From positions 448,776-512,775 of the forward strand of contig CP179889.1 in NCBI GenBank assembly GCA_047456315.1: a stretch of DNA of 64,000 bases. Direction: 5' to 3'. Positions 1 to 64,000 of the stretch are shown piece by piece (positions within the stretch are counted from its first letter, which is position 1; each line of letters begins with the position of its first letter). The notes under the pieces were generated by a model. That model was not told where the DNA came from. It did not search any database and saw nothing but the letters and a program-made list of their open reading frames with translations. Both the position numbers and the translations under genes were made by a program. Origin of the DNA: Candidatus Nealsonbacteria bacterium (GTDB lineage Bacteria; Patescibacteriota; Minisyncoccia; Minisyncoccales; JANBVM01).

Positions 1-810
1 GAGGATATTAATATTGAAAACTTTAAAGAACGACTAATAGCTGAAAAAGAAATAATGGAGGCAGCTAATGCTATAATTGCCACCAGTCCCCCAGAGAAAA
101 GAGATATTATGCATTATTATGACTTCAAGTTAGAGGATAAAATAAAAATTATTCCTTGCGGTGTTAATCTTAAACGTTTTAGAAAAATAAACTTTGAAAA
201 TGCTAGAGATTATATTAATCATTTTTCCAAAGAAGATAAAATCATCTTATACATTGGACGAATAGATTGGCGCAAAGGAATTGAAACACTGATTAAAGCT
301 TTTCCCTTAGTTTTAAAAAGACTGCCTAAATTAAATTTAAATGTTATGGTTGTAGGTGGAAAAATCGGCAAAAGGGGTAATGTATCTGATAAAAAAGAAA
401 TTAGCCGATTAAAAAATATAGCTAAAGAATTAAATATTGAAAAAAGAGTCTTATTTTTAGGCAGAAGAGACCAGAAAAGACTCCGTTATTATTATTCAGC
501 TGGTGATATCTTTGTAACCCCTCCTTATTATGAACCATTTGGTATGACAGTATTAGAGGCAATGCGTTGCGGCCTGCCTGTAATTGCTTCAAATGTAGGT
601 GGACTTTCCTATATCATCAAAAACAGACGAACAGGAATCTTTTTCCCACCAGGAAATCATAAAATTCTTGCAAGAAAAATCATCCTGCTTTTTGAAAATA
701 AAAGGCTAAGAAATAAATTAACTAAAAAGGCTGAAGAAATGGTGAAAGAAAACTATAGCTGGACAAAAGTTTCTTCAGATGTAGCAAAATTATACCAAGA
801 ATTAATATGA
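1..810 (+). CDS. Glycosyltransferase family 4 (GT-B fold), C-terminal part; 5' end outside the window
   Basis: Frame is open from base 1 (EDINIENFKERLIAEKEI precedes the first Met at 55). C-terminal GT4 pattern EPFGMTVLEAMRCGLPVIASNVGG. Confidence 0.8.
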   Translation, partial: EDINIENFKERLIAEKEIMEAANAIIATSPPEKRDIMHYYDFKLEDKIKIIPCGVNLKRFRKINFENARDYINHFSKEDKIILYIGRIDWRKGIETLIKAFPLVLKRLPKLNLNVMVVGGKIGKRGNVSDKKEISRLKNIAKELNIEKRVLFLGRRDQKRLRYYYSAGDIFVTPPYYEPFGMTVLEAMRCGLPVIASNVGGLSYIIKNRRTGIFFPPGNHKILARKIILLFENKRLRNKLTKKAEEMVKENYSWTKVSSDVAKLYQELI

Positions 811-1895
811 AAATAGTTCAAATAGCGCCATTTGAAGAAAGTGTTCCTCCAAAGAAATATGGTGGAGTTGAATTAGTGATATATAATATCGTCCAAGAAT
901 TAGTTAAAAAAGGCCATCAGGTTTATCTTATAGCTTCTGGTGACTCTCAAACAAAAGCAAAATTATTGCCGGTATTCCCAAAAGCTCTCCGAACTTACAC
1001 TGAAGCTCAGGATATGAAAACAAGAGATTCTCTAAAATTTATTGGCGTTGGTAAAATACTTGAACATCTAAAAGATATTGATGCTGATATTATTCATAAT
1101 CATTTAGGCTGGCGATTACTTCCTTTTTCTCCTATTATAAAAGTACCGATTGTCACTACTCTTCATGGTCCACTTCATATTGACTATCAAAAATTAGTTT
1201 ACGGTAAATTCAAGAAAGCTAAATATATCTCAATTTCCAAAAATCAAAAAGAACCATTTCCAAGTCTTAATTATGTTGGTACTGTTTATAATGGAATTGA
1301 TTTAAAAAAATTCCAATTTTCAGAAAAAGCAAAAGATTATTTAGCATTTTTAGGCAGAATGTCTCCAGAAAAAGGCCCTGTTGAAGCAATAAAATCAGCA
1401 AAGAAAAGTGGCTTTAAATTAAAAATAGCGGCGAAAGTTGATGTTGTTGACAAAGATTTTTTTAAAACAAAAGTCAGTCCTTTAATTGACCGCAAACAAA
1501 TTGATTTTCTGGGAGAAGTAAGCCATAAAAGAAAAGTGGAGCTTCTGAAAAATGCAAAAGCTCTTCTATGCCCTATTCAATGGAGAGAACCTTTTGGGCT
1601 TTTCTTTATTGAAGCTATGGCATGTGGAACGCCTGTAATTGCTTTTAATCGTGGTTCAGTGCCAGAAATAATTAAAGACGGAGAAACTGGTTTTATAGTT
1701 GCCCCTTTTAATAAAAAAGCTAAGCCAAATATAGAAGGATTTGTAAAAGCAATAAAAAAGATTTATCAAATGCCAGAGACTGAATACAAAAAAATGCGGT
1801 ATAATTGCCGTAAACATGTTGAGAAAAATTTTAGTTTAGAAAAAATGACTAGTGAATATGAAAAGATATATTCTAGAATTCTAAAAAAGTTATAA
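807..1895 (+). CDS. Glycosyltransferase family 4
   Basis: 362 aa. GGVELVIYN N-terminal motif and EPFGLFFIEAMACGTPVIAFNRGSVPEII..GETG C-terminal GT4 motif. 4-nt overlap with the upstream GT gene. Confidence 0.8.
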   Translation: MKIVQIAPFEESVPPKKYGGVELVIYNIVQELVKKGHQVYLIASGDSQTKAKLLPVFPKALRTYTEAQDMKTRDSLKFIGVGKILEHLKDIDADIIHNHLGWRLLPFSPIIKVPIVTTLHGPLHIDYQKLVYGKFKKAKYISISKNQKEPFPSLNYVGTVYNGIDLKKFQFSEKAKDYLAFLGRMSPEKGPVEAIKSAKKSGFKLKIAAKVDVVDKDFFKTKVSPLIDRKQIDFLGEVSHKRKVELLKNAKALLCPIQWREPFGLFFIEAMACGTPVIAFNRGSVPEIIKDGETGFIVAPFNKKAKPNIEGFVKAIKKIYQMPETEYKKMRYNCRKHVEKNFSLEKMTSEYEKIYSRILKKL

Positions 1896-1916
1896 TTTTT
1901 CAAATCAGATTTCTCA

Positions 1917-1941
1917 AAAGCCTCATAACTTGGCTTTTTCT
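1917..1941 (+). terminator. Intrinsic terminator after the GT pair
   Basis: Stem AAAGCC (1917-1922) / GGCTTT (1932-1937), 9-nt loop, followed by a T-rich tract. Confidence 0.5.
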
Positions 1942-2076
1942 ATTGGGATGAGATAAATGAAACAGTAAAAAAAATACCCTAGTTATATTTAACAGGGTAA
2001 TTTTACATCTTTAGTCGCTGTAAAATTTTTTCCCCTAATCTTAAAGTTTCCATCAATTTTTCTGGCGGAGGCTCTT

Positions 2077-2814
2077 TTAGCGCCTGATTATGGTTCCCAC
2101 AAGGTATTTATCAGATACTCTTGAGAATGTCTCTCCATCTTTTGCACACTGAGAGAGTTCTTCCACATCAATGGTTATTTCTAACTTCCCGCATTTCAAT
2201 GTTACATCATTGATATCAGGTTCTTGCGGAGTAGACCCCCCGGAAACAGTACAAACAATCTGGTCTTTTTTATATCCTTTCAATCCAACAAAAGTGCCAT
2301 CAGCCATATTGTAAAGGTCCTTTTCAAAACCTCTATCTAACAAAAAAGACTCAACGCTGTCATACTGCTCGCTTGATATTCTATTGGCCTCAAAACCATT
2401 TCCTTCTATATCCACTTCTTCTATTTTTGGATCTACTTTAACTACCCATTTAAAATCAACTGGTTGTTCTTCTGAAAAATCTATCCCAGTTTCTTGTTTA
2501 AGGTCTTCAAGAAGATTTGAAATTTCATCCAAAGATACGCATTCACTTCCATCAAAACATTTATCAGGTCCGCAATCGCAAATCTTTACCTGATGACTAT
2601 TATCTGGTGAACAACCACAAGGACCAATAAGGCACAGGTTAGGAAAATCACCAGTTGCTTTACAACACAATGATGTGGAGATTGTTCCTCCAGAGTCTAC
2701 ACAGGCTTGTTCTATTTCTGTTAGCTCTTCGGACATTGATTGATAAAACCAATAACCTAATCCTGCTACAATTCCAATTATTATAAGAATGATTGCAATG
2801 ATTGTTTTAGACAT
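2077..2814 (-). CDS. Membrane-anchored or secreted Cys-rich protein, unknown function
   Basis: 245 aa. N-terminal hydrophobic anchor IIAIILIIIGIVAGLGYWF, then a Cys-dense module (CVDSGG..LCCKATGDFPNLCLIGPCGCSPD..CDCGPDKCFDGSEC). Preceded by an ECF-type promoter. Confidence 0.65.
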   Translation of the reverse strand: MSKTIIAIILIIIGIVAGLGYWFYQSMSEELTEIEQACVDSGGTISTSLCCKATGDFPNLCLIGPCGCSPDNSHQVKICDCGPDKCFDGSECVSLDEISNLLEDLKQETGIDFSEEQPVDFKWVVKVDPKIEEVDIEGNGFEANRISSEQYDSVESFLLDRGFEKDLYNMADGTFVGLKGYKKDQIVCTVSGGSTPQEPDINDVTLKCGKLEITIDVEELSQCAKDGETFSRVSDKYLVGTIIRR

Positions 2815-2856
2815 ATTATTTTTAAAAATTAAGTTTTTATATATTTTTCGACTCCT

Positions 2857-2893
2857 CTACTTAATATAACGATTGAAAGAGAAAAAGGTAACA
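2857..2893 (-). promoter_or_regulatory. ECF-type promoter GTTACC-N15-CGTTAT
   Basis: Minus-strand hexamers at 2887-2892 and 2866-2871, about 51 nt upstream of the start at 2814. Same architecture as three other sites in the window. Confidence 0.55.
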
Positions 2894-2985
2894 CTGTTGT
2901 AGAGTTTTTCAAACTCCTCCAAATTTCCTTTTTTGCATTGCTCAACAATTTCTTGCTCCATTACTGTATCCTACACTATCTTGAA

Positions 2986-3017
2986 GCAAAAAGCAGGGAT
3001 AAGAGCCCTGCTTTTTG
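2986..3017 (-). terminator. Intrinsic terminator after the chagasin-like gene
   Basis: Stem AGCAGGG (2992-2998) / CCCTGCT (3006-3012), flanked by A and T runs. Confidence 0.55.
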
Positions 3018-3022
3018 TAATC

Positions 3023-3589
3023 CTACTTGATTATCACTTTGTAGGTCAGGATTTTAATCGGTTCTCCCACCCAAGATCTCTCGTAAGAAAACCTTATTTC
3101 TACATCTCCTTTTTTCAGAGTAAGGAATTTGAAAAATTCTTGCCCTCCGACGCCAAAGGGAACTTCTATCTCTGACTCTTCTGAGCCTTCAATTCCTACA
3201 ACTCCTTCATCGATTTGATTCTGCACCAATTGTTCTTGAGCCTGATTGCTGTCAATAATGTCTCTTGCTCCATCCGAAGCGCCAGGCGATTGAATTCTCC
3301 CCTTTTCCAAAGACATTGACATTCTTGTATTTTCCTGAAAATCAGGGACATAATTTTTTTCAATCAGTTGAAGATAGTTTTGATCAAACTCTATTGTCCA
3401 CTGATAGCCAGTAGTAAGATTGGCCTCCAAAACTATTTCAAAGTCCTCGCCAACCTCCTTTTCTATTATTTGAATGCCGGCGTCTCTTGTGCTTTCTGTT
3501 GCTGGAGCAACGATATAATGGTTTGCTCCGTAGCTTACACCGACAACAATAAGCAATGAAATAAAGACAGTAATGATTAACTTTAACAT
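3023..3589 (-). CDS. Chagasin-family (I42) cysteine-peptidase inhibitor-like secreted protein
   Basis: 188 aa with a signal/anchor helix. NLTTGYQW matches the chagasin NPTTGYxW motif. C-terminal GVGGQEFFKFLTLKKGDVEIRFSYERSW matches the family's G.G...F.F.....G...I.F.Y.R.W pattern. Confidence 0.7.
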   Translation of the reverse strand: MLKLIITVFISLLIVVGVSYGANHYIVAPATESTRDAGIQIIEKEVGEDFEIVLEANLTTGYQWTIEFDQNYLQLIEKNYVPDFQENTRMSMSLEKGRIQSPGASDGARDIIDSNQAQEQLVQNQIDEGVVGIEGSEESEIEVPFGVGGQEFFKFLTLKKGDVEIRFSYERSWVGEPIKILTYKVIIK

Positions 3590-3629
3590 GTTTTTTTAAT
3601 AATTAATTATATACATCTTAATGACCTTT

Positions 3630-3666
3630 CTACTTAATATTACGATTGAGAGAGAGAAAGGTAACA
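3630..3666 (-). promoter_or_regulatory. ECF-type promoter GTTACC-N15-CGTAAT
   Basis: Hexamers at 3660-3665 and 3639-3644, about 49 nt upstream of the start at 3589. The 37-nt block is near-identical to 2857-2893. Confidence 0.55.
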
Positions 3667-3692
3667 AAAAAACCGCCTTTTTGGCGATTTTT
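3664..3692 (-). terminator. Intrinsic terminator
   Basis: Minus-strand ATCGCC-AAAAA-GGCGGT hairpin followed by a T7 run. Confidence 0.55.
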
Positions 3693-3694
3693 AT

Positions 3695-3712
3695 GCCTCT
3701 CGGTCTCTCGAA
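3695..3712 (-). repeat. 18-nt conserved motif ahead of a terminator, copy A (TTCGAGAGACCGAGAGGC on the minus strand)
   Basis: Plus strand GCCTCTCGGTCTCTCGAA. Related copies at 7824-7841 and 30673-30690, each immediately 5' of a terminator on the minus strand. Confidence 0.6.
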
Positions 3713-3766
3713 AGCCTCACAACTTGGCTCCCCTGGTGGGACGATGTTCGAACCTGTTTGGCTGCC

Positions 3767-3997
3767 TTATAGCTCTATTACTTTATCGCTAAACATAGAC
3801 TCTATCTTTATTTTACCTGTTCCAGAAACTACCTTTCCAATAATATCTGTATCTAACTCAGTAACAACATTATCAGCATCTTTGGAAGAAACCGACAAGA
3901 TAAAACCTATGCCACAATTAAATGTCTTATACATTTCCTCGTCAGAAACCCCTCTTTTGTATAATTCTTTAAAGATATTCTGCGGTTCTAATTTATG
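3767..3997 (-). pseudogene. purM: 3' remnant of purM (AIR synthetase); C-terminal ~76 codons only
   Basis: Minus-frame translation HKLEPQNIFKELYKRGVSDEEMYKTFNCGIGFILSVSSKDADNVVTELDTDIIGKVVSGTGKIKIESMFSDKVIEL*. The EEM.rTFNCGiGm block is the conserved PurM C-terminus. There is no upstream PurM sequence; the frame hits a stop at the end of the neighbouring gene (4002). Confidence 0.65.
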
Positions 3998-4001
3998 AGT
4001 T

Positions 4002-4744
4002 CTATTTTTTAATTAAATTAGTTGCTATTTCTAATCGTCCTTTAAAATTTTTCTGTGTACGACCTTGCCCGTAAAAACATGGAGAAACTATACATTTTTT
4101 ACCTTTAATTAAAAGGGGTCTTCCGCTTTCAACGACGGAAGCATAATCTTTATTTTGATTTAAAAGATATAATGGTTGTCTTCCTAGAAGAATAATCAAG
4201 TCTGGATTGCAAAATTCTATTTCGGCTTCTATCAACTCCTTACTCTTTTGCCTGTCAAAATTCCTATTTTTCCAAGAGCCTTCTTTATAAACCTTTGATG
4301 CGTCTGTCATATATAAAAGACCAAAGTCTATCCCCCATTCGGCTAATTGATTTCTTATTTTGTTCCAGCTATTAAACGAAAATGGCTTTTCTATATCTAA
4401 TTGATCAGTATATTCTTTATATTTATCCTTATTATTAATAACAGGCATGAGGTGGGTTAAAAGAATTATACTTCCCGCATCTTCTATAAAGAATCTTGAC
4501 CCACTATTAAAATACGAAAACCCAATTCGTCAGTGAAAAACTTTTTACCCCACCATAGTAAATCCACACCTCTTTGTGTGGGTTTATAGTCTTGATACGA
4601 AAGAAATATTTCTAAATCTTTACTGTAGTGATTCTTGGGAAACATTCTTTGAAAAACCTTTACAGGTGAACAATCATTGTAACAACTTTTGGGATATATT
4701 TTATATTTAGCAAAAAGTTGTGCTAATTCGCTGATTTTTTTCAT
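4002..4744 (-). pseudogene. Split gene, possibly UDG-superfamily-like (tentative); frameshifted
   Basis: ORFs 4484..4744 (ends ILIVGQDSL*) and 4002..4448 lie on the same strand. Both frames are open across about 4484-4520, so a single +/-1 shift would join them. The GQDS and IILLGRQP strand motifs weakly recall uracil-DNA glycosylase-like folds. Confidence 0.35.
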
Positions 4745-4759
4745 ATTTTAATTTTATTT

Positions 4760-4966
4760 TTATAAAACAAATGAAGCAGTATAAAAAGAAAGTTGATACC
4801 ATTTTTCTATTGAATAATTGCCTTTTCTGACAAACACATCAATTTTACCTTCTCGACCTGCCCAAATTTTCTTCTCTAGTTTCACCCTATATCCTAACCT
4901 CTCAAGATTTCTTTTAATTTCCTCTTGAATCTTCCGATGGTCAGTTGCCTTAACATCTAAAAGATT
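4760..4966 (-). pseudogene. Restriction-endonuclease-fold fragment (HsdR N-terminal-like), no start codon
   Basis: 68-codon open frame without ATG: NLLDVKATDHRKIQEEIKRNLERLGYRVKLEKKIWAGREGKIDVFVRKGNYSIEKW.. The pattern L..LGY...E......G.iDv......iE.K is typical of PD-(D/E)XK restriction-type domains. Confidence 0.35.
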
Positions 4967-5060
4967 TTTTATTAAAAAAATTATTTAGGTTTCAACTAAA
5001 TGCTTTATCTAAAATTACTTGCTCTCCTATTTTTTTGTTGGCCAATTAGATTTCATAAAT

Positions 5061-6008
5061 TTATACAGTAAAACTCGCCCTCCTTACACTGGGAGTATAT
5101 AGCTTGGAAAAATCTACATTAAGAAAGTTGCCCAAAGAAAACTTTTCGCCAATCTTTTCTTCTAAAAGCGTATGCCTTCTTGTGTCAATGATCGTCTTTA
5201 TCATTACATATACTAGAATACACTCCTCGTAATCTCTTTGAAAGTCAAAAGGTTTTTGGGCTCTTAAAATCCGACCCGTTGGTACCATTTTTCCTTCTCC
5301 ATTCTTCTTCTTTTGTTCTTCAAGGAAAGTAATGCAATCCTCAGAAGAACCAAGTGAGTGCATTTTCTTACTACCAGTTAAACCTATAGCTATGGCAAAA
5401 GGAGCGTTATAGAATCGCAACGAATGCTTGTAAGCGTTATATTCTCCTCTATCTGTAAAATCGTGCGCAAATATTAAAAGAAGCTTTTTAATGTTCTCCA
5501 GATTTTTCTTCCACTCCCCATCATTTAGTCTTGTTGAATAGATAAAGTAAAAAATCCATCTTAATAACGGAATTTCTATTTTCTTACCTTCTATCTCGGT
5601 TTTTATTTTCTCCGTAAAAATCTCTGAAGAATTAGTTATCTTTTCTATTCTTTTGTAAGTTTCAGAATAAAAGGGTGTATTTCTGTCATTCGAGAAAGTA
5701 AGAGCTACCCACAAATCTCTATTATCATGCTTTGATATAGCGAAAATAATTTCAAAGAGCGTTTCTATCATTTGAAAATACAAAAAATGCAATTCAGTTC
5801 GAATAGTACGCTTGAAATCCCCATCTATTGTTTCTTCCGTATTTTTTATCAAACTTGATTTAAGCTGATCAAAATCATCATGAGAGTTTTTTAAAAGCAT
5901 TATCCTGTATAGCCAATAGTCCGGATCATACATCCGATAAAATTCCTTTTGAAGATTGTCCAAATCGTTTACAGTAAAAGTCTTTAATTTTTTCTTTGGT
6001 ATGTGCAT
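5061..6008 (-). CDS. Hypothetical protein (defence-islet context)
   Basis: 315-aa ORF with no recognisable motif. N-terminus MHIPKKKLKTF echoes the repeated WPTKKL module. Confidence 0.55.
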   Translation of the reverse strand: MHIPKKKLKTFTVNDLDNLQKEFYRMYDPDYWLYRIMLLKNSHDDFDQLKSSLIKNTEETIDGDFKRTIRTELHFLYFQMIETLFEIIFAISKHDNRDLWVALTFSNDRNTPFYSETYKRIEKITNSSEIFTEKIKTEIEGKKIEIPLLRWIFYFIYSTRLNDGEWKKNLENIKKLLLIFAHDFTDRGEYNAYKHSLRFYNAPFAIAIGLTGSKKMHSLGSSEDCITFLEEQKKKNGEGKMVPTGRILRAQKPFDFQRDYEECILVYVMIKTIIDTRRHTLLEEKIGEKFSLGNFLNVDFSKLYTPSVRRASFTV

Positions 6009-6070
6009 ACTTTATAAATTTTCTCCTAATTTTTTTGTTGGGTAAATTGACTTCATAACTTTAAGATGGT

Positions 6071-7042
6071 TTATAAGACACACGCATTACATTTTCCTTC
6101 AATAATTCCTTTATACCTTGCTTTATCTATGATTTTAGTTCTTATTTTCTCGTTTAATTCCTCACTTTGTTTTGCAAGGGTTTCAGTTTCTTCATAAAAT
6201 TTCCTTATTTTTTCTATTATTTTAGGAGAATCTCGTAATTTTTTAATAAAATCCTTTGCTACAGCTTCGGATATCATGTTCCCTTGTATCACTAATCCTG
6301 CACCACCCCAAGAGAGTTCAAAGAATTCTCCGCTTCCTCCTAGCCCTCCTAATTCTGAACTTGATTTACGGACAATAGACACAGTTGCTTCTCCGCTTGG
6401 AAAGTCAGTTAAAATTTTCCTTAAAGTAAAAGTAATCATCCGTTGATAATAAGCGCACGGCGGATTATAAGAAGGGGAACAAGAAGGAAGTTTTATTTCT
6501 TTTTTAGCTCCTTCGTTGAGTTCTTTAATAAAAGTTTTAAGTTTGTCATTATATTTATTTACGGAATCTTTCCACTTTTGATATTCACTATATAAATGTG
6601 GGTAGCCACTTTTAAGGTGTTGGTTAATATAAAGAGGAGGATTTTCTATTCGATAGATATCCCAATACGCCCGCTCTTCTTGATCTGGTAAATTTCGTGG
6701 ATCGAGAATTAATCCCGAAACTTTTGTCAGCCACTTAGAAAAATTTTCTCCTAATCTCTCGCTGTGTGGTCTACTTAATTGAATTTTTTCAAATTTATAA
6801 TTTCGGTAAGCATAGTATGTAGTAATAAAAATTAAAACTATCGTTGATATTGCCTGAATTGCACCTGAATTTTTATTTAAAAAATCTATTTTCAAATAAA
6901 TAATACACCCAATTTCTACAACAATAATAAGAACTAAAATTATATCTATCCATTTCGGAATTTTGAATTGTAATTTTGCATTTTGCATTTTGATTTTTGA
7001 ATTTTCATCAAACCTCACTAATTTTTTTGTTGGCCAAGGCAT
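6071..7042 (-). CDS. Hypothetical membrane protein
   Basis: 323 aa. N-terminus MPWPTKKLVRF, two predicted TM helices (IDIILVLIIVVEIGCIIYL, AISTIVLIFITTYYAY), coiled-coil C-terminus. Confidence 0.55.
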   Translation of the reverse strand: MPWPTKKLVRFDENSKIKMQNAKLQFKIPKWIDIILVLIIVVEIGCIIYLKIDFLNKNSGAIQAISTIVLIFITTYYAYRNYKFEKIQLSRPHSERLGENFSKWLTKVSGLILDPRNLPDQEERAYWDIYRIENPPLYINQHLKSGYPHLYSEYQKWKDSVNKYNDKLKTFIKELNEGAKKEIKLPSCSPSYNPPCAYYQRMITFTLRKILTDFPSGEATVSIVRKSSSELGGLGGSGEFFELSWGGAGLVIQGNMISEAVAKDFIKKLRDSPKIIEKIRKFYEETETLAKQSEELNEKIRTKIIDKARYKGIIEGKCNACVL

Positions 7043-7168
7043 AATGTTATTTTCTTAAGAATTTCTTTATTTTCTTTCTTAATCGGCTTAATTCCTCAAA
7101 TTCTCGTTTATGTAATTTGCTTTGTTTGTTAACTAACCAAATAAATAGACTTTACCCCACCCCGCTAC

Positions 7169-7765
7169 TCACTGTTTTTTCTCTGCTAAGCGTATATATT
7201 TAATAAGTCTAAAACCATCAATTAGTTCAATAGGCTTATCTTCTGTAAATTGCTTAGCTTCAAGCGTAAATTTGTTTGTGGTTATAAAGTATCCTTTACC
7301 ATCAGCTAAATGGTCAGCAATAGCTCCGTAAAACTCTCTTAGTGCCACTACGCCAACCTTTGAGCTAGTATATTTCTTACATTGAATATAATGTTTGATG
7401 CCGTCTTTTTCGGCAATCACATCAATTCCGCCATTGATGTGAGCACCAGTCACTTTTGTTTTGTATCCGAGCCTTGAAAATAAATCAGCAATATATTGCT
7501 CAAATTCCCCAAAATTCATTCCTTGCAGCCAATGCAATAATTCTCTATCAGAACGCCACCGCTTGCCTTTCTTAAATTTTGCTTTTTTCCAAAAAGTACT
7601 ACCAACAAAGATAATTATAACAACAGCGGCTCCGTATGTAACCCAGTGCCAAAAATTAGCCCTATCTGTAAACCACAGAAGAAGTACATAGATAATATAA
7701 AAAATGCCCAACCTCCACAAAGTATCAAGAACAATATCGCTTAATGAATTTTTTCTTCTTGCCAT
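7169..7765 (-). CDS. Membrane-anchored Mrr-like restriction endonuclease domain protein
   Basis: 198 aa with two N-terminal TM helices. FEQYIADLFSRLGYKTKVTG...GGIDVIAEKDG..HYIQCKKY matches the Mrr_cat D-(D/E)xK core. Confidence 0.7.
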   Translation of the reverse strand: MARRKNSLSDIVLDTLWRLGIFYIIYVLLLWFTDRANFWHWVTYGAAVVIIIFVGSTFWKKAKFKKGKRWRSDRELLHWLQGMNFGEFEQYIADLFSRLGYKTKVTGAHINGGIDVIAEKDGIKHYIQCKKYTSSKVGVVALREFYGAIADHLADGKGYFITTNKFTLEAKQFTEDKPIELIDGFRLIKYIRLAEKKQ

Positions 7766-7794
7766 ATAATTTTTAGTATCACTATTATTCTACC

Positions 7795-7822
7795 AAAAAA
7801 CCGCCTAATTGGCGATTTTTTG
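7795..7822 (-). terminator. Intrinsic terminator downstream of tRNA-Gln
   Basis: Minus-strand AATCGCC-AATTA-GGCGGTT hairpin plus a T run. Close sequence relative of the 3664-3692 terminator. Confidence 0.55.
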
Positions 7823-7823
7823 T

Positions 7824-7841
7824 GCCTCTCGGTCACTCGAA
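7824..7841 (-). repeat. 18-nt conserved motif, copy B
   Basis: Plus strand GCCTCTCGGTCACTCGAA. Lies 16-33 nt 3' of tRNA-Gln on the minus strand and directly 5' of the terminator. Confidence 0.6.
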
Positions 7842-7856
7842 CTGCGCTCAACGATG

Positions 7857-7927
7857 CTGCGGGGCTAGGATTCGAACCTAGATCGAGCACTTCAAAGGCG
7901 CTTGTCCTACCATTAGACGACCCCGCA
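7857..7927 (-). tRNA. tRNA-Gln (anticodon TTG)
   Basis: Hand-folded cloverleaf: acceptor TGCGGGG/CCCCGCA, D arm GTCTAATGGTAGGAC, anticodon stem AGCGC/GTGCT with loop CTTTGAA, T arm CTAGG-TTCGAAT-CCTAG. No encoded CCA. Confidence 0.9.
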
Positions 7928-7934
7928 ATGCGTT

Positions 7935-9059
7935 TTAAACGTTTAAAAACTCTACCACCTCTACTACTGCCAATTCCAAAGGCAACTGTGGTATTGAAGC
8001 ATATCTTATCTTATTTTGAGCTTCAAGAAAAGTGCTTAAAATTTTTCTTAAATCTTCTTGCTCAAACAATGACATTTGCTTTTTAAGCACAACTATTTCT
8101 TCCTTTGTCAAACCAGTCAAATAATCTTCTGAACTCACAGGATTCCCCTCCCCCATTATTTTCAAAATCAATCCTTTTCTCAAATAATTAATCAAACTTT
8201 TAGAAAATTCTTCTAAATCCAAACCCTTCTCACTAACTTCATTTAAATAATGAATAGCTTCAAAAGTTTTTTTATTACTCAAAAAACCAGTAAATTTACT
8301 GACCATTTCAATTTCCACCAATCCTAATAAATCCTTAATATCTTCAGCTTTAATTTCATTTTTAGAACCATCATAAAGAATTGCAACCTGATTTAACAAA
8401 CCTTCAGCATCTCTCATAGCGCCTGAAGAATTTAAAGCAATTAATTCCAGAGCTGGTTCTCCAATCTTAATGTTTTCTTTTTTTGAAAGAATCAACAATC
8501 TTTTAATAATTTCAGGTAAAGTGGATTTTCTAAAATCAAACCTCTGGCATCTTGAAATGATTGTTGAAATCATTTTATGAATCTCTGTTGTAGCTAAAAC
8601 AAAAATAGCATGAGCTGGAGGCTCTTCCAGTGTTTTTAAAAGCGCATTAGCTGCTTCTTTAGTTAATTGATGAGATTCATCAATTATAAATACTTTGTAC
8701 TTTGATTTTGTTGGAGAAAACCTAATTCCGTCTTTTAACTCCCTTATATCATCAATTCCCCTATGGGATGCTGCATCAATTTCAATTAAATCCATTGCCT
8801 GTCCTTTCACAATTTCATTACAAGAAGAGCACTTGTTGCAGGGTTCAAATTGTCCTTGCTTTCTGTTTTCACAATTAACAGCCTTAGCCAACAAACGAGC
8901 TATTGTTGTTTTTCCTGTTCCTTTTGGCCCGGAAAACAAATAAGCATGAGAAACCGTTTCAGAAGAAATTGCATTAGTTAATGTTTTAACAACATGTTGC
9001 TGGCCAATAATTTCAGCAAAGGTCTGAGGACGATATTTACGATATAAAACGAGAGTCAT
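7935..9059 (-). CDS. dnaX: DNA polymerase III subunit gamma/tau (short form)
   Basis: 374 aa. YRPQTFAEIIGQ, Walker A GPKGTGKTT, zinc module CNKCSSC, DExH-like IIDESHQL, SRC sensor ISRCQRF. Confidence 0.9.
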   Translation of the reverse strand: MTLVLYRKYRPQTFAEIIGQQHVVKTLTNAISSETVSHAYLFSGPKGTGKTTIARLLAKAVNCENRKQGQFEPCNKCSSCNEIVKGQAMDLIEIDAASHRGIDDIRELKDGIRFSPTKSKYKVFIIDESHQLTKEAANALLKTLEEPPAHAIFVLATTEIHKMISTIISRCQRFDFRKSTLPEIIKRLLILSKKENIKIGEPALELIALNSSGAMRDAEGLLNQVAILYDGSKNEIKAEDIKDLLGLVEIEMVSKFTGFLSNKKTFEAIHYLNEVSEKGLDLEEFSKSLINYLRKGLILKIMGEGNPVSSEDYLTGLTKEEIVVLKKQMSLFEQEDLRKILSTFLEAQNKIRYASIPQLPLELAVVEVVEFLNV

Positions 9060-9063
9060 TTTT

Positions 9064-9660
9064 CTATTTTTTAAATACTATGAATTTGTAACCCAGGAAG
9101 TTCCAGACAAAACCAGTAAAAACAGCAGTCATATTTGCAGCACTTGCCCACATCCTTTCGCTTACTCCGAATCTTACGCCAATAATGTTTAGCACAATAT
9201 AAATAACCGTGGTGTGGATTAAAAGCCCTCCAATCGTTATAAGGAAAAACTGCGCTGCCTCTTTGGTTTTATTCTCAGTATCCTTTTTTTGAAAAGTCCA
9301 GAATTTATTCCAAAAGTATGAATTTACTGCTCCACAACTGAAAGATACAGTTTTAAACAAAACAGGCAGCCAGCCAGAAGTAATGGAAAAAAACCATATT
9401 AAGCAATCAAATACTCCCATATCAATGGAACTATTTAATATTCCAACCAAAAACGATTTTCCAAATTGTATAAGAGTGCGAGTTCTTTTAAAAACAGTTT
9501 CTAAAACCCAGACGCCCAGTAAAGACAAAACAGGTAGAAATACTGGAAAATATTTTAATACTTGCTCAGGAAGAATTCCTGTAAAAAGGGCAACATTGGG
9601 CAAGATAAGTCCACATACTAAACCAATGATTAGAGAAGCTAAAATATCTGCTTTTTTCAT
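9064..9660 (-). CDS. GtrA-family membrane protein
   Basis: 198 aa with four TM helices. Terminal WNFLGYKFIVF motif is typical of GtrA-like proteins. Confidence 0.65.
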   Translation of the reverse strand: MKKADILASLIIGLVCGLILPNVALFTGILPEQVLKYFPVFLPVLSLLGVWVLETVFKRTRTLIQFGKSFLVGILNSSIDMGVFDCLIWFFSITSGWLPVLFKTVSFSCGAVNSYFWNKFWTFQKKDTENKTKEAAQFFLITIGGLLIHTTVIYIVLNIIGVRFGVSERMWASAANMTAVFTGFVWNFLGYKFIVFKK

Positions 9661-9766
9661 TAAGCCATATTATCATAAATTTAAGAAAAATCAAAGCAAA
9701 AAACATTAACAAAAGATTAAAAATTTATATTTTTTAAATAAAAAAAAGAGCTGGATTATTTGCTCT

Positions 9767-10663
9767 TTAATACGTATATAGTAAGTTAAATTTCTCTAAT
9801 TCTTTAGCCCGAGTTCGTAATGTCACTTCAGTTACACCATTAGCTTTGGCTATCTCTTTCTGGGTTTTCTTTTCTCCATTATTTTTGCAGAGGAGATATA
9901 AAAGGCCTGCTATTAATCCTTTTACACTTTTACCCGAAAAATCTTCTTTTATCTCAGTAAATATCTTTAAGGTTAGTTTTTGAGTTTTTATAGAAATGCC
10001 AGTAGTTTCTGAAACAGTGGAGATGTATTTTGCCAAGTTTTGAGACTGCTTCTTTTGTTCAAATATTTTAATTAAATTTGCATACTCTCTAAAAATAGAT
10101 TTCAGTCTGATTTGAGTGAGCTTTGAAATCTCTTTTATTGGATTTGGATTTCCTTCTTTTTTATAGAGAAAGCAAAAAGCAGCTGCCCCCAACACTCTAA
10201 AACTTTTACCACGAGCATCAACTTTTTTCAGAACTTTTGTAAAAAATAACTTAAGTTCTTTTTTAAACACATTTGTGATTCTAAATTCGGGTGAAATTTG
10301 ACGTAAAACTTGATTAAGTTCTATTATTGCAGCTTGTAGTCTCCTTTCTTCATTATCTTTAAAACCACTATACTTTCGTAATCTTCCCATTGTGGACCGC
10401 GTTATGGAAGGAATTTCATTTCCTGAAGAATCAAGGTTTTTACGATCTATATAGCTTCCTAGGTTTCCATAGTGGGTTATGGTTCTTACAGGATATTCTG
10501 GACCATGGCCTTTTTGTTTTATACCTCCCTTTAAATCTATTTCTTTGTATGAGACCACAAGACCGCATCTTGGACAAACGGTTTGGGCTTCTTTTTCCTG
10601 TAAAATTAGATTTTTATTTTCGCATTCTGGACATATTTCAGTAAAATCAATCATTTGCATCAC
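9767..10663 (-). CDS. Transcription factor B / TFIIB-like protein (archaeal-type), full length
   Basis: 298 aa. N-terminal Zn ribbon CPECENKNLILQEKEAQTVCPRCGLVV; linker MGRLRKY; cyclin repeat 1 ARGKSFRVLGAAAFCFLYKKEGNPNPIKEIS; cyclin repeat 2 with HTH FSGKSVKGLIAGLLYLLCKNNGEKKTQKEIAKANGVTEVTLRTRAKELEK. Collinear with archaeal TFB along its whole length, judged from the Pyrococcus TFB sequence as I recall it. Confidence 0.8.
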   Translation of the reverse strand: MMQMIDFTEICPECENKNLILQEKEAQTVCPRCGLVVSYKEIDLKGGIKQKGHGPEYPVRTITHYGNLGSYIDRKNLDSSGNEIPSITRSTMGRLRKYSGFKDNEERRLQAAIIELNQVLRQISPEFRITNVFKKELKLFFTKVLKKVDARGKSFRVLGAAAFCFLYKKEGNPNPIKEISKLTQIRLKSIFREYANLIKIFEQKKQSQNLAKYISTVSETTGISIKTQKLTLKIFTEIKEDFSGKSVKGLIAGLLYLLCKNNGEKKTQKEIAKANGVTEVTLRTRAKELEKFNLLYTY

Positions 10664-10730
10664 TTATTCTTTTTTAAAAGTATTATATATAAATCATATA
10701 ACGTTTCTTAGTGTAATAAATTTCTTAATT

Positions 10731-10758
10731 TTGTCAAATAGTTAAAATTTATTATAAT
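10731..10758 (+). promoter_or_regulatory. Sigma-70-type promoter for cysS (TTGTCA-N16-TATAAT)
   Basis: TTGTCA at 10731-10736, TATAAT at 10753-10758, 18 nt upstream of the ATG at 10776. Confidence 0.45.
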
Positions 10759-10775
10759 AAACCCAGATATAATCT

Positions 10776-12182
10776 ATGTTAAAATTATACAACACATTAA
10801 CTCGTAAAAAAGAAGCTTTTAAGCCCTTTAAAAAAGGAAGGGCTGGGCTTTATACTTGCGGCATCACAGCTTATTGGTTTCCACACATTGGAAATTTAAG
10901 AACCTATCTTTTTGAAGACATTTTAAAAAGAGTTCTCAATTACAACAAGTATAAAGTAAAACACGTAATGAATATTACTGATGTAGGTCATTTAACTTCT
11001 GATGCTGATACAGGGGAGGATAAAATGATAAAAGCTTTAAAAAGAGAAGGAAAAAAAATGAACGAAAAATCAATACTTGAAATCGCTGATTTTTACACAA
11101 AAGCTTTTAAAAAAGATTTAAAAAACTTGAATATTATAGAACCAGATATCTGGTGCAAGGCAACAAAACACATCAAAGAGCAGATTGACATGATTAAAAA
11201 GCTTTTGAAAAACGGTTATGCTTATGAAACAGAAGAAGCAGTATATTTTGACACTTTAAAGTTTAAAGATTACGCAAAATTGGCAAAGTTAAATTTAAAA
11301 GGATTAAAAGAAGGCGCAAGAGCTGAAAAAAGAACAAATAAAAAAAATCCAACAGATTTTGCTTTGTGGTTGAAGCTTGTTGGAGAGCACAAAAATCACA
11401 TTATGAACTGGGATTCTCCTTGGAGCAAGGGTTTTCCAGGCTGGCATATTGAATGTTCAGCAATGAGTATAAAATATTTAGGAAAAGAATTTGATATTCA
11501 CTGCGGAGGAATTGACCATATTCCTATCCATCACACCAATGAAAGAGCTCAGAATATTGGCGCATACAATCATCCAGTAGTAAAAATATGGCTTCATGGA
11601 GAGTTTTTAATTTTAAAAAAAGGCAAAATGGCAAAATCAGAAGGAAACATTGTTATCTTAGATGAGTTAATTAAAAAAGGGTTTGACCCCCTTGCCTATC
11701 GTTACTTAACTCTTAATGCCCATTATCGTTCAAAACTTACTTTTTCCTGGAAAATCTTAGAGTCAGCCCAGAATGCGCTGGAGAATTTATATGAAAAAGT
11801 AAGAGAATTAAAGAAAAACAAAGGTAAAAAATCAAACAAGAAAAAATTTAATAAGTACAAGAATAAATTCCTGGAATATATAAATGACGATTTAAATATT
11901 CCTAATGCATTAGCCCTAACTTGGAACTTAATTAAGGATAAAGATTTATCAAACAAAGATAAATACAGGCTTTTACTTGATTCTGATAAAGTTTTTGGCT
12001 TAGAACTAGATAAAGTAAAAGAAATAAGAATTCCTCAAAAAGTAAAAGATTTAGTTAAAAAAAGAGAAGAATTTAGAAAAAAAGATGATTGGAAAAAATC
12101 TGATGAATTAAGAAAACAAATTGAAGATATGGGATATAAGATTGAGGATACTGAAAAAGGACCAAAACTAAAAAAACTTTAA
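10776..12182 (+). CDS. cysS: Cysteine--tRNA ligase
   Basis: 468 aa. Class I HIGH variant (FPHIGNLRTY), GWHIECSAM zinc site, KMAKSEGN (KMSKS). Confidence 0.92.
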   Translation: MLKLYNTLTRKKEAFKPFKKGRAGLYTCGITAYWFPHIGNLRTYLFEDILKRVLNYNKYKVKHVMNITDVGHLTSDADTGEDKMIKALKREGKKMNEKSILEIADFYTKAFKKDLKNLNIIEPDIWCKATKHIKEQIDMIKKLLKNGYAYETEEAVYFDTLKFKDYAKLAKLNLKGLKEGARAEKRTNKKNPTDFALWLKLVGEHKNHIMNWDSPWSKGFPGWHIECSAMSIKYLGKEFDIHCGGIDHIPIHHTNERAQNIGAYNHPVVKIWLHGEFLILKKGKMAKSEGNIVILDELIKKGFDPLAYRYLTLNAHYRSKLTFSWKILESAQNALENLYEKVRELKKNKGKKSNKKKFNKYKNKFLEYINDDLNIPNALALTWNLIKDKDLSNKDKYRLLLDSDKVFGLELDKVKEIRIPQKVKDLVKKREEFRKKDDWKKSDELRKQIEDMGYKIEDTEKGPKLKKL

Positions 12183-13402
12183 CTTTCTTCCATCACTTTT
12201 TCCACCCATTCCAAAATGTCTTTGGTTAGTAATTTCTTAAAAGTATTTTCTAAAAAAAAGCCATTATTTTTCTTATGAGATTTGTATTTTCGACAAACTT
12301 TATAAAAATCTAAAATCTGGTTTGTAATAGTTTGCCAGGAATATTGTTTTACTTCTTCAATCCCCTTACTCGAAACTTTCTCTCTTAAGCCAGGGTTTTT
12401 AATTAAAATCTCTATTTTTTTAGCAAGTGATTTGTAATCCTTTGGTTTTGTTAAGAATCTTCCTGAAGACTTATTTTTTAAAACCTCTCTATACCCTTGA
12501 TTAGCAAATGCAACAACCGGTGCTCCGCAGGCCATTGCTTCTAAAAGCACTAATCCAAAACTTTCTCTATAAAGTGCAGGGCTGATAAAAACATCAGCTG
12601 TTCTATAATAAGGAGCAATACTTCCTTTTACCCTGCCTTCAAAAATCACTTCTTTAAGCTTATTATTTTTAACATACTTCTTGCATTCCGACTCTAAAGG
12701 ACCATCACCCACTATAATTAACCTTAAATTTAAAAACCTCTTATTTAAAATCTTAAAAGCTTTTAAAAGATAAATTAAACCTTTTCTTTCCTCAATTCTT
12801 CCAACAAATAAAAGATTGATTTTGCCATCGCAATATTTCTTTATTTTTGAAACATTGATGTTAAACTTATCTAGATCTATGCCATTGGAAATAACTTTTT
12901 TAGGTCCTTTGTAAGGTTTGAAATAATTCATAATCAAAGGAGCAACACCTATTACTCCATCTATTTTCCACTGACAGACTTTATTTAAAAGATACAAAAA
13001 ACCAGGGAAATTTTTTAAAACACCGCTGCCTTCCATATTAGAATGAAAGGTTAAAACATTTAAAGTATTTGAAGCTGAAGGGCTGATTAAAATCTGCAAG
13101 ATTGAAGGAAAGCCAAAATTATGAAGGTGTAAAACATTAAACTTTTCTCTTTTTAAAGTTCTTTCAATGGATATTGGATTAAAATTAATATCAAGATCAG
13201 CCTGGGTTCCGCTAAAATCAATTGGAAAAGAAGTGCCCAAAAGAATTACATCCTTGCCGTAATTCTCTGACTTTTTTCTTCTTGGAACAATGATTTTTAT
13301 TTTATGCCCTTTTTCCCTAAGATTTTTTGACAAATCCAGAATATGTCTTTTTACTCCGCCTGGCTGAGAAAAAGTATGAAAAGTGATTAATCCTATCTTC
13401 AT
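12179..13402 (-). CDS. Glycosyltransferase family 4
   Basis: 407 aa. GGVKRHILDL N-terminal motif and ESFGLVLLEAMACGAPVVAF C-terminal motif. Its stop codon overlaps the cysS stop (convergent TTAA). Confidence 0.8.
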   Translation of the reverse strand: MKIGLITFHTFSQPGGVKRHILDLSKNLREKGHKIKIIVPRRKKSENYGKDVILLGTSFPIDFSGTQADLDINFNPISIERTLKREKFNVLHLHNFGFPSILQILISPSASNTLNVLTFHSNMEGSGVLKNFPGFLYLLNKVCQWKIDGVIGVAPLIMNYFKPYKGPKKVISNGIDLDKFNINVSKIKKYCDGKINLLFVGRIEERKGLIYLLKAFKILNKRFLNLRLIIVGDGPLESECKKYVKNNKLKEVIFEGRVKGSIAPYYRTADVFISPALYRESFGLVLLEAMACGAPVVAFANQGYREVLKNKSSGRFLTKPKDYKSLAKKIEILIKNPGLREKVSSKGIEEVKQYSWQTITNQILDFYKVCRKYKSHKKNNGFFLENTFKKLLTKDILEWVEKVMEES

Positions 13403-13482
13403 AATTTAAAATTGTTTTAATAAAAGATTTTATCAAGAAAGCCAGATTCTTGCCAATTAGCTCTTCTCATGTTAAAAATTAA

Positions 13483-16122
13483 GTGAATATGGTTAATCAA
13501 CTACCAAACAAATTACCTCCTCAATCTATTGAAGCTGAGCAATCAGTATTGGGCTGCTTAATGATCGACAAGGCAACAATTATTAGGATTGCTGATTTTT
13601 TAAAACCAGAAGATTTTTACAAAAAAAGCCATCAGGAAATCTACAAGGTTTGTTTAAAGCTTTTTGAAAAAGATGAAGCAATTGATTTTTTAGCTGTCTC
13701 AAATAAATTAAAGGAAAAAGGTGTTTTTGAAGAAATTGGCGGAAACGCATATCTTACTGAGCTGATAAATACTGTTCCTACTCCAGTCAATGCTTTTAAC
13801 TACGCCAAAATAGTTTCCAAGAAAAGGGTTTTAAGGGATTTAATTGATGCCTCTTATGAAATAGGCCAGCTAGGATATGAAGAAGAAGAAGAGACAGATA
13901 CTCTTTTGGATAGAGCTGAAAGGAAAATATTCAGCATTGCCCAAAAAAGTTTATCCCAGGATTTTATACTAGTTAAAGATGACTTAGAAGAAGCGTTTGA
14001 AAGAATTGACCAATTATCAAAGCACAAAGGAGGATTAAGGGGTCTTGCCAGCGGGCTTCCTGATTTAGACAATATTTTAGCTGGTTTTCAAAAATCCGAT
14101 TTATTAATTTTAGCTGCCAGACCCAGTTTGGGAAAATCGGCGTTAGCTCTAAACTTTGCATACAATATTGCAGTTAACCAGAAAATTCCAGTTGGTATAT
14201 TTTCTTTAGAAATGTCAAAAGACCAGGTAATTGACAGGTTGATTTCAAGCATTTCTGGGGTGGACTTATGGCGACTAAGAACTGGCAGATTATCAAGCGA
14301 AGGTGAAGACAATGACTTTACGAGAATCCAGCAATCACTGGCAGTTTTATCAGATGCTCCAATCTATATTCACGACTCATTATGCTCTAATGTTTTGCAG
14401 ATGAAAGCAATGTCCAGACGACTTCAATCTAAAAAAGGGCTGGGCTTAATTATAATTGACTACTTGCAACTTATGGAACCAATGGATATAAAGGCCAATC
14501 CAGTTCAACAGGTATCTGAGAACTCACGTGCTCTAAAATCATTAGCCCGAGAGTTAAATATTCCTGTTTTAGTTGTATCACAATTATCTCGAGCGGTTGA
14601 ACAGCGCTCTCCTCAAATTCCAAGATTAGCTGATTTAAGACAATCAGGATGTTTAACCGGAGATACTCTGATTTCAAGAGCAGATAGCGGGGAACAAATT
14701 CCCATAAAAGAATTAGTGGGCAAAAGCGATATTCCAATATTTGCATTAGGACACGATTACAAATTACATATTAGAAAAATGACAAAAGTATTTTATTCTG
14801 GCAAAAAAATGGTATACGAGTTAAAAACAAGAAGTGGCAGAAAAATAAAGGCTTCTGCCAACCATCCGTTTTGGAAAACGAGCGGTTGGACACGACTTGA
14901 CGAGCTTAAAGTTGGCGACTGCATTGCCACACCTAAAGAATTAAAAATCAGTGCTGCCAAAAATGAACTATTAAGAGAGGAAATTATCCTTTTAGCTCAC
15001 CTTTTGGGTGATGGTTGCATCTTGCCGCGTCAACCCTATCACTACACCAATACCGACCAAGAAAATATTAAAGTTGTGGCTGAAACCGCTGCTAAGCTGT
15101 TTGGTATTAAACCTAAAATTGTAAAACAAAAAAACTGGTGGCATGTTTATTTAACCAGTCCTCGTCGTTTAACTCATGGGAAATATCATCCCATCACTGA
15201 ATGGTATAAATCATTAGAAATCAAAAGGGTTCGCTCTTGGGAGAAAAAGATTCCTCAAAAAGTATTCTCTTTGGACAACGAGCATTTAGCCTTATTTCTG
15301 AAGCATCTTTGGGCAACTGATGGAAGTATCACCTTAAAACCATTACGAAACAAAAAAACCCAATGCAGTATCTACTATTCAAGCACAAGCCATCAGCTGG
15401 CTGTGGGGGTCAAACATTTATTGTTAAGATTTGGTATTAGAAGTAAAATTTCCGAAAAAAGAAAAGAAAATTATCGAATTTGTTATACCGTCTCTATTTA
15501 TGGAAAAGAGCATCAGCTAAACTTTTTTGAAAAAATTGGATGTTTTGGCAAAAGAGGCAGAATTATACCGCAATTAATTGAAAAATTAAATAAAACAAAA
15601 TCAAACACCATTCTTGATGTTTGGCCCAAAGAAACTTGGCAATTTATTATCAATCCACTAAGGAAAGAGCAAGGCATATCTTGGCGCGATTTCAGCGCTG
15701 GTATTAATACCACTTATTACGGAACTGCTCTTTTAAAACATGGAATTGGAATGGAACGGATGCAAAAAATTGCTCAATATTTGCAATCATCACTTATTGT
15801 CAATATGGCGCAAGCTAATATTTTTTGGGACGAAATTGTTTCCATAAAACCCTTATGTGTGCAAAAAGTTTATGACGCTACAGTGGCAGGGCTGCACAAT
15901 TTTGTTGCTAACGGAATCATTGTCGAAAATTCAATTGAACAGGATGCGGACGTAGTTATGTTTATTTACAAAGAAGATAGGTACAGGCCTGAAACCTCAC
16001 GAAAAAATATTGCTGATTTAATTATTGCTAAGCACCGTAATGGTCCTGTTGGAAGAGTTGAATTATATTTTGATGAAGGAAGAGTGAGCTTTAGAAGCCT
16101 GGAAAAAACCTTTGAAGAGTAA
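13483..16122 (+). CDS. dnaB: Replicative DNA helicase DnaB interrupted by an intein
   Basis: 879 aa. N-terminal PPQSIEAEQSVLGC, Walker A ARPSLGKSALALN, IIIDYLQLM, extein resumes at SIEQDADVV..IAKHRNGP. GTG at 13483 or ATG at 13489 as start. Confidence 0.92.
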   Translation: MNMVNQLPNKLPPQSIEAEQSVLGCLMIDKATIIRIADFLKPEDFYKKSHQEIYKVCLKLFEKDEAIDFLAVSNKLKEKGVFEEIGGNAYLTELINTVPTPVNAFNYAKIVSKKRVLRDLIDASYEIGQLGYEEEEETDTLLDRAERKIFSIAQKSLSQDFILVKDDLEEAFERIDQLSKHKGGLRGLASGLPDLDNILAGFQKSDLLILAARPSLGKSALALNFAYNIAVNQKIPVGIFSLEMSKDQVIDRLISSISGVDLWRLRTGRLSSEGEDNDFTRIQQSLAVLSDAPIYIHDSLCSNVLQMKAMSRRLQSKKGLGLIIIDYLQLMEPMDIKANPVQQVSENSRALKSLARELNIPVLVVSQLSRAVEQRSPQIPRLADLRQSGCLTGDTLISRADSGEQIPIKELVGKSDIPIFALGHDYKLHIRKMTKVFYSGKKMVYELKTRSGRKIKASANHPFWKTSGWTRLDELKVGDCIATPKELKISAAKNELLREEIILLAHLLGDGCILPRQPYHYTNTDQENIKVVAETAAKLFGIKPKIVKQKNWWHVYLTSPRRLTHGKYHPITEWYKSLEIKRVRSWEKKIPQKVFSLDNEHLALFLKHLWATDGSITLKPLRNKKTQCSIYYSSTSHQLAVGVKHLLLRFGIRSKISEKRKENYRICYTVSIYGKEHQLNFFEKIGCFGKRGRIIPQLIEKLNKTKSNTILDVWPKETWQFIINPLRKEQGISWRDFSAGINTTYYGTALLKHGIGMERMQKIAQYLQSSLIVNMAQANIFWDEIVSIKPLCVQKVYDATVAGLHNFVANGIIVENSIEQDADVVMFIYKEDRYRPETSRKNIADLIIAKHRNGPVGRVELYFDEGRVSFRSLEKTFEE
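14650..15930 (+). mobile_element. DnaB intein with LAGLIDADG homing-endonuclease domain (427 aa)
   Basis: Starts at Cys (CLTGDTLIS) right after ..DLRQSG. Block B SANHPF. LAGLIDADG-type motifs LLAHLLGDGCI and FLKHLWATDGSI. Ends HNFVANGIIVEN followed by +1 Ser (SIEQD). Removal leaves a 452-aa DnaB. Confidence 0.88.
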
Positions 16123-16125
16123 ATT

Positions 16126-16728
16126 ATGAACTATCCGCCAAGCATTCAAAAATTAATTGATTTGTTTTCTAAATTCCCTACAGTCGGGCCAAAGACAGCT
16201 GCCCGTTTTGTTTTTTATCTTTTGAAATCTGATAAAAAAGCAGTTGATGAATTAATATTTTCTATTTCTAATTTAAAAAGAAACATTAAGACCTGTTCTT
16301 CATGCTTTAATTCTTTTGAATCAAACTCAAAAGAGCTCTGTGAAATCTGCTCTGATGCTTCAAGAGATAAAAACCAGCTCTGCATTGTTGAAAAAGAAAC
16401 TGATTTAAAAACTTTGGAAAAGATTAAAAAATACAAAGGAAGATATTTCAATTTGGGAGGAGAAATTTCACCTTTAAAAAAGCAAAAGAATAAAGAATTA
16501 AGAATCAAAGAACTCAAAAAAACAATAAAACAAAATCCTGAAATTAAAGAAATTATACTTGCCACAAACTCAACTTCTGAAGGAGAAGCAACGGCCCTTT
16601 ATTTAGAGAGAGAATTAAAAGAGTTTAATAAAAAAATCACTCGTTTGGCTCGAGGATTACCTGTTGGAAGTGAATTAGAATATGCTGACGAGGAAACTCT
16701 TAAAAGCGCTTTAGAGGAAAGGAAATAG
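16126..16728 (+). CDS. recR: Recombination protein RecR
   Basis: 200 aa. LIDLFSKFPTVGPKTAARFVFYLL HhH motif, C4 zinc finger (CSSC..CEIC), Toprim ATNSTSEGEATALY. Confidence 0.9.
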   Translation: MNYPPSIQKLIDLFSKFPTVGPKTAARFVFYLLKSDKKAVDELIFSISNLKRNIKTCSSCFNSFESNSKELCEICSDASRDKNQLCIVEKETDLKTLEKIKKYKGRYFNLGGEISPLKKQKNKELRIKELKKTIKQNPEIKEIILATNSTSEGEATALYLERELKEFNKKITRLARGLPVGSELEYADEETLKSALEERK

Positions 16729-16741
16729 CTATATTTCTATC

Positions 16742-17041
16742 TTAAAGTATCTCTACCTCAGTAAAGGGCTGTCTGTGCCCTTTTTTCACCTTATAGCGCT
16801 TGCTTGCTCTATATTTAAAAATAATAACTTTTTTATTCTTCCCCTGTTTTAATATTTTTCCAATAACTTTTGCTTGTTTAAGAAAAGGCTCTCCAATCTC
16901 TATCTTTTTCCCCTTTTCCAATAACAAAACTTCTTTAAAGGTTATTTCACTCCCCTCTTTTTTATCAATTTTCTCAATCTTTATTTTGTCTCCTGGCGAA
17001 ACAATATATTGTTTACCTCCTGTTTTTATTACTGCTAACAT
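16742..17041 (-). CDS. rplU: 50S ribosomal protein L21
   Basis: 99 aa. MLAVIKTGGKQYIVSPGDKIKIEK and HRQPFTEVEI are classic L21. Confidence 0.92.
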   Translation of the reverse strand: MLAVIKTGGKQYIVSPGDKIKIEKIDKKEGSEITFKEVLLLEKGKKIEIGEPFLKQAKVIGKILKQGKNKKVIIFKYRASKRYKVKKGHRQPFTEVEIL

Positions 17042-17042
17042 A

Positions 17043-18038
17043 TTAATCTTCTAATTGTTTAGTTTCTTTTATTTCTAATAATTTTTCAACTCTGTCTGAA
17101 AATAAGTTTAATCTTTTTTCAGAATTATCATAAGAAGAAGTTGCGTTTTTCAAATGACTACCGAGTTTCCTGAAATCATTCATCAGCTTAACAGCGTCCT
17201 GATTGATCCTGTTTAATCTTTTTAAAATCTCCTGGGTTTGTTTTGAAATCTGGGTGTCTTTAAACCACTGTTCAAACGCTCTTAAAGTCAGATAAATCGT
17301 ATTTGGAGAAGTTAAAACTATTTTCTTCTTCCATGCATAATTAGCAATCCCCTGCTCCCCTAGATTGAACATTATTTCGTAATAAATTGCCTCTGCTGGA
17401 ATATACATCAGAGCAAAATCAACTGTTCCTTCAGATGGTAAAATATATTTAGAGCTGATTTCATCAATCCTTAATTTTAAATCTTTTAAAAAGGTCTGTT
17501 GATAGCGCTTTTTCTCATCTTCTGAATTAGTATAAACCATTCTCTCAAAATTGTCTGAAGAAAACTTTGAATCTATTGGCAGCAATTTATTATTAGGAAG
17601 TTTTAACACTGCATCAACCTGCTCTCCAGAAGAAAAAGAATGCTGGCTTTCCCACAATTCAGCAGGATAGTGCTGGGTTAAAATATAGTTTAAGGAAGCT
17701 TCTCCCCATTGACCTCTTAGCTTTGGTGATTTAAAAATATCCTGAAAAGAAGAAATATTTTCTATTTTTTGATGAATTTGTTTTAAATCCTCTTGAAGAT
17801 GAGTGGTTTCTTTTGTAAACATCCTTATTTGATTATGAAGATTTTGAGAAGCTCCACTCTGGCTCTGTCTAATTTCTTTCATCTGGTTTGTCACTAAACT
17901 AGTCAAGCGGATCTCTAAATCTCTAATCGCACTGTTTTGACCCTCGTCAACATTTGATTTTTTAATATAAAGAAAAATAGCTCCTGCCCAGCCAATGAAA
18001 GCTAAAAAAATCGCGAAAATTAAAAAAGGGTCAATCAT
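17043..18038 (-). CDS. rmuC: DNA recombination protein RmuC
   Basis: 331 aa. N-terminal TM helix, coiled coil, and C-terminal nuclease-like core DFALMYIPAEAIYYE...LTSPNTIYLTLR. Confidence 0.75.
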   Translation of the reverse strand: MIDPFLIFAIFLAFIGWAGAIFLYIKKSNVDEGQNSAIRDLEIRLTSLVTNQMKEIRQSQSGASQNLHNQIRMFTKETTHLQEDLKQIHQKIENISSFQDIFKSPKLRGQWGEASLNYILTQHYPAELWESQHSFSSGEQVDAVLKLPNNKLLPIDSKFSSDNFERMVYTNSEDEKKRYQQTFLKDLKLRIDEISSKYILPSEGTVDFALMYIPAEAIYYEIMFNLGEQGIANYAWKKKIVLTSPNTIYLTLRAFEQWFKDTQISKQTQEILKRLNRINQDAVKLMNDFRKLGSHLKNATSSYDNSEKRLNLFSDRVEKLLEIKETKQLED

Positions 18039-18095
18039 TATATGTATAATTTAACCCATTGAAAGCCTTAAGTCAATAAGAAACTGAAAATGTTT

Positions 18096-19049
18096 TTATC
18101 TGAAATAAAGCTCAGCAATAATAAAAAGCACATAAATCCCAAGCAAAAACAAAGCTTCTATTGCAGTGACTTTTCGTTCACTTCTTACAAACTTTATAAA
18201 GAACAAGCAGGCAATTAAAGTAAAGACAGCTCCTATCAAATAAGGTGAAAAATCAGTAATTGTAAATGGTGAAATCATTCCAACAAGACCCAAAACCAAG
18301 GTAGCATTAATAACAATTGAGCCCATTATATCTCCAAGAATCATTGTTTTGTGGCCCATTCTAATTGCCTTTATTTCAAAAGCTATCTCGGGAAGAGAGG
18401 TTCCCAGAGCTACCAAAGATACTCCGATAACCATTAATGATAAGTTAAAAGTCTCAGCTAATTTTGAAGCTGAAAAAACAATTCCTTCAGCGCTTAGTAA
18501 AAGCATAGCGGCGGCAGCTAAAAAAATAAACATATCTTTTACAAATATTTTAAAATGATGCCATCCTTTAAACCGATTGTTAAACACTTTTCTGAATCTT
18601 TCTTCTTTAGCTATCAGTTGAACAAAATAAAAAACCAAAGCCGCCAATAAGATCATGCCGTCTTTTTTGGAAAACATACCGTCAAGTATTAATAATAAAG
18701 GCAAAAGACTGGAAAGCGCAGCATATAAAGCAGATTTTTGTAAAATCTTTCCCTTGATATATAAATTTTTACCAAGCAGGGCACCAAGCGCCACCATCAC
18801 AGTAAGAGCAACAATATTAGAACCAATAATAACTCCGAAAGGAAGTTCGGGTTTTCCAGAAATAGCTGATGTGATTCCGACAAAAAGCTCAGGCAAAGAA
18901 GTTGCAAAAGCCATTAAAAAAGAAGCTACTATAAATTCTCTTAATTTTAGAAACTGGGCAATTCTAATAAGAGCTTTAACCACCCACATCCCAGAGCGAA
19001 CTAAAATATAAGAAGAAACAATAAATATAAGAATATATATCCAGGACAT
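18096..19049 (-). CDS. Ca2+/Na+ antiporter (CaCA/YrbG family)
   Basis: 317 aa polytopic protein with two alpha-repeat motifs: ATSLPELFVGI and GTSLPEIAFEI. Confidence 0.8.
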   Translation of the reverse strand: MSWIYILIFIVSSYILVRSGMWVVKALIRIAQFLKLREFIVASFLMAFATSLPELFVGITSAISGKPELPFGVIIGSNIVALTVMVALGALLGKNLYIKGKILQKSALYAALSSLLPLLLILDGMFSKKDGMILLAALVFYFVQLIAKEERFRKVFNNRFKGWHHFKIFVKDMFIFLAAAAMLLLSAEGIVFSASKLAETFNLSLMVIGVSLVALGTSLPEIAFEIKAIRMGHKTMILGDIMGSIVINATLVLGLVGMISPFTITDFSPYLIGAVFTLIACLFFIKFVRSERKVTAIEALFLLGIYVLFIIAELYFR

Positions 19050-20200
19050 TATCGTAAAAAGTATATTAATTCATATATTATACCAAAAGCAAAGACAAAA
19101 ATTAAAGGGAAAACTAACAAGGACTTTTTTATTTCTCCTTTTTTCAACAAAAGCTTTCTATACATTAACAAAATCAAAGTTCCATCGATTCCAAGAGCTA
19201 TTGCTCCAACCAAACCTATGACACGAATAAAGCTCTGAAATCCCAAAATAAAAAGCCCTAAAGGAACAAAGCAGGTTAAAAACCAGGCTAAATTTTTTTC
19301 CATTTTAAAATCATACCAGAGAATTTTTTTAAGAGTTAGACCCAGAGCAATAAAAGAAGTGAAAGTTGTTAAAAATCCTAAAAACAAAGCCATGCTTACT
19401 ATTCCATTACCCAAATAGTCTCTTAATCCTGTTAATGCTGACTCTGTTGTTAAGGGACCTGTAATGCCCCAAATTAAATAAATAAAAAAGAGAGATATTA
19501 TTATTGGAATTATTGTAGAAATAACAATTACTTTTTTAAGCAGTCTTTTATTTTCTCCCAGTATTTCTTCGGCTTCAGGGATTAAAGCAGCTCCCCATAA
19601 AGAAAAAAGGATCGGCCCATAAGGCAAAAATAATGCTGAGAATTTAAAATCTGTTTTGAAATTAAGAGGGAAAGCTGTAAAATTACTTACGTTAATAAAA
19701 TGATTGCCGCGAAGAAAGATTGCAAACAAAATCAAAAAGAATAAAATTAATGACCAAAGCTCTATTTTAGCCACTGCTTTAATGCCAAAGAAAATTAAAA
19801 CTGCTCCTAAGAGAAAATAAAGATAGCTGTAAAAAGAAGCACTGCCTCCAAAAACTGGAAAAAGCAGGCTGTTTAAAAACTCTCCGCCCACAATAAGATA
19901 AGCCAAGATTGCTCCAGATATTCCAAAAACCGTGGAAAGCATGGTTATTTTTTTTGCCCATTCCCCCAAATGCACCTTTGCAAATCCAGGCAAACGTTTG
20001 AAGTCAGGCGTGGCTAATGACAGTTCTCCAAAAATTAAATGAATTAGCATCACAATAGCTCCTAGAACTAAGAAATAACCAAGAATCACTAGATAACCTG
20101 TTTTTGAAGCTATATAGGGCAAAGAGAATAAACCAACCCCTATAATGGTGCCTGATATTGTAGCTACTGGATAAATAATCTTTTTAAATGAATTAATCAT
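19049..20200 (-). CDS. Amino-acid-permease-like transporter (aromatic/hydroxy amino acid permease-type)
   Basis: 383 aa with about 11 TM helices. N-terminal GTIIGVGLFSLPYIASKTG motif. Confidence 0.55.
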   Translation of the reverse strand: MINSFKKIIYPVATISGTIIGVGLFSLPYIASKTGYLVILGYFLVLGAIVMLIHLIFGELSLATPDFKRLPGFAKVHLGEWAKKITMLSTVFGISGAILAYLIVGGEFLNSLLFPVFGGSASFYSYLYFLLGAVLIFFGIKAVAKIELWSLILFFLILFAIFLRGNHFINVSNFTAFPLNFKTDFKFSALFLPYGPILFSLWGAALIPEAEEILGENKRLLKKVIVISTIIPIIISLFFIYLIWGITGPLTTESALTGLRDYLGNGIVSMALFLGFLTTFTSFIALGLTLKKILWYDFKMEKNLAWFLTCFVPLGLFILGFQSFIRVIGLVGAIALGIDGTLILLMYRKLLLKKGEIKKSLLVFPLIFVFAFGIIYELIYFLR

Positions 20201-22838
20201 ATTCTTTTCTTGTTATAAAATACCATTTTGCACTTTCAATTAAAAATAATTCAACAAAACCTAATGCCAATATAATTGCCCAGTCATTAATGCTTAAAGG
20301 AACAGTTTTTAAAAAGCCTTGAAGCAAGGGGCTATAAACTGCTCCAACAAGCGCAATAATCCCAACCAGCAAAGCAATGAGCAAGAGCTTATTTGAAAAT
20401 AAATTAATGTGCCACAAGTTTTTCCTCAGGCTCTTACAGGAAAAGACATAGAACAACGAGTCAACCGTTAGAGCAGCAAAAATTATTGTTCTAATATGCT
20501 CAATATTGTATCCTGTTCGAAAAAGTAAAAGAAATATTCCTAAAAGCAAAAAATCAGTAACCAGACCGATAATAAAGATTATTGTTTTCATTTCACGAGT
20601 CAGAAGAGGCGCTTTATGGCCTTTGGGCTTCATTTTCATCAAATCATCTTCTTCTGGTTCAAAAGCCAGAGCAATATCTGGCAGACCATCTTCAATTAAA
20701 TTAACCCATAAAATCTGAACAGCTGTAATAGGCAAAGGAAAATCTAATAAAATACTAAATACAATTAAAACCACTTCTGTAAAACTATCACTTAAAAGAT
20801 AAGTAATTACTTTTCTAATATTATCTAAAACCAATCTTCCTTCCTCAACCGCTTTTATAATTATTGAAAAACTGTCATTTAAAAGAACTAGATCAGATGT
20901 TTCTTTTGCAACTTCAGTTCCAGAACCAAGCGCAATTCCAATGTCTGCTTTTTTTAAAGCTGGAGCGTCATTAATACCATCTCCTGTCATTGCTACAACT
21001 TCTCCTTTCTCCTGCCAGGCTTCAACAATTCTTGTTTTGTGTTTTGGCTCAACACGGGCATAAATTCTAATTTTTGTTAGAATTTTTTTAAATTGCTTAT
21101 TTGAAAGATTATCTAAGTCCTTCCCTTCTAAAATATTCTCTTCTTTTATTTGAAAGCCTAATTCACGAGCTACTGCTTTAGCAGTCAACTTGTGGTCGCC
21201 TGTAACAATAATTGTCCTTATTCCTGCTTGACGGCAAGTTCTTATTGCTTTTTTCACGTCTCTTCTTAAAGGGTCTTTTATGGAAATAAAGCCAACAAAA
21301 ACAAGGTTGTGAATTTCTTTTTCTAGATTTTTAGCTGTTAAATTAGTGCTCTTAATTCTTTTATAACTTGATGCTACTATTCTCAGACCTGCGCCAGTTA
21401 ACTTTTTAAGATGCTCATTAATGGTTTTAAACCTTTTTTCAGTTAATCTCAGTTTTTTACCTTTTAATTCAATAAATTTAGAGCGCTCTAAAACTTTTTC
21501 TGGCGCACCAGAGACATACAGAAATTTTCCGTCTGTTTTCTGGATTACTGCCCCAACAAATTTATTAATTGGATTAAAAGGAATTTCAGCTATTTTGCTT
21601 TTAGCAAACCTTGGACCATATGCCCTGATCCCTCTCTCAATGCCAGCCCTAAGAAGAGCCTTATCAGTAGGCCTTCCCCTAAAAATCCATTCTTCTCTCA
21701 GGTCTTTGGGATTTTCAATAAATGCTTCAGAGGTAAAAGCAGCAATTTTTAAGGGCAAAAACGCTGTTCTTTTATTCTGTTTTCCTTCTAAAATTTCACT
21801 GTTCGTTATTACCCTGTCAACCGCCATCTTCCCTTCAGTTAAGGTTGCTGTTTTGTCTGTACAAATAATTGAAGTGCTCCCCAATGTCTCAGCTGAAGAT
21901 AATTTTCTAACCAATCCTCCTTTTTTTAAAATCCTTTGCATGCCTAATGCCAGAATAACAGTCATTGCTACTGGCAATCCTTCTGGAATAGCTGCTACAG
22001 CAACTGCCACAGCAGTAATAAACATTTCAGCAAAACCAATTCCCTTTATGATTCCTTCAATAAAAATAAAGGTACAAATCAGCGCAATTATTATGCCAAC
22101 AATTCTTGAAAAGCCTGTCAATTTCTTTTGATAAGGTGTCTTTTCTTCTTTTGTTTCTTTAATCATTGTAGCTATTTTTCCAATTTCAGTTTGAGTCCCT
22201 GTTTCAACAATTAATACTTTTGCTTTTCCGTTTTCAACAATTGTTCCCATATAGACCATATTATCCCTGTCAGCCAAAGGAGTTTCTTTAGAAAACACTT
22301 CCTCTTTTTTTTCTGCTGAAAGCCATTCACCAGTTAAAGCCATTTCATTAATCTTTAAATCATTGCAAGTTATTATTCTTCCATCAGCTGGAACTATATC
22401 TCCTGGATTTAAAATAACTATATCTCCTGGCACCAGATTTTCTAAATTCACAATTTTTAAATTACCTTTTCTTAAAACTTCTGCATGATGTTCTACTATT
22501 TTTTTTAATTTTGTTAAAGCCTGAGAAGCTTTGTTTTCCTGAAAATAACCAATAATTGTATTTAAAAAAACAGCGCCAAAAATAACTATGGCATCAGTGA
22601 ACTCACCTAGCATTAAAACAACAAATCCTGCGATTACTAAAATATATGTAAGAGGGCTTTTGAATTGCTCTAAAAATATCTTAAATCTTGAAAACGGTTT
22701 TTCTTCTGGAAGCTTGTTTTCTCCGAATTCTAACTGGCGAAGCTTTACATCTTTTTCATCCAAACCCTTGGCAATACTAGTTCTTAAAGTTTTTTCTATT
22801 TCTTTTATTTTTAAATTGTGCCAAAAAAAATTAGCCAT
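20193..22838 (-). CDS. P-type cation-transporting ATPase (type II, Ca2+-ATPase-like)
   Basis: 881 aa. TGEW (TGES-type) actuator motif, phosphorylation site ICTDKTATLTEG, TGDHKLTA, MTGDGINDAPALKKADIGIA. Confidence 0.9.
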   Translation of the reverse strand: MANFFWHNLKIKEIEKTLRTSIAKGLDEKDVKLRQLEFGENKLPEEKPFSRFKIFLEQFKSPLTYILVIAGFVVLMLGEFTDAIVIFGAVFLNTIIGYFQENKASQALTKLKKIVEHHAEVLRKGNLKIVNLENLVPGDIVILNPGDIVPADGRIITCNDLKINEMALTGEWLSAEKKEEVFSKETPLADRDNMVYMGTIVENGKAKVLIVETGTQTEIGKIATMIKETKEEKTPYQKKLTGFSRIVGIIIALICTFIFIEGIIKGIGFAEMFITAVAVAVAAIPEGLPVAMTVILALGMQRILKKGGLVRKLSSAETLGSTSIICTDKTATLTEGKMAVDRVITNSEILEGKQNKRTAFLPLKIAAFTSEAFIENPKDLREEWIFRGRPTDKALLRAGIERGIRAYGPRFAKSKIAEIPFNPINKFVGAVIQKTDGKFLYVSGAPEKVLERSKFIELKGKKLRLTEKRFKTINEHLKKLTGAGLRIVASSYKRIKSTNLTAKNLEKEIHNLVFVGFISIKDPLRRDVKKAIRTCRQAGIRTIIVTGDHKLTAKAVARELGFQIKEENILEGKDLDNLSNKQFKKILTKIRIYARVEPKHKTRIVEAWQEKGEVVAMTGDGINDAPALKKADIGIALGSGTEVAKETSDLVLLNDSFSIIIKAVEEGRLVLDNIRKVITYLLSDSFTEVVLIVFSILLDFPLPITAVQILWVNLIEDGLPDIALAFEPEEDDLMKMKPKGHKAPLLTREMKTIIFIIGLVTDFLLLGIFLLLFRTGYNIEHIRTIIFAALTVDSLFYVFSCKSLRKNLWHINLFSNKLLLIALLVGIIALVGAVYSPLLQGFLKTVPLSINDWAIILALGFVELFLIESAKWYFITRKEYD

Positions 22839-22913
22839 TGAGATATTTTAACTTAAAAGCCAAACAAAAAAAAGTCCGTGCCTAAAGACTTTTTAATCAA
22901 TGTCTAGATTTTG

Positions 22914-22985
22914 TGGCCCCAAGGGGAATCGAACCCCTGTTACTTGATTGAGAATCAGGCGTCCTGGCCGCTAGACGATGGGGCC
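22914..22985 (-). tRNA. tRNA-Glu (anticodon CTC)
   Basis: Acceptor GGCCCCA/TGGGGCC, D arm GTCTAGCGGCCAGGAC, anticodon loop TTCTCAA (one C-A mismatch in the stem), T arm AGGGG-TTCGATT-CCCCT. No CCA. Confidence 0.85.
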
Positions 22986-23042
22986 ATTTTCATGAATTAT
23001 CCTATCATAAGTTTTTTAATTTGAAAACAAAATTTACACCAG

Positions 23043-24086
23043 TTATAGCCTGATTTCTTTAATAATTTCTTTCATTTTCATTTCACCTGAGCCATCAACC
23101 AGGACAATATCCCCTTCTTTGATTTGGTTTTGAAGCTCTAACTTCCCCTCTTTAATTGTGTCAAATTCAAATATCTTTTCAGCTTTCATTCCTTTTTCAA
23201 ACGCACCTTTTGCAATGAACTTAGCGCGCTGGCCAAACACAAACAATAAATCAGCATTTTTGACAACCCTTTCGCCTATTGCTTCATGAGCTTCAATTGT
23301 ATACTTTCCTATTCCCATAACATCACCCAGCACTGCAATCTTTTGCTTATAGTCCTGAACTTTTCCCAGGGTTTCAATTGCTTCAACCATTGAAAAAACA
23401 CTGGCTGACTTACTGTCATCTAAAATCCATGAGTTTTTAATGCCCTTAATCAAACTCATTCTGCCAGCAAGCGGCTGATAATTTTTAAGCGCTTCTGATA
23501 TTTCTATTAAATTCAAATCAAAAATAGTAGCAGCACAACCAGCAGCCAAAGAAGAATAAATCTGCTCTTTACCAAATGTTTTCTTCAGCCAGACAGGGAC
23601 AATTTTTCCTTTGTAATTTATCTTAAAATTAGTTCCTCTATTTACTTTAATATCACTGGCTTTGAAGCCAGCCTCTTTCTGCAATCCAAAAGTCAAGGTG
23701 TTGATTTTTTTAGAATCCCCTATCTCTCTTACAGTTTCATCATCAAAATTTAAAACTAAATTAACATTTTCTGGTAAATCCTTTACTAATTCTTTTGTGT
23801 TTTTAATTAATTCCCTTTCTCCAGAGAAAAAATCAATCTCATAAGGTATATCACCAATATTGCTTACCACTAGAATAGCATTTTCAGAATTTCTCAAGAA
23901 AAATTCATAATCAGATATTTTTTTATCCTCTACTTCAAACATTAAAATATCTTTTCCAATTTTAAAACGTAAAGCCAGTATTTGTTTTAGCGCATTGAAA
24001 ACACTTTTTCTTGTTTTACCCGTTATAATAACAACTTTTTGTTTTTGAAAAGAAAACTTAATTTTAGAAATAATATTACTGTTCAT
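23043..24086 (-). CDS. Mur ligase family protein, short MurF-like
   Basis: 347 aa. Reduced P-loop IITGKTRKS, central and C-terminal Mur ligase-like segments (AVLGDVMGIGKYTIEAHEAIG). Lacks the usual N-terminal domain. Sits in the dcw cluster. Confidence 0.55.
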   Translation of the reverse strand: MNSNIISKIKFSFQKQKVVIITGKTRKSVFNALKQILALRFKIGKDILMFEVEDKKISDYEFFLRNSENAILVVSNIGDIPYEIDFFSGERELIKNTKELVKDLPENVNLVLNFDDETVREIGDSKKINTLTFGLQKEAGFKASDIKVNRGTNFKINYKGKIVPVWLKKTFGKEQIYSSLAAGCAATIFDLNLIEISEALKNYQPLAGRMSLIKGIKNSWILDDSKSASVFSMVEAIETLGKVQDYKQKIAVLGDVMGIGKYTIEAHEAIGERVVKNADLLFVFGQRAKFIAKGAFEKGMKAEKIFEFDTIKEGKLELQNQIKEGDIVLVDGSGEMKMKEIIKEIRL

Positions 24087-25722
24087 AATCAGGTGGAATT
24101 TGATAATAATTAATAATATATTCAGCTAAATTCCTGAAAGCAGGAACAGTAGAGTATTCTGCAGTTCTAGTTTTAGGATTATCAAGCTTTATCAAAGCCA
24201 GAAACTGAGGATTAAAAGCAGGAACAAAACCAGCAAAAGTCTGAACTGTTTTATCAGAATACCCTTCTTTTTTAATTCCTAGAGCTGAATAAGAAACCTG
24301 GGCTGTTCCTGTTTTTCCAGCAATAAAGTATCCTGGGATTCTTGTGGCTTTAGCAAAACCATTTTCAACCACACTAACAAGCATTGCAGTTAACTGAGAT
24401 GCAGTTTTCGAAGAAATAACTGCCTCTTCTAACTTGTCTGGTTTTACTTCCTCAATTCTCCCATCAGAAAACACAAGCTTTTCAACCAGATGCGGAGTTA
24501 TTAGTTTTCCACCATTAGCAATAGCGCAATATGATATTACCAGCTGAATTGGTGTCATCTCAATTCCCTGGCCAAAAGACGCTGTTGCTAGGTTAATATC
24601 TCTTGCTGTTCTTAATTCTCTGTTTTGCGAATAAACCTCCTGAATATCAATGCCTGTGGACTCAAAGAAGCCAAACTTATCAATATATTTTAAAAACAAA
24701 TTAGGGCCAAGCTCTCTTTGAACAAAAATAGCGCCAGTATTAATTGATTTTTCAAGCACCTCAGTCATGGTAGGATCATACTCATCATAAACCCTCTTGT
24801 CGTAGTTATGAATAGTATCACTACCAATTGTTATTGAACCTGTATCAGTATAAGTTGTTTTAGGCGTTACTTTTTCTTCTTCCAGAGCTGCAGCCATTGT
24901 GATTGGTTTAAATACTGAACCTGGCTCAAATAACCCCTGAGTTGCCCTATTTTTAAAAACCTCTAAATTACCAGCCCTGGCATACTCTTCATAATAATTG
25001 GGGTCAAAACCATCCATATCTGCCATGGCTAAGATTTTTCCAGAGCTTGGCTCTATTACAATAATCTGGCCTCCTTCAATATCTAAATCATGCTTTGCTT
25101 TTTCCAGAATCTTTTCTGCCTGATACTGGATATTGTAATCAATTGTTAAAAGCAAACTAGTTCCTTTTATTTTATCCTCAAAGCCCTCTTCTCCCATTAA
25201 ACTCTGGTGATAGAACTGCTCCAAACCATACTGACCTGTTCCTTCTGCGCCCAAAAAACCAATTAATTGAGAAGCCAGTTCTTCCTGAGGATAGTATCTT
25301 TCTTTTTGCTCGCTAACAAAAACTCCTTCTAGATTTAGATTCCTCACTGCTTCACCTTGTTCTGGGTCCAGCTTTCTTTTAATTAAAGAGTAAGAAGTAT
25401 TGAGATTTATTTTCTCTAGAATAAAATCATAATCCAGACCAAGAGTTTGACTTAAACTTTCTGCAGCTTGTTCAGTATTTTCAATTTTTTTAGGATTAAT
25501 AAAAACAAAAGGCAGATCAATATTAATAGCTAAAGGTTCGTCTCCTTTAAGAAAAACCTCTCCTCTTTCACCGCGAAACTCATTAAAAGAGGCAAAAAGC
25601 CCCTGGGACAAGGCCTTGTTTAAATCACCTTCCAAAATCTGAAGAAAAACCAAGCGGCTAATAACAGCCGCTGAAACTAAGAAAAAAAGTATAAAAATTA
25701 GATTGACTCTCCAGTTCTTCAT
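24076..25722 (-). CDS. ftsI: Peptidoglycan D,D-transpeptidase FtsI / class B PBP
   Basis: 548 aa. N-terminal TM helix, SVFK (SxxK), SIN (SxN), KTGTA (KTG) motifs. Confidence 0.88.
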   Translation of the reverse strand: MKNWRVNLIFILFFLVSAAVISRLVFLQILEGDLNKALSQGLFASFNEFRGERGEVFLKGDEPLAINIDLPFVFINPKKIENTEQAAESLSQTLGLDYDFILEKINLNTSYSLIKRKLDPEQGEAVRNLNLEGVFVSEQKERYYPQEELASQLIGFLGAEGTGQYGLEQFYHQSLMGEEGFEDKIKGTSLLLTIDYNIQYQAEKILEKAKHDLDIEGGQIIVIEPSSGKILAMADMDGFDPNYYEEYARAGNLEVFKNRATQGLFEPGSVFKPITMAAALEEEKVTPKTTYTDTGSITIGSDTIHNYDKRVYDEYDPTMTEVLEKSINTGAIFVQRELGPNLFLKYIDKFGFFESTGIDIQEVYSQNRELRTARDINLATASFGQGIEMTPIQLVISYCAIANGGKLITPHLVEKLVFSDGRIEEVKPDKLEEAVISSKTASQLTAMLVSVVENGFAKATRIPGYFIAGKTGTAQVSYSALGIKKEGYSDKTVQTFAGFVPAFNPQFLALIKLDNPKTRTAEYSTVPAFRNLAEYIINYYQIPPDYEQ

Positions 25723-25735
25723 TTAGGCATTAAAA

Positions 25736-26032
25736 TTATGGTCTTGCGATTGAGCTTTCTATTATCTTTATATATTTTACATTATTTGTCTTTACAAAAC
25801 CACTGTTTTTTGCCAGCACCTGGTCAATGTGCGACAAAGAGTTCATTTTTGAAAAATCTATGTCCAAAAACTTATTGTTTTTTGAAAGAGAAACCAGTTC
25901 TTTTTTATAAACCCTGACTAAATATTTATCTCTGGCCAGAACTCCTACCTGAATAACATAAATAACCATTAATGATAATATTAAAACAAGACTGAGAATC
26001 AAAGGGTTTTTTAAAGCAATTGTTTTAGTCAT
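25736..26032 (-). CDS. FtsL-like cell-division membrane protein
   Basis: 98-aa single-TM protein between rsmH and ftsI; call rests on conserved dcw order. Confidence 0.5.
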   Translation of the reverse strand: MTKTIALKNPLILSLVLILSLMVIYVIQVGVLARDKYLVRVYKKELVSLSKNNKFLDIDFSKMNSLSHIDQVLAKNSGFVKTNNVKYIKIIESSIARP

Positions 26033-26039
26033 ATATTTT

Positions 26040-26909
26040 TTAAATTTTTACTGCCGCTCGAAGCTTAGCGCTTCTTGAACGAGGATTATTAATTATTTCC
26101 GATTTACTCGCTGTTATTGGTTTCTTTGTCAAAATTTCAAGTTTTTCTTTAGAATGTTTTTTAAAAAAATTCTTAACAATTCTGTCCTCTAAAGAATGAA
26201 ATGAAATTACCACTATTCTTCCTTGTTTTTCTAAAACCTCTAATGCTTGAGGTAATGCTTCTTTTAAGTTATTAAGCTCATCATTTACAGCAATTCTTAA
26301 TGCCTGGAATGTTTTTGTTGCAAAATGGATTCTTTTATATCTGTAGTAAGAAGGAACAGCTCTTTTAATTATTTCAATCAAATCAAATGTTGTTTTAATT
26401 GGCTTTATTCTTCTTTGATTTACAATCTGATTGCTTATTCTTCTGCTGAACCTTTCTTCTCCATACTTTTTTAATATTTCTTCAATTTCTTTTTCTTTCC
26501 ATTTATTTACAATCTCTTGGGCTGTAAGTTCTGAATCAGTACTGTATCTCATATCAAGCAGCTCATTTTTTTTAAAGCTGAATCCCCTGCCAGAATCTTC
26601 TATGTGCCAGCTTAAAAATCCCAGGTCAAACAAAATTCCAGAAACAGGTTTAAAATTATTATTCTTAACAATTTCTTTTAAATTTTTAAAGGAATCATTT
26701 ACTAAAACTAATCTTTTTATCTTTCTTATAATCAGCCCCTCATATATTTCATTATCCAGCTCTATTCCTAAGACTTTTCCATTGGGTTTATTCTTTTTTA
26801 AAACTTCTAAACTGTGCCCTGCCTGCCCTATTGTACTGTCAATAAAATTCTCATTTGTTTTCGGGTCTAAATATTCTATAACTTCTTTTTTAAGAACACT
26901 TTTGTGCAT
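26040..26909 (-). CDS. rsmH: 16S rRNA (cytosine1402-N4)-methyltransferase
   Basis: 289 aa. HKSVLKKEVIEYL, DSTIGQAGHS, GILFDLGFLSWHIED, ISFHSLEDRIVK. Confidence 0.92.
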   Translation of the reverse strand: MHKSVLKKEVIEYLDPKTNENFIDSTIGQAGHSLEVLKKNKPNGKVLGIELDNEIYEGLIIRKIKRLVLVNDSFKNLKEIVKNNNFKPVSGILFDLGFLSWHIEDSGRGFSFKKNELLDMRYSTDSELTAQEIVNKWKEKEIEEILKKYGEERFSRRISNQIVNQRRIKPIKTTFDLIEIIKRAVPSYYRYKRIHFATKTFQALRIAVNDELNNLKEALPQALEVLEKQGRIVVISFHSLEDRIVKNFFKKHSKEKLEILTKKPITASKSEIINNPRSRSAKLRAAVKI

Positions 26910-27383
26910 TTATATTCCTAGTTCTTCTAATTTAGATGCCATATCTCCTACATCTTTTTCAGTTTTCTGCTTATAGGTATTCCACTTTGTTTTATCCCAA
27001 ACCTCAATTCTGTTAGATAATCCCAAGATAACCACTTCTTTTTTAAGTCCTGCATATTTTTTCAAATAATCAGGAATTAATATTCTTCCTAACTTATCAA
27101 GATTTATATCTACTGCTCCAGCTAACATAATTCTTACAAATCCCCTAGCATCAATTTTACTGGTTGGTAAATTTTCAAGTTTCTTAGCTAGTTTGCTCCA
27201 TTCTGTGGTTGGATAAACAACTAAACAAGTATCGATGCCTTTTGTAACAATCGCTTTTCTTCCTAAACTGTTTCTAAACTTAGATGGTATGGCTAATCTT
27301 TTCTTGTGATCTATTGTGTATGAATATTCACCAATAAACATAGTTATCCACAGAGATGGGTACTTATTAACATACTTATCCAC
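26910..27383 (-). CDS. mraZ: Transcriptional regulator MraZ
   Basis: Contains MFIGEYSYTIDHKKRLAIPSKFR and a second SpoVT/AbrB-like half (DKLGRILIP). The true start is probably the internal Met at 27341 (MFIGEY). Confidence 0.88.
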   Translation of the reverse strand: MDKYVNKYPSLWITMFIGEYSYTIDHKKRLAIPSKFRNSLGRKAIVTKGIDTCLVVYPTTEWSKLAKKLENLPTSKIDARGFVRIMLAGAVDINLDKLGRILIPDYLKKYAGLKKEVVILGLSNRIEVWDKTKWNTYKQKTEKDVGDMASKLEELGI

Positions 27384-27466
27384 AATTCCCCACCTGTGTA
27401 TATTTTATCTTTAAAAATATATATAGGTCAAGCAAAAATTAGTTTATGTTAAAATGAATATAAAAA

Positions 27467-27494
27467 CTGTGGTTTTTCCACAGGAAATCCACAG
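27467..27494 (-). promoter_or_regulatory. Candidate MraZ operator (CTGTGG repeats)
   Basis: Minus strand reads CTGTGG-ATTTC-CTGTGG-AAAAA-CCACAG. Two direct copies at 11-bp spacing plus one inverted copy, about 85-110 nt upstream of mraZ. Confidence 0.4.
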
Positions 27495-27567
27495 TTATTA
27501 GATGCTCTATTTAAAAATCTATATAAAAAACCGCCTTTAAGACGATTTTTAACTTTAACGACTGATT

Positions 27568-28041
27568 TTACTCTTTATTTCGTAATTTATTTAATTGTTC
27601 AGAAACCTTTTCACTGTGTTTTTTTGTAGCTTCAGCTAAATTTTTCAAAAGGTGTTTTAATTCTACTGAATCTCCCTCAAAGACTTCAAGACATTTTCTC
27701 TCTATTAAGGAGCTCTCTAAATAATAAGCTGTAGATAAAGCGTTGATCGGCAATAGCTTTTTGAATTTGGCTTCTGATATTTGTTTGTTTACTTCACCTA
27801 AAAATGTCTTTATTGCTTCCAGTCTGAATCTATCCTCATTAAAAAAAGCTGAGCCTTTTTTAGTCCTGTCCCGAAGATTACGTATCCAATTAGCGTGAAC
27901 TGTTTCGTCTTGTGACAAGCCCAACCAAAATTCTTTATCATCAGGAAACTTTTCACTGTATATTTTATACAATTCACTCAACGCTTCTTCGTTGTCTATT
28001 AACCCTTCTATTGCCTCGTTTTGATACTCTTTTAATTCCAT
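27568..28041 (-). CDS. Ferritin-like four-helix-bundle protein (tentative)
   Basis: 157 aa, all-helical. Possible di-metal ligand pair motifs (SQDETVHANW, LESSLIERK, AEATKKH). Confidence 0.35.
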   Translation of the reverse strand: MELKEYQNEAIEGLIDNEEALSELYKIYSEKFPDDKEFWLGLSQDETVHANWIRNLRDRTKKGSAFFNEDRFRLEAIKTFLGEVNKQISEAKFKKLLPINALSTAYYLESSLIERKCLEVFEGDSVELKHLLKNLAEATKKHSEKVSEQLNKLRNKE

Positions 28042-28081
28042 AGATTTATCTTATTTTATTTTAACAAAAAATCATTATCAA

Positions 28082-28107
28082 AACAAACCCGCATTTTTGC
28101 GGGTTTG
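28082..28107. terminator. Bidirectional intrinsic terminator
   Basis: Stem ACAAACCCGC / GCGGGTTTGT with loop ATTTTT, flanked by A and T runs. Confidence 0.6.
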
Positions 28108-28153
28108 TTATACACTGTTTTGCCAACGGTTTTTATTAGAAACAAAAGCAAAA

Positions 28154-29422
28154 TTATTCTTTTTCTATTGATGTTACAATATTGCTTCCCAAATCTATGG
28201 TAATCCAGTAATTTTCTCCTGTGCTTTCTTTTTCTAAAACTACAGTAACGGTCTCTATTCTTATTTCTGTCATTGTCTCAGTTTTAGTGATAATTGGTTT
28301 TGACCTGATAATTTCAAGAATCTCATAATCATTATCCTTTAATAAATCTTTAATTCTCTCATCTTTCTCGCCAATATCCTTTAGCATTGCCGCAAACATT
28401 TCTTTTTCAGTACCACTTCCAGGTCCGCTTGATTGACCCTCGCTTATTATTATTCCTTCATCAGGTAGGGATGTCTTAGTTCCATCCGGCTCAAGATAAA
28501 ACTTGGGCTTAATAGGATAAGGATATTCTAATTCGGGTTTTTCAATTCTACCTCCTGTTGAAAATGATACTGCTCCTTCCACTTTACCTGTAGTAAGATT
28601 AACCGTGATTATATCCTGATATTCATTGGACTTGAAAATCACATTGGCTCTTTTATCTTCTTTCAGGTCCGCGGAAGTAACTTCCATTCCTCCGTCAACA
28701 AGATCTTCATTCAGCCGAAGTTTAAGTTTAAGAGGAGGCACTGGCTTGACGATTATTTCTCTCTCTTCTAAATCAGAAATCATCTCCTGAATCTTTGGCT
28801 CGGTTTTGGCAATCTCAATTGCTCTGGCTTCTTCCTCTGCAGTTAAGGGAGAGATATTAATCTGCATTTCTTCAATCAATTCAAGTTTTTCTACTTTCTT
28901 TGCTTTAAGGTCTATTTCAGCAACCGAACCAGAAGATTCTATTATTTCGCCTGTTTTAGGATCTTGATAGACGATGTAAAATTGTCCGGGTCCGCGTATA
29001 CCTAAAGCGCTTGAGTCAGTTGCCTCTTCTATAGAGAGAGCTTTTTCTTCTAAGCCAAAAACAGGGGGCAATTTCTCCTCAGGAAGAGTAAGCAGAACAT
29101 AAGCTTTACCATCCTGTAGTTTTACTTCTTTAATCTCCACTCCGTAATCTTCTATTAATTGTTGAATCTGAGGATCATTTTTAGCGATTTCCATAGCTCT
29201 GGCTATCTGCAGTTTTGGCTGGATTATTGTAAAGCCTACAACTAAAATTAAAGCTAAAGCAACGCCAGCAGGAATTAATCTTTTTGTATAAAACATAATA
29301 GTTTTCTTCTTAAAATACCCAGAGTTAAGCAAGTCCATATTTAACCGATGTTGATGGCTTTGAATTTCAATATTTGGAGTTTTAACTTTCTCTAGTTTTT
29401 TAATTAAATCTTTCTTTTTCAT
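28154..29422 (-). CDS. Anti-sigma-factor-like membrane protein with PepSY-like extracytoplasmic repeats
   Basis: 422 aa. Short cytoplasmic N-terminus, single TM helix (LIPAGVALALILVVGFTII), three repeats of the type A.EIAK..P.IQ..I......TG.(I/V). Lies immediately downstream of the ECF sigma gene. Confidence 0.6.
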   Translation of the reverse strand: MKKKDLIKKLEKVKTPNIEIQSHQHRLNMDLLNSGYFKKKTIMFYTKRLIPAGVALALILVVGFTIIQPKLQIARAMEIAKNDPQIQQLIEDYGVEIKEVKLQDGKAYVLLTLPEEKLPPVFGLEEKALSIEEATDSSALGIRGPGQFYIVYQDPKTGEIIESSGSVAEIDLKAKKVEKLELIEEMQINISPLTAEEEARAIEIAKTEPKIQEMISDLEEREIIVKPVPPLKLKLRLNEDLVDGGMEVTSADLKEDKRANVIFKSNEYQDIITVNLTTGKVEGAVSFSTGGRIEKPELEYPYPIKPKFYLEPDGTKTSLPDEGIIISEGQSSGPGSGTEKEMFAAMLKDIGEKDERIKDLLKDNDYEILEIIRSKPIITKTETMTEIRIETVTVVLEKESTGENYWITIDLGSNIVTSIEKE

Positions 29423-29494
29423 AAACTCTAGATATTTAATAATTATTTTTACCTTTTTTTGACCTTTATGAGCATTTTACAATACTCTATAAAC

Positions 29495-29522
29495 ATAACG
29501 CATTAAGTCAAAAAAGGTTGCG
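29495..29522 (-). promoter_or_regulatory. ECF-type promoter GCAACC-N15-CGTTAT
   Basis: Hexamers at 29516-29521 and 29495-29500, 72 nt upstream of the anti-sigma start, directly after the sigma stop codon. Confidence 0.5.
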
Positions 29523-30071
29523 TTAATTTATTAATTTTCTTAATTTTTCTAAACCACGGTGTAATAAAGATTTTATTGTCCCCTCTTTTTTTCCTAAAAT
29601 TTCACCAATTTCTTTAATTTTCTTTTTTTCAAGAAATCTTAATACAATTACTTCCTGATACTTAATAGGAAGCTTAGAAATTTTTTCTTGAAGCATTAAA
29701 AAGTCCTGATGTTTTTTTAATTCTTGCTCAGCTTCAATAATTTCAGTAAAGGGATTTGAAAGCGCAACTGGTTCTGGAATTTTCTCTAAAGAAACTTTAT
29801 ATTTATTTTTCCTAAAGTAATTAGCAATTTCATTATTCACAATTTTATAAAGCCAGGCCGAAAAAGAAATGTTTTTCCAACGGAATTGCCAGAGTTTCTT
29901 TAAGGCCTTAAAAAATGTTTCTGAGGTTATGTCCTGAGCAATCTCTAAATTGGCTGTTCTTTTTAAGGCATAACCAAAAATCCTGGAATAATGCTCATTA
30001 TAAAGCTTAGCAAAAGCCTTCGGGTCTTTTTGGGCTTTTTTGACTAATTCTCTCTCTTTTTCTAAATTCAT
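29523..30071 (-). CDS. RNA polymerase sigma factor, ECF (group 4) subfamily
   Basis: 182 aa. Region 2 (FAKLYNEHYSRIFGYALKRT..AQDITSETF) and region 4 HTH (YQEVIVLRFLEKKKIKEIGEILGKKEGTIKSLLHRGLEKLR). Confidence 0.88.
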   Translation of the reverse strand: MNLEKERELVKKAQKDPKAFAKLYNEHYSRIFGYALKRTANLEIAQDITSETFFKALKKLWQFRWKNISFSAWLYKIVNNEIANYFRKNKYKVSLEKIPEPVALSNPFTEIIEAEQELKKHQDFLMLQEKISKLPIKYQEVIVLRFLEKKKIKEIGEILGKKEGTIKSLLHRGLEKLRKLIN

Positions 30072-30108
30072 ATCTAAAATAAAAAGGATTTTCCGCCTTT
30101 ATTTCAGT

Positions 30109-30136
30109 ATAACGCAGAAAATCCTAAAAAGTTGCA
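30109..30136 (-). promoter_or_regulatory. ECF-type promoter GCAACT-N15-CGTTAT (putative autoregulation)
   Basis: Hexamers at 30130-30135 and 30109-30114, 37 nt upstream of the sigma start. Confidence 0.5.
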
Positions 30137-30268
30137 TTTAATTTTATTCAGAAAGCAATTTAACACTACCTTCTCGAACCGCCGAGACAATGAGCGCAGT
30201 TATCAAATCCTTTTTTATGAGCATCAATAAGATTCGTAAATTTCACTTTATTAGCATTCTTAACTAAT

Positions 30269-30548
30269 TCAAGCCATGGCAGCACGTTTCATAAAAAAAG
30301 TCAAAAATGAACTGGAGCGACAAAAAATCATTGCTGAAAACAATACGACTGGAATTAAAAGAAGATACTGAGTTTTAAATAATTTCTGTTGAAACTTTTT
30401 AGTTAAAATTAAAGAAAAAATAATTAGAATTAAAATAAAAACAAAAAATGCAACACCCCACTGGTTTTCCATAAAATAAATAATCAACGAGCAGACCCAA
30501 AATCACTGCAAAAGAAATTAAATAATATTTTTTATTCTCTTTTTTCAT
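30269..30548 (-). pseudogene. Decayed membrane-protein gene (frameshifted and truncated)
   Basis: ATG at 30548 opens MKKENKKYYLISFAVILGLLVDYLFYGKP.., which stops after ~49 codons. The hydrophobic sequence continues in another frame as listed ORF 30269..30487, which ends prematurely. Confidence 0.3.
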
Positions 30549-30647
30549 TTCTTCTTCTTTAAAATAGATTATTTTATTTTTTTTATAGAGATAATTTATC
30601 TACTTTCAAAATAACCTCTTTTTTGAGAAAGTGCAAGACAAAATTAA

Positions 30648-30668
30648 AAACCCGAAATATCGGGTTAA
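30648..30668 (-). terminator. Intrinsic terminator
   Basis: Minus-strand AACCCGATATTTCGGGTT hairpin followed by TTTTT. Confidence 0.55.
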
Positions 30669-30672
30669 TAAT

Positions 30673-30690
30673 GCATCTCGGTCTCTCGAA
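30673..30690 (-). repeat. 18-nt conserved motif, copy C
   Basis: Plus strand GCATCTCGGTCTCTCGAA. Here it pairs with the adjacent CCGAG to form a CTCGGT/ACCGAG hairpin. Confidence 0.6.
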
Positions 30691-30703
30691 CCGAGCACTA
30701 ACC

Positions 30704-30727
30704 TGCTCCAGCGACAGGACTCGAACC
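30704..30727 (-). other. Orphan tRNA 3'-end-like fragment (T loop plus acceptor 3' strand)
   Basis: Minus strand GGTTCGAGTCCTGTCGCTGGAGCA resembles T-loop/T-stem/acceptor/discriminator. No matching 5' half (TCCAGCG) upstream. Confidence 0.45.
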
Positions 30728-30737
30728 AATAACAATA

Positions 30738-33296
30738 TTAAGGATTAACTATTAATTTAAAATCTTTTGGTTCTAATTCCACTCTATCCCCTCTTTTAAT
30801 TTCATTAGAGAGCAGGGCTTTAGCAAACACATTACCAATTTTATCCTGAATAACTCTATTCATTTGCCTTGCTCCAAATCTTGTATCATAGCTTAAATCA
30901 ACTATTTTTCGTTTAAGTTCATCTGTTATAATAAACTCAATATCTTTTTTGGCTAAATTTTTCTTTAACTTATTAAGCAATAACTCTGAAATATCTAAAA
31001 GATTTTCCTTGCTTAAAGCTTTAAATAAAACAACAGCATCAAAACGATTAATAAACTCTGGTCTGAATATCCTTTTTTTAAATAGATAGTTTATAAGGTC
31101 CTCTCTAATATCTTCCATTTTTTTATTCTCTTTTAATGCATCTAAAATTATTAAATATCCAGCATTAGAAGTGGCAATAATAATCGTGTTTTTAAAATTA
31201 ACCTTTCTTCCCAAGCCATCAGTAATATACCCTTCATCTAAAACCTGCAAAAACAGATTCAAAATATTGGGATGAGCTTTTTCTATTTCATCTAATAAGA
31301 CCAAAGAAAATGGATTTTCTACCACTTTAGTTGTTAATAGTCCTTCCCGGCCAGTAGAACCAATCAGTCGCGATATATCTGAGATTTCTTGGAACTCTGA
31401 CATATCTAATCTAATCATTTTCTCTTCTTTACCAAAATAAATTTCAGTCAAGGATTTAGCTGTTTCAGTTTTCCCTACTCCTGTTGGTCCTAAAAACAGA
31501 AATGCTCCCATTGGTCCTTTTCTGATAGTAACCTCTGTTCTGGCCCTTCTTAACGCCTCTGCCACCTCTCTAACTGCAGTTTCCTGGTTAATGATTCTTT
31601 TATGAATCAATTCCTCTAAATTAAGAAGTTTTTCTTTTTCTTTTGATTCAACCTCGCCCACAGGAATTTCAGTTCTCTCAGACACAATTTTAGCAACATG
31701 TTTCGGTAAAACTGTCTTTTCTTTTATTTGAGAAACATAAGAAACCACGTCATCTAACAGGTCAATTGCTTTTTCAGGAAAAGGAGCATCAGCAAAATAC
31801 TTATCAGAAAAATTAATAATATCCCGCATTGCTGGATAAGAAATAAACTGCTTATACTTTACCTCTTTTAAAGGAACTAAATTCTCTAAAACAATTAAAG
31901 ATTCTTGTTTTGTGATTTCCTTTACTTCAACCTTTTCAAAAAAAGACAAAATTGAAGGATTCTCTTCAATATATTTATGAAGACCAGCAAAGCTAGTAAT
32001 AGCTATGACTTGAAATTGAGATAGGTTTAAGAATGAGCTTATCACGCTTGTTATATCAAGCGCTCCTGGCCGTTTTACTCCGCCAACAAAATTATGAAAA
32101 TCATTAATAACTAAAATCACATTGCCAGCTGAGACAGCTTCATTAAACATTAAGTTTAAAATATCTCCAGCAGCTTGAGCGCTCTGGGCTTGAGTTAACA
32201 AGGACGGCAAATCAATCTCTATTAATCTTTTATGATTTAATTCTTTTGATATTTCTCCAAAAACACTTCTTTTAGCAAAGGCCTCAACTATACTTTTTCT
32301 TCCGCTTCCAGGCTTGCCAACAAGCAATATATTGTTTTGCTTTTCTTTTGCCAAAATCCTTTCTACTGCTTTCATTTCTGTCTCATGACCAATTATTTTG
32401 GCAAATCCTCCTCTTGCTATTTCTGATAAATCAACAGAGAACTTATCTAAATCAACAGTATAACCAACTGTCCATTCCTTGCCCAAAGAACCAAGCTTAA
32501 GCAGATTTTTCCACTCCCAGAACCTTTTTTTCTGAGATATATTTTGTTCGATTCTCTCCAGCCAATTAACTAAATTATCAATATCTTTTGCTTTTAAATT
32601 GTTATTAATTAAAATTTCTTTAAAAACCAGATTGTTTTTTGACAAAGAAAAGATTATATCACCAAGCTCAATTCTTTGATGGTTTCTTTTTTGAGCAATT
32701 TCCAAGGCCTCTAAAATTGATACTTTAAAATCTTGACTATAGCTTTCTTTAAAAGCGCTCTTATCAATTGTTTTAATTGTTTTCAGCAGCATTTCTCGAA
32801 TTTCCTTAATATCAAAAAGAGCTCTTGAAAAAATAAAGTTTAAACCAAGATTATTCTTTAATAATTGATAAAGCAAAATAGATGAATTAACTTCAGAAAT
32901 CTTTTTTGATCTGGCAAATTTAACAGATTCAGAAACTGCCCTAGATGCTTCAAATCCTAAAAACTCTGCTAAATTATATTTCCCAGGATTCAAAGCTACT
33001 TGCTTAATAGTTGCTTTTAGCTTTGGTTTTTTAAGAAACTCTAAAAATGAGCTTTTAATGTTTGAAATTATACTGAGTGTTAAGAATAAGATTGAAAAAC
33101 CAACTAATCTTCTGGCAAAAACCCATGAAGCGCTTCCAGGTAAAAAGGAATTGATTAAAGCTAAAAACGAAGCAATAAATAAAACCATGAACAACTTTCT
33201 AAATATGCTTCTATACCTAAAAAGAATGCTTCTTTCTAAAGCTACTGCCTCATAAATTTCACTTTCTTTTAAATTAAATTGAAAGTCTAATGCCAT
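30738..33296 (-). CDS. Membrane-anchored Clp/Hsp100-family AAA+ protein (two NBDs, NBD1 degenerate)
   Basis: 852 aa with two N-terminal TM helices, then Clp_N-like repeats. NBD1 Walker A is GKPGSGRKS and Walker B is VINDFH (consensus GEPGVGKT / IDELH). NBD2 is canonical (GPTGVGKTE, LLDEIEKAH). No long M-domain or IGF-type loop seen. Confidence 0.8.
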   Translation of the reverse strand: MALDFQFNLKESEIYEAVALERSILFRYRSIFRKLFMVLFIASFLALINSFLPGSASWVFARRLVGFSILFLTLSIISNIKSSFLEFLKKPKLKATIKQVALNPGKYNLAEFLGFEASRAVSESVKFARSKKISEVNSSILLYQLLKNNLGLNFIFSRALFDIKEIREMLLKTIKTIDKSAFKESYSQDFKVSILEALEIAQKRNHQRIELGDIIFSLSKNNLVFKEILINNNLKAKDIDNLVNWLERIEQNISQKKRFWEWKNLLKLGSLGKEWTVGYTVDLDKFSVDLSEIARGGFAKIIGHETEMKAVERILAKEKQNNILLVGKPGSGRKSIVEAFAKRSVFGEISKELNHKRLIEIDLPSLLTQAQSAQAAGDILNLMFNEAVSAGNVILVINDFHNFVGGVKRPGALDITSVISSFLNLSQFQVIAITSFAGLHKYIEENPSILSFFEKVEVKEITKQESLIVLENLVPLKEVKYKQFISYPAMRDIINFSDKYFADAPFPEKAIDLLDDVVSYVSQIKEKTVLPKHVAKIVSERTEIPVGEVESKEKEKLLNLEELIHKRIINQETAVREVAEALRRARTEVTIRKGPMGAFLFLGPTGVGKTETAKSLTEIYFGKEEKMIRLDMSEFQEISDISRLIGSTGREGLLTTKVVENPFSLVLLDEIEKAHPNILNLFLQVLDEGYITDGLGRKVNFKNTIIIATSNAGYLIILDALKENKKMEDIREDLINYLFKKRIFRPEFINRFDAVVLFKALSKENLLDISELLLNKLKKNLAKKDIEFIITDELKRKIVDLSYDTRFGARQMNRVIQDKIGNVFAKALLSNEIKRGDRVELEPKDFKLIVNP

Positions 33297-33669
33297 GATA
33301 AATTCCTAAGATTAAAAAAACAGGTAAAACCAGCCAAGCCGCTAAAACAAAAACACCAAAAACCAAAATGAAAATTTCTGAGATAATGCCAATTATTATT
33401 AAAACGCTTCTGGGAATAAACCCAAGCACTCTAGAAATTAAATTAGAAAAAGCAACCTCAGCATATTTTCCCAAATCAAATGATTTTGGATAAAACCATC
33501 TATAATTTCTCCAGGGAGAAAAAAGTGTTTTTAAAAGCAAGCCAACAGAAAAATAATTTAATCCAAATCTAAGATAATTACCCCATCCTTTTAAAATACT
33601 TTTTGGAGCTTCAATAAAATGCCACCAAATATATTTTAAAACAGTATTTTGCTTTATAATTTTTATCAT
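33274..33669 (-). CDS. Small membrane protein
   Basis: 131 aa with about 3 TM helices. Overlaps the Clp-like gene by 23 nt. Confidence 0.6.
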   Translation of the reverse strand: MIKIIKQNTVLKYIWWHFIEAPKSILKGWGNYLRFGLNYFSVGLLLKTLFSPWRNYRWFYPKSFDLGKYAEVAFSNLISRVLGFIPRSVLIIIGIISEIFILVFGVFVLAAWLVLPVFLILGIYHGIRLSI

Positions 33670-34004
33670 TTTTTAATTAAGTTAACTCCTAAACCAGCAA
33701 CTTTACTTCCACCAAGCATTAAAACACCTGCTCCTATTGTCCAGACAATTAAATTTAAAAACTGGGGCAAGCTTTCAAGCGGCAACATATTAGCCAGCTG
33801 CTGGGATATCATTTCTCCAAACTGATCAGGATTTGTGGGAAGACCTCCTTGTCCAGAGGTTTTAGGTTTTTCAATATTTAAACTAATAATCTCTGGTGCT
33901 GATGCTTTCCCGGTAAAGATATTATATGTGTGATAAATTGTCAAAACTATTATTGAAATGCCAATTATAAATATTAACCAGCCAATTATCTTAGTTGTAT
34001 CCAT
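33666..34004 (-). CDS. Small membrane protein
   Basis: 112 aa with 2 TM helices. 4-nt overlap with the downstream gene. Confidence 0.6.
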   Translation of the reverse strand: MDTTKIIGWLIFIIGISIIVLTIYHTYNIFTGKASAPEIISLNIEKPKTSGQGGLPTNPDQFGEMISQQLANMLPLESLPQFLNLIVWTIGAGVLMLGGSKVAGLGVNLIKK

Positions 34005-34042
34005 GCTTTTAATATATTATTTATTATTAATATATTTTACTG

Positions 34043-35032
34043 TTATTTTTTAACTCTTGCAAAACGATACTTTTTAAACTGATCTTTAAAAAATCTAAAT
34101 CTCGAGTAACCCTCTTCTCTTAGTATTTTTTCAATAGCACTCTTCTGCTGCGGGTCAAACTCAAGATAAATAACACCTTGCTTTTTTAAAAATATCCTGG
34201 CAAGGCCTAAAAACTTTCTAATATGGTTTAGCCCTTTTTGACCTGAAAAAAGAGCTTTCTGAGGTTCATACTCTAAAACTGAATCCCCTACTTCATCTGT
34301 TCTTTGCTTAGCCACATAAGGAGGATTAGCAAAAATATAGGCATATTTTTTATTCTTTAATCCTTTGAACAAATCTGACTGATATATCTCATATCTTTGA
34401 GAAAGAACTTTATTTAGTTTCAAATTTATTCTGATCTGCTCAAGAGCTTTTTTATCAATATCAGAAAAATCTACACTGCTTGTTTTAATCTTCTTTAAAA
34501 CAGCAACACCAATACATCCAGAACCGGCAAACATGTCTAAAACCTTTAAATCTTTTGTTTGTTTAATTTCCTTGATTGCTTTTTTAACCCAAAACTCTGT
34601 TTCAATCCTTGGGATAAAAACTTTTTTTGATAAATCAATCTCACAATTTAAGAATTTTACCCTTCCTTTAGTATATTCTTCAGGAATATCAGCTTTGAAA
34701 TCATGCTTTAATTCCCATAAAATATCTTCTGGTATTGGAGGCGGCTGTCTTTTTGGACTTATTCCAGGATAACGCCAGGCAGTAATAATTTTTGTTATTC
34801 TCTTATACTTCTGATACATTAACCAGATTTCAGTAGGATGTTTCTTTGTTCCAGTTTTCTCCATTACTGCCACAGTTTTTGGGGCAATTCCAAGCTCTTT
34901 TCTGTCTGGGTTACGCAGCACTCTTTTCAATCGGTTTTCAGATAAGCGATAATATCTCATTTTATCTCTAACATGCCTTGTCCAATAAAATCTCTCTTGT
35001 TGAGAAATAAGTTTCATAATTATAAGATTCAA
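34043..35032 (-). CDS. prmC: Release-factor glutamine N5-methyltransferase (PrmC/HemK core) fused to a DUF4258-like N-terminal domain
   Basis: 329 aa. C-terminal part: FIPRIETE, VLDMFAGSGCIGVA, IFANPPYV. The N-terminal ~100 aa (FYWTRHVRDKMRYYRLSENRLKRVLRNPD..IWLMYQ..ITAWRY) resembles small DUF4258-type proteins. Confidence 0.75.
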   Translation of the reverse strand: MNLIIMKLISQQERFYWTRHVRDKMRYYRLSENRLKRVLRNPDRKELGIAPKTVAVMEKTGTKKHPTEIWLMYQKYKRITKIITAWRYPGISPKRQPPPIPEDILWELKHDFKADIPEEYTKGRVKFLNCEIDLSKKVFIPRIETEFWVKKAIKEIKQTKDLKVLDMFAGSGCIGVAVLKKIKTSSVDFSDIDKKALEQIRINLKLNKVLSQRYEIYQSDLFKGLKNKKYAYIFANPPYVAKQRTDEVGDSVLEYEPQKALFSGQKGLNHIRKFLGLARIFLKKQGVIYLEFDPQQKSAIEKILREEGYSRFRFFKDQFKKYRFARVKK

Positions 35033-35854
35033 CTATTCCAATAAAAGCTCTGCCTCTTTAACCAGTTTATCTAGTTCCTTTGACGATAGATTCAGTTTTT
35101 TAACAAGCTGGTTTAAAGAAAGATCTAAAAGGTTTAAAACAAGCATCATTTTCTTCTCTGCAAAAATATTCTTAAAGTGGGGCTTAAAAGAAGGAAGAAT
35201 GGTAATAGGATAAAGATTGTATTCTTCTATCATATACTCAAGCCCTTTGCCTCTTGGATATTTCCAGCCCAAAAGACCAACACCGTAACACTCACAATAA
35301 TTAATTGCCTCACTGGTAAATTTAGCATTTGTTACTATTATTGTTTTTGAGTTCTTAAATTTAGGATTATTTGAAATATCTAAAAACCTTGCGTAATTAT
35401 ATAGTGCCACCTTTAAATCAACTCTTGCTCCAGCAGAAGTATGATATTTGCATTCACCAAGGTGAAACAGCTTGTCTTTTTGAGCCAAGAAATCTATTTC
35501 ATATGATGATATACATTTACCAGCTATAATTTGATTGGTTTTTACTTTAAAACCATTTCTTGAAAAAATCTCAGCAATGTATTTTTCAAAATCAAAACCA
35601 CTGGGACCAAGCCTTCTCATGGCCTGTTTTAAAGAAAACTTCATTGACGCAGCTGGAGATTCTTTTAAAAGCTTTTTGACGAGCCTATATATCTCAGAGG
35701 TTTTAATTTCAGGGTAAATCTTTTTTTCAATATCATGAGCAATTCTTTTTGCCAACTTATCTGAAGCTCCTGCTCTTTTTGAAGAACGATATACTTTATC
35801 AAAAGAGAAAAGTTCTTTCTCTCTTCTTGCATTAACTACGTAAATTTTTTTCAT
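35033..35854 (-). CDS. ATP-cone domain protein with restriction-endonuclease (Mrr_cat-like) domain
   Basis: 273 aa. N-terminal ATP-cone pattern (IYVVNARREKELFSFDKVYRS..), then FEKYIAEIFSRNGFKV...YEIDFLAQKD..LGECKYH. Confidence 0.65.
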   Translation of the reverse strand: MKKIYVVNARREKELFSFDKVYRSSKRAGASDKLAKRIAHDIEKKIYPEIKTSEIYRLVKKLLKESPAASMKFSLKQAMRRLGPSGFDFEKYIAEIFSRNGFKVKTNQIIAGKCISSYEIDFLAQKDKLFHLGECKYHTSAGARVDLKVALYNYARFLDISNNPKFKNSKTIIVTNAKFTSEAINYCECYGVGLLGWKYPRGKGLEYMIEEYNLYPITILPSFKPHFKNIFAEKKMMLVLNLLDLSLNQLVKKLNLSSKELDKLVKEAELLLE

Positions 35855-36422
35855 TAACGAGTTTATCTTTAATTTTTTTTAAAATACAAACAAAAAGCAT
35901 TGATAAGAATGCTCCAAAAACAACATCTTTAGGAAAATGAAAGCCAGTATAAATTACTGTAAATCCAACTAAAAATGCCAGAACCAAGAAAAACCAGCTT
36001 AGTTTGTCTTTTTTTTCAATAAAAAAAGCCAGGGCCAGACCAAAAGCAAGCATTGTGGTAGTAGAAGGAAAAGAATACTGGCTCATGTGCCAGGGCCCAA
36101 CAATTCTTACGTCAGGGAGTATCATGTATGGCCTTGGCATTTTAAAAATAAGTTTTACTAAATTGCCAATAATATAACAAAAACCTCCTGAAAATAAAGT
36201 AAAAAATCCTGAAATATCTTTTTTAAAAACAAATAATATTCCAGGAATTATTCCCATTAAAAGGAATAAAGGAATAAAGATATATAAGACAATGAAGTCC
36301 AGAACCGGACTAGCCAAGTTCTGGTTAATAAATAAAAACAAAACTTCGTTATTAGTTATTATTAAAAAAATCATTAATCCAACGAGAAGTCCAATAAAGA
36401 TTTTATTAGTAGAATTATTCAT
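35832..36422 (-). CDS. PAP2-family membrane phosphatase
   Basis: 196 aa. KMPRP (Kx6RP), FPSTT (PSGH-like), TGFHFPKDV (SRx5Hx3D-like). Confidence 0.7.
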   Translation of the reverse strand: MNNSTNKIFIGLLVGLMIFLIITNNEVLFLFINQNLASPVLDFIVLYIFIPLFLLMGIIPGILFVFKKDISGFFTLFSGGFCYIIGNLVKLIFKMPRPYMILPDVRIVGPWHMSQYSFPSTTTMLAFGLALAFFIEKKDKLSWFFLVLAFLVGFTVIYTGFHFPKDVVFGAFLSMLFVCILKKIKDKLVNEKNLRS

Positions 36423-36594
36423 CTTGTTTTTGCTGCTTTTTTTAGCAAACCCTACTATATATAAGTTTCCCAGTTTTTTCTCATAAGCTTTTTCCGGCTT
36501 ATAACAAAAACTCTCATGCTCTTTAAGACATTTTACTTTGTATTTAACTTATTGTAAAATCAATTAGAACATTAGTTCTAGAGAGGAATAAAAA

Positions 36595-37017
36595 TTGAAA
36601 ATAAGTACAAAAATAGATGTTCTTGGGCTCGATCTGGACAATACCCTAACTTTCAGAATACGCGGAAAATTACCTTGGTGGTGCTTTACGCCTCTAATGC
36701 CATTTTTAATGTTATTACCGCCAAATAGATTAATACTTAATATGCTTAGAGAATTTAGAGAGTCTGGTGGTGAGATCGTTATTATTTCATCAAGGCCCAG
36801 GTTTTTCATAAAATTTTCAGAGCTATGGTTAAGGCATTACAAAGTTCCTTATTGTAAAATAAGATGTGTGGGTTTCATTCACAGAAGTCAGAAAAAACTA
36901 CAAGTTATTCGCAAAGAAAACATTAAATGTTTTATTGATGATGATTGTACAGTAAGAAATTTCCTAAAAAAAAATGAGCCTCTTATTAAAATATTAGATC
37001 CTTTCATTATGGTGTAA
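36595..37017 (+). CDS. HAD-superfamily hydrolase-like protein
   Basis: 140 aa. LGLDLDNTLT (DxDxT), IISSRP, FIDDD. TTG start with GAGAGG Shine-Dalgarno 9 nt upstream. Confidence 0.6.
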   Translation: MKISTKIDVLGLDLDNTLTFRIRGKLPWWCFTPLMPFLMLLPPNRLILNMLREFRESGGEIVIISSRPRFFIKFSELWLRHYKVPYCKIRCVGFIHRSQKKLQVIRKENIKCFIDDDCTVRNFLKKNEPLIKILDPFIMV

Positions 37018-37046
37018 AATACACCACTTTTTTTTAAAATTATCCA

Positions 37047-38244
37047 TTAACCTTTGTATTTTTCTAAAGCAATTTTTAACACATTCATTGCCTCTTTCAT
37101 TTTTGGCGCTGACAGAACAAAAGCAATCCTTACCTCGTCTTTGCCTAATCCCTTGCTGGCATAAAAACCAGCAGCAGGAGCCAGCATCACTGTTTTACCT
37201 TTGTATGAAAACTTGGTTAAAAGCCACTTGGTAAAATTCTCAGCACTTTTAACAGGAAGCTTAACTGTAATATAAAAAGCTCCTTTTGGTTTTGAACACT
37301 GGGCTCCAGGAATCTTTTGAAGCCCTTCAAAAACAGCATCTCTTCTTTTTTTATACTCTTTAACAATCTTTCTGGTGTAAGCTTTTGAGTTTAATAAAAG
37401 CGGTACTGTTGCTAATTGTTCAATCATTGGCGAGGATAACCGGGCCTGAGCAAATTTAGTTACTCCAGCAATAACATCTTTATTCTTTGAAGCTAAACAT
37501 CCTATTCTCACGCCACAAGCGCTAAATCTTTTGGAAATACTGTCAAGTATAACTGTTCTTGAACGGGCTTTTGGAAAATCCATTACTGAGTAATGTTTTT
37601 CTCCATCATAAACAAATTCACGATAGACCTCATCAGCTAAAATAAATAGATTATGTTTTATAGCAATATCAATAATCATTTGAAGCTCTTTCCTGGAATA
37701 AACAGTGCCAGTCGGATTAGAAGGATTACAAATTAAAATAGCTTTTGTCTTTCTGCTTATTTTCTTTTCAATAACAGCTCTTTTTGGCAAATGAAATCCA
37801 GTACTGACTAAGGTTCTGACAGGCGCTAATTTTACCCCTGCCATAGCCCCAAAACCATTATAATTGATAAAATGGCTCAAACACAATCACTTCATCACCT
37901 GGATCACAGACTGCAGCTAAAGCAAAGAAAATTGCTTCACTTCCAGCAATTGTAACAATGATTTCAGATTCATCAAAATTAATGCCAAATTCTTTAAAAT
38001 ACTTTCTCCAGGCAGATTTCACCTCAGGAATTCCATTAGAAGGAGTGTATCGTATTATCTTTTCATTAAAATTCTTAATCTTGTTTAATATCTGAGAAGG
38101 TGTTTTTAAGTCAGGCTGGCCAATATGAAGCTCAAAAACATCTAATCCTCTTTTTTTAGCAAGCTGAAGCAAAGGAACAAACTTTCTTATTGGTGATAAA
38201 GGTGCATTAATTGCCCTTAAAGAAGTTTTTAATTTTTTAACCAT
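37047..38244 (-). pseudogene. Class I/II (aspartate-type) aminotransferase, frameshifted
   Basis: N-terminal ORF 37858..38244 ends ..VIVFEPFYQL*. The C-terminal ORF continues NYNGFGAMAGVK.. in another frame and carries the PLP lysine block SISKRFSACGVRIG. The junction TTTTATCAATTATAATGG shows a 1-nt frame offset. Confidence 0.7.
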
Positions 38245-38251
38245 AAATTAT

Positions 38252-38827
38252 TTATTCTTTAACTTTAAAAGGCTCGCCATGACCAGGATAAATCATCATA
38301 TTTGGTTTTAATAATGCTGATAATCTTTTTAATGAATTCTGCATTTGCTCATCTGAACCGCCAGGTAAATCAGTTCTTCCATAACCATTTTCAAAAAGCG
38401 TATCACCAGTAAAAATAAAATTATTACCCAGCAAACAAATGCCTCCAGGAGTATGTCCAGGCGTATGTATAACCTCTAAAAGAACATTGCCAATCTTTAT
38501 CTTATCTTTTTCTTTTAAAAATTCATCTGCCTGGCAATTATTAAATTGTTTTTCTTTTTCATGAATTAAAATTTTAGCATTTGTTTGTTTTTTAACCTCT
38601 GGCACAGCTAAAATATGATCAGGGTGACAATGTGTAATTATGATTTGTTTTGGGCTTGCTTTTAACTGCTTGATTTCATTCAAAATCCTTTCTGCCTCAT
38701 CTCCAGGATCAATAATAGCTAATTCATTCTCTGAAACCAATAAATAACAATTAGCTTTCAGTTCGCCCACTACAAGATGTTTAATTTTCATTGGTTCGCT
38801 CTGGTCTCTTTCTTTTACTAAAAACAA
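38252..38827 (-). CDS. MBL-fold metallo-hydrolase (glyoxalase II-like)
   Basis: THCHPDH motif, HTPGHTPG, GDTLF. Likely start at the internal Met (MKIKHLVVG). Confidence 0.8.
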   Translation of the reverse strand: MFLVKERDQSEPMKIKHLVVGELKANCYLLVSENELAIIDPGDEAERILNEIKQLKASPKQIIITHCHPDHILAVPEVKKQTNAKILIHEKEKQFNNCQADEFLKEKDKIKIGNVLLEVIHTPGHTPGGICLLGNNFIFTGDTLFENGYGRTDLPGGSDEQMQNSLKRLSALLKPNMMIYPGHGEPFKVKE

Positions 38828-39005
38828 AAATATAAAGAATTTCTAATACAGCCAGGGTATTAAGTACAATTAAGACCACAAACCATTTTCTATGATTGTT
38901 TTTTACCGCTCTCCATAAAGCAACTACTTTCCAAGGAAGCGTCCAAAGAGTAATCAAGAAAATTATCCATGGGTTAGCAAGTAAAAATAAAGTTAATTCA
39001 TCCAT
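38781..39005 (-). CDS. Small membrane protein
   Basis: 74 aa with two TM helices. Confidence 0.5.
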   Translation of the reverse strand: MDELTLFLLANPWIIFLITLWTLPWKVVALWRAVKNNHRKWFVVLIVLNTLAVLEILYIFVFSKRKRPERTNEN

Positions 39006-39006
39006 A

Positions 39007-39786
39007 TTAATGTATCTCGTAGGTTATTATGACAGTGCTCTGAATTAAATTCTCTCCAGTCTCAATTTCAGGAGCCGCCCCGCCAAGACCATAGGCCTCT
39101 TTAAGACCATAGAAAATTGGAGAAACTGCGCTTTCACTAAAATTAGTAATTCTTCCCAGCCCTACTCCTAATTGTTGCGTTAATTCTTTAGCTTTTAATT
39201 TAGCTTTGTCGATTGCAATCTCTCTAGCTTGTTTTTTTAATTCATCTTCATCATCAAATGTAAACTCTAAGCTACCTACTCCAGTAGCACCAGCATCAGT
39301 GGCTCCTTCAATCAAAGTGCCTATTTTTAACATATCCCTTATTTTAACCTCTAAGGATTGGGTTACTTCATAACCAACCAAAACACGCTGGCCAACAGGA
39401 GGATAAGAAAATTCAGAACCATTGCGCCACTCATAACGAGGGCTTATTCTAAAAGTGGTTGTTTTTAAATCTTTATCTTCAACTCCAGAGTTTTTTAAAA
39501 ACTCAATAATCTTGTTCATGCTTTCACTATTTTTGGTCAAAGCATCAGCAGCAGCTTTCTCTTCAGAAACTACTGAAAAGCTAATTAAAGCTAAATCAGG
39601 TTTAGCATATACTTCGCCTATTGCTGAAACACTGATTGTGCTTTGAACATCCTGTCCAATATATTTTCCTTTTTTAAATTCATTGATAGTAAGCATTCCC
39701 ACAAATAAAATTAAAACTATTAAAAAAATATTCAATAGTTTTTTCTTGTCCTTTATTTCAGGATGCTTTATATAATCTGTGTTCAT
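39007..39786 (-). CDS. SIMPL-domain (DUF541) protein
   Basis: 259 aa. Signal anchor, ISVSAIGEVYAKPDLALISFSV and C-terminal patterns typical of SIMPL / 26-kDa periplasmic proteins. Confidence 0.7.
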   Translation of the reverse strand: MNTDYIKHPEIKDKKKLLNIFLIVLILFVGMLTINEFKKGKYIGQDVQSTISVSAIGEVYAKPDLALISFSVVSEEKAAADALTKNSESMNKIIEFLKNSGVEDKDLKTTTFRISPRYEWRNGSEFSYPPVGQRVLVGYEVTQSLEVKIRDMLKIGTLIEGATDAGATGVGSLEFTFDDEDELKKQAREIAIDKAKLKAKELTQQLGVGLGRITNFSESAVSPIFYGLKEAYGLGGAAPEIETGENLIQSTVIITYEIH

Positions 39787-39866
39787 ATTATTGACAATTA
39801 TTTAATTAAACAAAACGACTTTTTTATTTATGGATTTATATTATATCACTTCTTTAAAATAACAAA

Positions 39867-40002
39867 CTACCAGGTCAGCTTAAAATCATGATGCTTGCCG
39901 CCCTTAAAAACACACTCTGTTTCAATACAGATCACTGGGCTTCTAACTATCATTTTCACCAAGCTCCTGGACTTTTTCTTTTGTTAAAATATCTTCTACC
40001 AT
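39867..40002 (-). pseudogene. Collapsed third copy of the tandem 200-aa paralogue family
   Basis: ATGGTAGAAGATATT start overlaps the stop of the upstream copy exactly as at the 40592-40598 junction. About 17 N-terminal codons (VEDILTKEKVQELGEN) join out of frame to the last ~31 codons (LVKMIVRSPVICIETECVFKGGKHHDFKLTW*). Confidence 0.6.
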
Positions 40003-40598
40003 TTTATTAAAAATTCATGATAGTTATCACCTTTAAAAGGACACTTGGTTTCTTCACAAGTTATCTCGCCTCTTAGGACCATTCTCATCACACTATAGAT
40101 ATATCCTTTCATACTCAAGCAGTGATAAGGGTGAAGTTTAAAATTCTTGATTCTTAGAACAGCATATTTTTCCTCCTTATTTAATTCAACCATTTCCAGA
40201 TCTCCAATAGAATAAAGTTTTCTCCATATCTTTGGGGCTGCCTTGGCAGCTGATTCAATGGAAACAAAATACTTCATGAAAAGTCTTAAAATTAAAGAAA
40301 GTTTTGAATTAAACTCTCCTAATTCTTCAAACTCCCTATCAGTAAAATTAAACAGTTTTTTAATCACTAAAAAAAGAATTACCTCTAGACCCACTGGATA
40401 AAACTCCATGTTTCTCATTTTTTCATAATTTATTGGATAACCAAGGTTTCTCATTTCATCTTCAATTTTCTTTAGAGCTTCTTTGCCTTTTTTATCAATT
40501 ACATAATCAATATCACCTTTAATTGAAATTCCTCTTGTTTCTCCTTTCATTTTCATTAACTCATCAGCTATTTTTTTTGTAATAATATCTTCTACCAT
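39996..40598 (-). CDS. Paralogue 2 of a 200-aa putative ligand-binding protein (V4R/DUF2378-like, tentative)
   Basis: 200 aa. C-terminus HCLSMKGYIYSVMRMVLRGEITCEETKCPFKGDNYHEFLIKW recalls V4R-type domains. Roughly half of positions are identical to the upstream copy by eye. Confidence 0.6.
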   Translation of the reverse strand: MVEDIITKKIADELMKMKGETRGISIKGDIDYVIDKKGKEALKKIEDEMRNLGYPINYEKMRNMEFYPVGLEVILFLVIKKLFNFTDREFEELGEFNSKLSLILRLFMKYFVSIESAAKAAPKIWRKLYSIGDLEMVELNKEEKYAVLRIKNFKLHPYHCLSMKGYIYSVMRMVLRGEITCEETKCPFKGDNYHEFLIKW

Positions 40599-41191
40599 TT
40601 TATTAAAAACTGATGATAATTATCACCTTTAAAAGGACACTTGGTTTCTTTACAGTCAGTATCTTTATTAACAACCATTTTAACCACATTGGCAAAATAT
40701 CCTTCAAGCATCCGGCAATGAGGTGAATGAATCTTAAAATTTTTAATCTCTAAAACAACATATTTTTCTTCTTCGTTTAGCTCTGTAACTTTAAAATATC
40801 CTATATTGTAATACTTTCTCCACATAATTGGCGCTTTCTGAGCTATTACCTGCATAGAAACAAAATATTTCATAAAAAGCTTAACAATCAAAGAAATCTT
40901 TGACTGATACTCACCTATTTCTCTTAACTTTTCATCACTAAGATTAAAAAGCTCTCTTACAACTAAAAGCGTTACAGCTTCCAGTCCTATTGGATAAAAA
41001 CTCATTGGCTTCATACTCTTATACTTTACTATCTGACCAAGCTCTGCCATCTTATCTTCTACTTTCTTAAAAACCTCTTCTCCTTTTTCCTCAACAACAA
41101 ACTGAACATGACTTTTAGGAGCAATCCCCCTCACCTCTCCTTTGATTTTCATCAATTCATCAGCTATTTTTTTTGTAATTTTTTCTTCCAT
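40592..41191 (-). CDS. Paralogue 1 of a 200-aa putative ligand-binding protein (V4R/DUF2378-like, tentative)
   Basis: 199 aa. C-terminus HCRMLEGYFANVVKMVVNKDTDCKETKCPFKGDNYHQFLIKW. 7-nt overlap with paralogue 2. Confidence 0.6.
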   Translation of the reverse strand: MEEKITKKIADELMKIKGEVRGIAPKSHVQFVVEEKGEEVFKKVEDKMAELGQIVKYKSMKPMSFYPIGLEAVTLLVVRELFNLSDEKLREIGEYQSKISLIVKLFMKYFVSMQVIAQKAPIMWRKYYNIGYFKVTELNEEEKYVVLEIKNFKIHSPHCRMLEGYFANVVKMVVNKDTDCKETKCPFKGDNYHQFLIKW

Positions 41192-41198
41192 TTAAATA

Positions 41199-41966
41199 TT
41201 AAAAAAGAGTTAAATGAGTTTTAGTCATATTAGGATAGTTTTTGATCTGTGAGAGCTGCTGCCTATTGGAAAGCTCCCATAATCTCTTGGCTGCTAAAAA
41301 CATATTTAAAAAAGACCTGTGATTGTCTACTTTTTTTAACTGGCAACTTCCTATAAAAGAATTAAAATCATGTCTGCAGAATCTTTTTCCTCTTTTAATA
41401 CTAATATCGCCCAGCTTATTTCTTTTTTCTGCACCGCAAATCTTGCATTTTTGATACTGATCAATTTTTAAAATCCAATGAGTTTTGGCTTTTTTCTTTG
41501 TCTTTTCATTATATGCATTAAAGTATGCAGCAGTTTGAATAAAATGATCATCCCAGATATCTCTCGAAGTCTTCAAGTCCACAATTCCAAGCTTGCCATT
41601 AATCTCAGCCAGAACATCAAATGTTCCAGCATAAGTATTCTGCTTGCTGAAAACCCTTTTCTCAATACTTAAAGGTTTAACTTTGTTAATACTAAGCCAA
41701 TCTAAAAAAGCCTGTATTGAGGGCCGGATATTTGGTTTAATCTCGGGATTCTTTTTTAAAAGTATTTTCTCAATTGTTTCATGAATAAGAATTCCCCAAC
41801 CAGTAATTTTCTTTCTTTTTCTTTGCATTGCAATAAAGCTCGGCTGATTAGCCAGCCATATTTCAAGCCCAGGCTTTGCAATAATATTGCAAATTGAGGT
41901 CACTCTTGGATACCACAATCCATCAATTTCATATCCATTGTTTTTTTGAAAAAGTTTAGGACTCAT
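41199..41966 (-). CDS. PD-(D/E)XK nuclease (RecB/Cas4-like exonuclease fold) with an inserted Cys cluster
   Basis: 255 aa. GILIHETIE, YAGTFDVLAE, GIVDLKTS (DxK), QTAAYFNAY (QxxxY). Extra CKICGAEK...FCRH module. Confidence 0.7.
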   Translation of the reverse strand: MSPKLFQKNNGYEIDGLWYPRVTSICNIIAKPGLEIWLANQPSFIAMQRKRKKITGWGILIHETIEKILLKKNPEIKPNIRPSIQAFLDWLSINKVKPLSIEKRVFSKQNTYAGTFDVLAEINGKLGIVDLKTSRDIWDDHFIQTAAYFNAYNEKTKKKAKTHWILKIDQYQKCKICGAEKRNKLGDISIKRGKRFCRHDFNSFIGSCQLKKVDNHRSFLNMFLAAKRLWELSNRQQLSQIKNYPNMTKTHLTLF

Positions 41967-41975
41967 ATTTAAGAT

Positions 41976-42016
41976 TTTATCAAAAAACCGCCAGATTGAC
42001 TAATCTGACGACTTTT
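41976..42016 (-). terminator. Intrinsic terminator after rlmN
   Basis: Imperfect hairpin GTCGTCAGATT..AATCTGGCGG followed by a T run on the minus strand. Confidence 0.45.
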
Positions 42017-42031
42017 TTAAAAAATAATCTT

Positions 42032-43024
42032 CTATTCACCTGCTAATTGACCGCAAGCAGCTTTAATATCCTGGCCAAAACTATATCTTTGGCTCACTTT
42101 AACTTTTGCTTTTTCTAAAATCTCTTTAAATTTTTTAATTCTTGAAGGACTGGATGCTTTAAAATCTCCTGTTGGATTATAACTGATCAAATTAACCAAG
42201 TAAAGTGGTTTTTTCATTATCTTTATTAATTGCCTGGCATGCTCGTCCTTGTCATTAATATCCTTTATCATCATATATTCAAACATTACCTTACGCCTAG
42301 TTTTAATTACATAATCATCAACTGCTTTTAAAACTTTTGAAATTGAATAATTTTTATTAACTGGCATAATCTTAACGCGCAGCTTATCATTTGGCGCATG
42401 TAAAGATATGGCTAAATTTATTCTAAGATTTTCTTTGCTTAATTTCTGAATTCCTTCAACAATTCCAGCAGTTGAGATTGAAAAACTTCTTGCTCCTAAA
42501 TTAAATCCATCTTTGTCATTTAAAGTCCTAATTGAACTAATAACATTATCGTAATTTAAAAAGGGCTCACCCATTCCCATAAAAACTATATTGCTTATCT
42601 TCTGTCTCTTCTTTTTTAAATGTCTGGCAAAAAATAATACCTGATTTACAATTTCATAATCTTTTAAATTTCTCTTAAACCCCATTTTTCCTGTGGCGCA
42701 GAATACACAACCCAGAGCACAGCCAACCTGAGAAGAAACACAAACTGTATTTCTTTTGTCAACATGTTTCATGAGCACTGATTCGATTTTTAAACCATCG
42801 CTTAATTTAATTAAAGCTTTAATGGTCTTTTTATTCTTAGAAACAAAAGTCTTGACTTTAATCTCTAAAGAACATTTTTTATCTAGCTTTTCTCTTAAAA
42901 GTGGCGGAAATGATGTGGCTTGATTCCAGTTTTCTATCAAATTAAAAAAAACAAGTCTTTTTGCTTGTTTTAAGCGGTAGCTTGGCTGAGATTTCAAAAC
43001 TTTTTTTACACAAGAAAAATCCAT
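42032..43024 (-). CDS. rlmN: 23S rRNA/tRNA (adenine-C2)-methyltransferase RlmN (radical SAM)
   Basis: 330 aa. CVSSQVGCALGCVFCATG, GMGEPFLNYD, C-terminal CGQL. Confidence 0.9.
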   Translation of the reverse strand: MDFSCVKKVLKSQPSYRLKQAKRLVFFNLIENWNQATSFPPLLREKLDKKCSLEIKVKTFVSKNKKTIKALIKLSDGLKIESVLMKHVDKRNTVCVSSQVGCALGCVFCATGKMGFKRNLKDYEIVNQVLFFARHLKKKRQKISNIVFMGMGEPFLNYDNVISSIRTLNDKDGFNLGARSFSISTAGIVEGIQKLSKENLRINLAISLHAPNDKLRVKIMPVNKNYSISKVLKAVDDYVIKTRRKVMFEYMMIKDINDKDEHARQLIKIMKKPLYLVNLISYNPTGDFKASSPSRIKKFKEILEKAKVKVSQRYSFGQDIKAACGQLAGE

Positions 43025-43245
43025 TATTTATCAACTTTAAAAATCTTGTTTCTTTGTTTGAATCCCTTAATCAACCTTATTTTTGACTGAGGAATTTTAA
43101 AATACGAAGATAAAACTAAAATTAATTTCTTGTTTGCCTTTCCTTTTTCTGGTTTTTCTTTTATCTTTATCTCAAAACTATTATCAGCAGTTTTTGTTAT
43201 TTTCTCTTTTTTGGAACTGGGAAAAACCTTTACCCTAACAAGCAT
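43024..43245 (-). CDS. DUF167 (YggU-like) protein
   Basis: 73 aa. KGKANKKLILVLSSYFKIPQSKIRLIKGFKQRNKI is the family pattern. Confidence 0.7.
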   Translation of the reverse strand: MLVRVKVFPSSKKEKITKTADNSFEIKIKEKPEKGKANKKLILVLSSYFKIPQSKIRLIKGFKQRNKIFKVDK

Positions 43246-43281
43246 AAATTAATTCTGCATTTTTTAGCACTGTAAAATTTG

Positions 43282-43563
43282 TTAATGTTTTATTTCAAAA
43301 CTATTAAATTCTCCCCTGTATTCCTGCCAATCAACCTTAAAATCTGAAACCTTGGCAAGAAGTGGTCCTTTCTTAATCCAATTAACTATTTTCTCTACTG
43401 TGTCCTTTTCTCCTTCAAAAACAGCTTCAACTTTACCATTATTTAGGTTTCTAACCCATCCTGAAACTCCAAACTTTCCAGCTTGTTTGGCAGTGTCTTG
43501 TCTGAAATATACTCCCTGTACCCTGCCTGAAACAATAATATGAGCCCTTATCTTTTCTTCCAT
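43282..43563 (-). CDS. acyP: Acylphosphatase
   Basis: 93 aa. VSGRVQGVYFR and GWVRNLNNGKVEAVFEG signatures. Confidence 0.88.
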   Translation of the reverse strand: MEEKIRAHIIVSGRVQGVYFRQDTAKQAGKFGVSGWVRNLNNGKVEAVFEGEKDTVEKIVNWIKKGPLLAKVSDFKVDWQEYRGEFNSFEIKH

Positions 43564-43566
43564 ACA

Positions 43567-43689
43567 CTAAAAACCACGCAAGATTTTCATTATTATATAA
43601 AAAATTGCACCAATAAACACTATAATAAGTAAAACTATCAAAAAATTAAATACTGCCAGGTCAAGAATATTAACAATTATATCTAACAT
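43567..43689 (-). CDS. Possible 40-aa hydrophobic peptide
   Basis: Unlisted small ORF MLDIIVNILDLAVFNFLIVLLIIVFIGAIFYIIMKILRGF*, ending 4 nt before the acyP start. Confidence 0.3.
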   Translation of the reverse strand: MLDIIVNILDLAVFNFLIVLLIIVFIGAIFYIIMKILRGF

Positions 43690-43706
43690 ATTTTAATTTT
43701 ATTAAA

Positions 43707-44039
43707 TTATAATAATTTTATTTGCCTGAACGCTTTAACAATTTCCAGTGATTTCTTTTTTCCTTTATTTGTCAGGGCAAAAGCTATCTGAGGCCCTCCT
43801 TTAACTAAACCTTTTTTTCTTAAATCTCTTAAGGGCCTATCTAATTTTCTGCTGTCAGGCCATCTGGGATACTTTAGAAAAGCAAAGGTTTTTGGAAATA
43901 ATCTGAAGCATTCACTTACTAAATCTTCAAAACCACACTCTTGATATTTACCTTTTATTGAGTGTATTGCAAAAATAATCAAATCATTAATTGCAATCTT
44001 AGTATAGAGCTCTTCATCAAAAGAAATTTTCTTTTTCAT
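43707..44039 (-). CDS. Hypothetical protein
   Basis: 110-aa ORF with a basic C-terminus. No motif recognised. Confidence 0.5.
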   Translation of the reverse strand: MKKKISFDEELYTKIAINDLIIFAIHSIKGKYQECGFEDLVSECFRLFPKTFAFLKYPRWPDSRKLDRPLRDLRKKGLVKGGPQIAFALTNKGKKKSLEIVKAFRQIKLL

Positions 44040-44131
44040 TCTTTTCTGATGGTTATTCTATTTTAATCATTACATTTCCGCACTGTTTTGTAAACCTGAA
44101 TCACGCATTGCTAAAGACTAAAATATGTATG

Positions 44132-44203
44132 TGGGCGCATCTGGAATTGAACCAGAGACCTCTATCGTGTGAAGATAGCGCTCTACCACTAAGCCATGCG
44201 CCC
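44132..44203 (-). tRNA. tRNA-Val (anticodon CAC)
   Basis: Acceptor GGGCGCA/TGCGCCC, D arm GCTTAGTGGTAGAGC, anticodon stem CTATC/GATAG with loop TTCACAC, T arm TCTGG-TTCAATT-CCAGA. No CCA. Confidence 0.9.
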
Positions 44204-44262
44204 AATCTATAAATATTAATAAATTTCATAAGATGAGTAAAGTTTGTTAAAATAGGTATAAT

Positions 44263-46290
44263 ATGAAGGTTTTTGAGTTTCACTTTAATCCTAAATTAAA
44301 AGAGGATTTAGTTCTTGATAGTTTTTGCTATGAACCGGAAAGCTCTTATGAGAAAAAACTGGGAAGCTTATATATAGTGGGGCTTTTAAAAAACACGCTG
44401 CCAAAAAACAAACGCTTATTAAAAAGATTAGCAGAAGTTATAAAAGAAAAATATTACAGCTCAAGAACTGGCAGCGCTGAAAGGGCTTTAAAATCAAGCT
44501 TAAAAGAAGCTAATAAGTTTTTGAATAATATATCCAAGTCAGGAGATGTGAGCTGGTTGGGAAATCTGGATTTTTTCATTCTCTCAATCAAGGATTCAAA
44601 GCTTAATTTTGCCAAGGTTGGAGATATTAAACCTATTTTGATAAGAGCAAAACAGATTACAAATATTGATGAAAAAGTTCAAATTGAAGATATAGAGCCA
44701 TATCCTTTAAAGGTGTTCTCAAATATTGTTTCTGGCAAGTTAGCTGAAAAAGACCTTGTTATTGTTTTAACTCAAGATGTCTTTGAATTATTCAAACAAG
44801 AGAAAACATTAATCAAAATAGCTAAATTAGAATATTTTAACGACAAGCAATTCAAAGATATTTTAAATGGTCAAAAGAATAACTTAAATGAAATCAGTGG
44901 TATTTTCTTATTGATACAATTTATAAAAGAAAATTTCACCGGGAAAAAACAAACAATATCCCAAAAGGACTTAGAAAAGTTTTCTTTTAAAAAGATATTT
45001 GCTCCTGTTTTAAAGATTTTTCAAAAACTACCCAAAAGACCATTTAATATTAAAATTAAAATCAAAACTAAAAAAATAAAAAAAGGGTTGAAAGGTATAA
45101 AAATTCCTAGAATCAAATTCAGAGCGCCAGAGTTCAATATTAAGATTTTTAAAAAAGCTTTTTCTTTATTAAAACTAAAAAAAACAAAAAGGAAAAAGAG
45201 TTTATTAAACCAGAACTTAGTTTTAATATTGGGATTAATAATTCTTTTAATTTTTGGTTTTGCTTATTCAAAGTTTGAGCAAAATAGAAAAATGAAAATC
45301 TATAGTGAACAATTAGAAGAAATTCAAAGAAAATTACAGCTCTCAGAAAGCTTTCTCATTTTAAAAGATATAAGTCCAGAAGCCTTTCAGAAAGCAAACC
45401 TTCTTTTAGAAGAAAGTTGGAATAAAATACTGCCCATAACAAAAGATTTGTCTCTGCTGCCAAAAGATTTTACAAATCAAATTCTTGAATTAAAAAATGA
45501 AATCTCAGATAAGCTTTTAAAGCTGAATAAATTAGAGCAGATTGAAAACCCTGAATTTGTGTTTGAATTTAATAGATTTGATTTTGTACCCCACAGCCTT
45601 TTCTCAAACAATAGCAATATTTATTTTTTCAACCCTTATTCAAAAAACATATATGATTTTAATGAAAAAAGAATTATTGAAATTAACGAGATTATTAGCT
45701 CAGCTACCAAGCTTAATGATTCAATCTTATTTTTCTCAAAACCAGACAAGTTAATAATTTTAAAAAACAACGAGATTTTAAGATCAGAAATTCAAATCCC
45801 CTATCCAGATTTTGAATTCAATAATTTAGTTTCTTTTTACAATAACCTGTATTTTTTAGATAAAAAAACAGGTAAAATAATTAAGTATGAATTTCTAAAC
45901 AACCTTAATTGGAATAGACCTATTTCTTGGTTAAATCAAAAAGAAGATAAAACCATTGAATCTGATTCAATGGCAATTGATTCTTCTATCTGGATTTTAA
46001 AAGATAACTCTATATATAAATATTACAAAGGCAAGCTTCAAAAGGAGATTGAAATTAGTATTTTTCCAGAACCAAAAGATTTCACTAAAATTTACACCTC
46101 ATCTAATCTCCCTTATTTATATCTTTTAGAGCCTGTTCAAAAAAGAATTGTTGTTCTTAATAAAAACGGCCAAATAATAAAACAATTTCAGAGTGAAAAA
46201 TTTAATAACTTGCTTGATTTTACGATTTCTGAAAATAAAAACATTTTATATATTTTAAACGGATTATTAGTGTACAAAATAGAATTATAA
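44263..46290 (+). CDS. Large hypothetical membrane protein
   Basis: 675 aa: N-terminal globular domain, basic linker (KIKIKTKKIKKG..), one TM helix (LVLILGLIILLIFGFAY), and a C-terminal domain with beta-rich repeats. Confidence 0.6.
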   Translation: MKVFEFHFNPKLKEDLVLDSFCYEPESSYEKKLGSLYIVGLLKNTLPKNKRLLKRLAEVIKEKYYSSRTGSAERALKSSLKEANKFLNNISKSGDVSWLGNLDFFILSIKDSKLNFAKVGDIKPILIRAKQITNIDEKVQIEDIEPYPLKVFSNIVSGKLAEKDLVIVLTQDVFELFKQEKTLIKIAKLEYFNDKQFKDILNGQKNNLNEISGIFLLIQFIKENFTGKKQTISQKDLEKFSFKKIFAPVLKIFQKLPKRPFNIKIKIKTKKIKKGLKGIKIPRIKFRAPEFNIKIFKKAFSLLKLKKTKRKKSLLNQNLVLILGLIILLIFGFAYSKFEQNRKMKIYSEQLEEIQRKLQLSESFLILKDISPEAFQKANLLLEESWNKILPITKDLSLLPKDFTNQILELKNEISDKLLKLNKLEQIENPEFVFEFNRFDFVPHSLFSNNSNIYFFNPYSKNIYDFNEKRIIEINEIISSATKLNDSILFFSKPDKLIILKNNEILRSEIQIPYPDFEFNNLVSFYNNLYFLDKKTGKIIKYEFLNNLNWNRPISWLNQKEDKTIESDSMAIDSSIWILKDNSIYKYYKGKLQKEIEISIFPEPKDFTKIYTSSNLPYLYLLEPVQKRIVVLNKNGQIIKQFQSEKFNNLLDFTISENKNILYILNGLLVYKIEL

Positions 46291-46337
46291 TTAATTGTTT
46301 CTATATAGATAAAAAAAGAAGGAGTCATTTTCTCCTC

Positions 46338-47012
46338 TTATGCTTTGTCCTTTATGTGAGCATTTCTCATCATTTCTTCTGTAACCCCTATGATTTTCAT
46401 CAATCTTGCTATTACTGCATTTAAAAATGTTGCAGTAATAATTTCAAAGAAAGTCCCTAGTGGAAATGCTTCAGATTGTTTTATTAATTGAGTTGTAAGA
46501 TAACTTTGAGTCTGTTGTTTACGTTTTTCTATAACTGCATTCTTTTCCGGTAAACATATAACTATGTCAGCGTATTCTTTTGCTAAAATTGATGTTGCGT
46601 CATAGGTAATTAAAATAACTTTAACATTAGGTATTTTTTCTTTTTTTAAAGTCTCGCAACGAGCTACATTTGTATCAGTGGTTCCAGATCCAGAAACCAC
46701 TAGTATTAAATCTCCTTCAGAGATTGCAGGAGTAGTAAACCCAACTTGCCCACTAGCATAAGCAGTAATGTCTATGTGGACTAATCGCATAAGAAAGGGC
46801 CAAAGAGCCTGAAGAGCTGAACGACCCTCAGCAATACCCACCACTTTTTTTCCAGCTTTACGCACATCTAGAATGGCGGCTATTAATTTATACACCTCTT
46901 GTTGCGACTCCTTAATAATTTCTATGCCAACCTTAGCCATATCAATCAATTCTGACATTGATGCTACAATTTGCAAAATTTCCTCTTGGTTTTGCTCTTT
47001 CATAAATTCCAT
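46338..47012 (-). CDS. SIS-domain sugar-phosphate isomerase-like protein
   Basis: 224 aa. VVGIAEGRSAL and DLILVVSGSGTTDTNV are SIS-domain motifs. Confidence 0.65.
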   Translation of the reverse strand: MEFMKEQNQEEILQIVASMSELIDMAKVGIEIIKESQQEVYKLIAAILDVRKAGKKVVGIAEGRSALQALWPFLMRLVHIDITAYASGQVGFTTPAISEGDLILVVSGSGTTDTNVARCETLKKEKIPNVKVILITYDATSILAKEYADIVICLPEKNAVIEKRKQQTQSYLTTQLIKQSEAFPLGTFFEIITATFLNAVIARLMKIIGVTEEMMRNAHIKDKA

Positions 47013-47136
47013 AATCCTTCACTTCGTAATGATGTAAGAAGCTACTTTCTTCTTAACAGATATTTTAAAAGTAATCAAATGATTCTTCTTTGATAAATCT
47101 CACCACTATGATATAACAACAAAAAGAGAAGAAACT

Positions 47137-48318
47137 ATGTATGTCGTACCATTAAATCGGAAAATCTCTAAAATCGAAATCAATGAAAAAGAAATGGCAA
47201 GATTAATGCCAGAAAACATTGCAAAGGTTTTTGGGATTTTAGCTCAAACAAAAAATATACTTATTAAAGGAGGGCTTGCTAGAGCAGTATTAAGTCAAAT
47301 TCTTAAAAATGAAGAAAAGATTGAAAAAAACCGGGCCCTAGATAATGCCTGGGAAAAACCTTCTGATATTGATCTAATTCTTTCTTTTATTGGAACAAAA
47401 AGAAAAAACCTGCCACTTTTAAACAGAAAGATTATAGGATTAATAGAAAAACTGAAAAAAACAGGATTTGAATTAAACAACCGTGACATAGAGCTAATAA
47501 AAGGCAGTTTTAAAAACGAAAAAATAATCAGAAAGATTTTAGAAACCAGAGACATAACTATTAATGAAGTGGCGCTAGTGCCAGAAGAAAGGAGCTGGCT
47601 TCTTTATTATACCGATAAAGCACATAGAGACCTTATAAATTCAGTTGCAATGCTCACAATCAACAATCCCTCTACAATACGCTATGACTATGGCAGACTC
47701 GTAGCAAGTCCTTATGGAATAATCAGATTAACCAGGTTTTTAATTGAAGACAAGGTCAAGAATATTTATCTGCCAAACTGGTGGATAGAAAGAAACAATC
47801 AAGAAGCTAAAAAAACAGGCAGGCCTAAGCTTGGAAGCTATGGTCTTCTTTTAGCCGAAAGATATGTTAATGCTTCAAAGCTCCAATCAAAACTCATAAA
47901 AATCCTTAATCTCTTCAAACTCACTGATTCAAAAGACTTCAACCAGTATAAAAAAGAACAGAAGCAATCGTTTAAAAAGTACAGTGGTCAAGAGTTTCAA
48001 TTAAGACCAGAAACTTCTTTTGAAGAGCTCCAGAAAGCATTGACTAAAAAAAGTGAAAGGCATACAGACAGAAGAAGAGAAAGAAAGGAGCTAAGAACAG
48101 TATGTTCTCATTTTATAGAATCCTTTATTTGTACTCGCTGCCACAAAGAATGCAAAATCAAGTATTGCATAAAATGCAATAAAATTGAGATAATTCCTAA
48201 AAAAGAAAAGAAAGCAGCCCACCTTTATTATCTGTTCTGCAATGAAACATTTATAAAGGCGGACCGCTACTGGGACAAACAGGGTTTTTACCCTCAGTTC
48301 CCAGATAAGGCCGAATAA
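47137..48318 (+). CDS. Nucleotidyltransferase-fold protein, distantly class II CCA-adding/poly(A) polymerase-like, with a C-terminal Cys-rich module
   Basis: 393 aa. IKGGLARAVL, PSDIDLIL (DxD) and RDITINEVAL (RDxTxN) in the expected order but with longer spacers. C-terminus CSHFIESFICTRCHKECKIKYCIKCNK. Confidence 0.4.
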   Translation: MYVVPLNRKISKIEINEKEMARLMPENIAKVFGILAQTKNILIKGGLARAVLSQILKNEEKIEKNRALDNAWEKPSDIDLILSFIGTKRKNLPLLNRKIIGLIEKLKKTGFELNNRDIELIKGSFKNEKIIRKILETRDITINEVALVPEERSWLLYYTDKAHRDLINSVAMLTINNPSTIRYDYGRLVASPYGIIRLTRFLIEDKVKNIYLPNWWIERNNQEAKKTGRPKLGSYGLLLAERYVNASKLQSKLIKILNLFKLTDSKDFNQYKKEQKQSFKKYSGQEFQLRPETSFEELQKALTKKSERHTDRRRERKELRTVCSHFIESFICTRCHKECKIKYCIKCNKIEIIPKKEKKAAHLYYLFCNETFIKADRYWDKQGFYPQFPDKAE

Positions 48319-48322
48319 AGCT

Positions 48323-48763
48323 TTATTTTAATTCTACCTTAGCACCAGCTGCTGCAAATTTCTTTTTAATCTCTTCTGCTTCTTCTTTTTTAACGTTTTC
48401 TTTAACAACCTGTTCCCCTGAAGCTGCAGCATCAACTATGTCTTTGGAGTCCTTAAGCCCTTTCTGAGTAACATCCCTCACTACTTTAATAACATCAATC
48501 TTTTTCTCACCCACACCAGTTAAAACAATATTAAATACTGATTTTTCTTCAACAGGTGAAGCATCTTGAGCTCCAGCAACTGGAGCAGCAGCTATCATTT
48601 GAGGAACAGCTGAAACGCCGAACTTCTTCTCAAGAATCTTTACCAAGTCAGCTAATTCTAAAACACTCATTTTTTCAATCTCCCCCACTAAGCTCTTGAA
48701 TTTAGCAGGAACCTTAACTTTCTCTTCCTCTTTCTTTTCTTCTTGTTTTTTTTCTTCAGTCAT
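48323..48763 (-). CDS. rplL: 50S ribosomal protein L7/L12 (N-terminally extended)
   Basis: 146 aa. MSVLELADLVKILEKKFGV and C-terminal KVVRDVTQKGLKDSKDIVD...AEEIKKKFAAAGAKVELK. Confidence 0.92.
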   Translation of the reverse strand: MTEEKKQEEKKEEEKVKVPAKFKSLVGEIEKMSVLELADLVKILEKKFGVSAVPQMIAAAPVAGAQDASPVEEKSVFNIVLTGVGEKKIDVIKVVRDVTQKGLKDSKDIVDAAASGEQVVKENVKKEEAEEIKKKFAAAGAKVELK

Positions 48764-48768
48764 ATTAA

Positions 48769-49281
48769 TTATTTTTTAATTGCGCTTAATACATAAACTA
48801 GACCTTTTAAGTTGCCTTCTAAAACTCTAACAAAATTTGATACTGGAGCTAATATGCTTCCAGTTAATCTTGCTAAAAGCTCTTGTCTTGAAGGAATCTC
48901 AGCTAAAGATATAAAATCCTGAGCTGACTTGAATTGATTTTCAAAAAATCCGCCTAAAATCTTTAAATTAGGATTCTTTTTACTGAACTGATAAACAAGC
49001 TTAGCAGCAGAAAGCTCGTCTTTATAACCAAAAACCATACCAATTTCACCCTTTAGTTTATCAATCTCTGACTTCAGTCCTGAATCCTTTAGAGCCAAGG
49101 TAATTAATGTCTTTTTTGCAACCTTTAACTGATTACCTGTTTTTTTAAGACTCTTTCTTAACTCAAACATATCCTCTACTTTTAAACCAGTAAAATCAAT
49201 AAAAATTATTGTTTTCTGTTTTTTAATTTTTTCTATTAAACTTTCTAGTATTTTTTTCTTTTCTTCTTTTGTTTTTGCCAT
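48769..49281 (-). CDS. rplJ: 50S ribosomal protein L10
   Basis: 170 aa. Position upstream of rplL plus L10 patterns (FIDFTGLKVEDMFELRKSLKK). Confidence 0.9.
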   Translation of the reverse strand: MAKTKEEKKKILESLIEKIKKQKTIIFIDFTGLKVEDMFELRKSLKKTGNQLKVAKKTLITLALKDSGLKSEIDKLKGEIGMVFGYKDELSAAKLVYQFSKKNPNLKILGGFFENQFKSAQDFISLAEIPSRQELLARLTGSILAPVSNFVRVLEGNLKGLVYVLSAIKK

Positions 49282-49317
49282 TTTCTTACTTTATTAAAAT
49301 AAAAAATCCGTGTTTAA

Positions 49318-49387
49318 CCACAGACTAAAAAGTATGCAAAATTTGCCTTATCCTTGGCAGGTCTTACAGATCGCCTGCTGTCTGTGG
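49318..49387 (-). ncRNA. Structured 5' leader of rplJ (candidate L10 leader)
   Basis: CCACAGAC...GTCTGTGG closes a ~70-nt hairpin with an inner GCAGG/CCTGC helix, 37-106 nt upstream of the rplJ start. Confidence 0.5.
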
Positions 49388-49427
49388 ATGATTATAGTAT
49401 ATATTCTTTTAAAAAACCTGTCAATCT

Positions 49428-50453
49428 TTATTTTAAATATATGGCTTTAGCAATATTATGCTCCTCTAGGGTTCTGCTGAATATGGTTTTACCATCTAGA
49501 GCAGAAAGATAATACCAGTAATCACTGGCCTCAGGATAAATTGCCGCTAAAATACTTTCAATTCCTGGATTAGATATAGGGCCCAGTGGCAGCCCCCTGT
49601 ATTTATAGGTGTTGTATAAAGAATCAATCTCAGTTTCTTCTTTTGATATTTTGACTGTTTTTTTACCAGTAATATATACTATTGTAGCGTCAACATGCAA
49701 GCCAATGCTATTTTCCAATCTTTTCCATAAAATACCAGAAACTATTTTTTTATCCTCTAAAGTTTTAACTTCTTTTTCAATCAAAGATGCCATTGTTATA
49801 ATTTCAAACATTGACTTGTCTTGTTCTTGAATCTCTCTTCTTAAATCTTCTGTTAATTTCTTGTTAAAATTATCAAGCATTCTTCTAATAATCTCTTCTA
49901 GCTCTATACCTGGAACTGTTTCATAAGTATCTGGAAAAAGATAACCCTCTAAGCTAATATTCTTAGGTTTATCTTTTAAAAATTCATAATCAACACTAAA
50001 ATTTTTTGGTTTTGGCAAGTCAGTAGTTACTGAATAATTACCAACTAATTCAAACAATTCTTCTGCCTGAAACATGCCCTGGTTTTCAAAATACCAGGCA
50101 ATATCTCTTAAGTTCCAGCCCTCAGGGATTGTTATTGTGATTTTTGCAGTATCTCCTTTAATTATCTTATCTGCTACCTTAACAATATTCATTGAATTGT
50201 TGAAAAAATATTCTCCTGCTTGGAGCTTGGTCTGGCTCATTTTCAATAGAACATAAAAATCAAAAAATAATCTGCTCTTTATAATGCCCTCATCTTCTAG
50301 CTTATTTGCTATCTGAAAAAGATTCTCTCCTTTTTCAACTAAAAATAATTTATCCTGTTTGTCAGATAAATCTTTGGGCATAAATAATGCCTGAAAAATA
50401 ACAAATAAAAAAACAATTATTACTAATGTTATTGTTCTTTTTTTAGTAATCAT
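49428..50453 (-). CDS. mltG: Endolytic murein transglycosylase MltG (YceG-like)
   Basis: 341 aa. N-terminal TM helix, ASLIEKE, YNTYKYRGLPLGPISNPG. Confidence 0.88.
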   Translation of the reverse strand: MITKKRTITLVIIVFLFVIFQALFMPKDLSDKQDKLFLVEKGENLFQIANKLEDEGIIKSRLFFDFYVLLKMSQTKLQAGEYFFNNSMNIVKVADKIIKGDTAKITITIPEGWNLRDIAWYFENQGMFQAEELFELVGNYSVTTDLPKPKNFSVDYEFLKDKPKNISLEGYLFPDTYETVPGIELEEIIRRMLDNFNKKLTEDLRREIQEQDKSMFEIITMASLIEKEVKTLEDKKIVSGILWKRLENSIGLHVDATIVYITGKKTVKISKEETEIDSLYNTYKYRGLPLGPISNPGIESILAAIYPEASDYWYYLSALDGKTIFSRTLEEHNIAKAIYLK

Positions 50454-51069
50454 TATTGTCAGTTATTAAAGGCACAAAAGCAAAGCCTGGATATTCATTT
50501 TCCTCAAATTCATTTTCAGATAATTTCTCGAAAACCCAGATTGAATTCTTAATCGGAGTAACAATTCTCCCTTTCACTTTAAGTTGTTTTTTCCAGGCCA
50601 AAGGAATCTTTTGAGCTGAAGCTGAAGCTAAAATTCTATCAAAAGGCGCTTCCTTCTTATAACCTTTTGAGCCATCAGTACAGATAAATTCTGCAATTCC
50701 TTTTTTAACAAAACTATATTTAGAGGCATTCTTCTCGCCAAAATCCCTTAATTCCTTCACAAGCTCAATGGCAATAATCTTACCCTTCTCACCCACTATT
50801 TCAGAAAGCAATGCTGTTGTCCAGCCAGAACCAGAACCAACATCTAATATCTTATTATTCTTTTCGGGCTGAAGATGCTCTAACATAAAAGCAACAACCA
50901 GTGGCTGGGATATTGTCTGGCCATATCCTATGGGTAAAGCTCCATTTAATTCAGCCAGATTTTTTGAATCTTCAGGCAAGAAATCAATTCTTTTAATTTT
51001 TTTAAAAGCCTTAATGATTTCCGGAGTTTTAAGCCATCCCTGTTTAATTAAGTTAGTAATTAAAGCCAT
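50443..51069 (-). CDS. pcm: Protein-L-isoaspartate O-methyltransferase
   Basis: 208 aa. GYGQTISQPLVVAFMLE, ILDVGSGSGWTTALL. Confidence 0.88.
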   Translation of the reverse strand: MALITNLIKQGWLKTPEIIKAFKKIKRIDFLPEDSKNLAELNGALPIGYGQTISQPLVVAFMLEHLQPEKNNKILDVGSGSGWTTALLSEIVGEKGKIIAIELVKELRDFGEKNASKYSFVKKGIAEFICTDGSKGYKKEAPFDRILASASAQKIPLAWKKQLKVKGRIVTPIKNSIWVFEKLSENEFEENEYPGFAFVPLITDNNDY

Positions 51070-51090
51070 GTAATTATATGGATTATTTTA

Positions 51091-51125
51091 TCAAAAAACT
51101 ACCCACCTCGTCGAGGTGAGTAGTA
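51091..51125 (-). terminator. Intrinsic terminator
   Basis: 12-bp stem CTACTCACCTCG/CGAGGTGGGTAG (one mismatch) followed by T6 on the minus strand. Confidence 0.6.
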
Positions 51126-51143
51126 TTTTTTACACAATATTCC

Positions 51144-51881
51144 TTATCTTCGGAACCAGCTAAATAACCGTTCAAATATTCCTTTAATCTGTTTTTCAGC
51201 TTGCGCTAATCCTTTTAATCTATTTTGCTCTGACTCTATATTATCTATTTGTTCTTGTAAAAGGGTTTCTACTTCTGCTTCACAATCACAAGATTCTTTC
51301 AATAATTTGAGTTCTTGGATTCTTTCTAAATTTTGCTCTACTTCCTGCTCTATAAATTCTGCAGACTCTTTATCTCCTCCTATAAAGAATTTTATGATGC
51401 TATTTTTAGTTTGGATTTTTTCTTCTTTTTCTATTGTTGCCTGAACAGAGTTGTCAAACTCTCTGGCAATTTGGGATAGCTTCGGACCAATTCCACCCAC
51501 TAAATCTTCCATGGCAAGCAAAGAATGGACTGCTAATTTTACCTGATTTTGGTTTTGATAAACTTCTTGCTGCTGCTTTTTTAACTGCTGTATTTCCTGA
51601 TTCATCTCCTGCTGTTTTTCCTGTATCATATTTTTTAATTCAAGCGCAGTACCAGCTTTTAATTGTTCTTTTTGTTGAACCATTATATTCTCCTCCTCTT
51701 CCTGATCCTGTGTTTCTTGTTCTGTTTGTATTTGCTGGCCTTGGTCAGTATCTTGACCCTCTTGTCCTGATTCAGAATTTCCATTACCCGCTTCTTGTTC
51801 GTGAGAGGACTGAGCACCAACAATTAGAGCCACTGAAGTAATGAGAATAAAAACTAATAAAAAAGTAATTATTTTCTTCAT
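51144..51881 (-). CDS. Secreted Gln/Glu-rich coiled-coil protein
   Basis: 245 aa. Signal peptide MKKIITFLLVFILITSVALIVGAQS, low-complexity Q/E-rich helical sequence. Confidence 0.6.
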   Translation of the reverse strand: MKKIITFLLVFILITSVALIVGAQSSHEQEAGNGNSESGQEGQDTDQGQQIQTEQETQDQEEEENIMVQQKEQLKAGTALELKNMIQEKQQEMNQEIQQLKKQQQEVYQNQNQVKLAVHSLLAMEDLVGGIGPKLSQIAREFDNSVQATIEKEEKIQTKNSIIKFFIGGDKESAEFIEQEVEQNLERIQELKLLKESCDCEAEVETLLQEQIDNIESEQNRLKGLAQAEKQIKGIFERLFSWFRR

Positions 51882-52003
51882 ATCTTTGTAATTGAATTAT
51901 TTATTGATTAAAACCTTTTACTCATAATATTATAACAAGCCCATACTTGCAAATCTGATTATAGTTCATTAGAGTTCTTGAAAAATTAGCTTTAGTTTTC
52001 AGA

Positions 52004-52438
52004 ATGAAATTAAAATTGCTTGCTTGTAAATATTTAAAAATGTTAAAAAAAAGAAGTATGAAAAAAAAGATATTCAAAACAAAAAATAGCGAGGTCTGGG
52101 TTGAAAATAAAATAATAATAATAAAGGTATGGGGAAAACTAGGTAAAGAAGATGTAAAACGAATAGATGAAGCAGGAGATGAGATAAGGAAAAATTTAAA
52201 TGAGTTTGGAATAATTGTAGATATTTCAAGAATGACAAAATCGGATTCATCGGTAAGAACGCTCATGGCTGAAGAATCATATCTCGTGAAAAAGATTAAA
52301 GGGAAGGTTGCATTAGTTTATAATAATCCTGTGGCAAGAGTAATTGGTTCATTTTTTTTGAAAATAAACAAGCCAGCCCTTAAAATAAAACTATTTCCTA
52401 CTATTGAAAAAGCTAAGGAGTGGATAGAGGAAAAATAA
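52004..52438 (+). CDS. STAS/SpoIIAA-like small protein (tentative)
   Basis: 144 aa (start uncertain; MKKKIF at an internal Met is possible). The alternating beta/alpha pattern IIIIKVWGKL..IIVDISRMTK..KVALVYNNPV resembles STAS-like folds. Confidence 0.45.
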   Translation: MKLKLLACKYLKMLKKRSMKKKIFKTKNSEVWVENKIIIIKVWGKLGKEDVKRIDEAGDEIRKNLNEFGIIVDISRMTKSDSSVRTLMAEESYLVKKIKGKVALVYNNPVARVIGSFFLKINKPALKIKLFPTIEKAKEWIEEK

Positions 52439-52440
52439 AG

Positions 52441-52740
52441 TTAATTAGAATAAAGTGAAGATTTCTTAATAATTATTTTATAAATATTCTCAATAAAATC
52501 ACCTCCAGCATAACCAATAATAAAGCTTAAAGCTGGAGTAAACATACCCTCCAAAGTAAAACCAATATTTTTAACTGCATAAGTTGATAAAAATCCAATT
52601 ATTCCGGAAATTATTACTGTGCCTAAAAAGTACTCTACTTTAAAGGGCACGTTTTTATATGAAAACTGGTGTTTTACAAATCCCATTAGTCCCCTAACTG
52701 CTCCACCTATAAACCCTGCACCTAAAATTAAATAAGTCAT
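52441..52740 (-). CDS. Small membrane protein
   Basis: 99 aa with 3 TM helices and Gly-rich helices. Confidence 0.55.
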   Translation of the reverse strand: MTYLILGAGFIGGAVRGLMGFVKHQFSYKNVPFKVEYFLGTVIISGIIGFLSTYAVKNIGFTLEGMFTPALSFIIGYAGGDFIENIYKIIIKKSSLYSN

Positions 52741-52884
52741 AGTTTTAAAATTAAATTAATCTCTTTTTATTTTATACCAAATACAAGATACAGTATACAG
52801 CATACCAAATACGAACTACTCAAAAAAACTTTAATCTGACTTTTATATTGATATTAAATGGAATATATTCATAGGAACCTTCCG

Positions 52885-52968
52885 TTAAGAGTACTGGTGT
52901 TTTGTAAAACCCATCAATCCCCTCACTGCTCCTCCTAAGAAACCTGATGATAAAATTAAATAGCTCAT
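52885..52968 (-). pseudogene. Truncated duplicate of the 5' end of gene 52441..52740
   Basis: MSYLILSSGFLGGAVRGLMGFTKHQYS* versus MTYLILGAGFIGGAVRGLMGFVKHQFS... DNA similarity is visible over ~85 nt. Confidence 0.55.
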
Positions 52969-52990
52969 ATATTATTATAAGATTAATTAA

Positions 52991-54217
52991 TTATTCTAAC
53001 CTTCTTAATGCTTCCACTGGTTTTAATTTTGCAGCCTGTCTGGCTGGAAAAAATCCTGCCAAACAACCAACTAAAAAAGAAAAGACTAAGCCAAAAACAA
53101 TCAAACCAGTGCTTATAGATGCTTTAAAATAGAATATAGGATGAACCTGTCCATACATTTCAATCATTCTGGCAAAACCAATACCTAATAATGTTCCCCC
53201 CACTCCCCCGCCAAAACCAATAATTGCAGCTTCGAATAGGAAGATAGATAACACAGCTGCATTCTTAGCGCCAACAGCTTTCATAATTCCTATCTCTCTA
53301 GTTCTTTCTCTTACTGAAGTAAACATTGTATTTGTTATCCCAATACCCCCAACAATAATAGCAATACCGGCAAAAGCTATTATGGCTAATTGAATAACAG
53401 ATAATATATTACCTGCAATATCACCAATAGCATCAGAAGTAATAACACTGAAATCTGCCTCATCAGTGCCAACCCTTCTTTTTCTTGTTTTTTGAAGACT
53501 CTCTTTAATATTCTCAGCTGTTTCATCTAAAGAAACGCCTTCTTCAATCTTTACCATAGCCATCTGAGCGCTTCCTCTTTTTTCTCCAGTTAAACCCTGA
53601 TAAATAGGCATGTCTATATAAACCGCACTGTCATCAGTCCTGCTTCCCAAAGAATTTAATATTCCTACTATTTCAAAAGTCCTGCCTTTAATTACTGCCT
53701 CTGAATCAATTTCAACCTCTTTTTCAAATATTTCATAAGCTACTTGCTGTCCAATTATAATTTCTCGTTTGCCAATAACTGGCCATCTTCCTTCAGCCAG
53801 ACTCCAGCCCTGATAATTCTTTAAAAGTTCTAAACCTTGCTCCCAGGGAATGCCTGTTAAAAGAACCTGCTTGCCTTGCTCTTGATATCTCATAACACTG
53901 CTTGTATAAGACATTGTAAGAACTTCTTCTACTCCTTCTGTTTTTTTAATAGCATCAATATCCTCTTTTTCCAACTTCTCACCTCCCATCATAGCTATCA
54001 AAGGATTAGAAATATCACCAGGTATTACAAAAATCATTTCTCCTCCTAAGGATTTTAATTGCTGTGTAATACTGGCTTTAATACCTTCTGATAAAGACAA
54101 CAAACTAATAATTAAAAATACTCCTATCACAATACCAAAAATAGTAAGCCAGCTTCTTAAGGACCTAGTTCTAAGGTTTCTTATGGCAATATAGAAATAT
54201 TCTTTCATTTCTTCCAT
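52991..54217 (-). CDS. ABC transporter permease (MacB/FtsX type)
   Basis: 408 aa. N-terminal TM helix, large extracytoplasmic domain, C-terminal FtsX-like 3-TM bundle (RTREIGIMKAVGA). Confidence 0.85.
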   Translation of the reverse strand: MEEMKEYFYIAIRNLRTRSLRSWLTIFGIVIGVFLIISLLSLSEGIKASITQQLKSLGGEMIFVIPGDISNPLIAMMGGEKLEKEDIDAIKKTEGVEEVLTMSYTSSVMRYQEQGKQVLLTGIPWEQGLELLKNYQGWSLAEGRWPVIGKREIIIGQQVAYEIFEKEVEIDSEAVIKGRTFEIVGILNSLGSRTDDSAVYIDMPIYQGLTGEKRGSAQMAMVKIEEGVSLDETAENIKESLQKTRKRRVGTDEADFSVITSDAIGDIAGNILSVIQLAIIAFAGIAIIVGGIGITNTMFTSVRERTREIGIMKAVGAKNAAVLSIFLFEAAIIGFGGGVGGTLLGIGFARMIEMYGQVHPIFYFKASISTGLIVFGLVFSFLVGCLAGFFPARQAAKLKPVEALRRLE

Positions 54218-54918
54218 AAAAACTTGGATGCTTTTTGATGATTAACCATAATCTTACCATCTTTAATGTTTAATATCGTTTTACTATAATCAGCAATATT
54301 AGGGTCATGGGTTACAACAATAATTGTTTTTTTCTCTTTTTTATGAAATGTTTTTAAAAGTTCCATGATTTTTTTACCAGTCACTGAATCCAAATTACCA
54401 GTTGGCTCATCAGCAATAACAAGCTCTGGATCATTGGCAAAAGCTCTGGCTATGGCAACTCTTTGTTTTTCACCGCCTGAAAGCTCAGCTGGCTGATGAT
54501 TGATTCTTTTCTCCAGACCAACAGATGTTAAAAGCTCTTTTGCTCTTTTTTTCCTTTGTTCCAGTGTTTTTCCCTGAAAAATCATTGGCAGCATTACATT
54601 CTCAATAGCTGTTAAGTGGGCCAGTAAATTAAATTCCTGAAATACAAAACCAATAGTTTCCCCTCTGAGCTGAGATAGCTGATCTTCTGTTAGCTTTGAA
54701 ACATCTTTTCCCTTTAAAACAACTTTGCCTTTGGTTGGAATATCCAAGCAACCTATCATATTTAAAAGGGTTGATTTGCCAGAACCTGATGGCCCCATAA
54801 TACTTACAAAATCGCCTCGAGTAATATCGAGGCTTACTCCTTTTAAAGCTGTTAATTCTACTTTTCCTAACTGATAGACCTTCCAGACATTATTTAGTTT
54901 AATAACTTTTTCTGACAT
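54205..54918 (-). CDS. ABC transporter ATP-binding protein (MacB/LolD type)
   Basis: 237 aa. [34 protein letters not shown]. Confidence 0.9.
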
Positions 54919-56583
54919 TTAAGGTAAAATAACTTGCTCACCCTGCTCAAGCCCAGAAATAACTTCTACAAGATTATTAGTTCCTTTAAGACCAATCTCT
55001 ATTTCACGTTCTGTAATCTGATTCTGTTCTAAAACTTGAACTGTTATTTTTCCATTTTTCTTTCTCAATGATTTTTCCGGGATAGCTAAAACATTTTCCC
55101 TCACATCAATTGTAATCATTAAATCAGCAGTCATCCCTGGTTTTATTCCGCTTGGCGCTTGTTCTAAAGAAATAGAAACTTCATAATAAACTACTCCATC
55201 AATCATTTTCTCAGCCGGGTCAATGGAAATAACTTTTCCCTTTAATCTCTCTTCAGGAAAAGCAACCAAAGAAATATCTACTGTATTGCCAACATCCATC
55301 TTAGCTACATCTTCTTCATAGATATCTACCTCTATACTAAAGGGATCAGCAGGAAGAATTGTTATCACAGCATCTTTTAATACTGATTGCACCAATTCCC
55401 CTACTCTTTTTTCAATTTTAATAATTTGTCCGTTAACAGGCGCTTTTAATATTGTGTCTTCAATCTGATTTTGTAAAAGCCAGACCTGAGCCTGAGCCCG
55501 TTTAACCTGGGCCTGATATAAATTAATGTCTTCTTGTCTTGGAGAAGCAGTTAGCTTTGCTAAATCATCTTGAGCTGCTTTTAAGCTTCCTTGAGCAGTG
55601 TTTATTTTGGCTTGATAGGTATTAATATTAACAGTATTGTTTAGTTTTGTTGAAGAAATAGTTTGCTGGGAATTAACAATGTTTGTGAGGGCTGTATTAA
55701 TATATCCTCTCTGTGTATCCAGTATTGATTTATCAGCAGAAGAAACTATGGCCTGGTAATTAGCTGTCTCGCAATTGTCCCTTATAAGCTTTAATGCATC
55801 AAAAACATCACTTAGTGCTTGTTTCATAAGAGACAAGGCAATATCAATATCTTCACTCGCCTCAGTGTCTTTAACTGTGTTTACGAATGGCTCAACTTCA
55901 TCTAAAGCATCTCTTATCTTGTCCTCATTTTCCCTTACTCTGATTGATTCTTGGTCATTAGCATAAAAATAGGTTCTCTGGATTAAATCTACAGCATTTA
56001 AACTGTTTGTTATTTTTAAATATGAATCATCTAAAATATTTAAAGCATCTTCATAAGCTGCATTTAAACTCTCTTCTCCCTGTGCTTTGATATCTTCCAG
56101 GGTTTGATTGGCAGTATCAAGAGCAATCTGGGCATTATCAACAGCAGTTTGATTGACCTGAATTTCCTGGGAAGTTGCACCAGCAATCAGTTTATCAAGC
56201 TGAGCTTGATAGAGTTGCAGGCTTGCCTGGGCTTCACTTAATTGAATACTTAACTGAGTATTTTCCAGCTTTGCTAAAACATCTTTTTCTTCAACCTGTT
56301 CACCCACGCTGATGTAAATCTTTTCAAGTATGCCCAAAGTTTTAAAACCAAGCTCAATCTGCTCTCCTTTTTTAATCTGGCCTGTTTCTGAAACATCTTC
56401 AATTACAGTAGCAATTTCAGCTTTGGCAAATTCAAGGTCATCTTGTTTCTTTTTAAAAATAGTTCTGCTAAGAATAATTACTAAAAATAAAACAATGATT
56501 ACGATTGCAATTATTTTTTTTCTTTGCATCTTCATATCAATTATTTTAACATATTTGAGACCTGTGGAAAATTGATTTACCAA
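54919..56583 (-). CDS. HlyD-family periplasmic adaptor (membrane fusion) protein
   Basis: 554 aa (the start may be an internal Met, MKMQRKK). TM anchor, lipoyl-like half motifs, long coiled-coil hairpin, beta-barrel C-terminus. Confidence 0.8.
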   Translation of the reverse strand: MVNQFSTGLKYVKIIDMKMQRKKIIAIVIIVLFLVIILSRTIFKKKQDDLEFAKAEIATVIEDVSETGQIKKGEQIELGFKTLGILEKIYISVGEQVEEKDVLAKLENTQLSIQLSEAQASLQLYQAQLDKLIAGATSQEIQVNQTAVDNAQIALDTANQTLEDIKAQGEESLNAAYEDALNILDDSYLKITNSLNAVDLIQRTYFYANDQESIRVRENEDKIRDALDEVEPFVNTVKDTEASEDIDIALSLMKQALSDVFDALKLIRDNCETANYQAIVSSADKSILDTQRGYINTALTNIVNSQQTISSTKLNNTVNINTYQAKINTAQGSLKAAQDDLAKLTASPRQEDINLYQAQVKRAQAQVWLLQNQIEDTILKAPVNGQIIKIEKRVGELVQSVLKDAVITILPADPFSIEVDIYEEDVAKMDVGNTVDISLVAFPEERLKGKVISIDPAEKMIDGVVYYEVSISLEQAPSGIKPGMTADLMITIDVRENVLAIPEKSLRKKNGKITVQVLEQNQITEREIEIGLKGTNNLVEVISGLEQGEQVILP

Positions 56584-56675
56584 ATTTCCAATTATGCTTT
56601 ACAATATACTAATACCTTAAAGGTCGAATGCAATTGTCTTTGCTTTAAGAAATATAATCATTATTTTATTTTAAT

Positions 56676-56996
56676 ATGGTAGACATAGCCACCTTACTCA
56701 AAGTCTCCCAGATGAAGTGGATTATTACTCTGATTGCAGTTGATGTTTTACTAGGAATTGTTGCTTCTCTTATGAGAAAGGATTTTCGTTTAGGAAAAAT
56801 TGCTAATTTCATGTTTAAACCTGTTTTAGCATATGTTCTTGGTTTTGGAATCTTGCTTTTGGTCCCTAGCGCAATACCTTCACTAGCCATGATAACTCAA
56901 GCTGCATATATTCTTGTAATCTTGGCCTTAACTGGCTCAATTTTAAATAATCTATCTAGATTAGGATTAAAATTGCCCTCGTACTTGAGAAAATAA
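56676..56996 (+). CDS. Holin-like small membrane protein (tentative)
   Basis: 106 aa with 3 TM helices. IAVDVLLGIVASLMRKDFRLGKIANF resembles the phage_holin_4-type pattern. Confidence 0.4.
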   Translation: MVDIATLLKVSQMKWIITLIAVDVLLGIVASLMRKDFRLGKIANFMFKPVLAYVLGFGILLLVPSAIPSLAMITQAAYILVILALTGSILNNLSRLGLKLPSYLRK

Positions 56997-57011
56997 TCGG
57001 GAGCGAATAAT

Positions 57012-57042
57012 AAAAAACACCGCCTGGATCGCGGTGTTTTTT
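57012..57042. terminator. Bidirectional intrinsic terminator
   Basis: Stem ACACCGC (57017-57023) / GCGGTGT (57031-57037), with A6 upstream and T6 downstream. Confidence 0.65.
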
Positions 57043-57058
57043 GTTCTCTTAAGGAAAT

Positions 57059-57391
57059 CTAAATCTTTCTTTTTTTAAAAAGAATCCTGTGCCAATCAGC
57101 ATAATTAAAAATTCCCTGAAAGATTATACCTCCTATAAACCCATAGAATAACTGATCCATCAAAGGAGAAACCTCGTATAGAAAAATTAGTCCTAAAGCT
57201 AAGGCGCCCATTAACCAATGATGAAAATGAAACTTAAAACTCCCAATACCAAAAACTACAGAGCCAATCTTTCCAGATAAAAAGCGGGCCAGCAAATAAC
57301 CAAAAACTCCTCCAAAAAAAATCTTCAAAGATAATAAAGCTACAGGAACTCCTAATAAGAATTTGGGTAATTTTAGTTTAAATTTTTTCAT
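57059..57391 (-). CDS. Small membrane protein
   Basis: 110 aa with 3-4 TM helices. Confidence 0.55.
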   Translation of the reverse strand: MKKFKLKLPKFLLGVPVALLSLKIFFGGVFGYLLARFLSGKIGSVVFGIGSFKFHFHHWLMGALALGLIFLYEVSPLMDQLFYGFIGGIIFQGIFNYADWHRILFKKRKI

Positions 57392-57475
57392 GAATTAATT
57401 TTACAATAATTGGAATAAATTATCAAATTCCGGCACAGGGGCTCGTAGAGGATGTCGAAACTATTTTAATATAAA

Positions 57476-58450
57476 CTACAATCTAATTTCTTTCTCTAAC
57501 CATTCAATGTGCTGGGTTTTTCTTTTCCAGAAAACATCTTCCCAAATATAATGAAAAGCTAATTTTTCCCAACCAGCGTATCTTTTTTTAAAAAAATTAA
57601 GAATCCTTTTAGCAGAAACTAATTTCTTGTTAAATAACAATTTAGACATTATTTTCTGCTCCCAAGGAGGAATAGTTTCTAAAGCATCATAATGATAAAA
57701 ATCTTCGAACAACAAATATTCTACAGAAGCTGGCCCAATTCCATAAAGTTTTAAGGCTTGTTTTTTTAATTCCTCCCTATCCATTGTTCTCATTTTAAAT
57801 TCATTAATTGCGTGTTTTTTAAATTGTGAACTCATACTTTTTAAAAACTTAGCCCTATAACCCAATTTCAAATCTCTTAAAACTTGTTCTAAAACTTTAT
57901 CTATTGCTTTTGGTTCCCAAAAAGTAGAAAGCGTTTTGTTATTAAACTTTACTTTTTTACCAAATCTATCAAATAAATTCTCAAGCATTTGAACAGAACG
58001 CCTAACAATAGCATTTTGTAAAACAACGTATATAATAAGAGTTTCATAAAAAGAATTAGCAGCCGCTGGCTTCATTCCTTTCCATTTTTTAATTAAAGGA
58101 CTCAAGAATTTATCATTTTTAAATTTCTTTGAGAATTCAGAAATATCTGATTTCAAATTAAACCTCCATTCTACTTCTTCAATTAAGCTTTTTTTATATT
58201 TTTCTGATAAAGCTTCTTTAGAATACACATTAAGCTTTATCTTTGGACTATTCACTATTCCTTTATTCTCAAATTTTAATCCTAAGTACTCCCCTTTCCA
58301 TAACATTGTTATCCAATATTTTCCCTTAGACCAATCATTATCTGATGAGGGAAAATGAGATGGCTTATGTACGGTTGCATTAAAATTATATGGAGAAACA
58401 GGATTTAATATAATTGAAAAACTTTTTTTCAGATTAATTATCTTTTTCAT
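57476..58450 (-). CDS. HhH-GPD superfamily DNA glycosylase (AlkA/Ogg-like)
   Basis: 324 aa. Helix-hairpin-helix LYGIGPASVEYLL followed by an acidic residue region. Size and architecture are typical. Confidence 0.65.
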   Translation of the reverse strand: MKKIINLKKSFSIILNPVSPYNFNATVHKPSHFPSSDNDWSKGKYWITMLWKGEYLGLKFENKGIVNSPKIKLNVYSKEALSEKYKKSLIEEVEWRFNLKSDISEFSKKFKNDKFLSPLIKKWKGMKPAAANSFYETLIIYVVLQNAIVRRSVQMLENLFDRFGKKVKFNNKTLSTFWEPKAIDKVLEQVLRDLKLGYRAKFLKSMSSQFKKHAINEFKMRTMDREELKKQALKLYGIGPASVEYLLFEDFYHYDALETIPPWEQKIMSKLLFNKKLVSAKRILNFFKKRYAGWEKLAFHYIWEDVFWKRKTQHIEWLEKEIRL

Positions 58451-58498
58451 AATTATACTTTACCAAAAAACCGCTCAAAGAGCGATTTCCTGAAATTG

Positions 58499-58572
58499 CA
58501 GGGGCGGAGGGACTTGAACCCCCAGTATGCTTCTTTTGGAGAGAAGTGGTTTGCCAGTTAACCGACGCCCCC
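58499..58572 (-). tRNA. tRNA-Trp (anticodon CCA)
   Basis: Acceptor GGGGGCG/CGCCCCT (G1-U72), D arm GGTTAACTGGCAAACC, anticodon stem CTTCT/AGAAG with loop CTCCAAA, T arm GGGGG-TTCAAGT-CCCTC. Terminator hairpin follows at about 58458-58490. Confidence 0.88.
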
Positions 58573-58592
58573 TTATTAGTCAAAATATTATC

Positions 58593-58943
58593 CTATTTTT
58601 CCTCTTCATTCCAGTCTATTCTTGTTCCGCCTCTTCGGGCATTTTTAAAATCAAATCCTTGAGGATATCTTTTTTTAAGCTTTTTAATATTTTCTTCTAA
58701 AACTTCTTCTAAGTCCCAGTCAAAAAAATTACAAATCATTGCAACATACCACATCGTATCTCCAAGATTTTCTTTTATACCGTCTGTCTGGTCGTTGTTA
58801 TGGGAAAAGGTTTTCTTAATACAGCCAGCAAGATCTCCTGCTTCACCCGCAATGCCCAAACCCCAGGTTAGTATTTCTTTTTCTTTGTTCTTGAATTTTT
58901 GTCCAGTTGTTTTACAAAGCTTCTGGTATTCTTTTAAATTCAT
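58593..58943 (-). CDS. MazG-like nucleoside triphosphate pyrophosphohydrolase
   Basis: 116 aa. GIAGEAGDLAGCIKK and LGDTMWYVAMI...EEVLEENIKKLKKRY. Confidence 0.8.
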   Translation of the reverse strand: MNLKEYQKLCKTTGQKFKNKEKEILTWGLGIAGEAGDLAGCIKKTFSHNNDQTDGIKENLGDTMWYVAMICNFFDWDLEEVLEENIKKLKKRYPQGFDFKNARRGGTRIDWNEEEK

Positions 58944-58948
58944 ATGAA

Positions 58949-59113
58949 TTATTTTTTTGATTCTTTATGGACTGTGTGTTTTCTACACCACTTACAATAT
59001 TTTTTCAACTCTAATTTTTCTCCAATCATTTTCTTGGATTTTTGTGTGTAATAATTAATCCTTTTACATTCTTGACACTTCATTTTTACTAATTGTTTTT
59101 TCTTTTTTGCCAT
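58949..59113 (-). CDS. rpmG: 50S ribosomal protein L33
   Basis: Unlisted 54-aa [57 protein letters not shown], with the L33 zinc-ribbon pattern. Confidence 0.88.
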
Positions 59114-59138
59114 ACTTATAATATTTGAATTAATTATG

Positions 59139-59211
59139 AGCCGAGAACGAGGATCGAACTCGTGACCTTTTCTTTACCATAGAAATGCTCTACCAACTGA
59201 GCTATCTCGGC
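59139..59211 (-). tRNA. tRNA-Thr (anticodon GGT)
   Basis: Acceptor GCCGAGA/TCTCGGC, D arm GCTCAGTTGGTAGAGC, anticodon stem TTTCT/AGAAA with loop ATGGTAA, T arm ACGAG-TTCGATC-CTCGT. Confidence 0.9.
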
Positions 59212-59219
59212 ATCATAAG

Positions 59220-59301
59220 TGGGTGGTGAGGGACTTGCACCCCCGAAGTCCGAAGACGTCAGATTTACAGTCTGATGCGATAGCTGCTCCGCCAACCACC
59301 C
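59220..59301 (-). tRNA. tRNA-Tyr (anticodon GTA), long variable arm
   Basis: Acceptor GGGTGGT/ACCACCC, anticodon loop CTGTAAA, variable arm CGTCTTCGGACTTC, T arm GGGGG-TGCAAGT-CCCTC. Confidence 0.9.
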
Positions 59302-59444
59302 TATTTCAGAATCATTTTAACACAAATTAATTCTTTTTTCCATCCTTAAAATATTAATATTTTATCATTGATTTTCATAAAAAAAATAGGACTATTAAGT
59401 CCTTTTTTGAAAGAGAGGGAGGAAATAAGGCCTAAGCCCCACCA

Positions 59445-61670
59445 TTAGTGTTTTCTTTTCAAAACCACGATTACAACCATTGCAATAATTGCAATAATCG
59501 GCGCAAAAAGTGGAAACGCTACACCTATAGAAGCTGGATTCCCAGAATTATCATTGTTGTTTACGGTCACAATCACCGTATCTGTAGCAGAATTACCAAG
59601 TAAATCCCGAACAACAATTGTATAATCATATGAACCAGAAAGTAATCCATCGACATTAATTGTTATTGGAATGCCAGAAGTCCAAACACCAGAAGTAATT
59701 TCTATGTCATTTCTGTAGATAGTATAGGTGTGAGGATTGTCATCGGTAACGAACCAAGTTATGTTGTGATTTGTTGTTCCTTGTTTATAAGTGATGTCAT
59801 CAGGGCTGTCCAGAACCGGAGGAATAGTATCTCTCACAACAATTACTACAGGAACAGAAACCGACACATCTCCATCAATATCAGTTACGGTTAGGATCAC
59901 TGTGTATTTTCCAGGAACAGTAAACTGATGCACTGGGCTCTGAACAGTCGAATTTGCTAAACTATCTCCAAAGTTCCATTGGTAAACTAATGGCATCTTT
60001 CCACCAGTAGTTGTATCATTGAATTCGACACTCTCACCCGCTGCAATATCTGTAGCATTGACGCTAAAGGATGCTATCAAAATCAGAATACAAGTATTAT
60101 TGTATATATTGTTGTTTTCTCCGAAGTCCTTTAGACACCCATCACTGTTTTTTATCAAAGAATTACTAAAAATCTCGTTGTAATCGGAAGAACTAAGATA
60201 GATACCGTAACCAAAGTTCCTTGCGCAGATATTTTCAGTTATGATGTTGTAGTCGGAAGCCCAAAGATGCATGCCATCATTATCGTTGCCTGTACAATTA
60301 TTCCCTGTTACGATATTGTAGTTGGAAAAGTGGAAATAAATACCATTATTAGAATTCCCTGTACAATTGTTTCCAGTGACAGTGTGGTAACCCTGGTTTC
60401 CTAAGAAAATACCGCTGTCACTATTGTTCATGCAGTTATTTTTCCTTACCGTGTTATTATAACCCCCTACAGAGATACCGCTATCATAAATACCCTCGCC
60501 ATTATCCGTGCAGTTATTCCCCATAACAGTATTGTGACTAGACATCTCAAGAAGGACACCATCATTAGAGTTCATTGAACAGGTGTTGCCAGTTATATTA
60601 TTATAGTCAGAATCCCAATAGAAATGAATACCAGCACCAGAATTCCCTGTACAATTGTTTCCAATAACAATGTTATAACTTGAACTCTTGCCATAGATAC
60701 CAGCTTCATAGTGAATACCACGATTGCCCGTGCAGTGATTGCTTCTTAGGATATTATGGTTAGATTCTTTAAGATATATGCCGCTGTCAGAGTTCCTTGC
60801 ACAGGTATTTTCAGTCAAGATATTGTGGTTAGAATAATAGTAGAGATAAATACCATAACCATTATCTGTGCAGATGTTGTCTGTTACATTGTTGTAGCCA
60901 GAGTAGTGAAGATAGATGCCGAAATAATTGTCTGCGCAGGTGTTGTTAATTATAGTGTTGCAGTTAGAGTATTCAAGAAGGATGCCGTAACGATAATTAT
61001 TTGTGCAGGTGTTGTTGATTATAGTATTATTGTTGGAGCAGTAGAGATAGATGCCGCGATGATCATTGTATGCGCAGATATTGTTAACTACAGTGTTATT
61101 GTCGGAGTAGTAAAGATAGATGCCGGAACCATAATTGTTTGCATAATTGTTTACACATGTGTTGTTAACTATAATGTTACAGTTGGAGTAGTATAGAAGG
61201 ATGCCGTAATAACCATTATCTTTATTTTTGCAGGTGTTGTTGATTATTGTCCCGTTTCCTACATAATGCAATCCAATTCCTGCACCTCCATAATTAAAAA
61301 CTGTACAGTTCTCAATTCGGAAGTATTCCATAGTATTATTGATGAAAATACCGTATTCACTGCTGGCGTTAATAACCAAATCTTGGATAATATACGGATC
61401 GTTGTAGGTGCCTGAACCAGTACACCAATCGTATGTTGCACACGTCTCAGACCAATTGCCATCCACATAAATTCCAGTATTAGTAATCGTGCTCATAGAA
61501 GGAATCTTAGTAATCGTAAATCTAGATACGTCTGTAGAACTTTCAACAATGTTCCCTATCGGATAACCAATAGGTATCAACAGAAAAAGCATTATCATAG
61601 TCCATAGAAGCGCTATTTCACCAATGTTTTTTCCTCTTATCTTTCTTATTAGTTTTTTCAAAATTATCAA
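59445..61670 (-). CDS. Large surface protein: right-handed beta-helix (PbH1/NosD-like) repeats, PKD domain, Ig-like domain, C-terminal TM anchor
   Basis: 741 aa. Signal anchor, then more than 15 repeats of the type NNTC..N...GI.L..S..N.I..N. PKD block YQWNFGDS...HQFTVPGKYTVILTVTD. C-terminal hydrophobic helix plus KRKH. Very rich in N-x-S/T sequons. Confidence 0.8.
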   Translation of the reverse strand: MIILKKLIRKIRGKNIGEIALLWTMIMLFLLIPIGYPIGNIVESSTDVSRFTITKIPSMSTITNTGIYVDGNWSETCATYDWCTGSGTYNDPYIIQDLVINASSEYGIFINNTMEYFRIENCTVFNYGGAGIGLHYVGNGTIINNTCKNKDNGYYGILLYYSNCNIIVNNTCVNNYANNYGSGIYLYYSDNNTVVNNICAYNDHRGIYLYCSNNNTIINNTCTNNYRYGILLEYSNCNTIINNTCADNYFGIYLHYSGYNNVTDNICTDNGYGIYLYYYSNHNILTENTCARNSDSGIYLKESNHNILRSNHCTGNRGIHYEAGIYGKSSSYNIVIGNNCTGNSGAGIHFYWDSDYNNITGNTCSMNSNDGVLLEMSSHNTVMGNNCTDNGEGIYDSGISVGGYNNTVRKNNCMNNSDSGIFLGNQGYHTVTGNNCTGNSNNGIYFHFSNYNIVTGNNCTGNDNDGMHLWASDYNIITENICARNFGYGIYLSSSDYNEIFSNSLIKNSDGCLKDFGENNNIYNNTCILILIASFSVNATDIAAGESVEFNDTTTGGKMPLVYQWNFGDSLANSTVQSPVHQFTVPGKYTVILTVTDIDGDVSVSVPVVIVVRDTIPPVLDSPDDITYKQGTTNHNITWFVTDDNPHTYTIYRNDIEITSGVWTSGIPITINVDGLLSGSYDYTIVVRDLLGNSATDTVIVTVNNNDNSGNPASIGVAFPLFAPIIAIIAMVVIVVLKRKH

Positions 61671-61799
61671 CTCCTTTTTATTTTTTAAAAGATCAAGCTC
61701 AAGTTATTTTTTAAATGAGCCAATATTGTACTATGCAAGAAATCAAAAACCTTGTCAATATCGCGACAAGGTTGAAATTAATGCTTTTTTCAAAATAAA

Positions 61800-61858
61800 A
61801 ACTTGATTCAAATAAGGCGAGGAATCAAGTTTTAGGACAGGTTAAGCCTGTCCTAACC
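61800..61858 (-). terminator. Tandem hairpins after trmD
   Basis: TAGGACAGG/CCTGTCCTA and CTTGATTC/GAATCAAG stems; the second is followed by T5 on the minus strand. Confidence 0.5.
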
Positions 61859-62587
61859 TTATTGCTGACTACCTATTGCTTTTTTATATTTATCTCTCCA
61901 CTTTTCAATTTCTTTGTGATTTCCTGAGATTAAAACTTTTGGAATTTTCCATTTTTTAGGGCTTTTTACTTTAATGCTGGCTTTTGGTTTAAAAACCTCA
62001 GGTCTTGTATATTGAGGATATTCAATAAATCCTTTTTCTTTTGTGATTCTTTCTTTTAAAAGCTCTTTTTTTCCTAAAACTCCGGGAATCAATCTTGAAA
62101 CAGATTCAATAACAACCATTGCTGGCAGCTCTCCTCCCATTAAATCATAATCCCCTATAGATAATTCCATATCAGCAATATGTTTAGCCACTCTTTCATC
62201 AACACCCTCATAACGCCCGCAAATCATAATAATCTCATCAAGCTTGGATAAATTATAGGCTAATTTCTGATCAAGCTTTTTTCCCCGAGGCGTAAAAAGA
62301 ATAATCTTTTTTTTCTTAGCTTTTGATTTTTTTAAAATTTCCTCTACAGCTTTAAAAATTGGCTCAACTTTAAAAACCATGCCCAGTCCCCCGCCATAAG
62401 GCCTGTCGTCAACTGTTTGATGTTTATCAGTGGTCCATTTCCTTAAATTATGAACCTTAATTTTGATAAGCTTCTTTTTCAAAGCCCTGTCAATTAAACT
62501 ATCTGATAAATAAGAGTTAAATATATCAGGGAAAATTGTAATTATATTAAATTTAATCATATTTTTAAACAAAAACAGCACTATCAC
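61859..62587 (-). CDS. trmD: tRNA (guanine37-N1)-methyltransferase
   Basis: FNIITIFPDIF, DDRPYGGGLGMV, CGRYEGVDERV, GDYDLMGGELPAMVVIESV. Likely start at the internal Met (MIKFNII). Confidence 0.92.
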   Translation of the reverse strand: MIVLFLFKNMIKFNIITIFPDIFNSYLSDSLIDRALKKKLIKIKVHNLRKWTTDKHQTVDDRPYGGGLGMVFKVEPIFKAVEEILKKSKAKKKKIILFTPRGKKLDQKLAYNLSKLDEIIMICGRYEGVDERVAKHIADMELSIGDYDLMGGELPAMVVIESVSRLIPGVLGKKELLKERITKEKGFIEYPQYTRPEVFKPKASIKVKSPKKWKIPKVLISGNHKEIEKWRDKYKKAIGSQQ

Positions 62588-62629
62588 ACTAATAATAGCA
62601 CTGCTTTTGTTAGTAGTAAATCTTTAGAT

Positions 62630-62944
62630 TTACAATTTCAAATCACTGAGTTCTTCTCCGGCTGATGGAGCTTTTCTCTCTCGAGCACGAGACCCTTCTG
62701 GTTCTTCAATCTTTAAGTTCACTCTAGCGTGATTCTTAAGACCAACAATTCTAACCAGGTTTCTAATAGCTCGAGCAGTAGATCCAGCCTTACCAATAAT
62801 CTGACCCATGTCTTCAGGGTTTACTTTCAAAGAAAGTAAAACTCCCATTTCATCAACCTTACGGTCAACTTTAACATCATCTGGGTTATCAACTAAGGCC
62901 TTAACAATAAACTCAAGAAATTCTTGATCGCTTGATTTTGCCAT
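62630..62944 (-). CDS. KH-domain RNA-binding protein (YlqC/UPF0109-like)
   Basis: 104 aa. GxxG loop IIGKAGSTARAIR. Conserved position between rpsP and trmD. Confidence 0.8.
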   Translation of the reverse strand: MAKSSDQEFLEFIVKALVDNPDDVKVDRKVDEMGVLLSLKVNPEDMGQIIGKAGSTARAIRNLVRIVGLKNHARVNLKIEEPEGSRARERKAPSAGEELSDLKL

Positions 62945-63146
62945 ATTATCAATCAGTAAAAATTTTTCTTTCAGTAGCCCGACCTTTCAGCCTACTTCTC
63001 CATCAATCATTCGGAGCATCGGCCAAACAGATATATTTGCTACTTATTTAAAATTTTAATGATTTTAAGGATTTTGTCAATGGCTATTGAAAACATAAAA
63101 GCTCGTTATAAAAACGAGTTTTATGCATGAGCTATTTGTAAAAAAA

Positions 63147-63713
63147 TTATTCTTTTTTCTCTTCTATTTCTTCGGGTTTTGATTCTTTTTCAGACTCTTC
63201 TTTCTTCTCCTCAATTTTTTCTTCTGCTTTCTCTTCCTCAACTTCTTTCTCTTTCACTTCTTCTTTTTGCTCTGGAGCTTCCTTTCCTGGCTTTTCTACT
63301 TTAGGTTCAGGTTCCTTTTTTCCCTCTTCAACCTTTTCTTTTTTTGGTTCTTCAGCTTTTTCTTCCTTTATTTCTTCTGGCTTCCCTTCATCTTTTTTAG
63401 CTTCAGCTGAAACTGGAACTTCTTCTTTTTTCTCTTCTTTTTTCTTTGACTTTTTATGCTTTGATATTTTTTCTCCTTCAATAATCTTTTCTGAAACCAG
63501 TAAATTATGAACGGTTTCTGATGGCTGAGCGCCGACTGAAAGCCAATATTTAATTCTTTCTTTTTTTAAACCCTTTTGCTTGATTAATGGATTCCAAAAA
63601 CCAACCTCTTCTACAAAGCGACCGCTCTTGGGAGGGTTTTTCTTATCAGTTACAACAATTTTAAATGCTGGCTGATTTTTTTTACCTATTCTAAATAATC
63701 TAATAACTAACAT
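63147..63713 (-). CDS. rpsP: 30S ribosomal protein S16 with a ~100-aa Lys/Glu-rich C-terminal extension
   Basis: N-terminus MLVIRLFRIGKKNQPAFKIVVTD...GFWNP is S16. The tail is a KKEEKKEE-type low-complexity sequence. Confidence 0.9.
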   Translation of the reverse strand: MLVIRLFRIGKKNQPAFKIVVTDKKNPPKSGRFVEEVGFWNPLIKQKGLKKERIKYWLSVGAQPSETVHNLLVSEKIIEGEKISKHKKSKKKEEKKEEVPVSAEAKKDEGKPEEIKEEKAEEPKKEKVEEGKKEPEPKVEKPGKEAPEQKEEVKEKEVEEEKAEEKIEEKKEESEKESKPEEIEEKKE

Positions 63714-63718
63714 ATTTT

Positions 63719-64000
63719 TTATTCTTTTTCTAAAGCGTTTCGGGCTGCTTCTTCTTCGGCTTCCTGTTTTGAAGAACCATCACCTTTAGCTATTAATTTT
63801 TTCTCTAAGAACACACCAATAACAAAGTGCTTAACATGGTCAGGACCCCACTCCTTTAATACCTTATATAAAGGAGTAATGCCTGTTTTTTCCTGAGCCT
63901 TTTCCTGAAAGCGTGACTTAGCATCCTTATAAAGCCCCTTTTCAATAATCTCAGGCAATTCTTTTATTAAATTCTTTTTAATAAACTCTTTAGCAGCATC
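63719..64000 (-). CDS. rnc: Ribonuclease III, C-terminal part (dsRBD); 5' end outside the window
   Basis: Frame is open to base 64000. dsRBD pattern DAKSRFQEKAQEK..PLYKVLKEWGPDHVKHFVIGV......GDGSSKQEAEEEAARNAL. Confidence 0.85.
   Translation of the reverse strand, partial: DAAKEFIKKNLIKELPEIIEKGLYKDAKSRFQEKAQEKTGITPLYKVLKEWGPDHVKHFVIGVFLEKKLIAKGDGSSKQEAEEEAARNALEKE

Follow-up and report, generated by a model that had tools for sequence, protein, structure and literature searches.

TFB and TFIIB are treated as a hallmark separating archaeal and eukaryotic transcription initiation from the sigma-based system of bacteria. Within archaea, the TFB2 proteins of Pyrococcus and Thermococcus have a divergent B-finger. 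In Sulfolobus, TFB3 activates in trans together with canonical TFB (PMC7289017), and for TFB and sigma factors both a distant homology and an equivalent placement on RNA polymerase (RNAP) have been proposed (PMC4581349). Here we analysed a 64,000-nucleotide stretch of a Candidatus Nealsonbacteria genome (the window), in which a full-length, collinear TFB homologue had been predicted from the sequence. We found that the open reading frame in question (9767..10663, minus strand) does encode a true TFB/TFIIB-family protein, with a C4 zinc ribbon, two cyclin folds and an archaeal-type helix-turn-helix (HTH), that the gene is intact and under selection, and that it is a member of a family, so far undescribed, of TFB paralogues of archaeal descent in CPR bacteria. 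A literature search found no paper describing a TFB family of CPR bacteria and, as the original prediction had said, no characterised bacterial function for such a protein.

The gene reads as 298 amino acids from a GTG at 10663; the likelier start is an ATG at 10654, and the resulting 295-aa product is identical to NCBI XOB40926.1, recorded as 'MAG: TFIIB-type zinc ribbon-containing protein [Candidatus Nealsonbacteria bacterium]' on a 647,540-bp contig. Pfam profiles recovered both TFIIB domains in the window protein, the zinc ribbon (PF08271, 36.3 bits; cut-off 29) and the TFIIB repeat (PF00382, two stretches, 50.1 bits; cut-off 23.6). The NCBIfam TFB profile NF001658 matched collinearly (residues 7-291 on profile positions 12-304), although its score of 131.8 bits lay below the cut-off of 384, so that the threshold for a general-factor TFB was not reached. 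The best solved relatives were the P. woesei TFB core (1D3U_B/1AIS_B; E 2.5e-16) and human TFIIB. An AlphaFold2 model (pLDDT 79) has the ribbon, a helix in the linker and two cyclin folds of five helices each, both with pLDDT of ~90, and its top Foldseek matches in the PDB were all TFIIB/TFB, followed by Brf. By contrast, no sigma region 2 or region 4 domain rose above threshold in the Pfam and NCBIfam profiles (Sigma70_r4, 12.2 bits, cut-off 24.1; TIGR02937, 15.2 bits, cut-off 42.9). A signal peptide was not evident in the N-terminal sequence of the window protein. We considered and rejected a defence-system component, as PADLOC gave no match for the protein. CPR TFB-family proteins are small and soluble-looking.

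The motifs that had been predicted (CPEC...CPRC, ARGKS...AAAFCFLY, SGKS...IAGLLYLL and the HTH TQKEIAKANGVTEVTLRTRAKEL) were all present, and identity between the window protein and archaea ranged by module from 66% in the HTH and 42% in the ribbon to 24% in cyclin 1 and 10% in the reader-equivalent segment. The N-terminal zinc ribbon, or B-ribbon (residues 11-37; 10553..10633, minus strand), carries CPEC...CPRC, is covered by PF08271 and coincides with strands E20-39 of the AlphaFold2 model; its cysteines are conserved in alignments across the clade of the window gene. In P0004 and its relatives, one ribbon cysteine is lost. In the B-reader-equivalent segment (residues 38-65; 10469..10552, minus strand), the canonical GPEWRAF..E...RSR is replaced by KGGIKQKGHGPEYP; this segment is 7-10 residues shorter than archaeal B-readers, aligns with them at 8-10% identity and has pLDDT below 50 at residues 41-59 and 61-65. 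The B-linker-like segment that follows (residues 66-100; 10364..10468, minus strand; LGSYID..DSSG..I.P....RLRK) includes a predicted helix at residues 86-98, shares D78, G81, R94 and L95 with archaea and keeps RLRK; across the whole segment it is only 33% identical to archaea.

Cyclin repeat 1 (residues 104-201; 10061..10354, minus strand) has been remodelled. Its five helices are modelled with pLDDT of ~90, it bears the clade-specific motif AAAFCFLYKKEGNPNPIK, and C164, Y167, N174 and I176 are new invariants that replace the archaeal invariants Y, C, R and L, respectively. Sequence comparison did not find the archaeal-type cyclin-1 surface (the RGRS loop and ..Y.ACR..g.PRtL.EI) in the window protein, and RGRS is eroded in its relatives. 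Cyclin repeat 2 (residues 210-292; 9788..10036, minus strand; model helices H210-292, best PF00382 stretch at residues 204-291) contains the best-conserved element, the HTH (9797..9865, minus strand), which is the counterpart of the BRE-reading HTH of archaeal TFB in the alignment to 1D3U_B and in which T281, R283, R285 and K287 are invariant or nearly so. This conservation of the BRE-reading type predicts that the protein binds DNA via the repeat-2 HTH. The expectation of an intact, near-canonical TFB was thus borne out in part: the gene is intact, with dN/dS below 1 and the HTH conserved, but its B-reader has been replaced and its cyclin 1 has strongly diverged.

CPR copies of the gene fall into two subfamilies. 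Canonical paralogues (P0118, P0385, P0115, L010a, L028 and L036/37) keep the B-reader (GPEWR.F...RSR) and are 52-71% identical to Bathyarchaeia-type and related archaeal TFBs. In these copies the B-reader, RGRS and the cyclin-1 surface are as conserved as in archaea (B-reader 51-56% within the group), the repeat-2 HTH matches Sigma70_r4 at 22-28 bits, and some, which make up one subclade, have a CPR-specific third cyclin/HTH repeat. In the B-reader-less subfamily, the B-reader is replaced by another conserved motif and cyclin 1 has new invariant residues, yet ribbon, RLRK linker and an HTH of the BRE type are still kept; ribbon and linker are retained in all CPR TFB copies. Judged by its sequence, the window protein belongs to this derived subfamily, in which B-reader and cyclin 1 are both non-canonical.

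The host genome is unambiguously bacterial (CPR/Nealsonbacteria), and the gene's surroundings, as the original prediction had said, are bacterial: the window encodes DnaX, CysS, GtrA, DnaB (with an intein), RecR, L21, a MurE-type ligase, FtsI/PBP, MraW, MraZ, ClpB, MltG/YceG, TrmD, S16 and an ECF sigma factor. The genes rpoB and rpoC lie outside the window. The TFB-like gene occupies a conserved slot whose left border is cysS (10776..12182, plus strand), transcribed divergently from it, and whose right border (7935..9660, minus strand) consists of a gtrA-like gene (9064-9660) and dnaX (7935-9059), both co-directional with it; no terminator-like site was found between the TFB-like gene and gtrA/dnaX. 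In this slot, one to three TFB genes are found in at least 15 distinct genomes or contigs of CPR bacteria, arranged as cysS, TFB, an optional PALP gene and gtrA-dnaX. The slot and its neighbours are common to the window, L003 (CP179890.1), L001/L014, L004, L005, L006, L007, L010/L011, L012, L015, L020, L021/22, L023, L028, L036 and L037. A pattern scan of genome contigs, with narrow patterns, returned only two CPR species representatives, and the breadth seen from named genomes is under-sampled.

Across the slot-bearing genomes, identity was 63-83% for DnaX, 58-80% for RecR and 30-64% for TFB. The GC3 of the CPR TFB genes (0.23-0.27) is that of the host genes; archaeal loci have 40-50% GC. In a host-gene tree, genomes with canonical copies separate from those that have only B-reader-less copies (support 0.815), and the three-repeat genomes form one clade (support 1.0). 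We measured dN/dS values of 0.42 (window versus L001) and 0.26 (L036 versus L028); on this measure the TFB family evolves two to three times faster than its neighbours, and its paralogues undergo tandem duplication and turnover.

The nearest named archaeal relatives are from Bathyarchaeia, Nitrososphaerota, Thermoproteota and Verstraetearchaeota. A neighbour-joining (NJ) tree of CPR and archaeal TFBs with bootstrap did not recover monophyly of all CPR copies (bootstrap 0.0). We tentatively attribute this to rate heterogeneity and the limits of NJ rather than to multiple transfers, which are disfavoured because slot and host tree agree. We conclude that the CPR TFB genes are an old, vertically inherited family at one chromosomal slot in a Paceibacteria/Nealsonbacteria-like clade. 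A recent transfer from DPANN or other archaea, which had been offered as one origin, is rejected, since GC3 equals that of host genes, the slot is syntenic across genomes with DnaX identity of only 63-75%, and TFB type follows the host-gene tree. DPANN as donor is likewise unsupported, the nearest archaeal TFBs being of the Bathyarchaeia/Nitrososphaerota/Thermoproteota type.

A promoter scan placed a sigma70-type promoter upstream of the TFB-like gene (10710..10737, minus strand; TTGACA, 16 nt, TACACT), and TTGACA-16/17-TAnnnT was found upstream of 12 of the 14 TFB copies with enough upstream sequence. Several TFB copies have Shine-Dalgarno sequences of the GGAGG type; the window copy has a degenerate one. 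A conserved 5'-leader element, CTTTTAAAAAAG (10669..10680, minus strand), lies between the -10 box and the Shine-Dalgarno and is a candidate operator or leader element. Its family consensus, G(C/T)TCTTTA(A/G)AA, was recognised by eye upstream of most copies, derived and canonical alike; TTTAAA is found at the equivalent leader position in only 10 of 66 window genes. We could not match the element to an archaeal BRE+TATA on either strand. A regulon search with the leader motif GTTCTTTAAAA gave 25 matches (12.6 expected), and since these lay, by coordinates, mostly within annotated ORFs, it yielded no usable regulon.

We propose, with a probability of roughly 45%, that the window protein is a domesticated DNA-binding, RNAP-contacting transcription regulator or modulator that acts inside the bacterium itself, because HTH, ribbon and linker are kept and the B-reader and archaeal cyclin-1 surface are lost. 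The family itself, we conclude, stems from a TFB of Bathyarchaeia/TACK type that was captured before the CPR clade radiated, took on bacterial composition and sigma70 promoters, and then duplicated and diverged into a canonical and a B-reader-less form. In the proposed mechanism, the window protein would be synthesised in the cytoplasm of the bacterium; its gene would be transcribed from its own sigma70 promoter and possibly also at the head of a joint TFB-gtrA-dnaX transcript. The protein would contact DNA with its strongly conserved HTH of BRE type in the second cyclin repeat, and the retained zinc ribbon and RLRK linker would contact a partner, most plausibly the bacterium's own RNAP, perhaps with autoregulation through the TTTAAA-containing leader element. 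Since it has neither a canonical B-reader nor the archaeal cyclin-1 surface, we infer that the protein cannot serve as a classical TBP-dependent initiation factor. The CPR-specific innovations, a third repeat in one branch and a replaced reader in another, would fit adaptation to a new cellular setting.

Some observations speak against such a regulator. The archaeal-level conservation of the canonical copies is hard to account for if they were plain DNA-binding regulators in a cell with neither archaeal RNAP nor TBP, and suggests an RNAP-cleft partner. Fast evolution, tandem duplication and turnover are also typical of host-interaction genes, and members of the Nealsonbacteria-like group live attached to archaea. 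Moreover, our searches identified no DNA target, regulon or partner of the window protein, and we know of no precedent for a TFB ribbon or linker binding to bacterial RNAP. We regard it as possible, although we would lean against it, that CPR TFB-family proteins in general still engage a multisubunit RNAP through ribbon, reader and linker, either that of the host after delivery or their own. If the host RNAP and TBP were the target, an episymbiont would be hijacking transcription across domains, and the B-reader-less window form would act as a dominant-negative mimic; if it were the bacterium's own RNAP, the result would be an archaeal-style, sigma-competing route of initiation or regulation inside a bacterium.

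Action in the host is a less likely but serious alternative to a domesticated regulator. The CPR bacteria, as epibionts or parasites of archaea, would deliver TFB-family proteins into the host cell, where these would bind to its TBP/BRE DNA and to the dock of its RNAP. Canonical copies would divert transcription in the host, and B-reader-less ones such as the window protein would be dominant-negative competitors that form dead-end pre-initiation complexes (PICs). Host-like proteins of obligate symbionts are often effectors, as are the eukaryote-like proteins of Legionella. Attachment to methanogenic archaea is known for Ca. Nealsonbacteria and related Paceibacteria, with Methanothrix and Methanospirillum as documented hosts, and the attached hosts have markedly low ribosomal activity. 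In the canonical copies, purifying selection has preserved all of the archaeal modules for PIC contact, at up to 71% identity to archaeal TFBs despite long bacterial residence; the dN/dS above that of neighbours, the duplications and the turnover of paralogues point the same way, as does the occurrence of TFB homologues in viruses of prokaryotes (phrog_20431). However, neither a signal peptide nor any other recognisable secretion signal was found, a delivery system is not known and none was seen near the gene, and the gene sits in a housekeeping slot, where it is probably co-transcribed with gtrA-dnaX in some genomes. The binding to host TBP and DNA that a dominant negative needs is doubtful because the cyclin 1 of the window protein has lost archaeal invariants (R to N174), and RGRS is eroded in relatives. 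Nor do the documented hosts, Methanothrix and Methanospirillum, match the Bathyarchaeia type of the nearest archaeal TFBs.

We think it improbable that the TFB protein is used like a sigma factor, binding the bacterium's own core RNAP either at a special promoter class or in global competition with sigma, with ribbon, reader and linker as topological analogues of sigma regions 4 and 3.2. Ribbon and linker are kept in all copies and the B-reader in canonical ones, extra HTH-bearing repeats could allow TBP-independent promoter recognition, the repeat-2 HTH gives weak Sigma70_r4 matches, and published structural arguments put TFB and sigma at equivalent RNAP positions (PMC4581349). Such a use is without precedent, though, and the window protein has no B-reader. 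The TFB genes have sigma70-type promoters of their own and the window encodes an ECF sigma factor, and therefore canonical sigma-dependent transcription is in place; nor did the leader-motif search find a candidate promoter class.

Less probable still is an imported archaeal promoter-recognition module, with archaeal-type partners (TBP or others) encoded elsewhere in the small genome. The window covers only ~10% of the 647.5-kb genome, canonical copies have a cyclin 1 as conserved as in archaea, and a large-database TBP search, read from the best 120 of 6,316 matches, can neither find nor exclude a CPR TBP. Against it, no TBP-like coding potential was found in the window, as had been predicted, and a search of 331 kb of CPR DNA around the slot, whose positive control worked, turned up no TBP either; there was no TBP Pfam match in the precomputed neighbour annotations of CPR loci, and a literature search found no paper linking TBP with Parcubacteria. 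The window protein has, in addition, lost archaeal invariants from its cyclin 1.

A non-functional relic, recent contamination or an assembly chimera is effectively refuted: the raised dN/dS (2-3 times that of neighbours), the lost ribbon cysteine of P0004 and relatives and the degenerate Shine-Dalgarno of the window copy would suit decay. But the gene is retained in relatives near and far, its ORF being unbroken and its junctions the same in at least 15 independent genomes or contigs, which come from different projects. In addition, dN/dS lies well under 1, the clade has new invariant residues of its own, the promoters are conserved, and GC3 is identical to that of host genes.

A bacterial lineage has thus long kept TFB genes under selection and duplicated them; one branch added a third repeat and another rebuilt the RNAP-reading segment. 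This is a natural experiment in what TFB can do when its usual machinery is missing or when the RNAP is bacterial, and it bears on the debated relationship of sigma and TFB. It also offers a candidate route by which ultra-small CPR bacteria might interfere with archaeal hosts, reported to be low in ribosomal activity when colonised, and the cysS, TFB, gtrA-dnaX arrangement gives a clean marker by which gene flow from archaea to CPR bacteria can be traced.

Compared with known systems, the CPR proteins resemble the sigma70 family in their repeat-2 HTH, as the sub-threshold Sigma70_r4 scores of the canonical copies and of the window protein indicate; unlike sigma, the window protein has a cyclin-like fold with a zinc ribbon, and a genuine ECF sigma factor is encoded elsewhere in the window. 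Eukaryotic TFIIB, Brf1/Brf2 and Rrn7 have the same fold and supply the top Foldseek matches after TFB, but identity is ~20%, the window protein is without C-terminal extensions of the Brf or Rrn7 type, and the third repeat of some CPR copies is of the cyclin/HTH kind rather than a Brf homology block. Viral TFB-like proteins (PHROG 20431, function unknown; 212.6 bits for P0118 and 60.2 bits for the window protein) are likewise TFB-family proteins encoded outside archaeal and eukaryotic chromosomes, whereas the CPR genes lie on chromosomes, in synteny, and are inherited vertically. A phage or viral origin was rejected: the only PHROG match was to this family of unknown function, itself TFB-like, and a scan of viral contigs gave only two weak, ribbon-only matches.

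The closest likeness is to archaeal TFB of the Bathyarchaeia/Nitrososphaerota/Thermoproteota type, with its collinear zinc ribbon, linker, two cyclin folds and C-terminal HTH, the latter 66% identical in the window protein, and with canonical CPR paralogues at 52-71% identity. In contrast to archaeal TFB, the window gene is bacterial and has a sigma70 promoter, its product has no canonical B-reader, only 24% identity in cyclin 1 and an NCBIfam TFB score far from the cut-off (131.8 versus 384), and no TBP was seen near the CPR genes, whereas the archaeal locus L035 has TBP 4 kb from TFB. Like the window protein with its replaced reader, Sulfolobus TFB3 and Pyrococcus/Thermococcus TFB2 are TFB-family members whose reader or linker elements are lost or altered, and they do not serve as general initiation factors, a role that the window protein, too, is predicted to lack. 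Their setting is the archaeal cell, with canonical TFB, TBP and archaeal RNAP alongside, whereas the window region shows only the derived copy, in a bacterial host; and whereas TFB3 is truncated, the window protein is full length.

The TFB-like ORF was confirmed at 9767-10663 on the minus strand, where the ORF listing gives 298 aa from a GTG, and homology with orthologous 5' regions favors ATG 10654 as the more likely start. The resulting 295-aa product is identical to NCBI XOB40926.1, [quoted passage not shown]. The original prediction had read a full-length TFB/TFIIB homologue in bacterial surroundings, and both parts of this held. Pfam recovered two TFIIB repeats (50.1 bits; cut-off 23.6) and the TFIIB zinc ribbon (36.3 bits; cut-off 29), and the NCBIfam TFB model aligned collinearly from end to end, if weakly (131.8 bits; cut-off 384). 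The best solved relative was the P. woesei TFB core (E 2.5e-16), and an AlphaFold2 model (pLDDT 79.2) comprised ribbon, linker helix and two five-helix cyclin folds, its best PDB matches being TFIIB in Pol II pre-initiation complexes and Pw TFB-TBP-DNA, then Brf. The window also encodes DnaX, CysS, DnaB, RecR, L21, a MurE-type ligase, FtsI, MraW, MraZ, ClpB, MltG, TrmD, S16 and an ECF sigma factor.

Several other features of the window were recorded. DnaB (13483-16122, plus strand; 879 aa) is interrupted by an intein that bears a LAGLIDADG homing-endonuclease domain, as is also the case in CP179890.1, whereas the orthologues of five relatives (L001, L005, L006, L007 and L012) are intein-free, at 450-456 aa. 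Two Mrr-type restriction-endonuclease-domain proteins, one also with an ATP-cone and an AF1548-like C-terminal domain, and an adjacent gene with methyltransferase domains (best Pfam match MTS small domain, weaker to DNA N6/N4 methylases) are encoded at 7169-7765, 35033-35854 and 34043-35032, all on the minus strand. On the same strand lie a chagasin-family (I42) peptidase inhibitor (3023-3589) and a weak, sub-threshold V4R-domain match (40592-41191; 27.9 bits, cut-off 31); small bacterial genomes carry both domains less often than do archaea and eukaryotic parasites. A 741-aa NosD/beta-helix and PKD-domain protein (59445-61670, minus strand) is a candidate surface or adhesion protein, possibly relevant to an episymbiotic lifestyle.

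The order cysS, TFB-like gene, gtrA, dnaX is common to the window, CP179890.1 (another strain; 96.6% nucleotide identity) and CAYVDD010000001.1 (another species; about 85%). An exhaustive HMMER search supplied an intermediate tier of relatives, whose contigs we inspected for this slot. It holds a TFB-like gene in L005 (P0111), L006 (P0117), L015, L023, L028, L036 and L037, and one with a third cyclin/HTH repeat in L007 (6179-7501; P0118, 440 aa), L020 (50-1354; P0385) and L021/22 (P0115; L021 1637-2938). L010/L011 carry two tandem copies, one canonical (with the archaeal B-reader) and one B-reader-less in L010 (5181-7311), and L012 carries three (8353-11546), of which that at 8353-9492 has the third repeat. 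The recurrence of the slot in CP179890.1, CAYVDD010000001.1 and many other CPR contigs ruled out a chimera, an artefact or a singleton. Across the slot-bearing genomes DnaX is 63-83% and RecR 58-80% identical, but the TFB-like proteins reach only 30-64% identity to that of the window.

The slot has variable content, since a gene for a pyridoxal-phosphate enzyme (PALP) separates the TFB gene(s) from gtrA in L005 (10963-11799), L010 (7317-8201), L012 (11539-12426), L015, L023 and L004, is absent from the window, and in L028 stands between cysS and the TFB gene instead. On the short contig L004 the TFB-like gene is flanked by this PALP gene, matching that of L005. The same position beside the slot is taken by either of two deeply divergent CysS types, one with DALR_2 and the other with CysS_C (window 10776-12182; L005 8492-9892; L006, L010, L015, L023, L028, L036, L037); they are about 37% identical between types and 60-83% within, which looks like in-situ xenologous replacement within the clade. 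Moreover, GtrA of L036 and L037 is 51% identical (dS 1.75) against 97-98% in flanking genes (dS 0.04-0.10), and DnaX of the window and CP179890.1 is 85.6% identical against 97-100% in neighbors, a signal of local recombination around the slot (window 7935-9660; L036/L037 gtrA).

The copies differ in anatomy. Canonical CPR copies (P0118, P0385, P0115, L010a, L028, L036/37) have the B-reader (GPEWRAF...RSR); in this segment they share 51-56% identity with one another and about 50% with archaea, against 48% for archaea compared among themselves, so that their reader is as conserved as that of archaea. One subclade of them has the third TFIIB repeat, and three-repeat TFBs (379-440 aa) are encoded in L007, L020, L021 and L012. 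Among the best 120 matches of the P0118 search, all three repeats were covered only by P0385, P0386, P0116 and P0115, with no named archaeal match; the two inspected in context, P0385 and P0115, are both CPR. In the window subfamily a shorter motif, itself conserved (D..GG[IV]...P.YP), stands in place of the reader, and new invariants (C164, Y167, N174, I176, G253) replace the Y, C, R, L and A that are invariant in archaea. The window protein is 10% identical to archaea in the reader, 24% in cyclin 1 and 66% in the repeat-2 HTH (T281, R283, R285, K287), and all copies keep the zinc ribbon, D78/G81/RLRK within the linker and, above all, this HTH. The dN/dS of the TFB-like gene was 0.42 between window and L001 (0.06-0.19 in neighbors) and 0.26 between canonical L036 and L028 (0.09-0.16 in neighbors). 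These patterns point to remodeling under constraint, not decay. A TFB-ribbon-like segment also occurs in IMG/VR viral contigs L103/L104 (8001-8276), with 25% identity over residues 9-96 only.

Canonical CPR copies interleave in the tree with Bathyarchaeia/Nitrososphaerota/Thermoproteota-type TFBs, to which they are 52-71% identical; L035, one of these archaeal loci, encodes TBP and FtsZ, in confirmation of its archaeal origin. The B-reader-less group is one clade (0.86; the window's subclade 0.92), and the three copies of L012 arose by duplication in situ (1.0). In a DnaX+DnaB+RecR+GT4 tree, genomes with three-repeat TFBs group together (bootstrap 1.0) and those with canonical copies split from those with B-reader-less copies only (0.815); L010/11 carry both types. 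In GC3 the TFB genes (0.23-0.27) match the host genes beside them, and GC is 40-50% at the closest archaeal loci. The simplest explanation would be a single old capture, from a TACK/Bathyarchaeia-like archaeon, then duplication, divergence and differential loss; neighbor joining did not recover CPR monophyly of the TFB copies, which we regard as not contrary to a single capture.

Of the 14 copies with sufficient sequence upstream, 12 have a TTGACA-16/17-TAnnnT promoter of their own, so the TFB genes are probably read by the bacterial sigma70 holoenzyme. In the tandem arrays of L012 and L010 most copies, not L012c, have their own TTGACA promoter, and several TFB copies have a GGAGG-type Shine-Dalgarno. 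Between the -10 box and this site, most TFB-family genes examined, of both subfamilies, share G(C/T)TCTTTA(A/G)AA, partly palindromic around TTTAAA (window 10669-10680, minus strand; equivalent positions in L001-L037); among 66 other genes of the window, only 10 had TTTAAA at this position. This candidate could be an operator or leader element; a motif search yielded no regulon. No terminator-like site was found in the window between the TFB-like gene and gtrA-dnaX.

It is established that TFB binds the RNAP dock with its ribbon, extends its reader and linker into the cleft and reads the BRE through cyclin 2 (PMC7289017). Judged by its residues, the window protein keeps the DNA-reading HTH, the ribbon and probably the linker, and has lost the reader and the archaeal cyclin-1 surface. 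We tentatively favor, at a probability of about 45%, a domesticated cytoplasmic factor: a putative DNA-binding protein inside the bacterial cytoplasm whose partner would be a polymerase, most plausibly that of the bacterium itself, and which would regulate transcription. The chief alternative, a host-directed TFB mimic, would account for the otherwise puzzling archaeal-grade conservation of canonical copies and fits the life of Nealsonbacteria and related Paceibacteria on methanogenic archaea, with ribosomal activity dropping in those colonized; we consider it unlikely, since the protein has no secretion signal, its gene has a housekeeping location, cyclin 1 is remodeled and the TFB donors do not match known hosts. 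A sigma-like role on bacterial RNAP, for a protein whose reader has been replaced, seems improbable. An unseen imported TBP module is very doubtful: with P. woesei TBP (verified as 1PCZ_A) and the TBP of L035 as queries, neither the window nor 331 kb of CPR loci yielded a TBP, and archaeal loci matched as control. In a large-database search the best 120 of 6,316 matches were archaeal, a listing in which a CPR TBP might lie further down. From the window and these loci, TBP is likely absent from the genomes of these CPR bacteria. A relic or artefact is scarcely credible for a gene so constrained and so placed.

Literature searches on TFIIB/TFB in CPR groups and on "TATA-binding protein" in Parcubacteria found nothing relevant, and CPR TFB proteins carry automatic database names only. 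The protein family itself is already known; apparently new are its stable presence in a bacterial lineage and its fixed locus there, as well as the third repeat and the subfamily with a replaced reader.

Follow-up and report, generated by a model that had tools for sequence, protein, structure and literature searches.

Our analysis supports the conclusion that the window, by which we mean the whole stretch of 64,000 nucleotides of Candidatus Nealsonbacteria DNA under study, encodes a Clp/Hsp100-like protein that is anchored in the membrane and whose first module is catalytically degenerate. A first-pass annotation made from the sequence alone had proposed such an anchored protein with an inactivated first module, and the proposal is borne out by the transmembrane (TM) segments of 109 family representatives and by a survey of the D1 motifs in 102 members. 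We see an even chance that the ATPase and the small membrane protein encoded next to it, m131, form a two-subunit Clp/Hsp100 double-ring AAA+ machine built into the cytoplasmic membrane and used for remodelling rather than threading. The positions of the genes, domains and motifs are collected in the table.

Table. Features of the ATPase locus (positions in the window)
Feature	Position	Strand	Basis
ATPase gene, 852 aa	30738..33296	minus	ORF; Pfam AAA_2, ClpB_D2-small, AAA_lid_9
m131, 131-aa membrane protein	33274..33669	minus	ORF
m112, 112-aa protein, two TM-like segments	33666..34004	minus	ORF and hydropathy
TM hairpin, residues 29-88	33033..33212	minus	hydropathy and AF2
Clp_N-like helical N-domain, residues 97-257	32526..33008	minus	profile, AF2 and Foldseek
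D1, degenerate pseudo-ATPase module, residues 283-545	31662..32450	minus	alignments and motif survey
D1 Walker A, GKPGSGRKS	32292-32318	minus	
D1 pore-1 region LLTQAQSAQAAGD, without Tyr	32163-32201	minus	
D1 Walker B, VINDFH	32094-32111	minus	
D1 Arg-finger site, reads ILSFFEK	31932-31952	minus	
D2, AAA_2 module and D2-small, catalytic motifs intact, residues 560-852	30741..31619	minus	alignments and motif survey
D2 Walker A, GPTGVGKTE	31464-31490	minus	
D2 pore loop shortened to RLIGSTGREGLLTT, without GYVG	31329-31370	minus	
D2 Walker B, LLDEIEKAHP	31269-31298	minus	
Terminator-like hairpin, then T-run	30649..30666	minus	consensus scan only

The ORF coordinates agree with the three minus-strand genes described earlier, in which m112 and m131 overlap by 4 nt and m131 and the ATPase gene by 23 nt. 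The ATPase and m131 genes are real, because 568 full-length homologues of the former and 577 of the latter exist. A weak consensus match to a terminator-like hairpin starts 72 nt past the ATPase stop codon and likely marks the 3' end of the gene unit. A search of positions 26000-37000 against Rfam gave no matches, and no second Clp or FtsH paralogue was found within the window.

The ATPase is arranged in the order TM hairpin, N-domain, D1 and D2, and Pfam places AAA_lid_9 at residues 463-544, AAA_2 at 595-754 and ClpB_D2-small at 761-840. Tandem D1 (AAA) and D2 (AAA_2) modules followed by a C-terminal D2-small domain, as seen with Pfam, the ClpA/B/C alignments and Foldseek, are those of a class I Clp/Hsp100 protein. 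The AF2 monomer model (pLDDT 91, pTM 0.85) has ClpC as its top Foldseek match (E 1e-55, 819 columns), and the family profile matches ClpC with an E of 3.8e-206. The protein nevertheless scores well under the NCBIfam equivalog cut-offs for ClpA, ClpB and ClpV (for TIGR03346, 467 versus a cut-off of 1232). The two N-terminal TM helices that had been predicted are confirmed by hydropathy, which finds TM-like segments at residues 35-53 and 59-82, and by the AF2 model, with helices at 29-50 and 58-88 (pLDDT about 90-96). Orthologues share them, as each of the 109 full-length family representatives has TM-like segments at its N-terminus. A false TM region created by a mis-called start codon was considered and rejected, with homologues conserved from residue 1-7 and the 23-nt overlap recurring in 17 loci. 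The ATPase is predicted to be cytoplasmic.

The N-domain that follows the hairpin is little conserved (3.1% of its columns are at least 80% conserved). The ClpA model aligns to it from residue 118, and the family profile matches the ClpC N-domain starting at residue 26 and ClpA starting at residue 7. The earlier description of Clp_N-like repeats is thus borne out only at the level of profiles and structure (ClpA model, ClpC profile, Foldseek) and not in Pfam, where the protein from the window lacks a Clp_N match even with the threshold relaxed to E<=10 and some homologues have only weak precomputed matches.

Aligned residue by residue with ClpB, D1 reads GKPGSGRK in place of GEPGVGKT and VINDFH in place of FIDELH, which bears out the reported replacement of Lys-Thr by Arg-Lys in Walker A and of Asp-Glu by Asn-Asp in Walker B. 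Its pore loop reads AQSAQAAG where AKYRGEFE is expected. Across 102 members a canonical Walker A K[ST] was retained in 8, with Arg at the Lys position in 57; Walker B DE was present in 28, the RR arginine fingers in none, and any aromatic residue in the loop in 12. Degeneracy of the first module is thus a property of the family, although the Asn-Asp form of Walker B is limited to about 12/121 sequences, those of the subclade to which the window protein belongs, and D-E is retained in most of its close relatives. The survey also shows a conserved G-[KR]-[KR]-[ST] pattern in the D1 P-loop, so D1 may still be able to bind nucleotide or phosphate and a description of it as scaffold only may be too simple.

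Competent Walker A, Walker B and arginine fingers are therefore not found in both modules; they are degenerate in D1 and invariant in D2, where GKT, DE and R751 (within RPEF[IL]NRFD) are kept in 102/102 members and GAR in 98/102. At least 80% conservation is reached by 35.5% of D2 columns versus 11.8% of D1 columns, and this far stronger constraint indicates that the ATPase activity of D2 is under selection. The statement that the second module is canonical stands for Walker A and B, sensor 1, the arginine finger and sensor 2 but fails for the pore loop, from which GYVG is deleted (RLIGS-TGRE-GLLT versus RLIGAPPGYVGYEEGGQLT). In the ClpB alignment the loop reads GS-TGRE-G where GAPPGYVGYEEGG is expected, and the family profile 'GSpee....keeglLt' aligns with ClpC 'GSPPGyvgyDEGGQLT'. 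Among the 102 members the D2 loop is 2 to 14 residues long, with any aromatic in 9; such a short loop of varying length, with many E, P, G and S residues, is what would be expected in the absence of constraint. An aromatic pore-loop residue is conserved in neither ring of the 102 aligned members.

In the partner protein, m131, a basic, amphipathic N-terminal stretch carrying the hallmark motif NYFS-PLLLKTLF-PW[KR]R leads into a hydrophobic hairpin at the C-terminus. All m131 homologues are annotated as hypothetical and none has a Pfam domain; searches of m131 and m112 against Pfam, NCBIfam and PADLOC gave no matches. The AF2 model of m131 (pLDDT 90.9) has no match among PDB folds better than E 3.8, so the structure search does not inform its function. 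Its genomic position is highly constant. A genome scan with an alignment of five closer sequences placed m131 immediately upstream of the ATPase gene in 77/77 testable loci, these being species genomes found via m131, and it also lies upstream of 6/6 sampled distant ATPases with 29-37% identity (L004, L005, L008, L091 and L092 among the loci). The two genes overlap in 50/64 loci and are <=30 nt apart in 9 more, and in 34/150 family representatives m131 is fused to the ATPase N-terminus, in two fusion architectures. Judged by gene order and fusion, m131 is an obligate partner of the ATPase, and from the genetics and the fusions we infer that the two proteins are in contact. Of 82 testable loci, 40 contain a homologue of m112, which in 33 cases is the next gene upstream of m131; the m112 protein has TM-like segments by hydropathy at residues 6-24 and about 79-103, and its gene is a clade-restricted accessory. 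The three-gene unit proposed earlier is consequently conserved as the m131-ATPase pair but not as a trio.

In the mechanism that we favour, D1 would be a non-hydrolysing scaffold or assembly ring, D2 would be the sole motor and m112 would be a lineage-specific accessory. With aromatic paddles missing from both rings, ATP hydrolysis probably does not drive the processive threading or unfolding of polypeptides. It would more likely move the membrane-tethered N-domains and the TM helices, both those of the ATPase's own hairpin and those of m131, and in this way a target associated with the membrane would be remodelled, assembled or gated, by a logic closer to that of NSF or Torsins than to that of ClpA/B/C; in NSF, N-domain movements can do remodelling work (PMC6862443). 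A bolder proposal, which we consider doubtful, is that the proteins represent an unrecognised, membrane-integrated AAA+ class derived from Clp/Hsp100 that has abandoned threading, in which about 24 TM helices (6 x [2+2]) lie under a paddle-less double ring driven by D2 and ATP is used to gate, assemble or move something within the membrane or through it, for example material derived from the host or a component of the envelope or of division. If this were true, ATPase-m131 would provide a lineage-defining and probably essential function of the reduced Patescibacterial genomes. A literature search for a TM-anchored or pore-loop-less Clp in Patescibacteria yielded no paper.

The first-pass annotation had suggested membrane-protein extraction or quality control, that is, an unfoldase that does an FtsH-like job without a protease, uses D2 alone as its motor, together with non-canonical loop residues, and draws its clients through the central channel. 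We regard this as unlikely. The TM hairpin precedes the N-domain, and the N/D1 face, the usual side of substrate entry, would therefore face the membrane; an N-domain of the substrate-binding type is kept, the D2 catalytic motifs are invariant, and double-ring AAA+ machines are able to function with D2 alone active (PMC6862443). However, the conserved aromatic-hydrophobic residue is missing from both pore loops, the D2 loop is of the short and variable kind described above, and there is neither a loop for a protease partner nor an M-domain for coupling to DnaK. Threading by PEX1/PEX6 requires their D2 pore loops (PMC6862443). An unfoldase or extraction mechanism depends on pore-loop paddles and is not supported, and threading without aromatic pore-loop residues is improbable, although substrate contacts could be made by the remaining residues of the loops or by part of m131.

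The genomic neighborhood bears on a more specific version of the remodelling mechanism, in which a product of the adjacent division/cell-wall (dcw) cluster, belonging to the divisome or to peptidoglycan synthesis, would be assembled or turned over under the control of ATPase-m131. In 36 of the 48 loci whose downstream sequence extends for 3 kb or more, mraZ lies downstream on the same strand, followed by rsmH, an ftsL-like gene and ftsI, and a member at 37% identity is included. In close relatives a PAP2 phosphatase gene lies upstream. This frequent placement weakly suggests a target in envelope growth or division. Against it, an ECF sigma factor gene and the genes for two further proteins, a TM protein of 422 aa and one of 157 aa, separate the ATPase gene from mraZ in the window, the terminator-like hairpin follows the ATPase gene, rplJ-rplL take the upstream position in about 22 loci, the neighbors of several distant members are unrelated, and the mraZ linkage is missing in some of them (L005, L008 and L090). 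The linkage could be an inherited gene order within a strongly syntenic clade, and function derived from synteny alone is weak; we consider a role as division or cell-wall regulator quite improbable.

The long coiled-coil M-domain in D1 of ClpB/Hsp104 serves coupling to DnaK/Hsp70, and the short M-domain of ClpC binds MecA and other adaptors. Alignments of ClpB and ClpC to the ATPase skip this domain, and ClpA aligns as a single stretch. The ClpB M-domain (about 432-493 in T. thermophilus) has no counterpart, the aligned stretches on either side of it abutting in the ATPase, and residues 404-463 of ClpC are skipped where the family profile is continuous at position 515. The reported lack of a ClpB-type M-domain is confirmed, and a ClpB disaggregase was rejected on this ground. 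The lack of a ClpP-docking loop, which in ClpA, ClpC and ClpE follows D2 sensor 1, is equally clear: an [ILVM]-G-[FL] tripeptide between TSNAG and RPEF occurs in 0/102 members, this region is 40 residues long in 92/102, and the ClpC insert bearing VGF is gapped against the family profile. That the protein is a conventional ClpC serving as ATPase to the ClpP protease, with a hydrophobic N-terminus that is an annotation artefact, would agree with source annotations naming ClpC and with the top profile and fold matches, but it is almost certainly wrong and is refuted by the docking-loop, M-domain (404-463) and TM-anchor evidence, the N-terminal region being conserved, aligned in homologues from residue 1-7 and confidently modelled by AF2, with D1 and both pore loops degenerate and the scores far under the NCBIfam ClpA, ClpB and ClpV cut-offs.

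The comparison with known systems upholds the claim that the protein is distinct from FtsH and the classical Clp systems. With ClpC, ClpA and ClpB it shares the order N-domain, D1, D2 and D2-small and identical D2 catalytic motifs, and it resembles ClpA in having no M-domain and ClpB in having no ClpP loop. It differs from all three in having a TM hairpin at its N-terminus and a membrane subunit that is obligate or fused, and in the loss of the D1 Walker A, the arginine fingers, the pore-1 Tyr and the D2 GYVG. FtsH likewise has an N-terminal two-TM anchor and a cytoplasmic AAA+ ring facing the membrane, but its single AAA module, aromatic pore loop and fused M41 metalloprotease are all absent here. 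No match to Peptidase_M41 or another peptidase was found in the ATPase, and an FtsH-like protease was rejected in view of the missing protease domain and the two AAA modules.

PEX1/PEX6 combine a D1 ring lacking hydrolysis residues with a D2 motor and an anchor in a small membrane protein (PMC6862443), and the likeness to the PEX1/PEX6-PEX15/PEX26 receptor export module in these three respects is an analogy with another AAA+ clade, not homology. PEX1/PEX6 retain D2 pore loops and thread their substrates, whereas the Patescibacterial ATPase has no conserved aromatic pore loops; they are anchored by a second, tail-anchored protein, while the Patescibacterial ATPase has a TM anchor of its own as well. 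Torsins are Clp-related AAA+ proteins of the ER and nuclear envelope without aromatic-hydrophobic pore loops, and their role, still uncertain, is therefore not classical unfolding; they work at a membrane with small membrane partner proteins, of which LAP1/LULL1 supply the arginine finger that Torsins do not have (PMC7175109). The shared pore-loop loss is a one-feature resemblance and not membership, as Torsins, which are luminal proteins of eukaryotes, have just one AAA+ module, whereas the Patescibacterial ATPase has two modules and an N-domain and is predicted to be cytoplasmic, and its D2 R751, in contrast to the missing Torsin finger, is present throughout. A defence ATPase was also rejected: the PADLOC matches (DolB, PDC-M37B) cover only the generic AAA_2 region 454-712, m131 and m112 have none, and the neighbors are housekeeping genes.

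Patescibacteria (the candidate phyla radiation) make up a large part of bacterial diversity and have very small genomes, and their lineage-specific conserved genes mostly lack a known role. ATPase-m131 is likely important to them because the D2 motifs are invariant in hundreds of diverged sequences and the pairing or fusion with m131 is constant. For the AAA+ field the family is a natural experiment in which the motor chemistry of one ring was kept, the gripping loops of both rings were lost and a membrane domain was gained, and it bears on the open Torsin problem of how such motors can act when they do not thread. Clustered at 50%, the family counts 623 representatives; it was found in Patescibacteria alone and its annotation is generic only, with some database entries reading 'ATP-dependent Clp protease ATP-binding subunit ClpC'. 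Calling these proteins 'ClpC' or 'Clp protease ATP-binding subunit' is misleading and gives no basis to infer ClpCP proteolysis in Patescibacteria carrying the family. A 2.8-kb contig labelled 'Nitrososphaerota' and a locus labelled 'Humimicrobiaceae' are probably mis-binned.

We firmly regard the 852-aa ATPase as a member of a Patescibacteria-restricted, membrane-embedded Clp/Hsp100 derivative family with a constant partner, the 131-aa membrane protein encoded directly upstream (m131); the taxon range rests on labels that are generic for many assemblies, the named groups being Parcubacteria/Paceibacteria. The first-pass annotation, whose observations are mostly right, had called the protein an unfoldase or extractase, and the membrane-embedded Clp/Hsp100 part of that reading holds, while the proposed activity is less likely since the pore loops are missing. 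The ORFs of the ATPase, m131 and m112 (the 112-aa membrane protein encoded upstream of m131) were confirmed with the overlaps reported earlier, 23 nt for ATPase/m131 and 4 nt for m131/m112. The two claimed N-terminal TM helices of the ATPase correspond to TM-like segments in the hydropathy profile (residues 35-53 and 59-82), and such segments are also present in both m131 and m112. No canonical Clp or FtsH paralogues were found inside the 64-kb window. Literature searches did not find the family described, though their coverage was incomplete and an earlier description is possible.

Features of the ATPase locus and of the split gene, in window coordinates
Feature	Coordinates	Strand	Remark
ATPase ORF, 852 aa	30738-33296	minus	
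m131 ORF, 131 aa	33274-33669	minus	
m112 ORF, 112 aa	33666-34004	minus	
Terminator-like hairpin	30666..30649	minus	in 666-nt gap after ATPase; weak evidence
Small hydrophobic ORF, 72 aa	30269-30487		in 666-nt gap after ATPase
ECF-type sigma-70 factor	29523-30071	minus	between ATPase and mraZ
422-aa protein, one TM segment	28154-29422	minus	between ATPase and mraZ; no Pfam match
157-aa protein	within 27568-30071	minus	between ATPase and mraZ
Split aminotransferase-like ORF, 128 aa	37858-38244	minus	
Split aminotransferase-like ORF, 279 aa	37047-37886	minus	TTG start

The ATPase matches Pfam AAA_2 (595-754), ClpB_D2-small (761-840) and AAA_lid_9 (463-544), and the NCBIfam ClpB, ClpA and ClpV models match with scores far under their cut-offs, the ClpA model covering residues 118-841. 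We used 102 family members to build a monomeric AlphaFold2 model, which is confident (pLDDT 91, pTM 0.85) and shows a helical hairpin (29-50 and 58-88), an all-helical N-domain (~97-257) and the D1 and D2 domains; a Foldseek search of the PDB with this model returned ClpC, ClpB, ClpC1 and ClpA (best E 1e-55). Pfam Clp_N gives no direct match to the ATPase, so the Clp_N-like assignment of its N-terminal part relies on this fold and on the family profile, which aligned the ClpC N-domain from residue 26 in the PDB sequences. In ClpC the same profile passes over the M-domain (404-463) and the insert bearing the ClpP-docking VGF, and it aligns ClpA in one stretch (7-737). The architecture is therefore ClpA-like in having no M-domain and ClpB-like in having no ClpP loop, both as claimed earlier; the docking motif [ILVM]G[FL] follows sensor 1 in none of the 102 aligned members.

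Residue-level alignment to solved ClpB reproduced the reported D1 changes in Walker A (GEPGVGKT to GKPGSGRK) and Walker B (FIDELH to VINDFH), and revealed three that had not been listed: the D1 arginine fingers are gone (ALERRFQ to ILSFFEK), as is the D1 pore-loop tyrosine (AKYRGEFE to AQSAQAAG), and a deletion has removed the D2 pore loop (RLIGAPPGYVGYEEGGQLT to RLIGS-TGRE-GLLT), leaving a tight turn at 646-652 in the model. The D2 Walker A, Walker B, sensor 1, arginine finger and sensor 2 are intact; the description of NBD2 as canonical is thus right for the catalytic motifs but in error, to an important degree, for the pore loop.

Homology searches show how far these features extend. The best 120 of 568 ATPase homologs are full-length and 56-97% identical, come from Candidatus Nealsonbacteria and other Patescibacteria and are labeled 'AAA family ATPase' or 'ClpC'. 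Searching 1.84 billion cluster representatives with the N-terminal 560 residues (E<=1e-30) gave 623 representatives, the best 150 of which are 28-47% identical. The N-terminal hydrophobic segment is kept, with TM-like segments, mostly two, in 109/109 full-length representatives. Among the 102 aligned members, D1 has a canonical Walker A K[ST] in 8, Arg in the Lys position in 57 (the usual pattern being G-[KR]-[KR]-[ST]), a Walker B DE in 28 and an arginine-finger RR in none; D2 has Walker A GKT, Walker B DE and the arginine finger R751 in all 102 and the sensor 2 GAR in 98. Degeneracy of D1 is therefore family-wide, but the Walker B N-D is an oddity of the window's subclade (about 12/121), D-E being kept in most close relatives. 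Columns at least 80% conserved make up 35.5% of D2, 11.8% of D1, 3.1% of the N-domain and 1.1% of the TM region, which places the constraint on D2 much above that on the other regions. The D1 P-loop (window 32292-32318) is non-random in the family alignment, with GRKS in 27, GKKT in 15, GRKT in 7 and GKRT in 7 of the 102 members; judged from sequence, the recurring pattern hints that a phosphate- or nucleotide-binding role may be retained without hydrolysis.

D2 is the conserved ATPase. D1 has no hydrolysis residues, a lack it shares with the D1 rings of PEX1/PEX6 (PMC6862443), and a scaffold role is its best reading. Among the aligned members the D2 loop is 2-14 residues long, with no aromatic conserved, and what sets the family decisively apart from all characterized Clp/Hsp100 unfoldases is that neither ring has aromatic-hydrophobic pore loops. 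The family shares this absence with the Torsins, Clp-related proteins whose mechanism is held not to be classical unfolding for that reason (PMC7175109). We give about even chances to ATP-driven remodeling or switching, in which ATP use in D2 would be relayed by the membrane-tethered N-domains and TM helices, and consider it more likely than processive threading, which is improbable given the pore loops missing from both the D1 and D2 rings.

The partnership with m131 is recovered at distant loci. An m131 homolog lies immediately upstream of four ATPases of 29-37% identity (L004, L005, L008 and L092), and in the distant relative L091 one gene, encoding a 23S rRNA intervening-sequence protein (PF05635; 4581-4979), is inserted between the two. 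Scanning the m131 alignment against 185,579 species genomes found relatives in 310 species, and 80 loci were kept, all titled Patescibacteria or unclassified 'bacterium' except one Humimicrobiaceae. The ATPase directly follows m131 on the same strand in 77/80; the remaining three loci lie <450 nt from a contig end. Of the 64 loci where the junction could be measured, 50 have the m131 stop overlapping the ATPase start (the exact 23-nt overlap recurs in 17), and nine more have the two <=30 nt apart. Moreover, 34 of the best 150 of the 623 representatives carry m131 fused to the ATPase N-terminus, in a short form (about 820 aa, m131-N-D1-D2) or a long form (about 890 aa, m131-TM-N-D1-D2), with proteins of 824 and 896 aa as examples. 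Such fusions require both m131 ends and the ATPase N-terminus to be on the same side of the membrane, an arrangement that appears to agree with the positive-inside distribution. All 577 m131 homologs are annotated 'hypothetical'; m131 has no Pfam domain, and its predicted model has no fold match in the PDB. Family members also occur on bins labeled 'Candidatus Humimicrobiaceae' and 'Nitrososphaerota archaeon' (L020, DATKUR010000002.1, and protein P0237), likely through mis-binning, though horizontal transfer may be the source.

The suggested three-gene unit thus stands for its m131-ATPase core, kept or fused, but not for m112, which is present in only 40/82 testable loci; where it is missing the upstream genes vary (e.g. 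rplJ-rplL). The order in L001 (a complete 689-kb Nealsonbacteria genome) and the related locus L003 is PAP2 - small protein - MTS methyltransferase - m112 - m131 - ATPase - MraZ - (RsmH) - FtsL-like - FtsI - Mur ligase, and of the 48 loci with 3 kb or more of sequence downstream, 36 have a same-strand mraZ there. This synteny with the division/cell-wall (dcw) cluster weakly suggests a possible tie of the ATPase to envelope growth or division. In the window, three genes (27568-30071, minus) are inserted ahead of mraZ-rsmH-ftsL-ftsI-mur; the one-TM protein is possibly an anti-sigma factor, and the sigma factor sequence had no match in any of the 80 related loci. The gap 3' of the ATPase (30072-30737) is unusually long and has no Rfam match.

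Upstream of m112, a 329-aa ORF (34043-35032, minus) joins in one frame a DUF4258-like domain (~100 aa; weak, E 0.028) and an MTS/PrmC-type methyltransferase. In relatives, L001 (4212-4589 and 4567-5256) among them, the two parts are encoded by separate genes that overlap; the window's ORF is possibly a gene fusion, or else over-extended. Elsewhere in the window, the replicative helicase DnaB (879 aa; 13483-16122, plus) is split by an intein with a LAGLIDADG homing-endonuclease domain. A gene that reads as aminotransferase-like (37047-38244) is present as two overlapping ORFs, which could reflect a frameshift, a pseudogene or a sequencing error. Tandem paralogs of ~200 aa each (39996-40598 and 40592-41191, minus) overlap by 7 nt and have near-identical N-termini (…ITKKIADELMK.KGE.RGI…).
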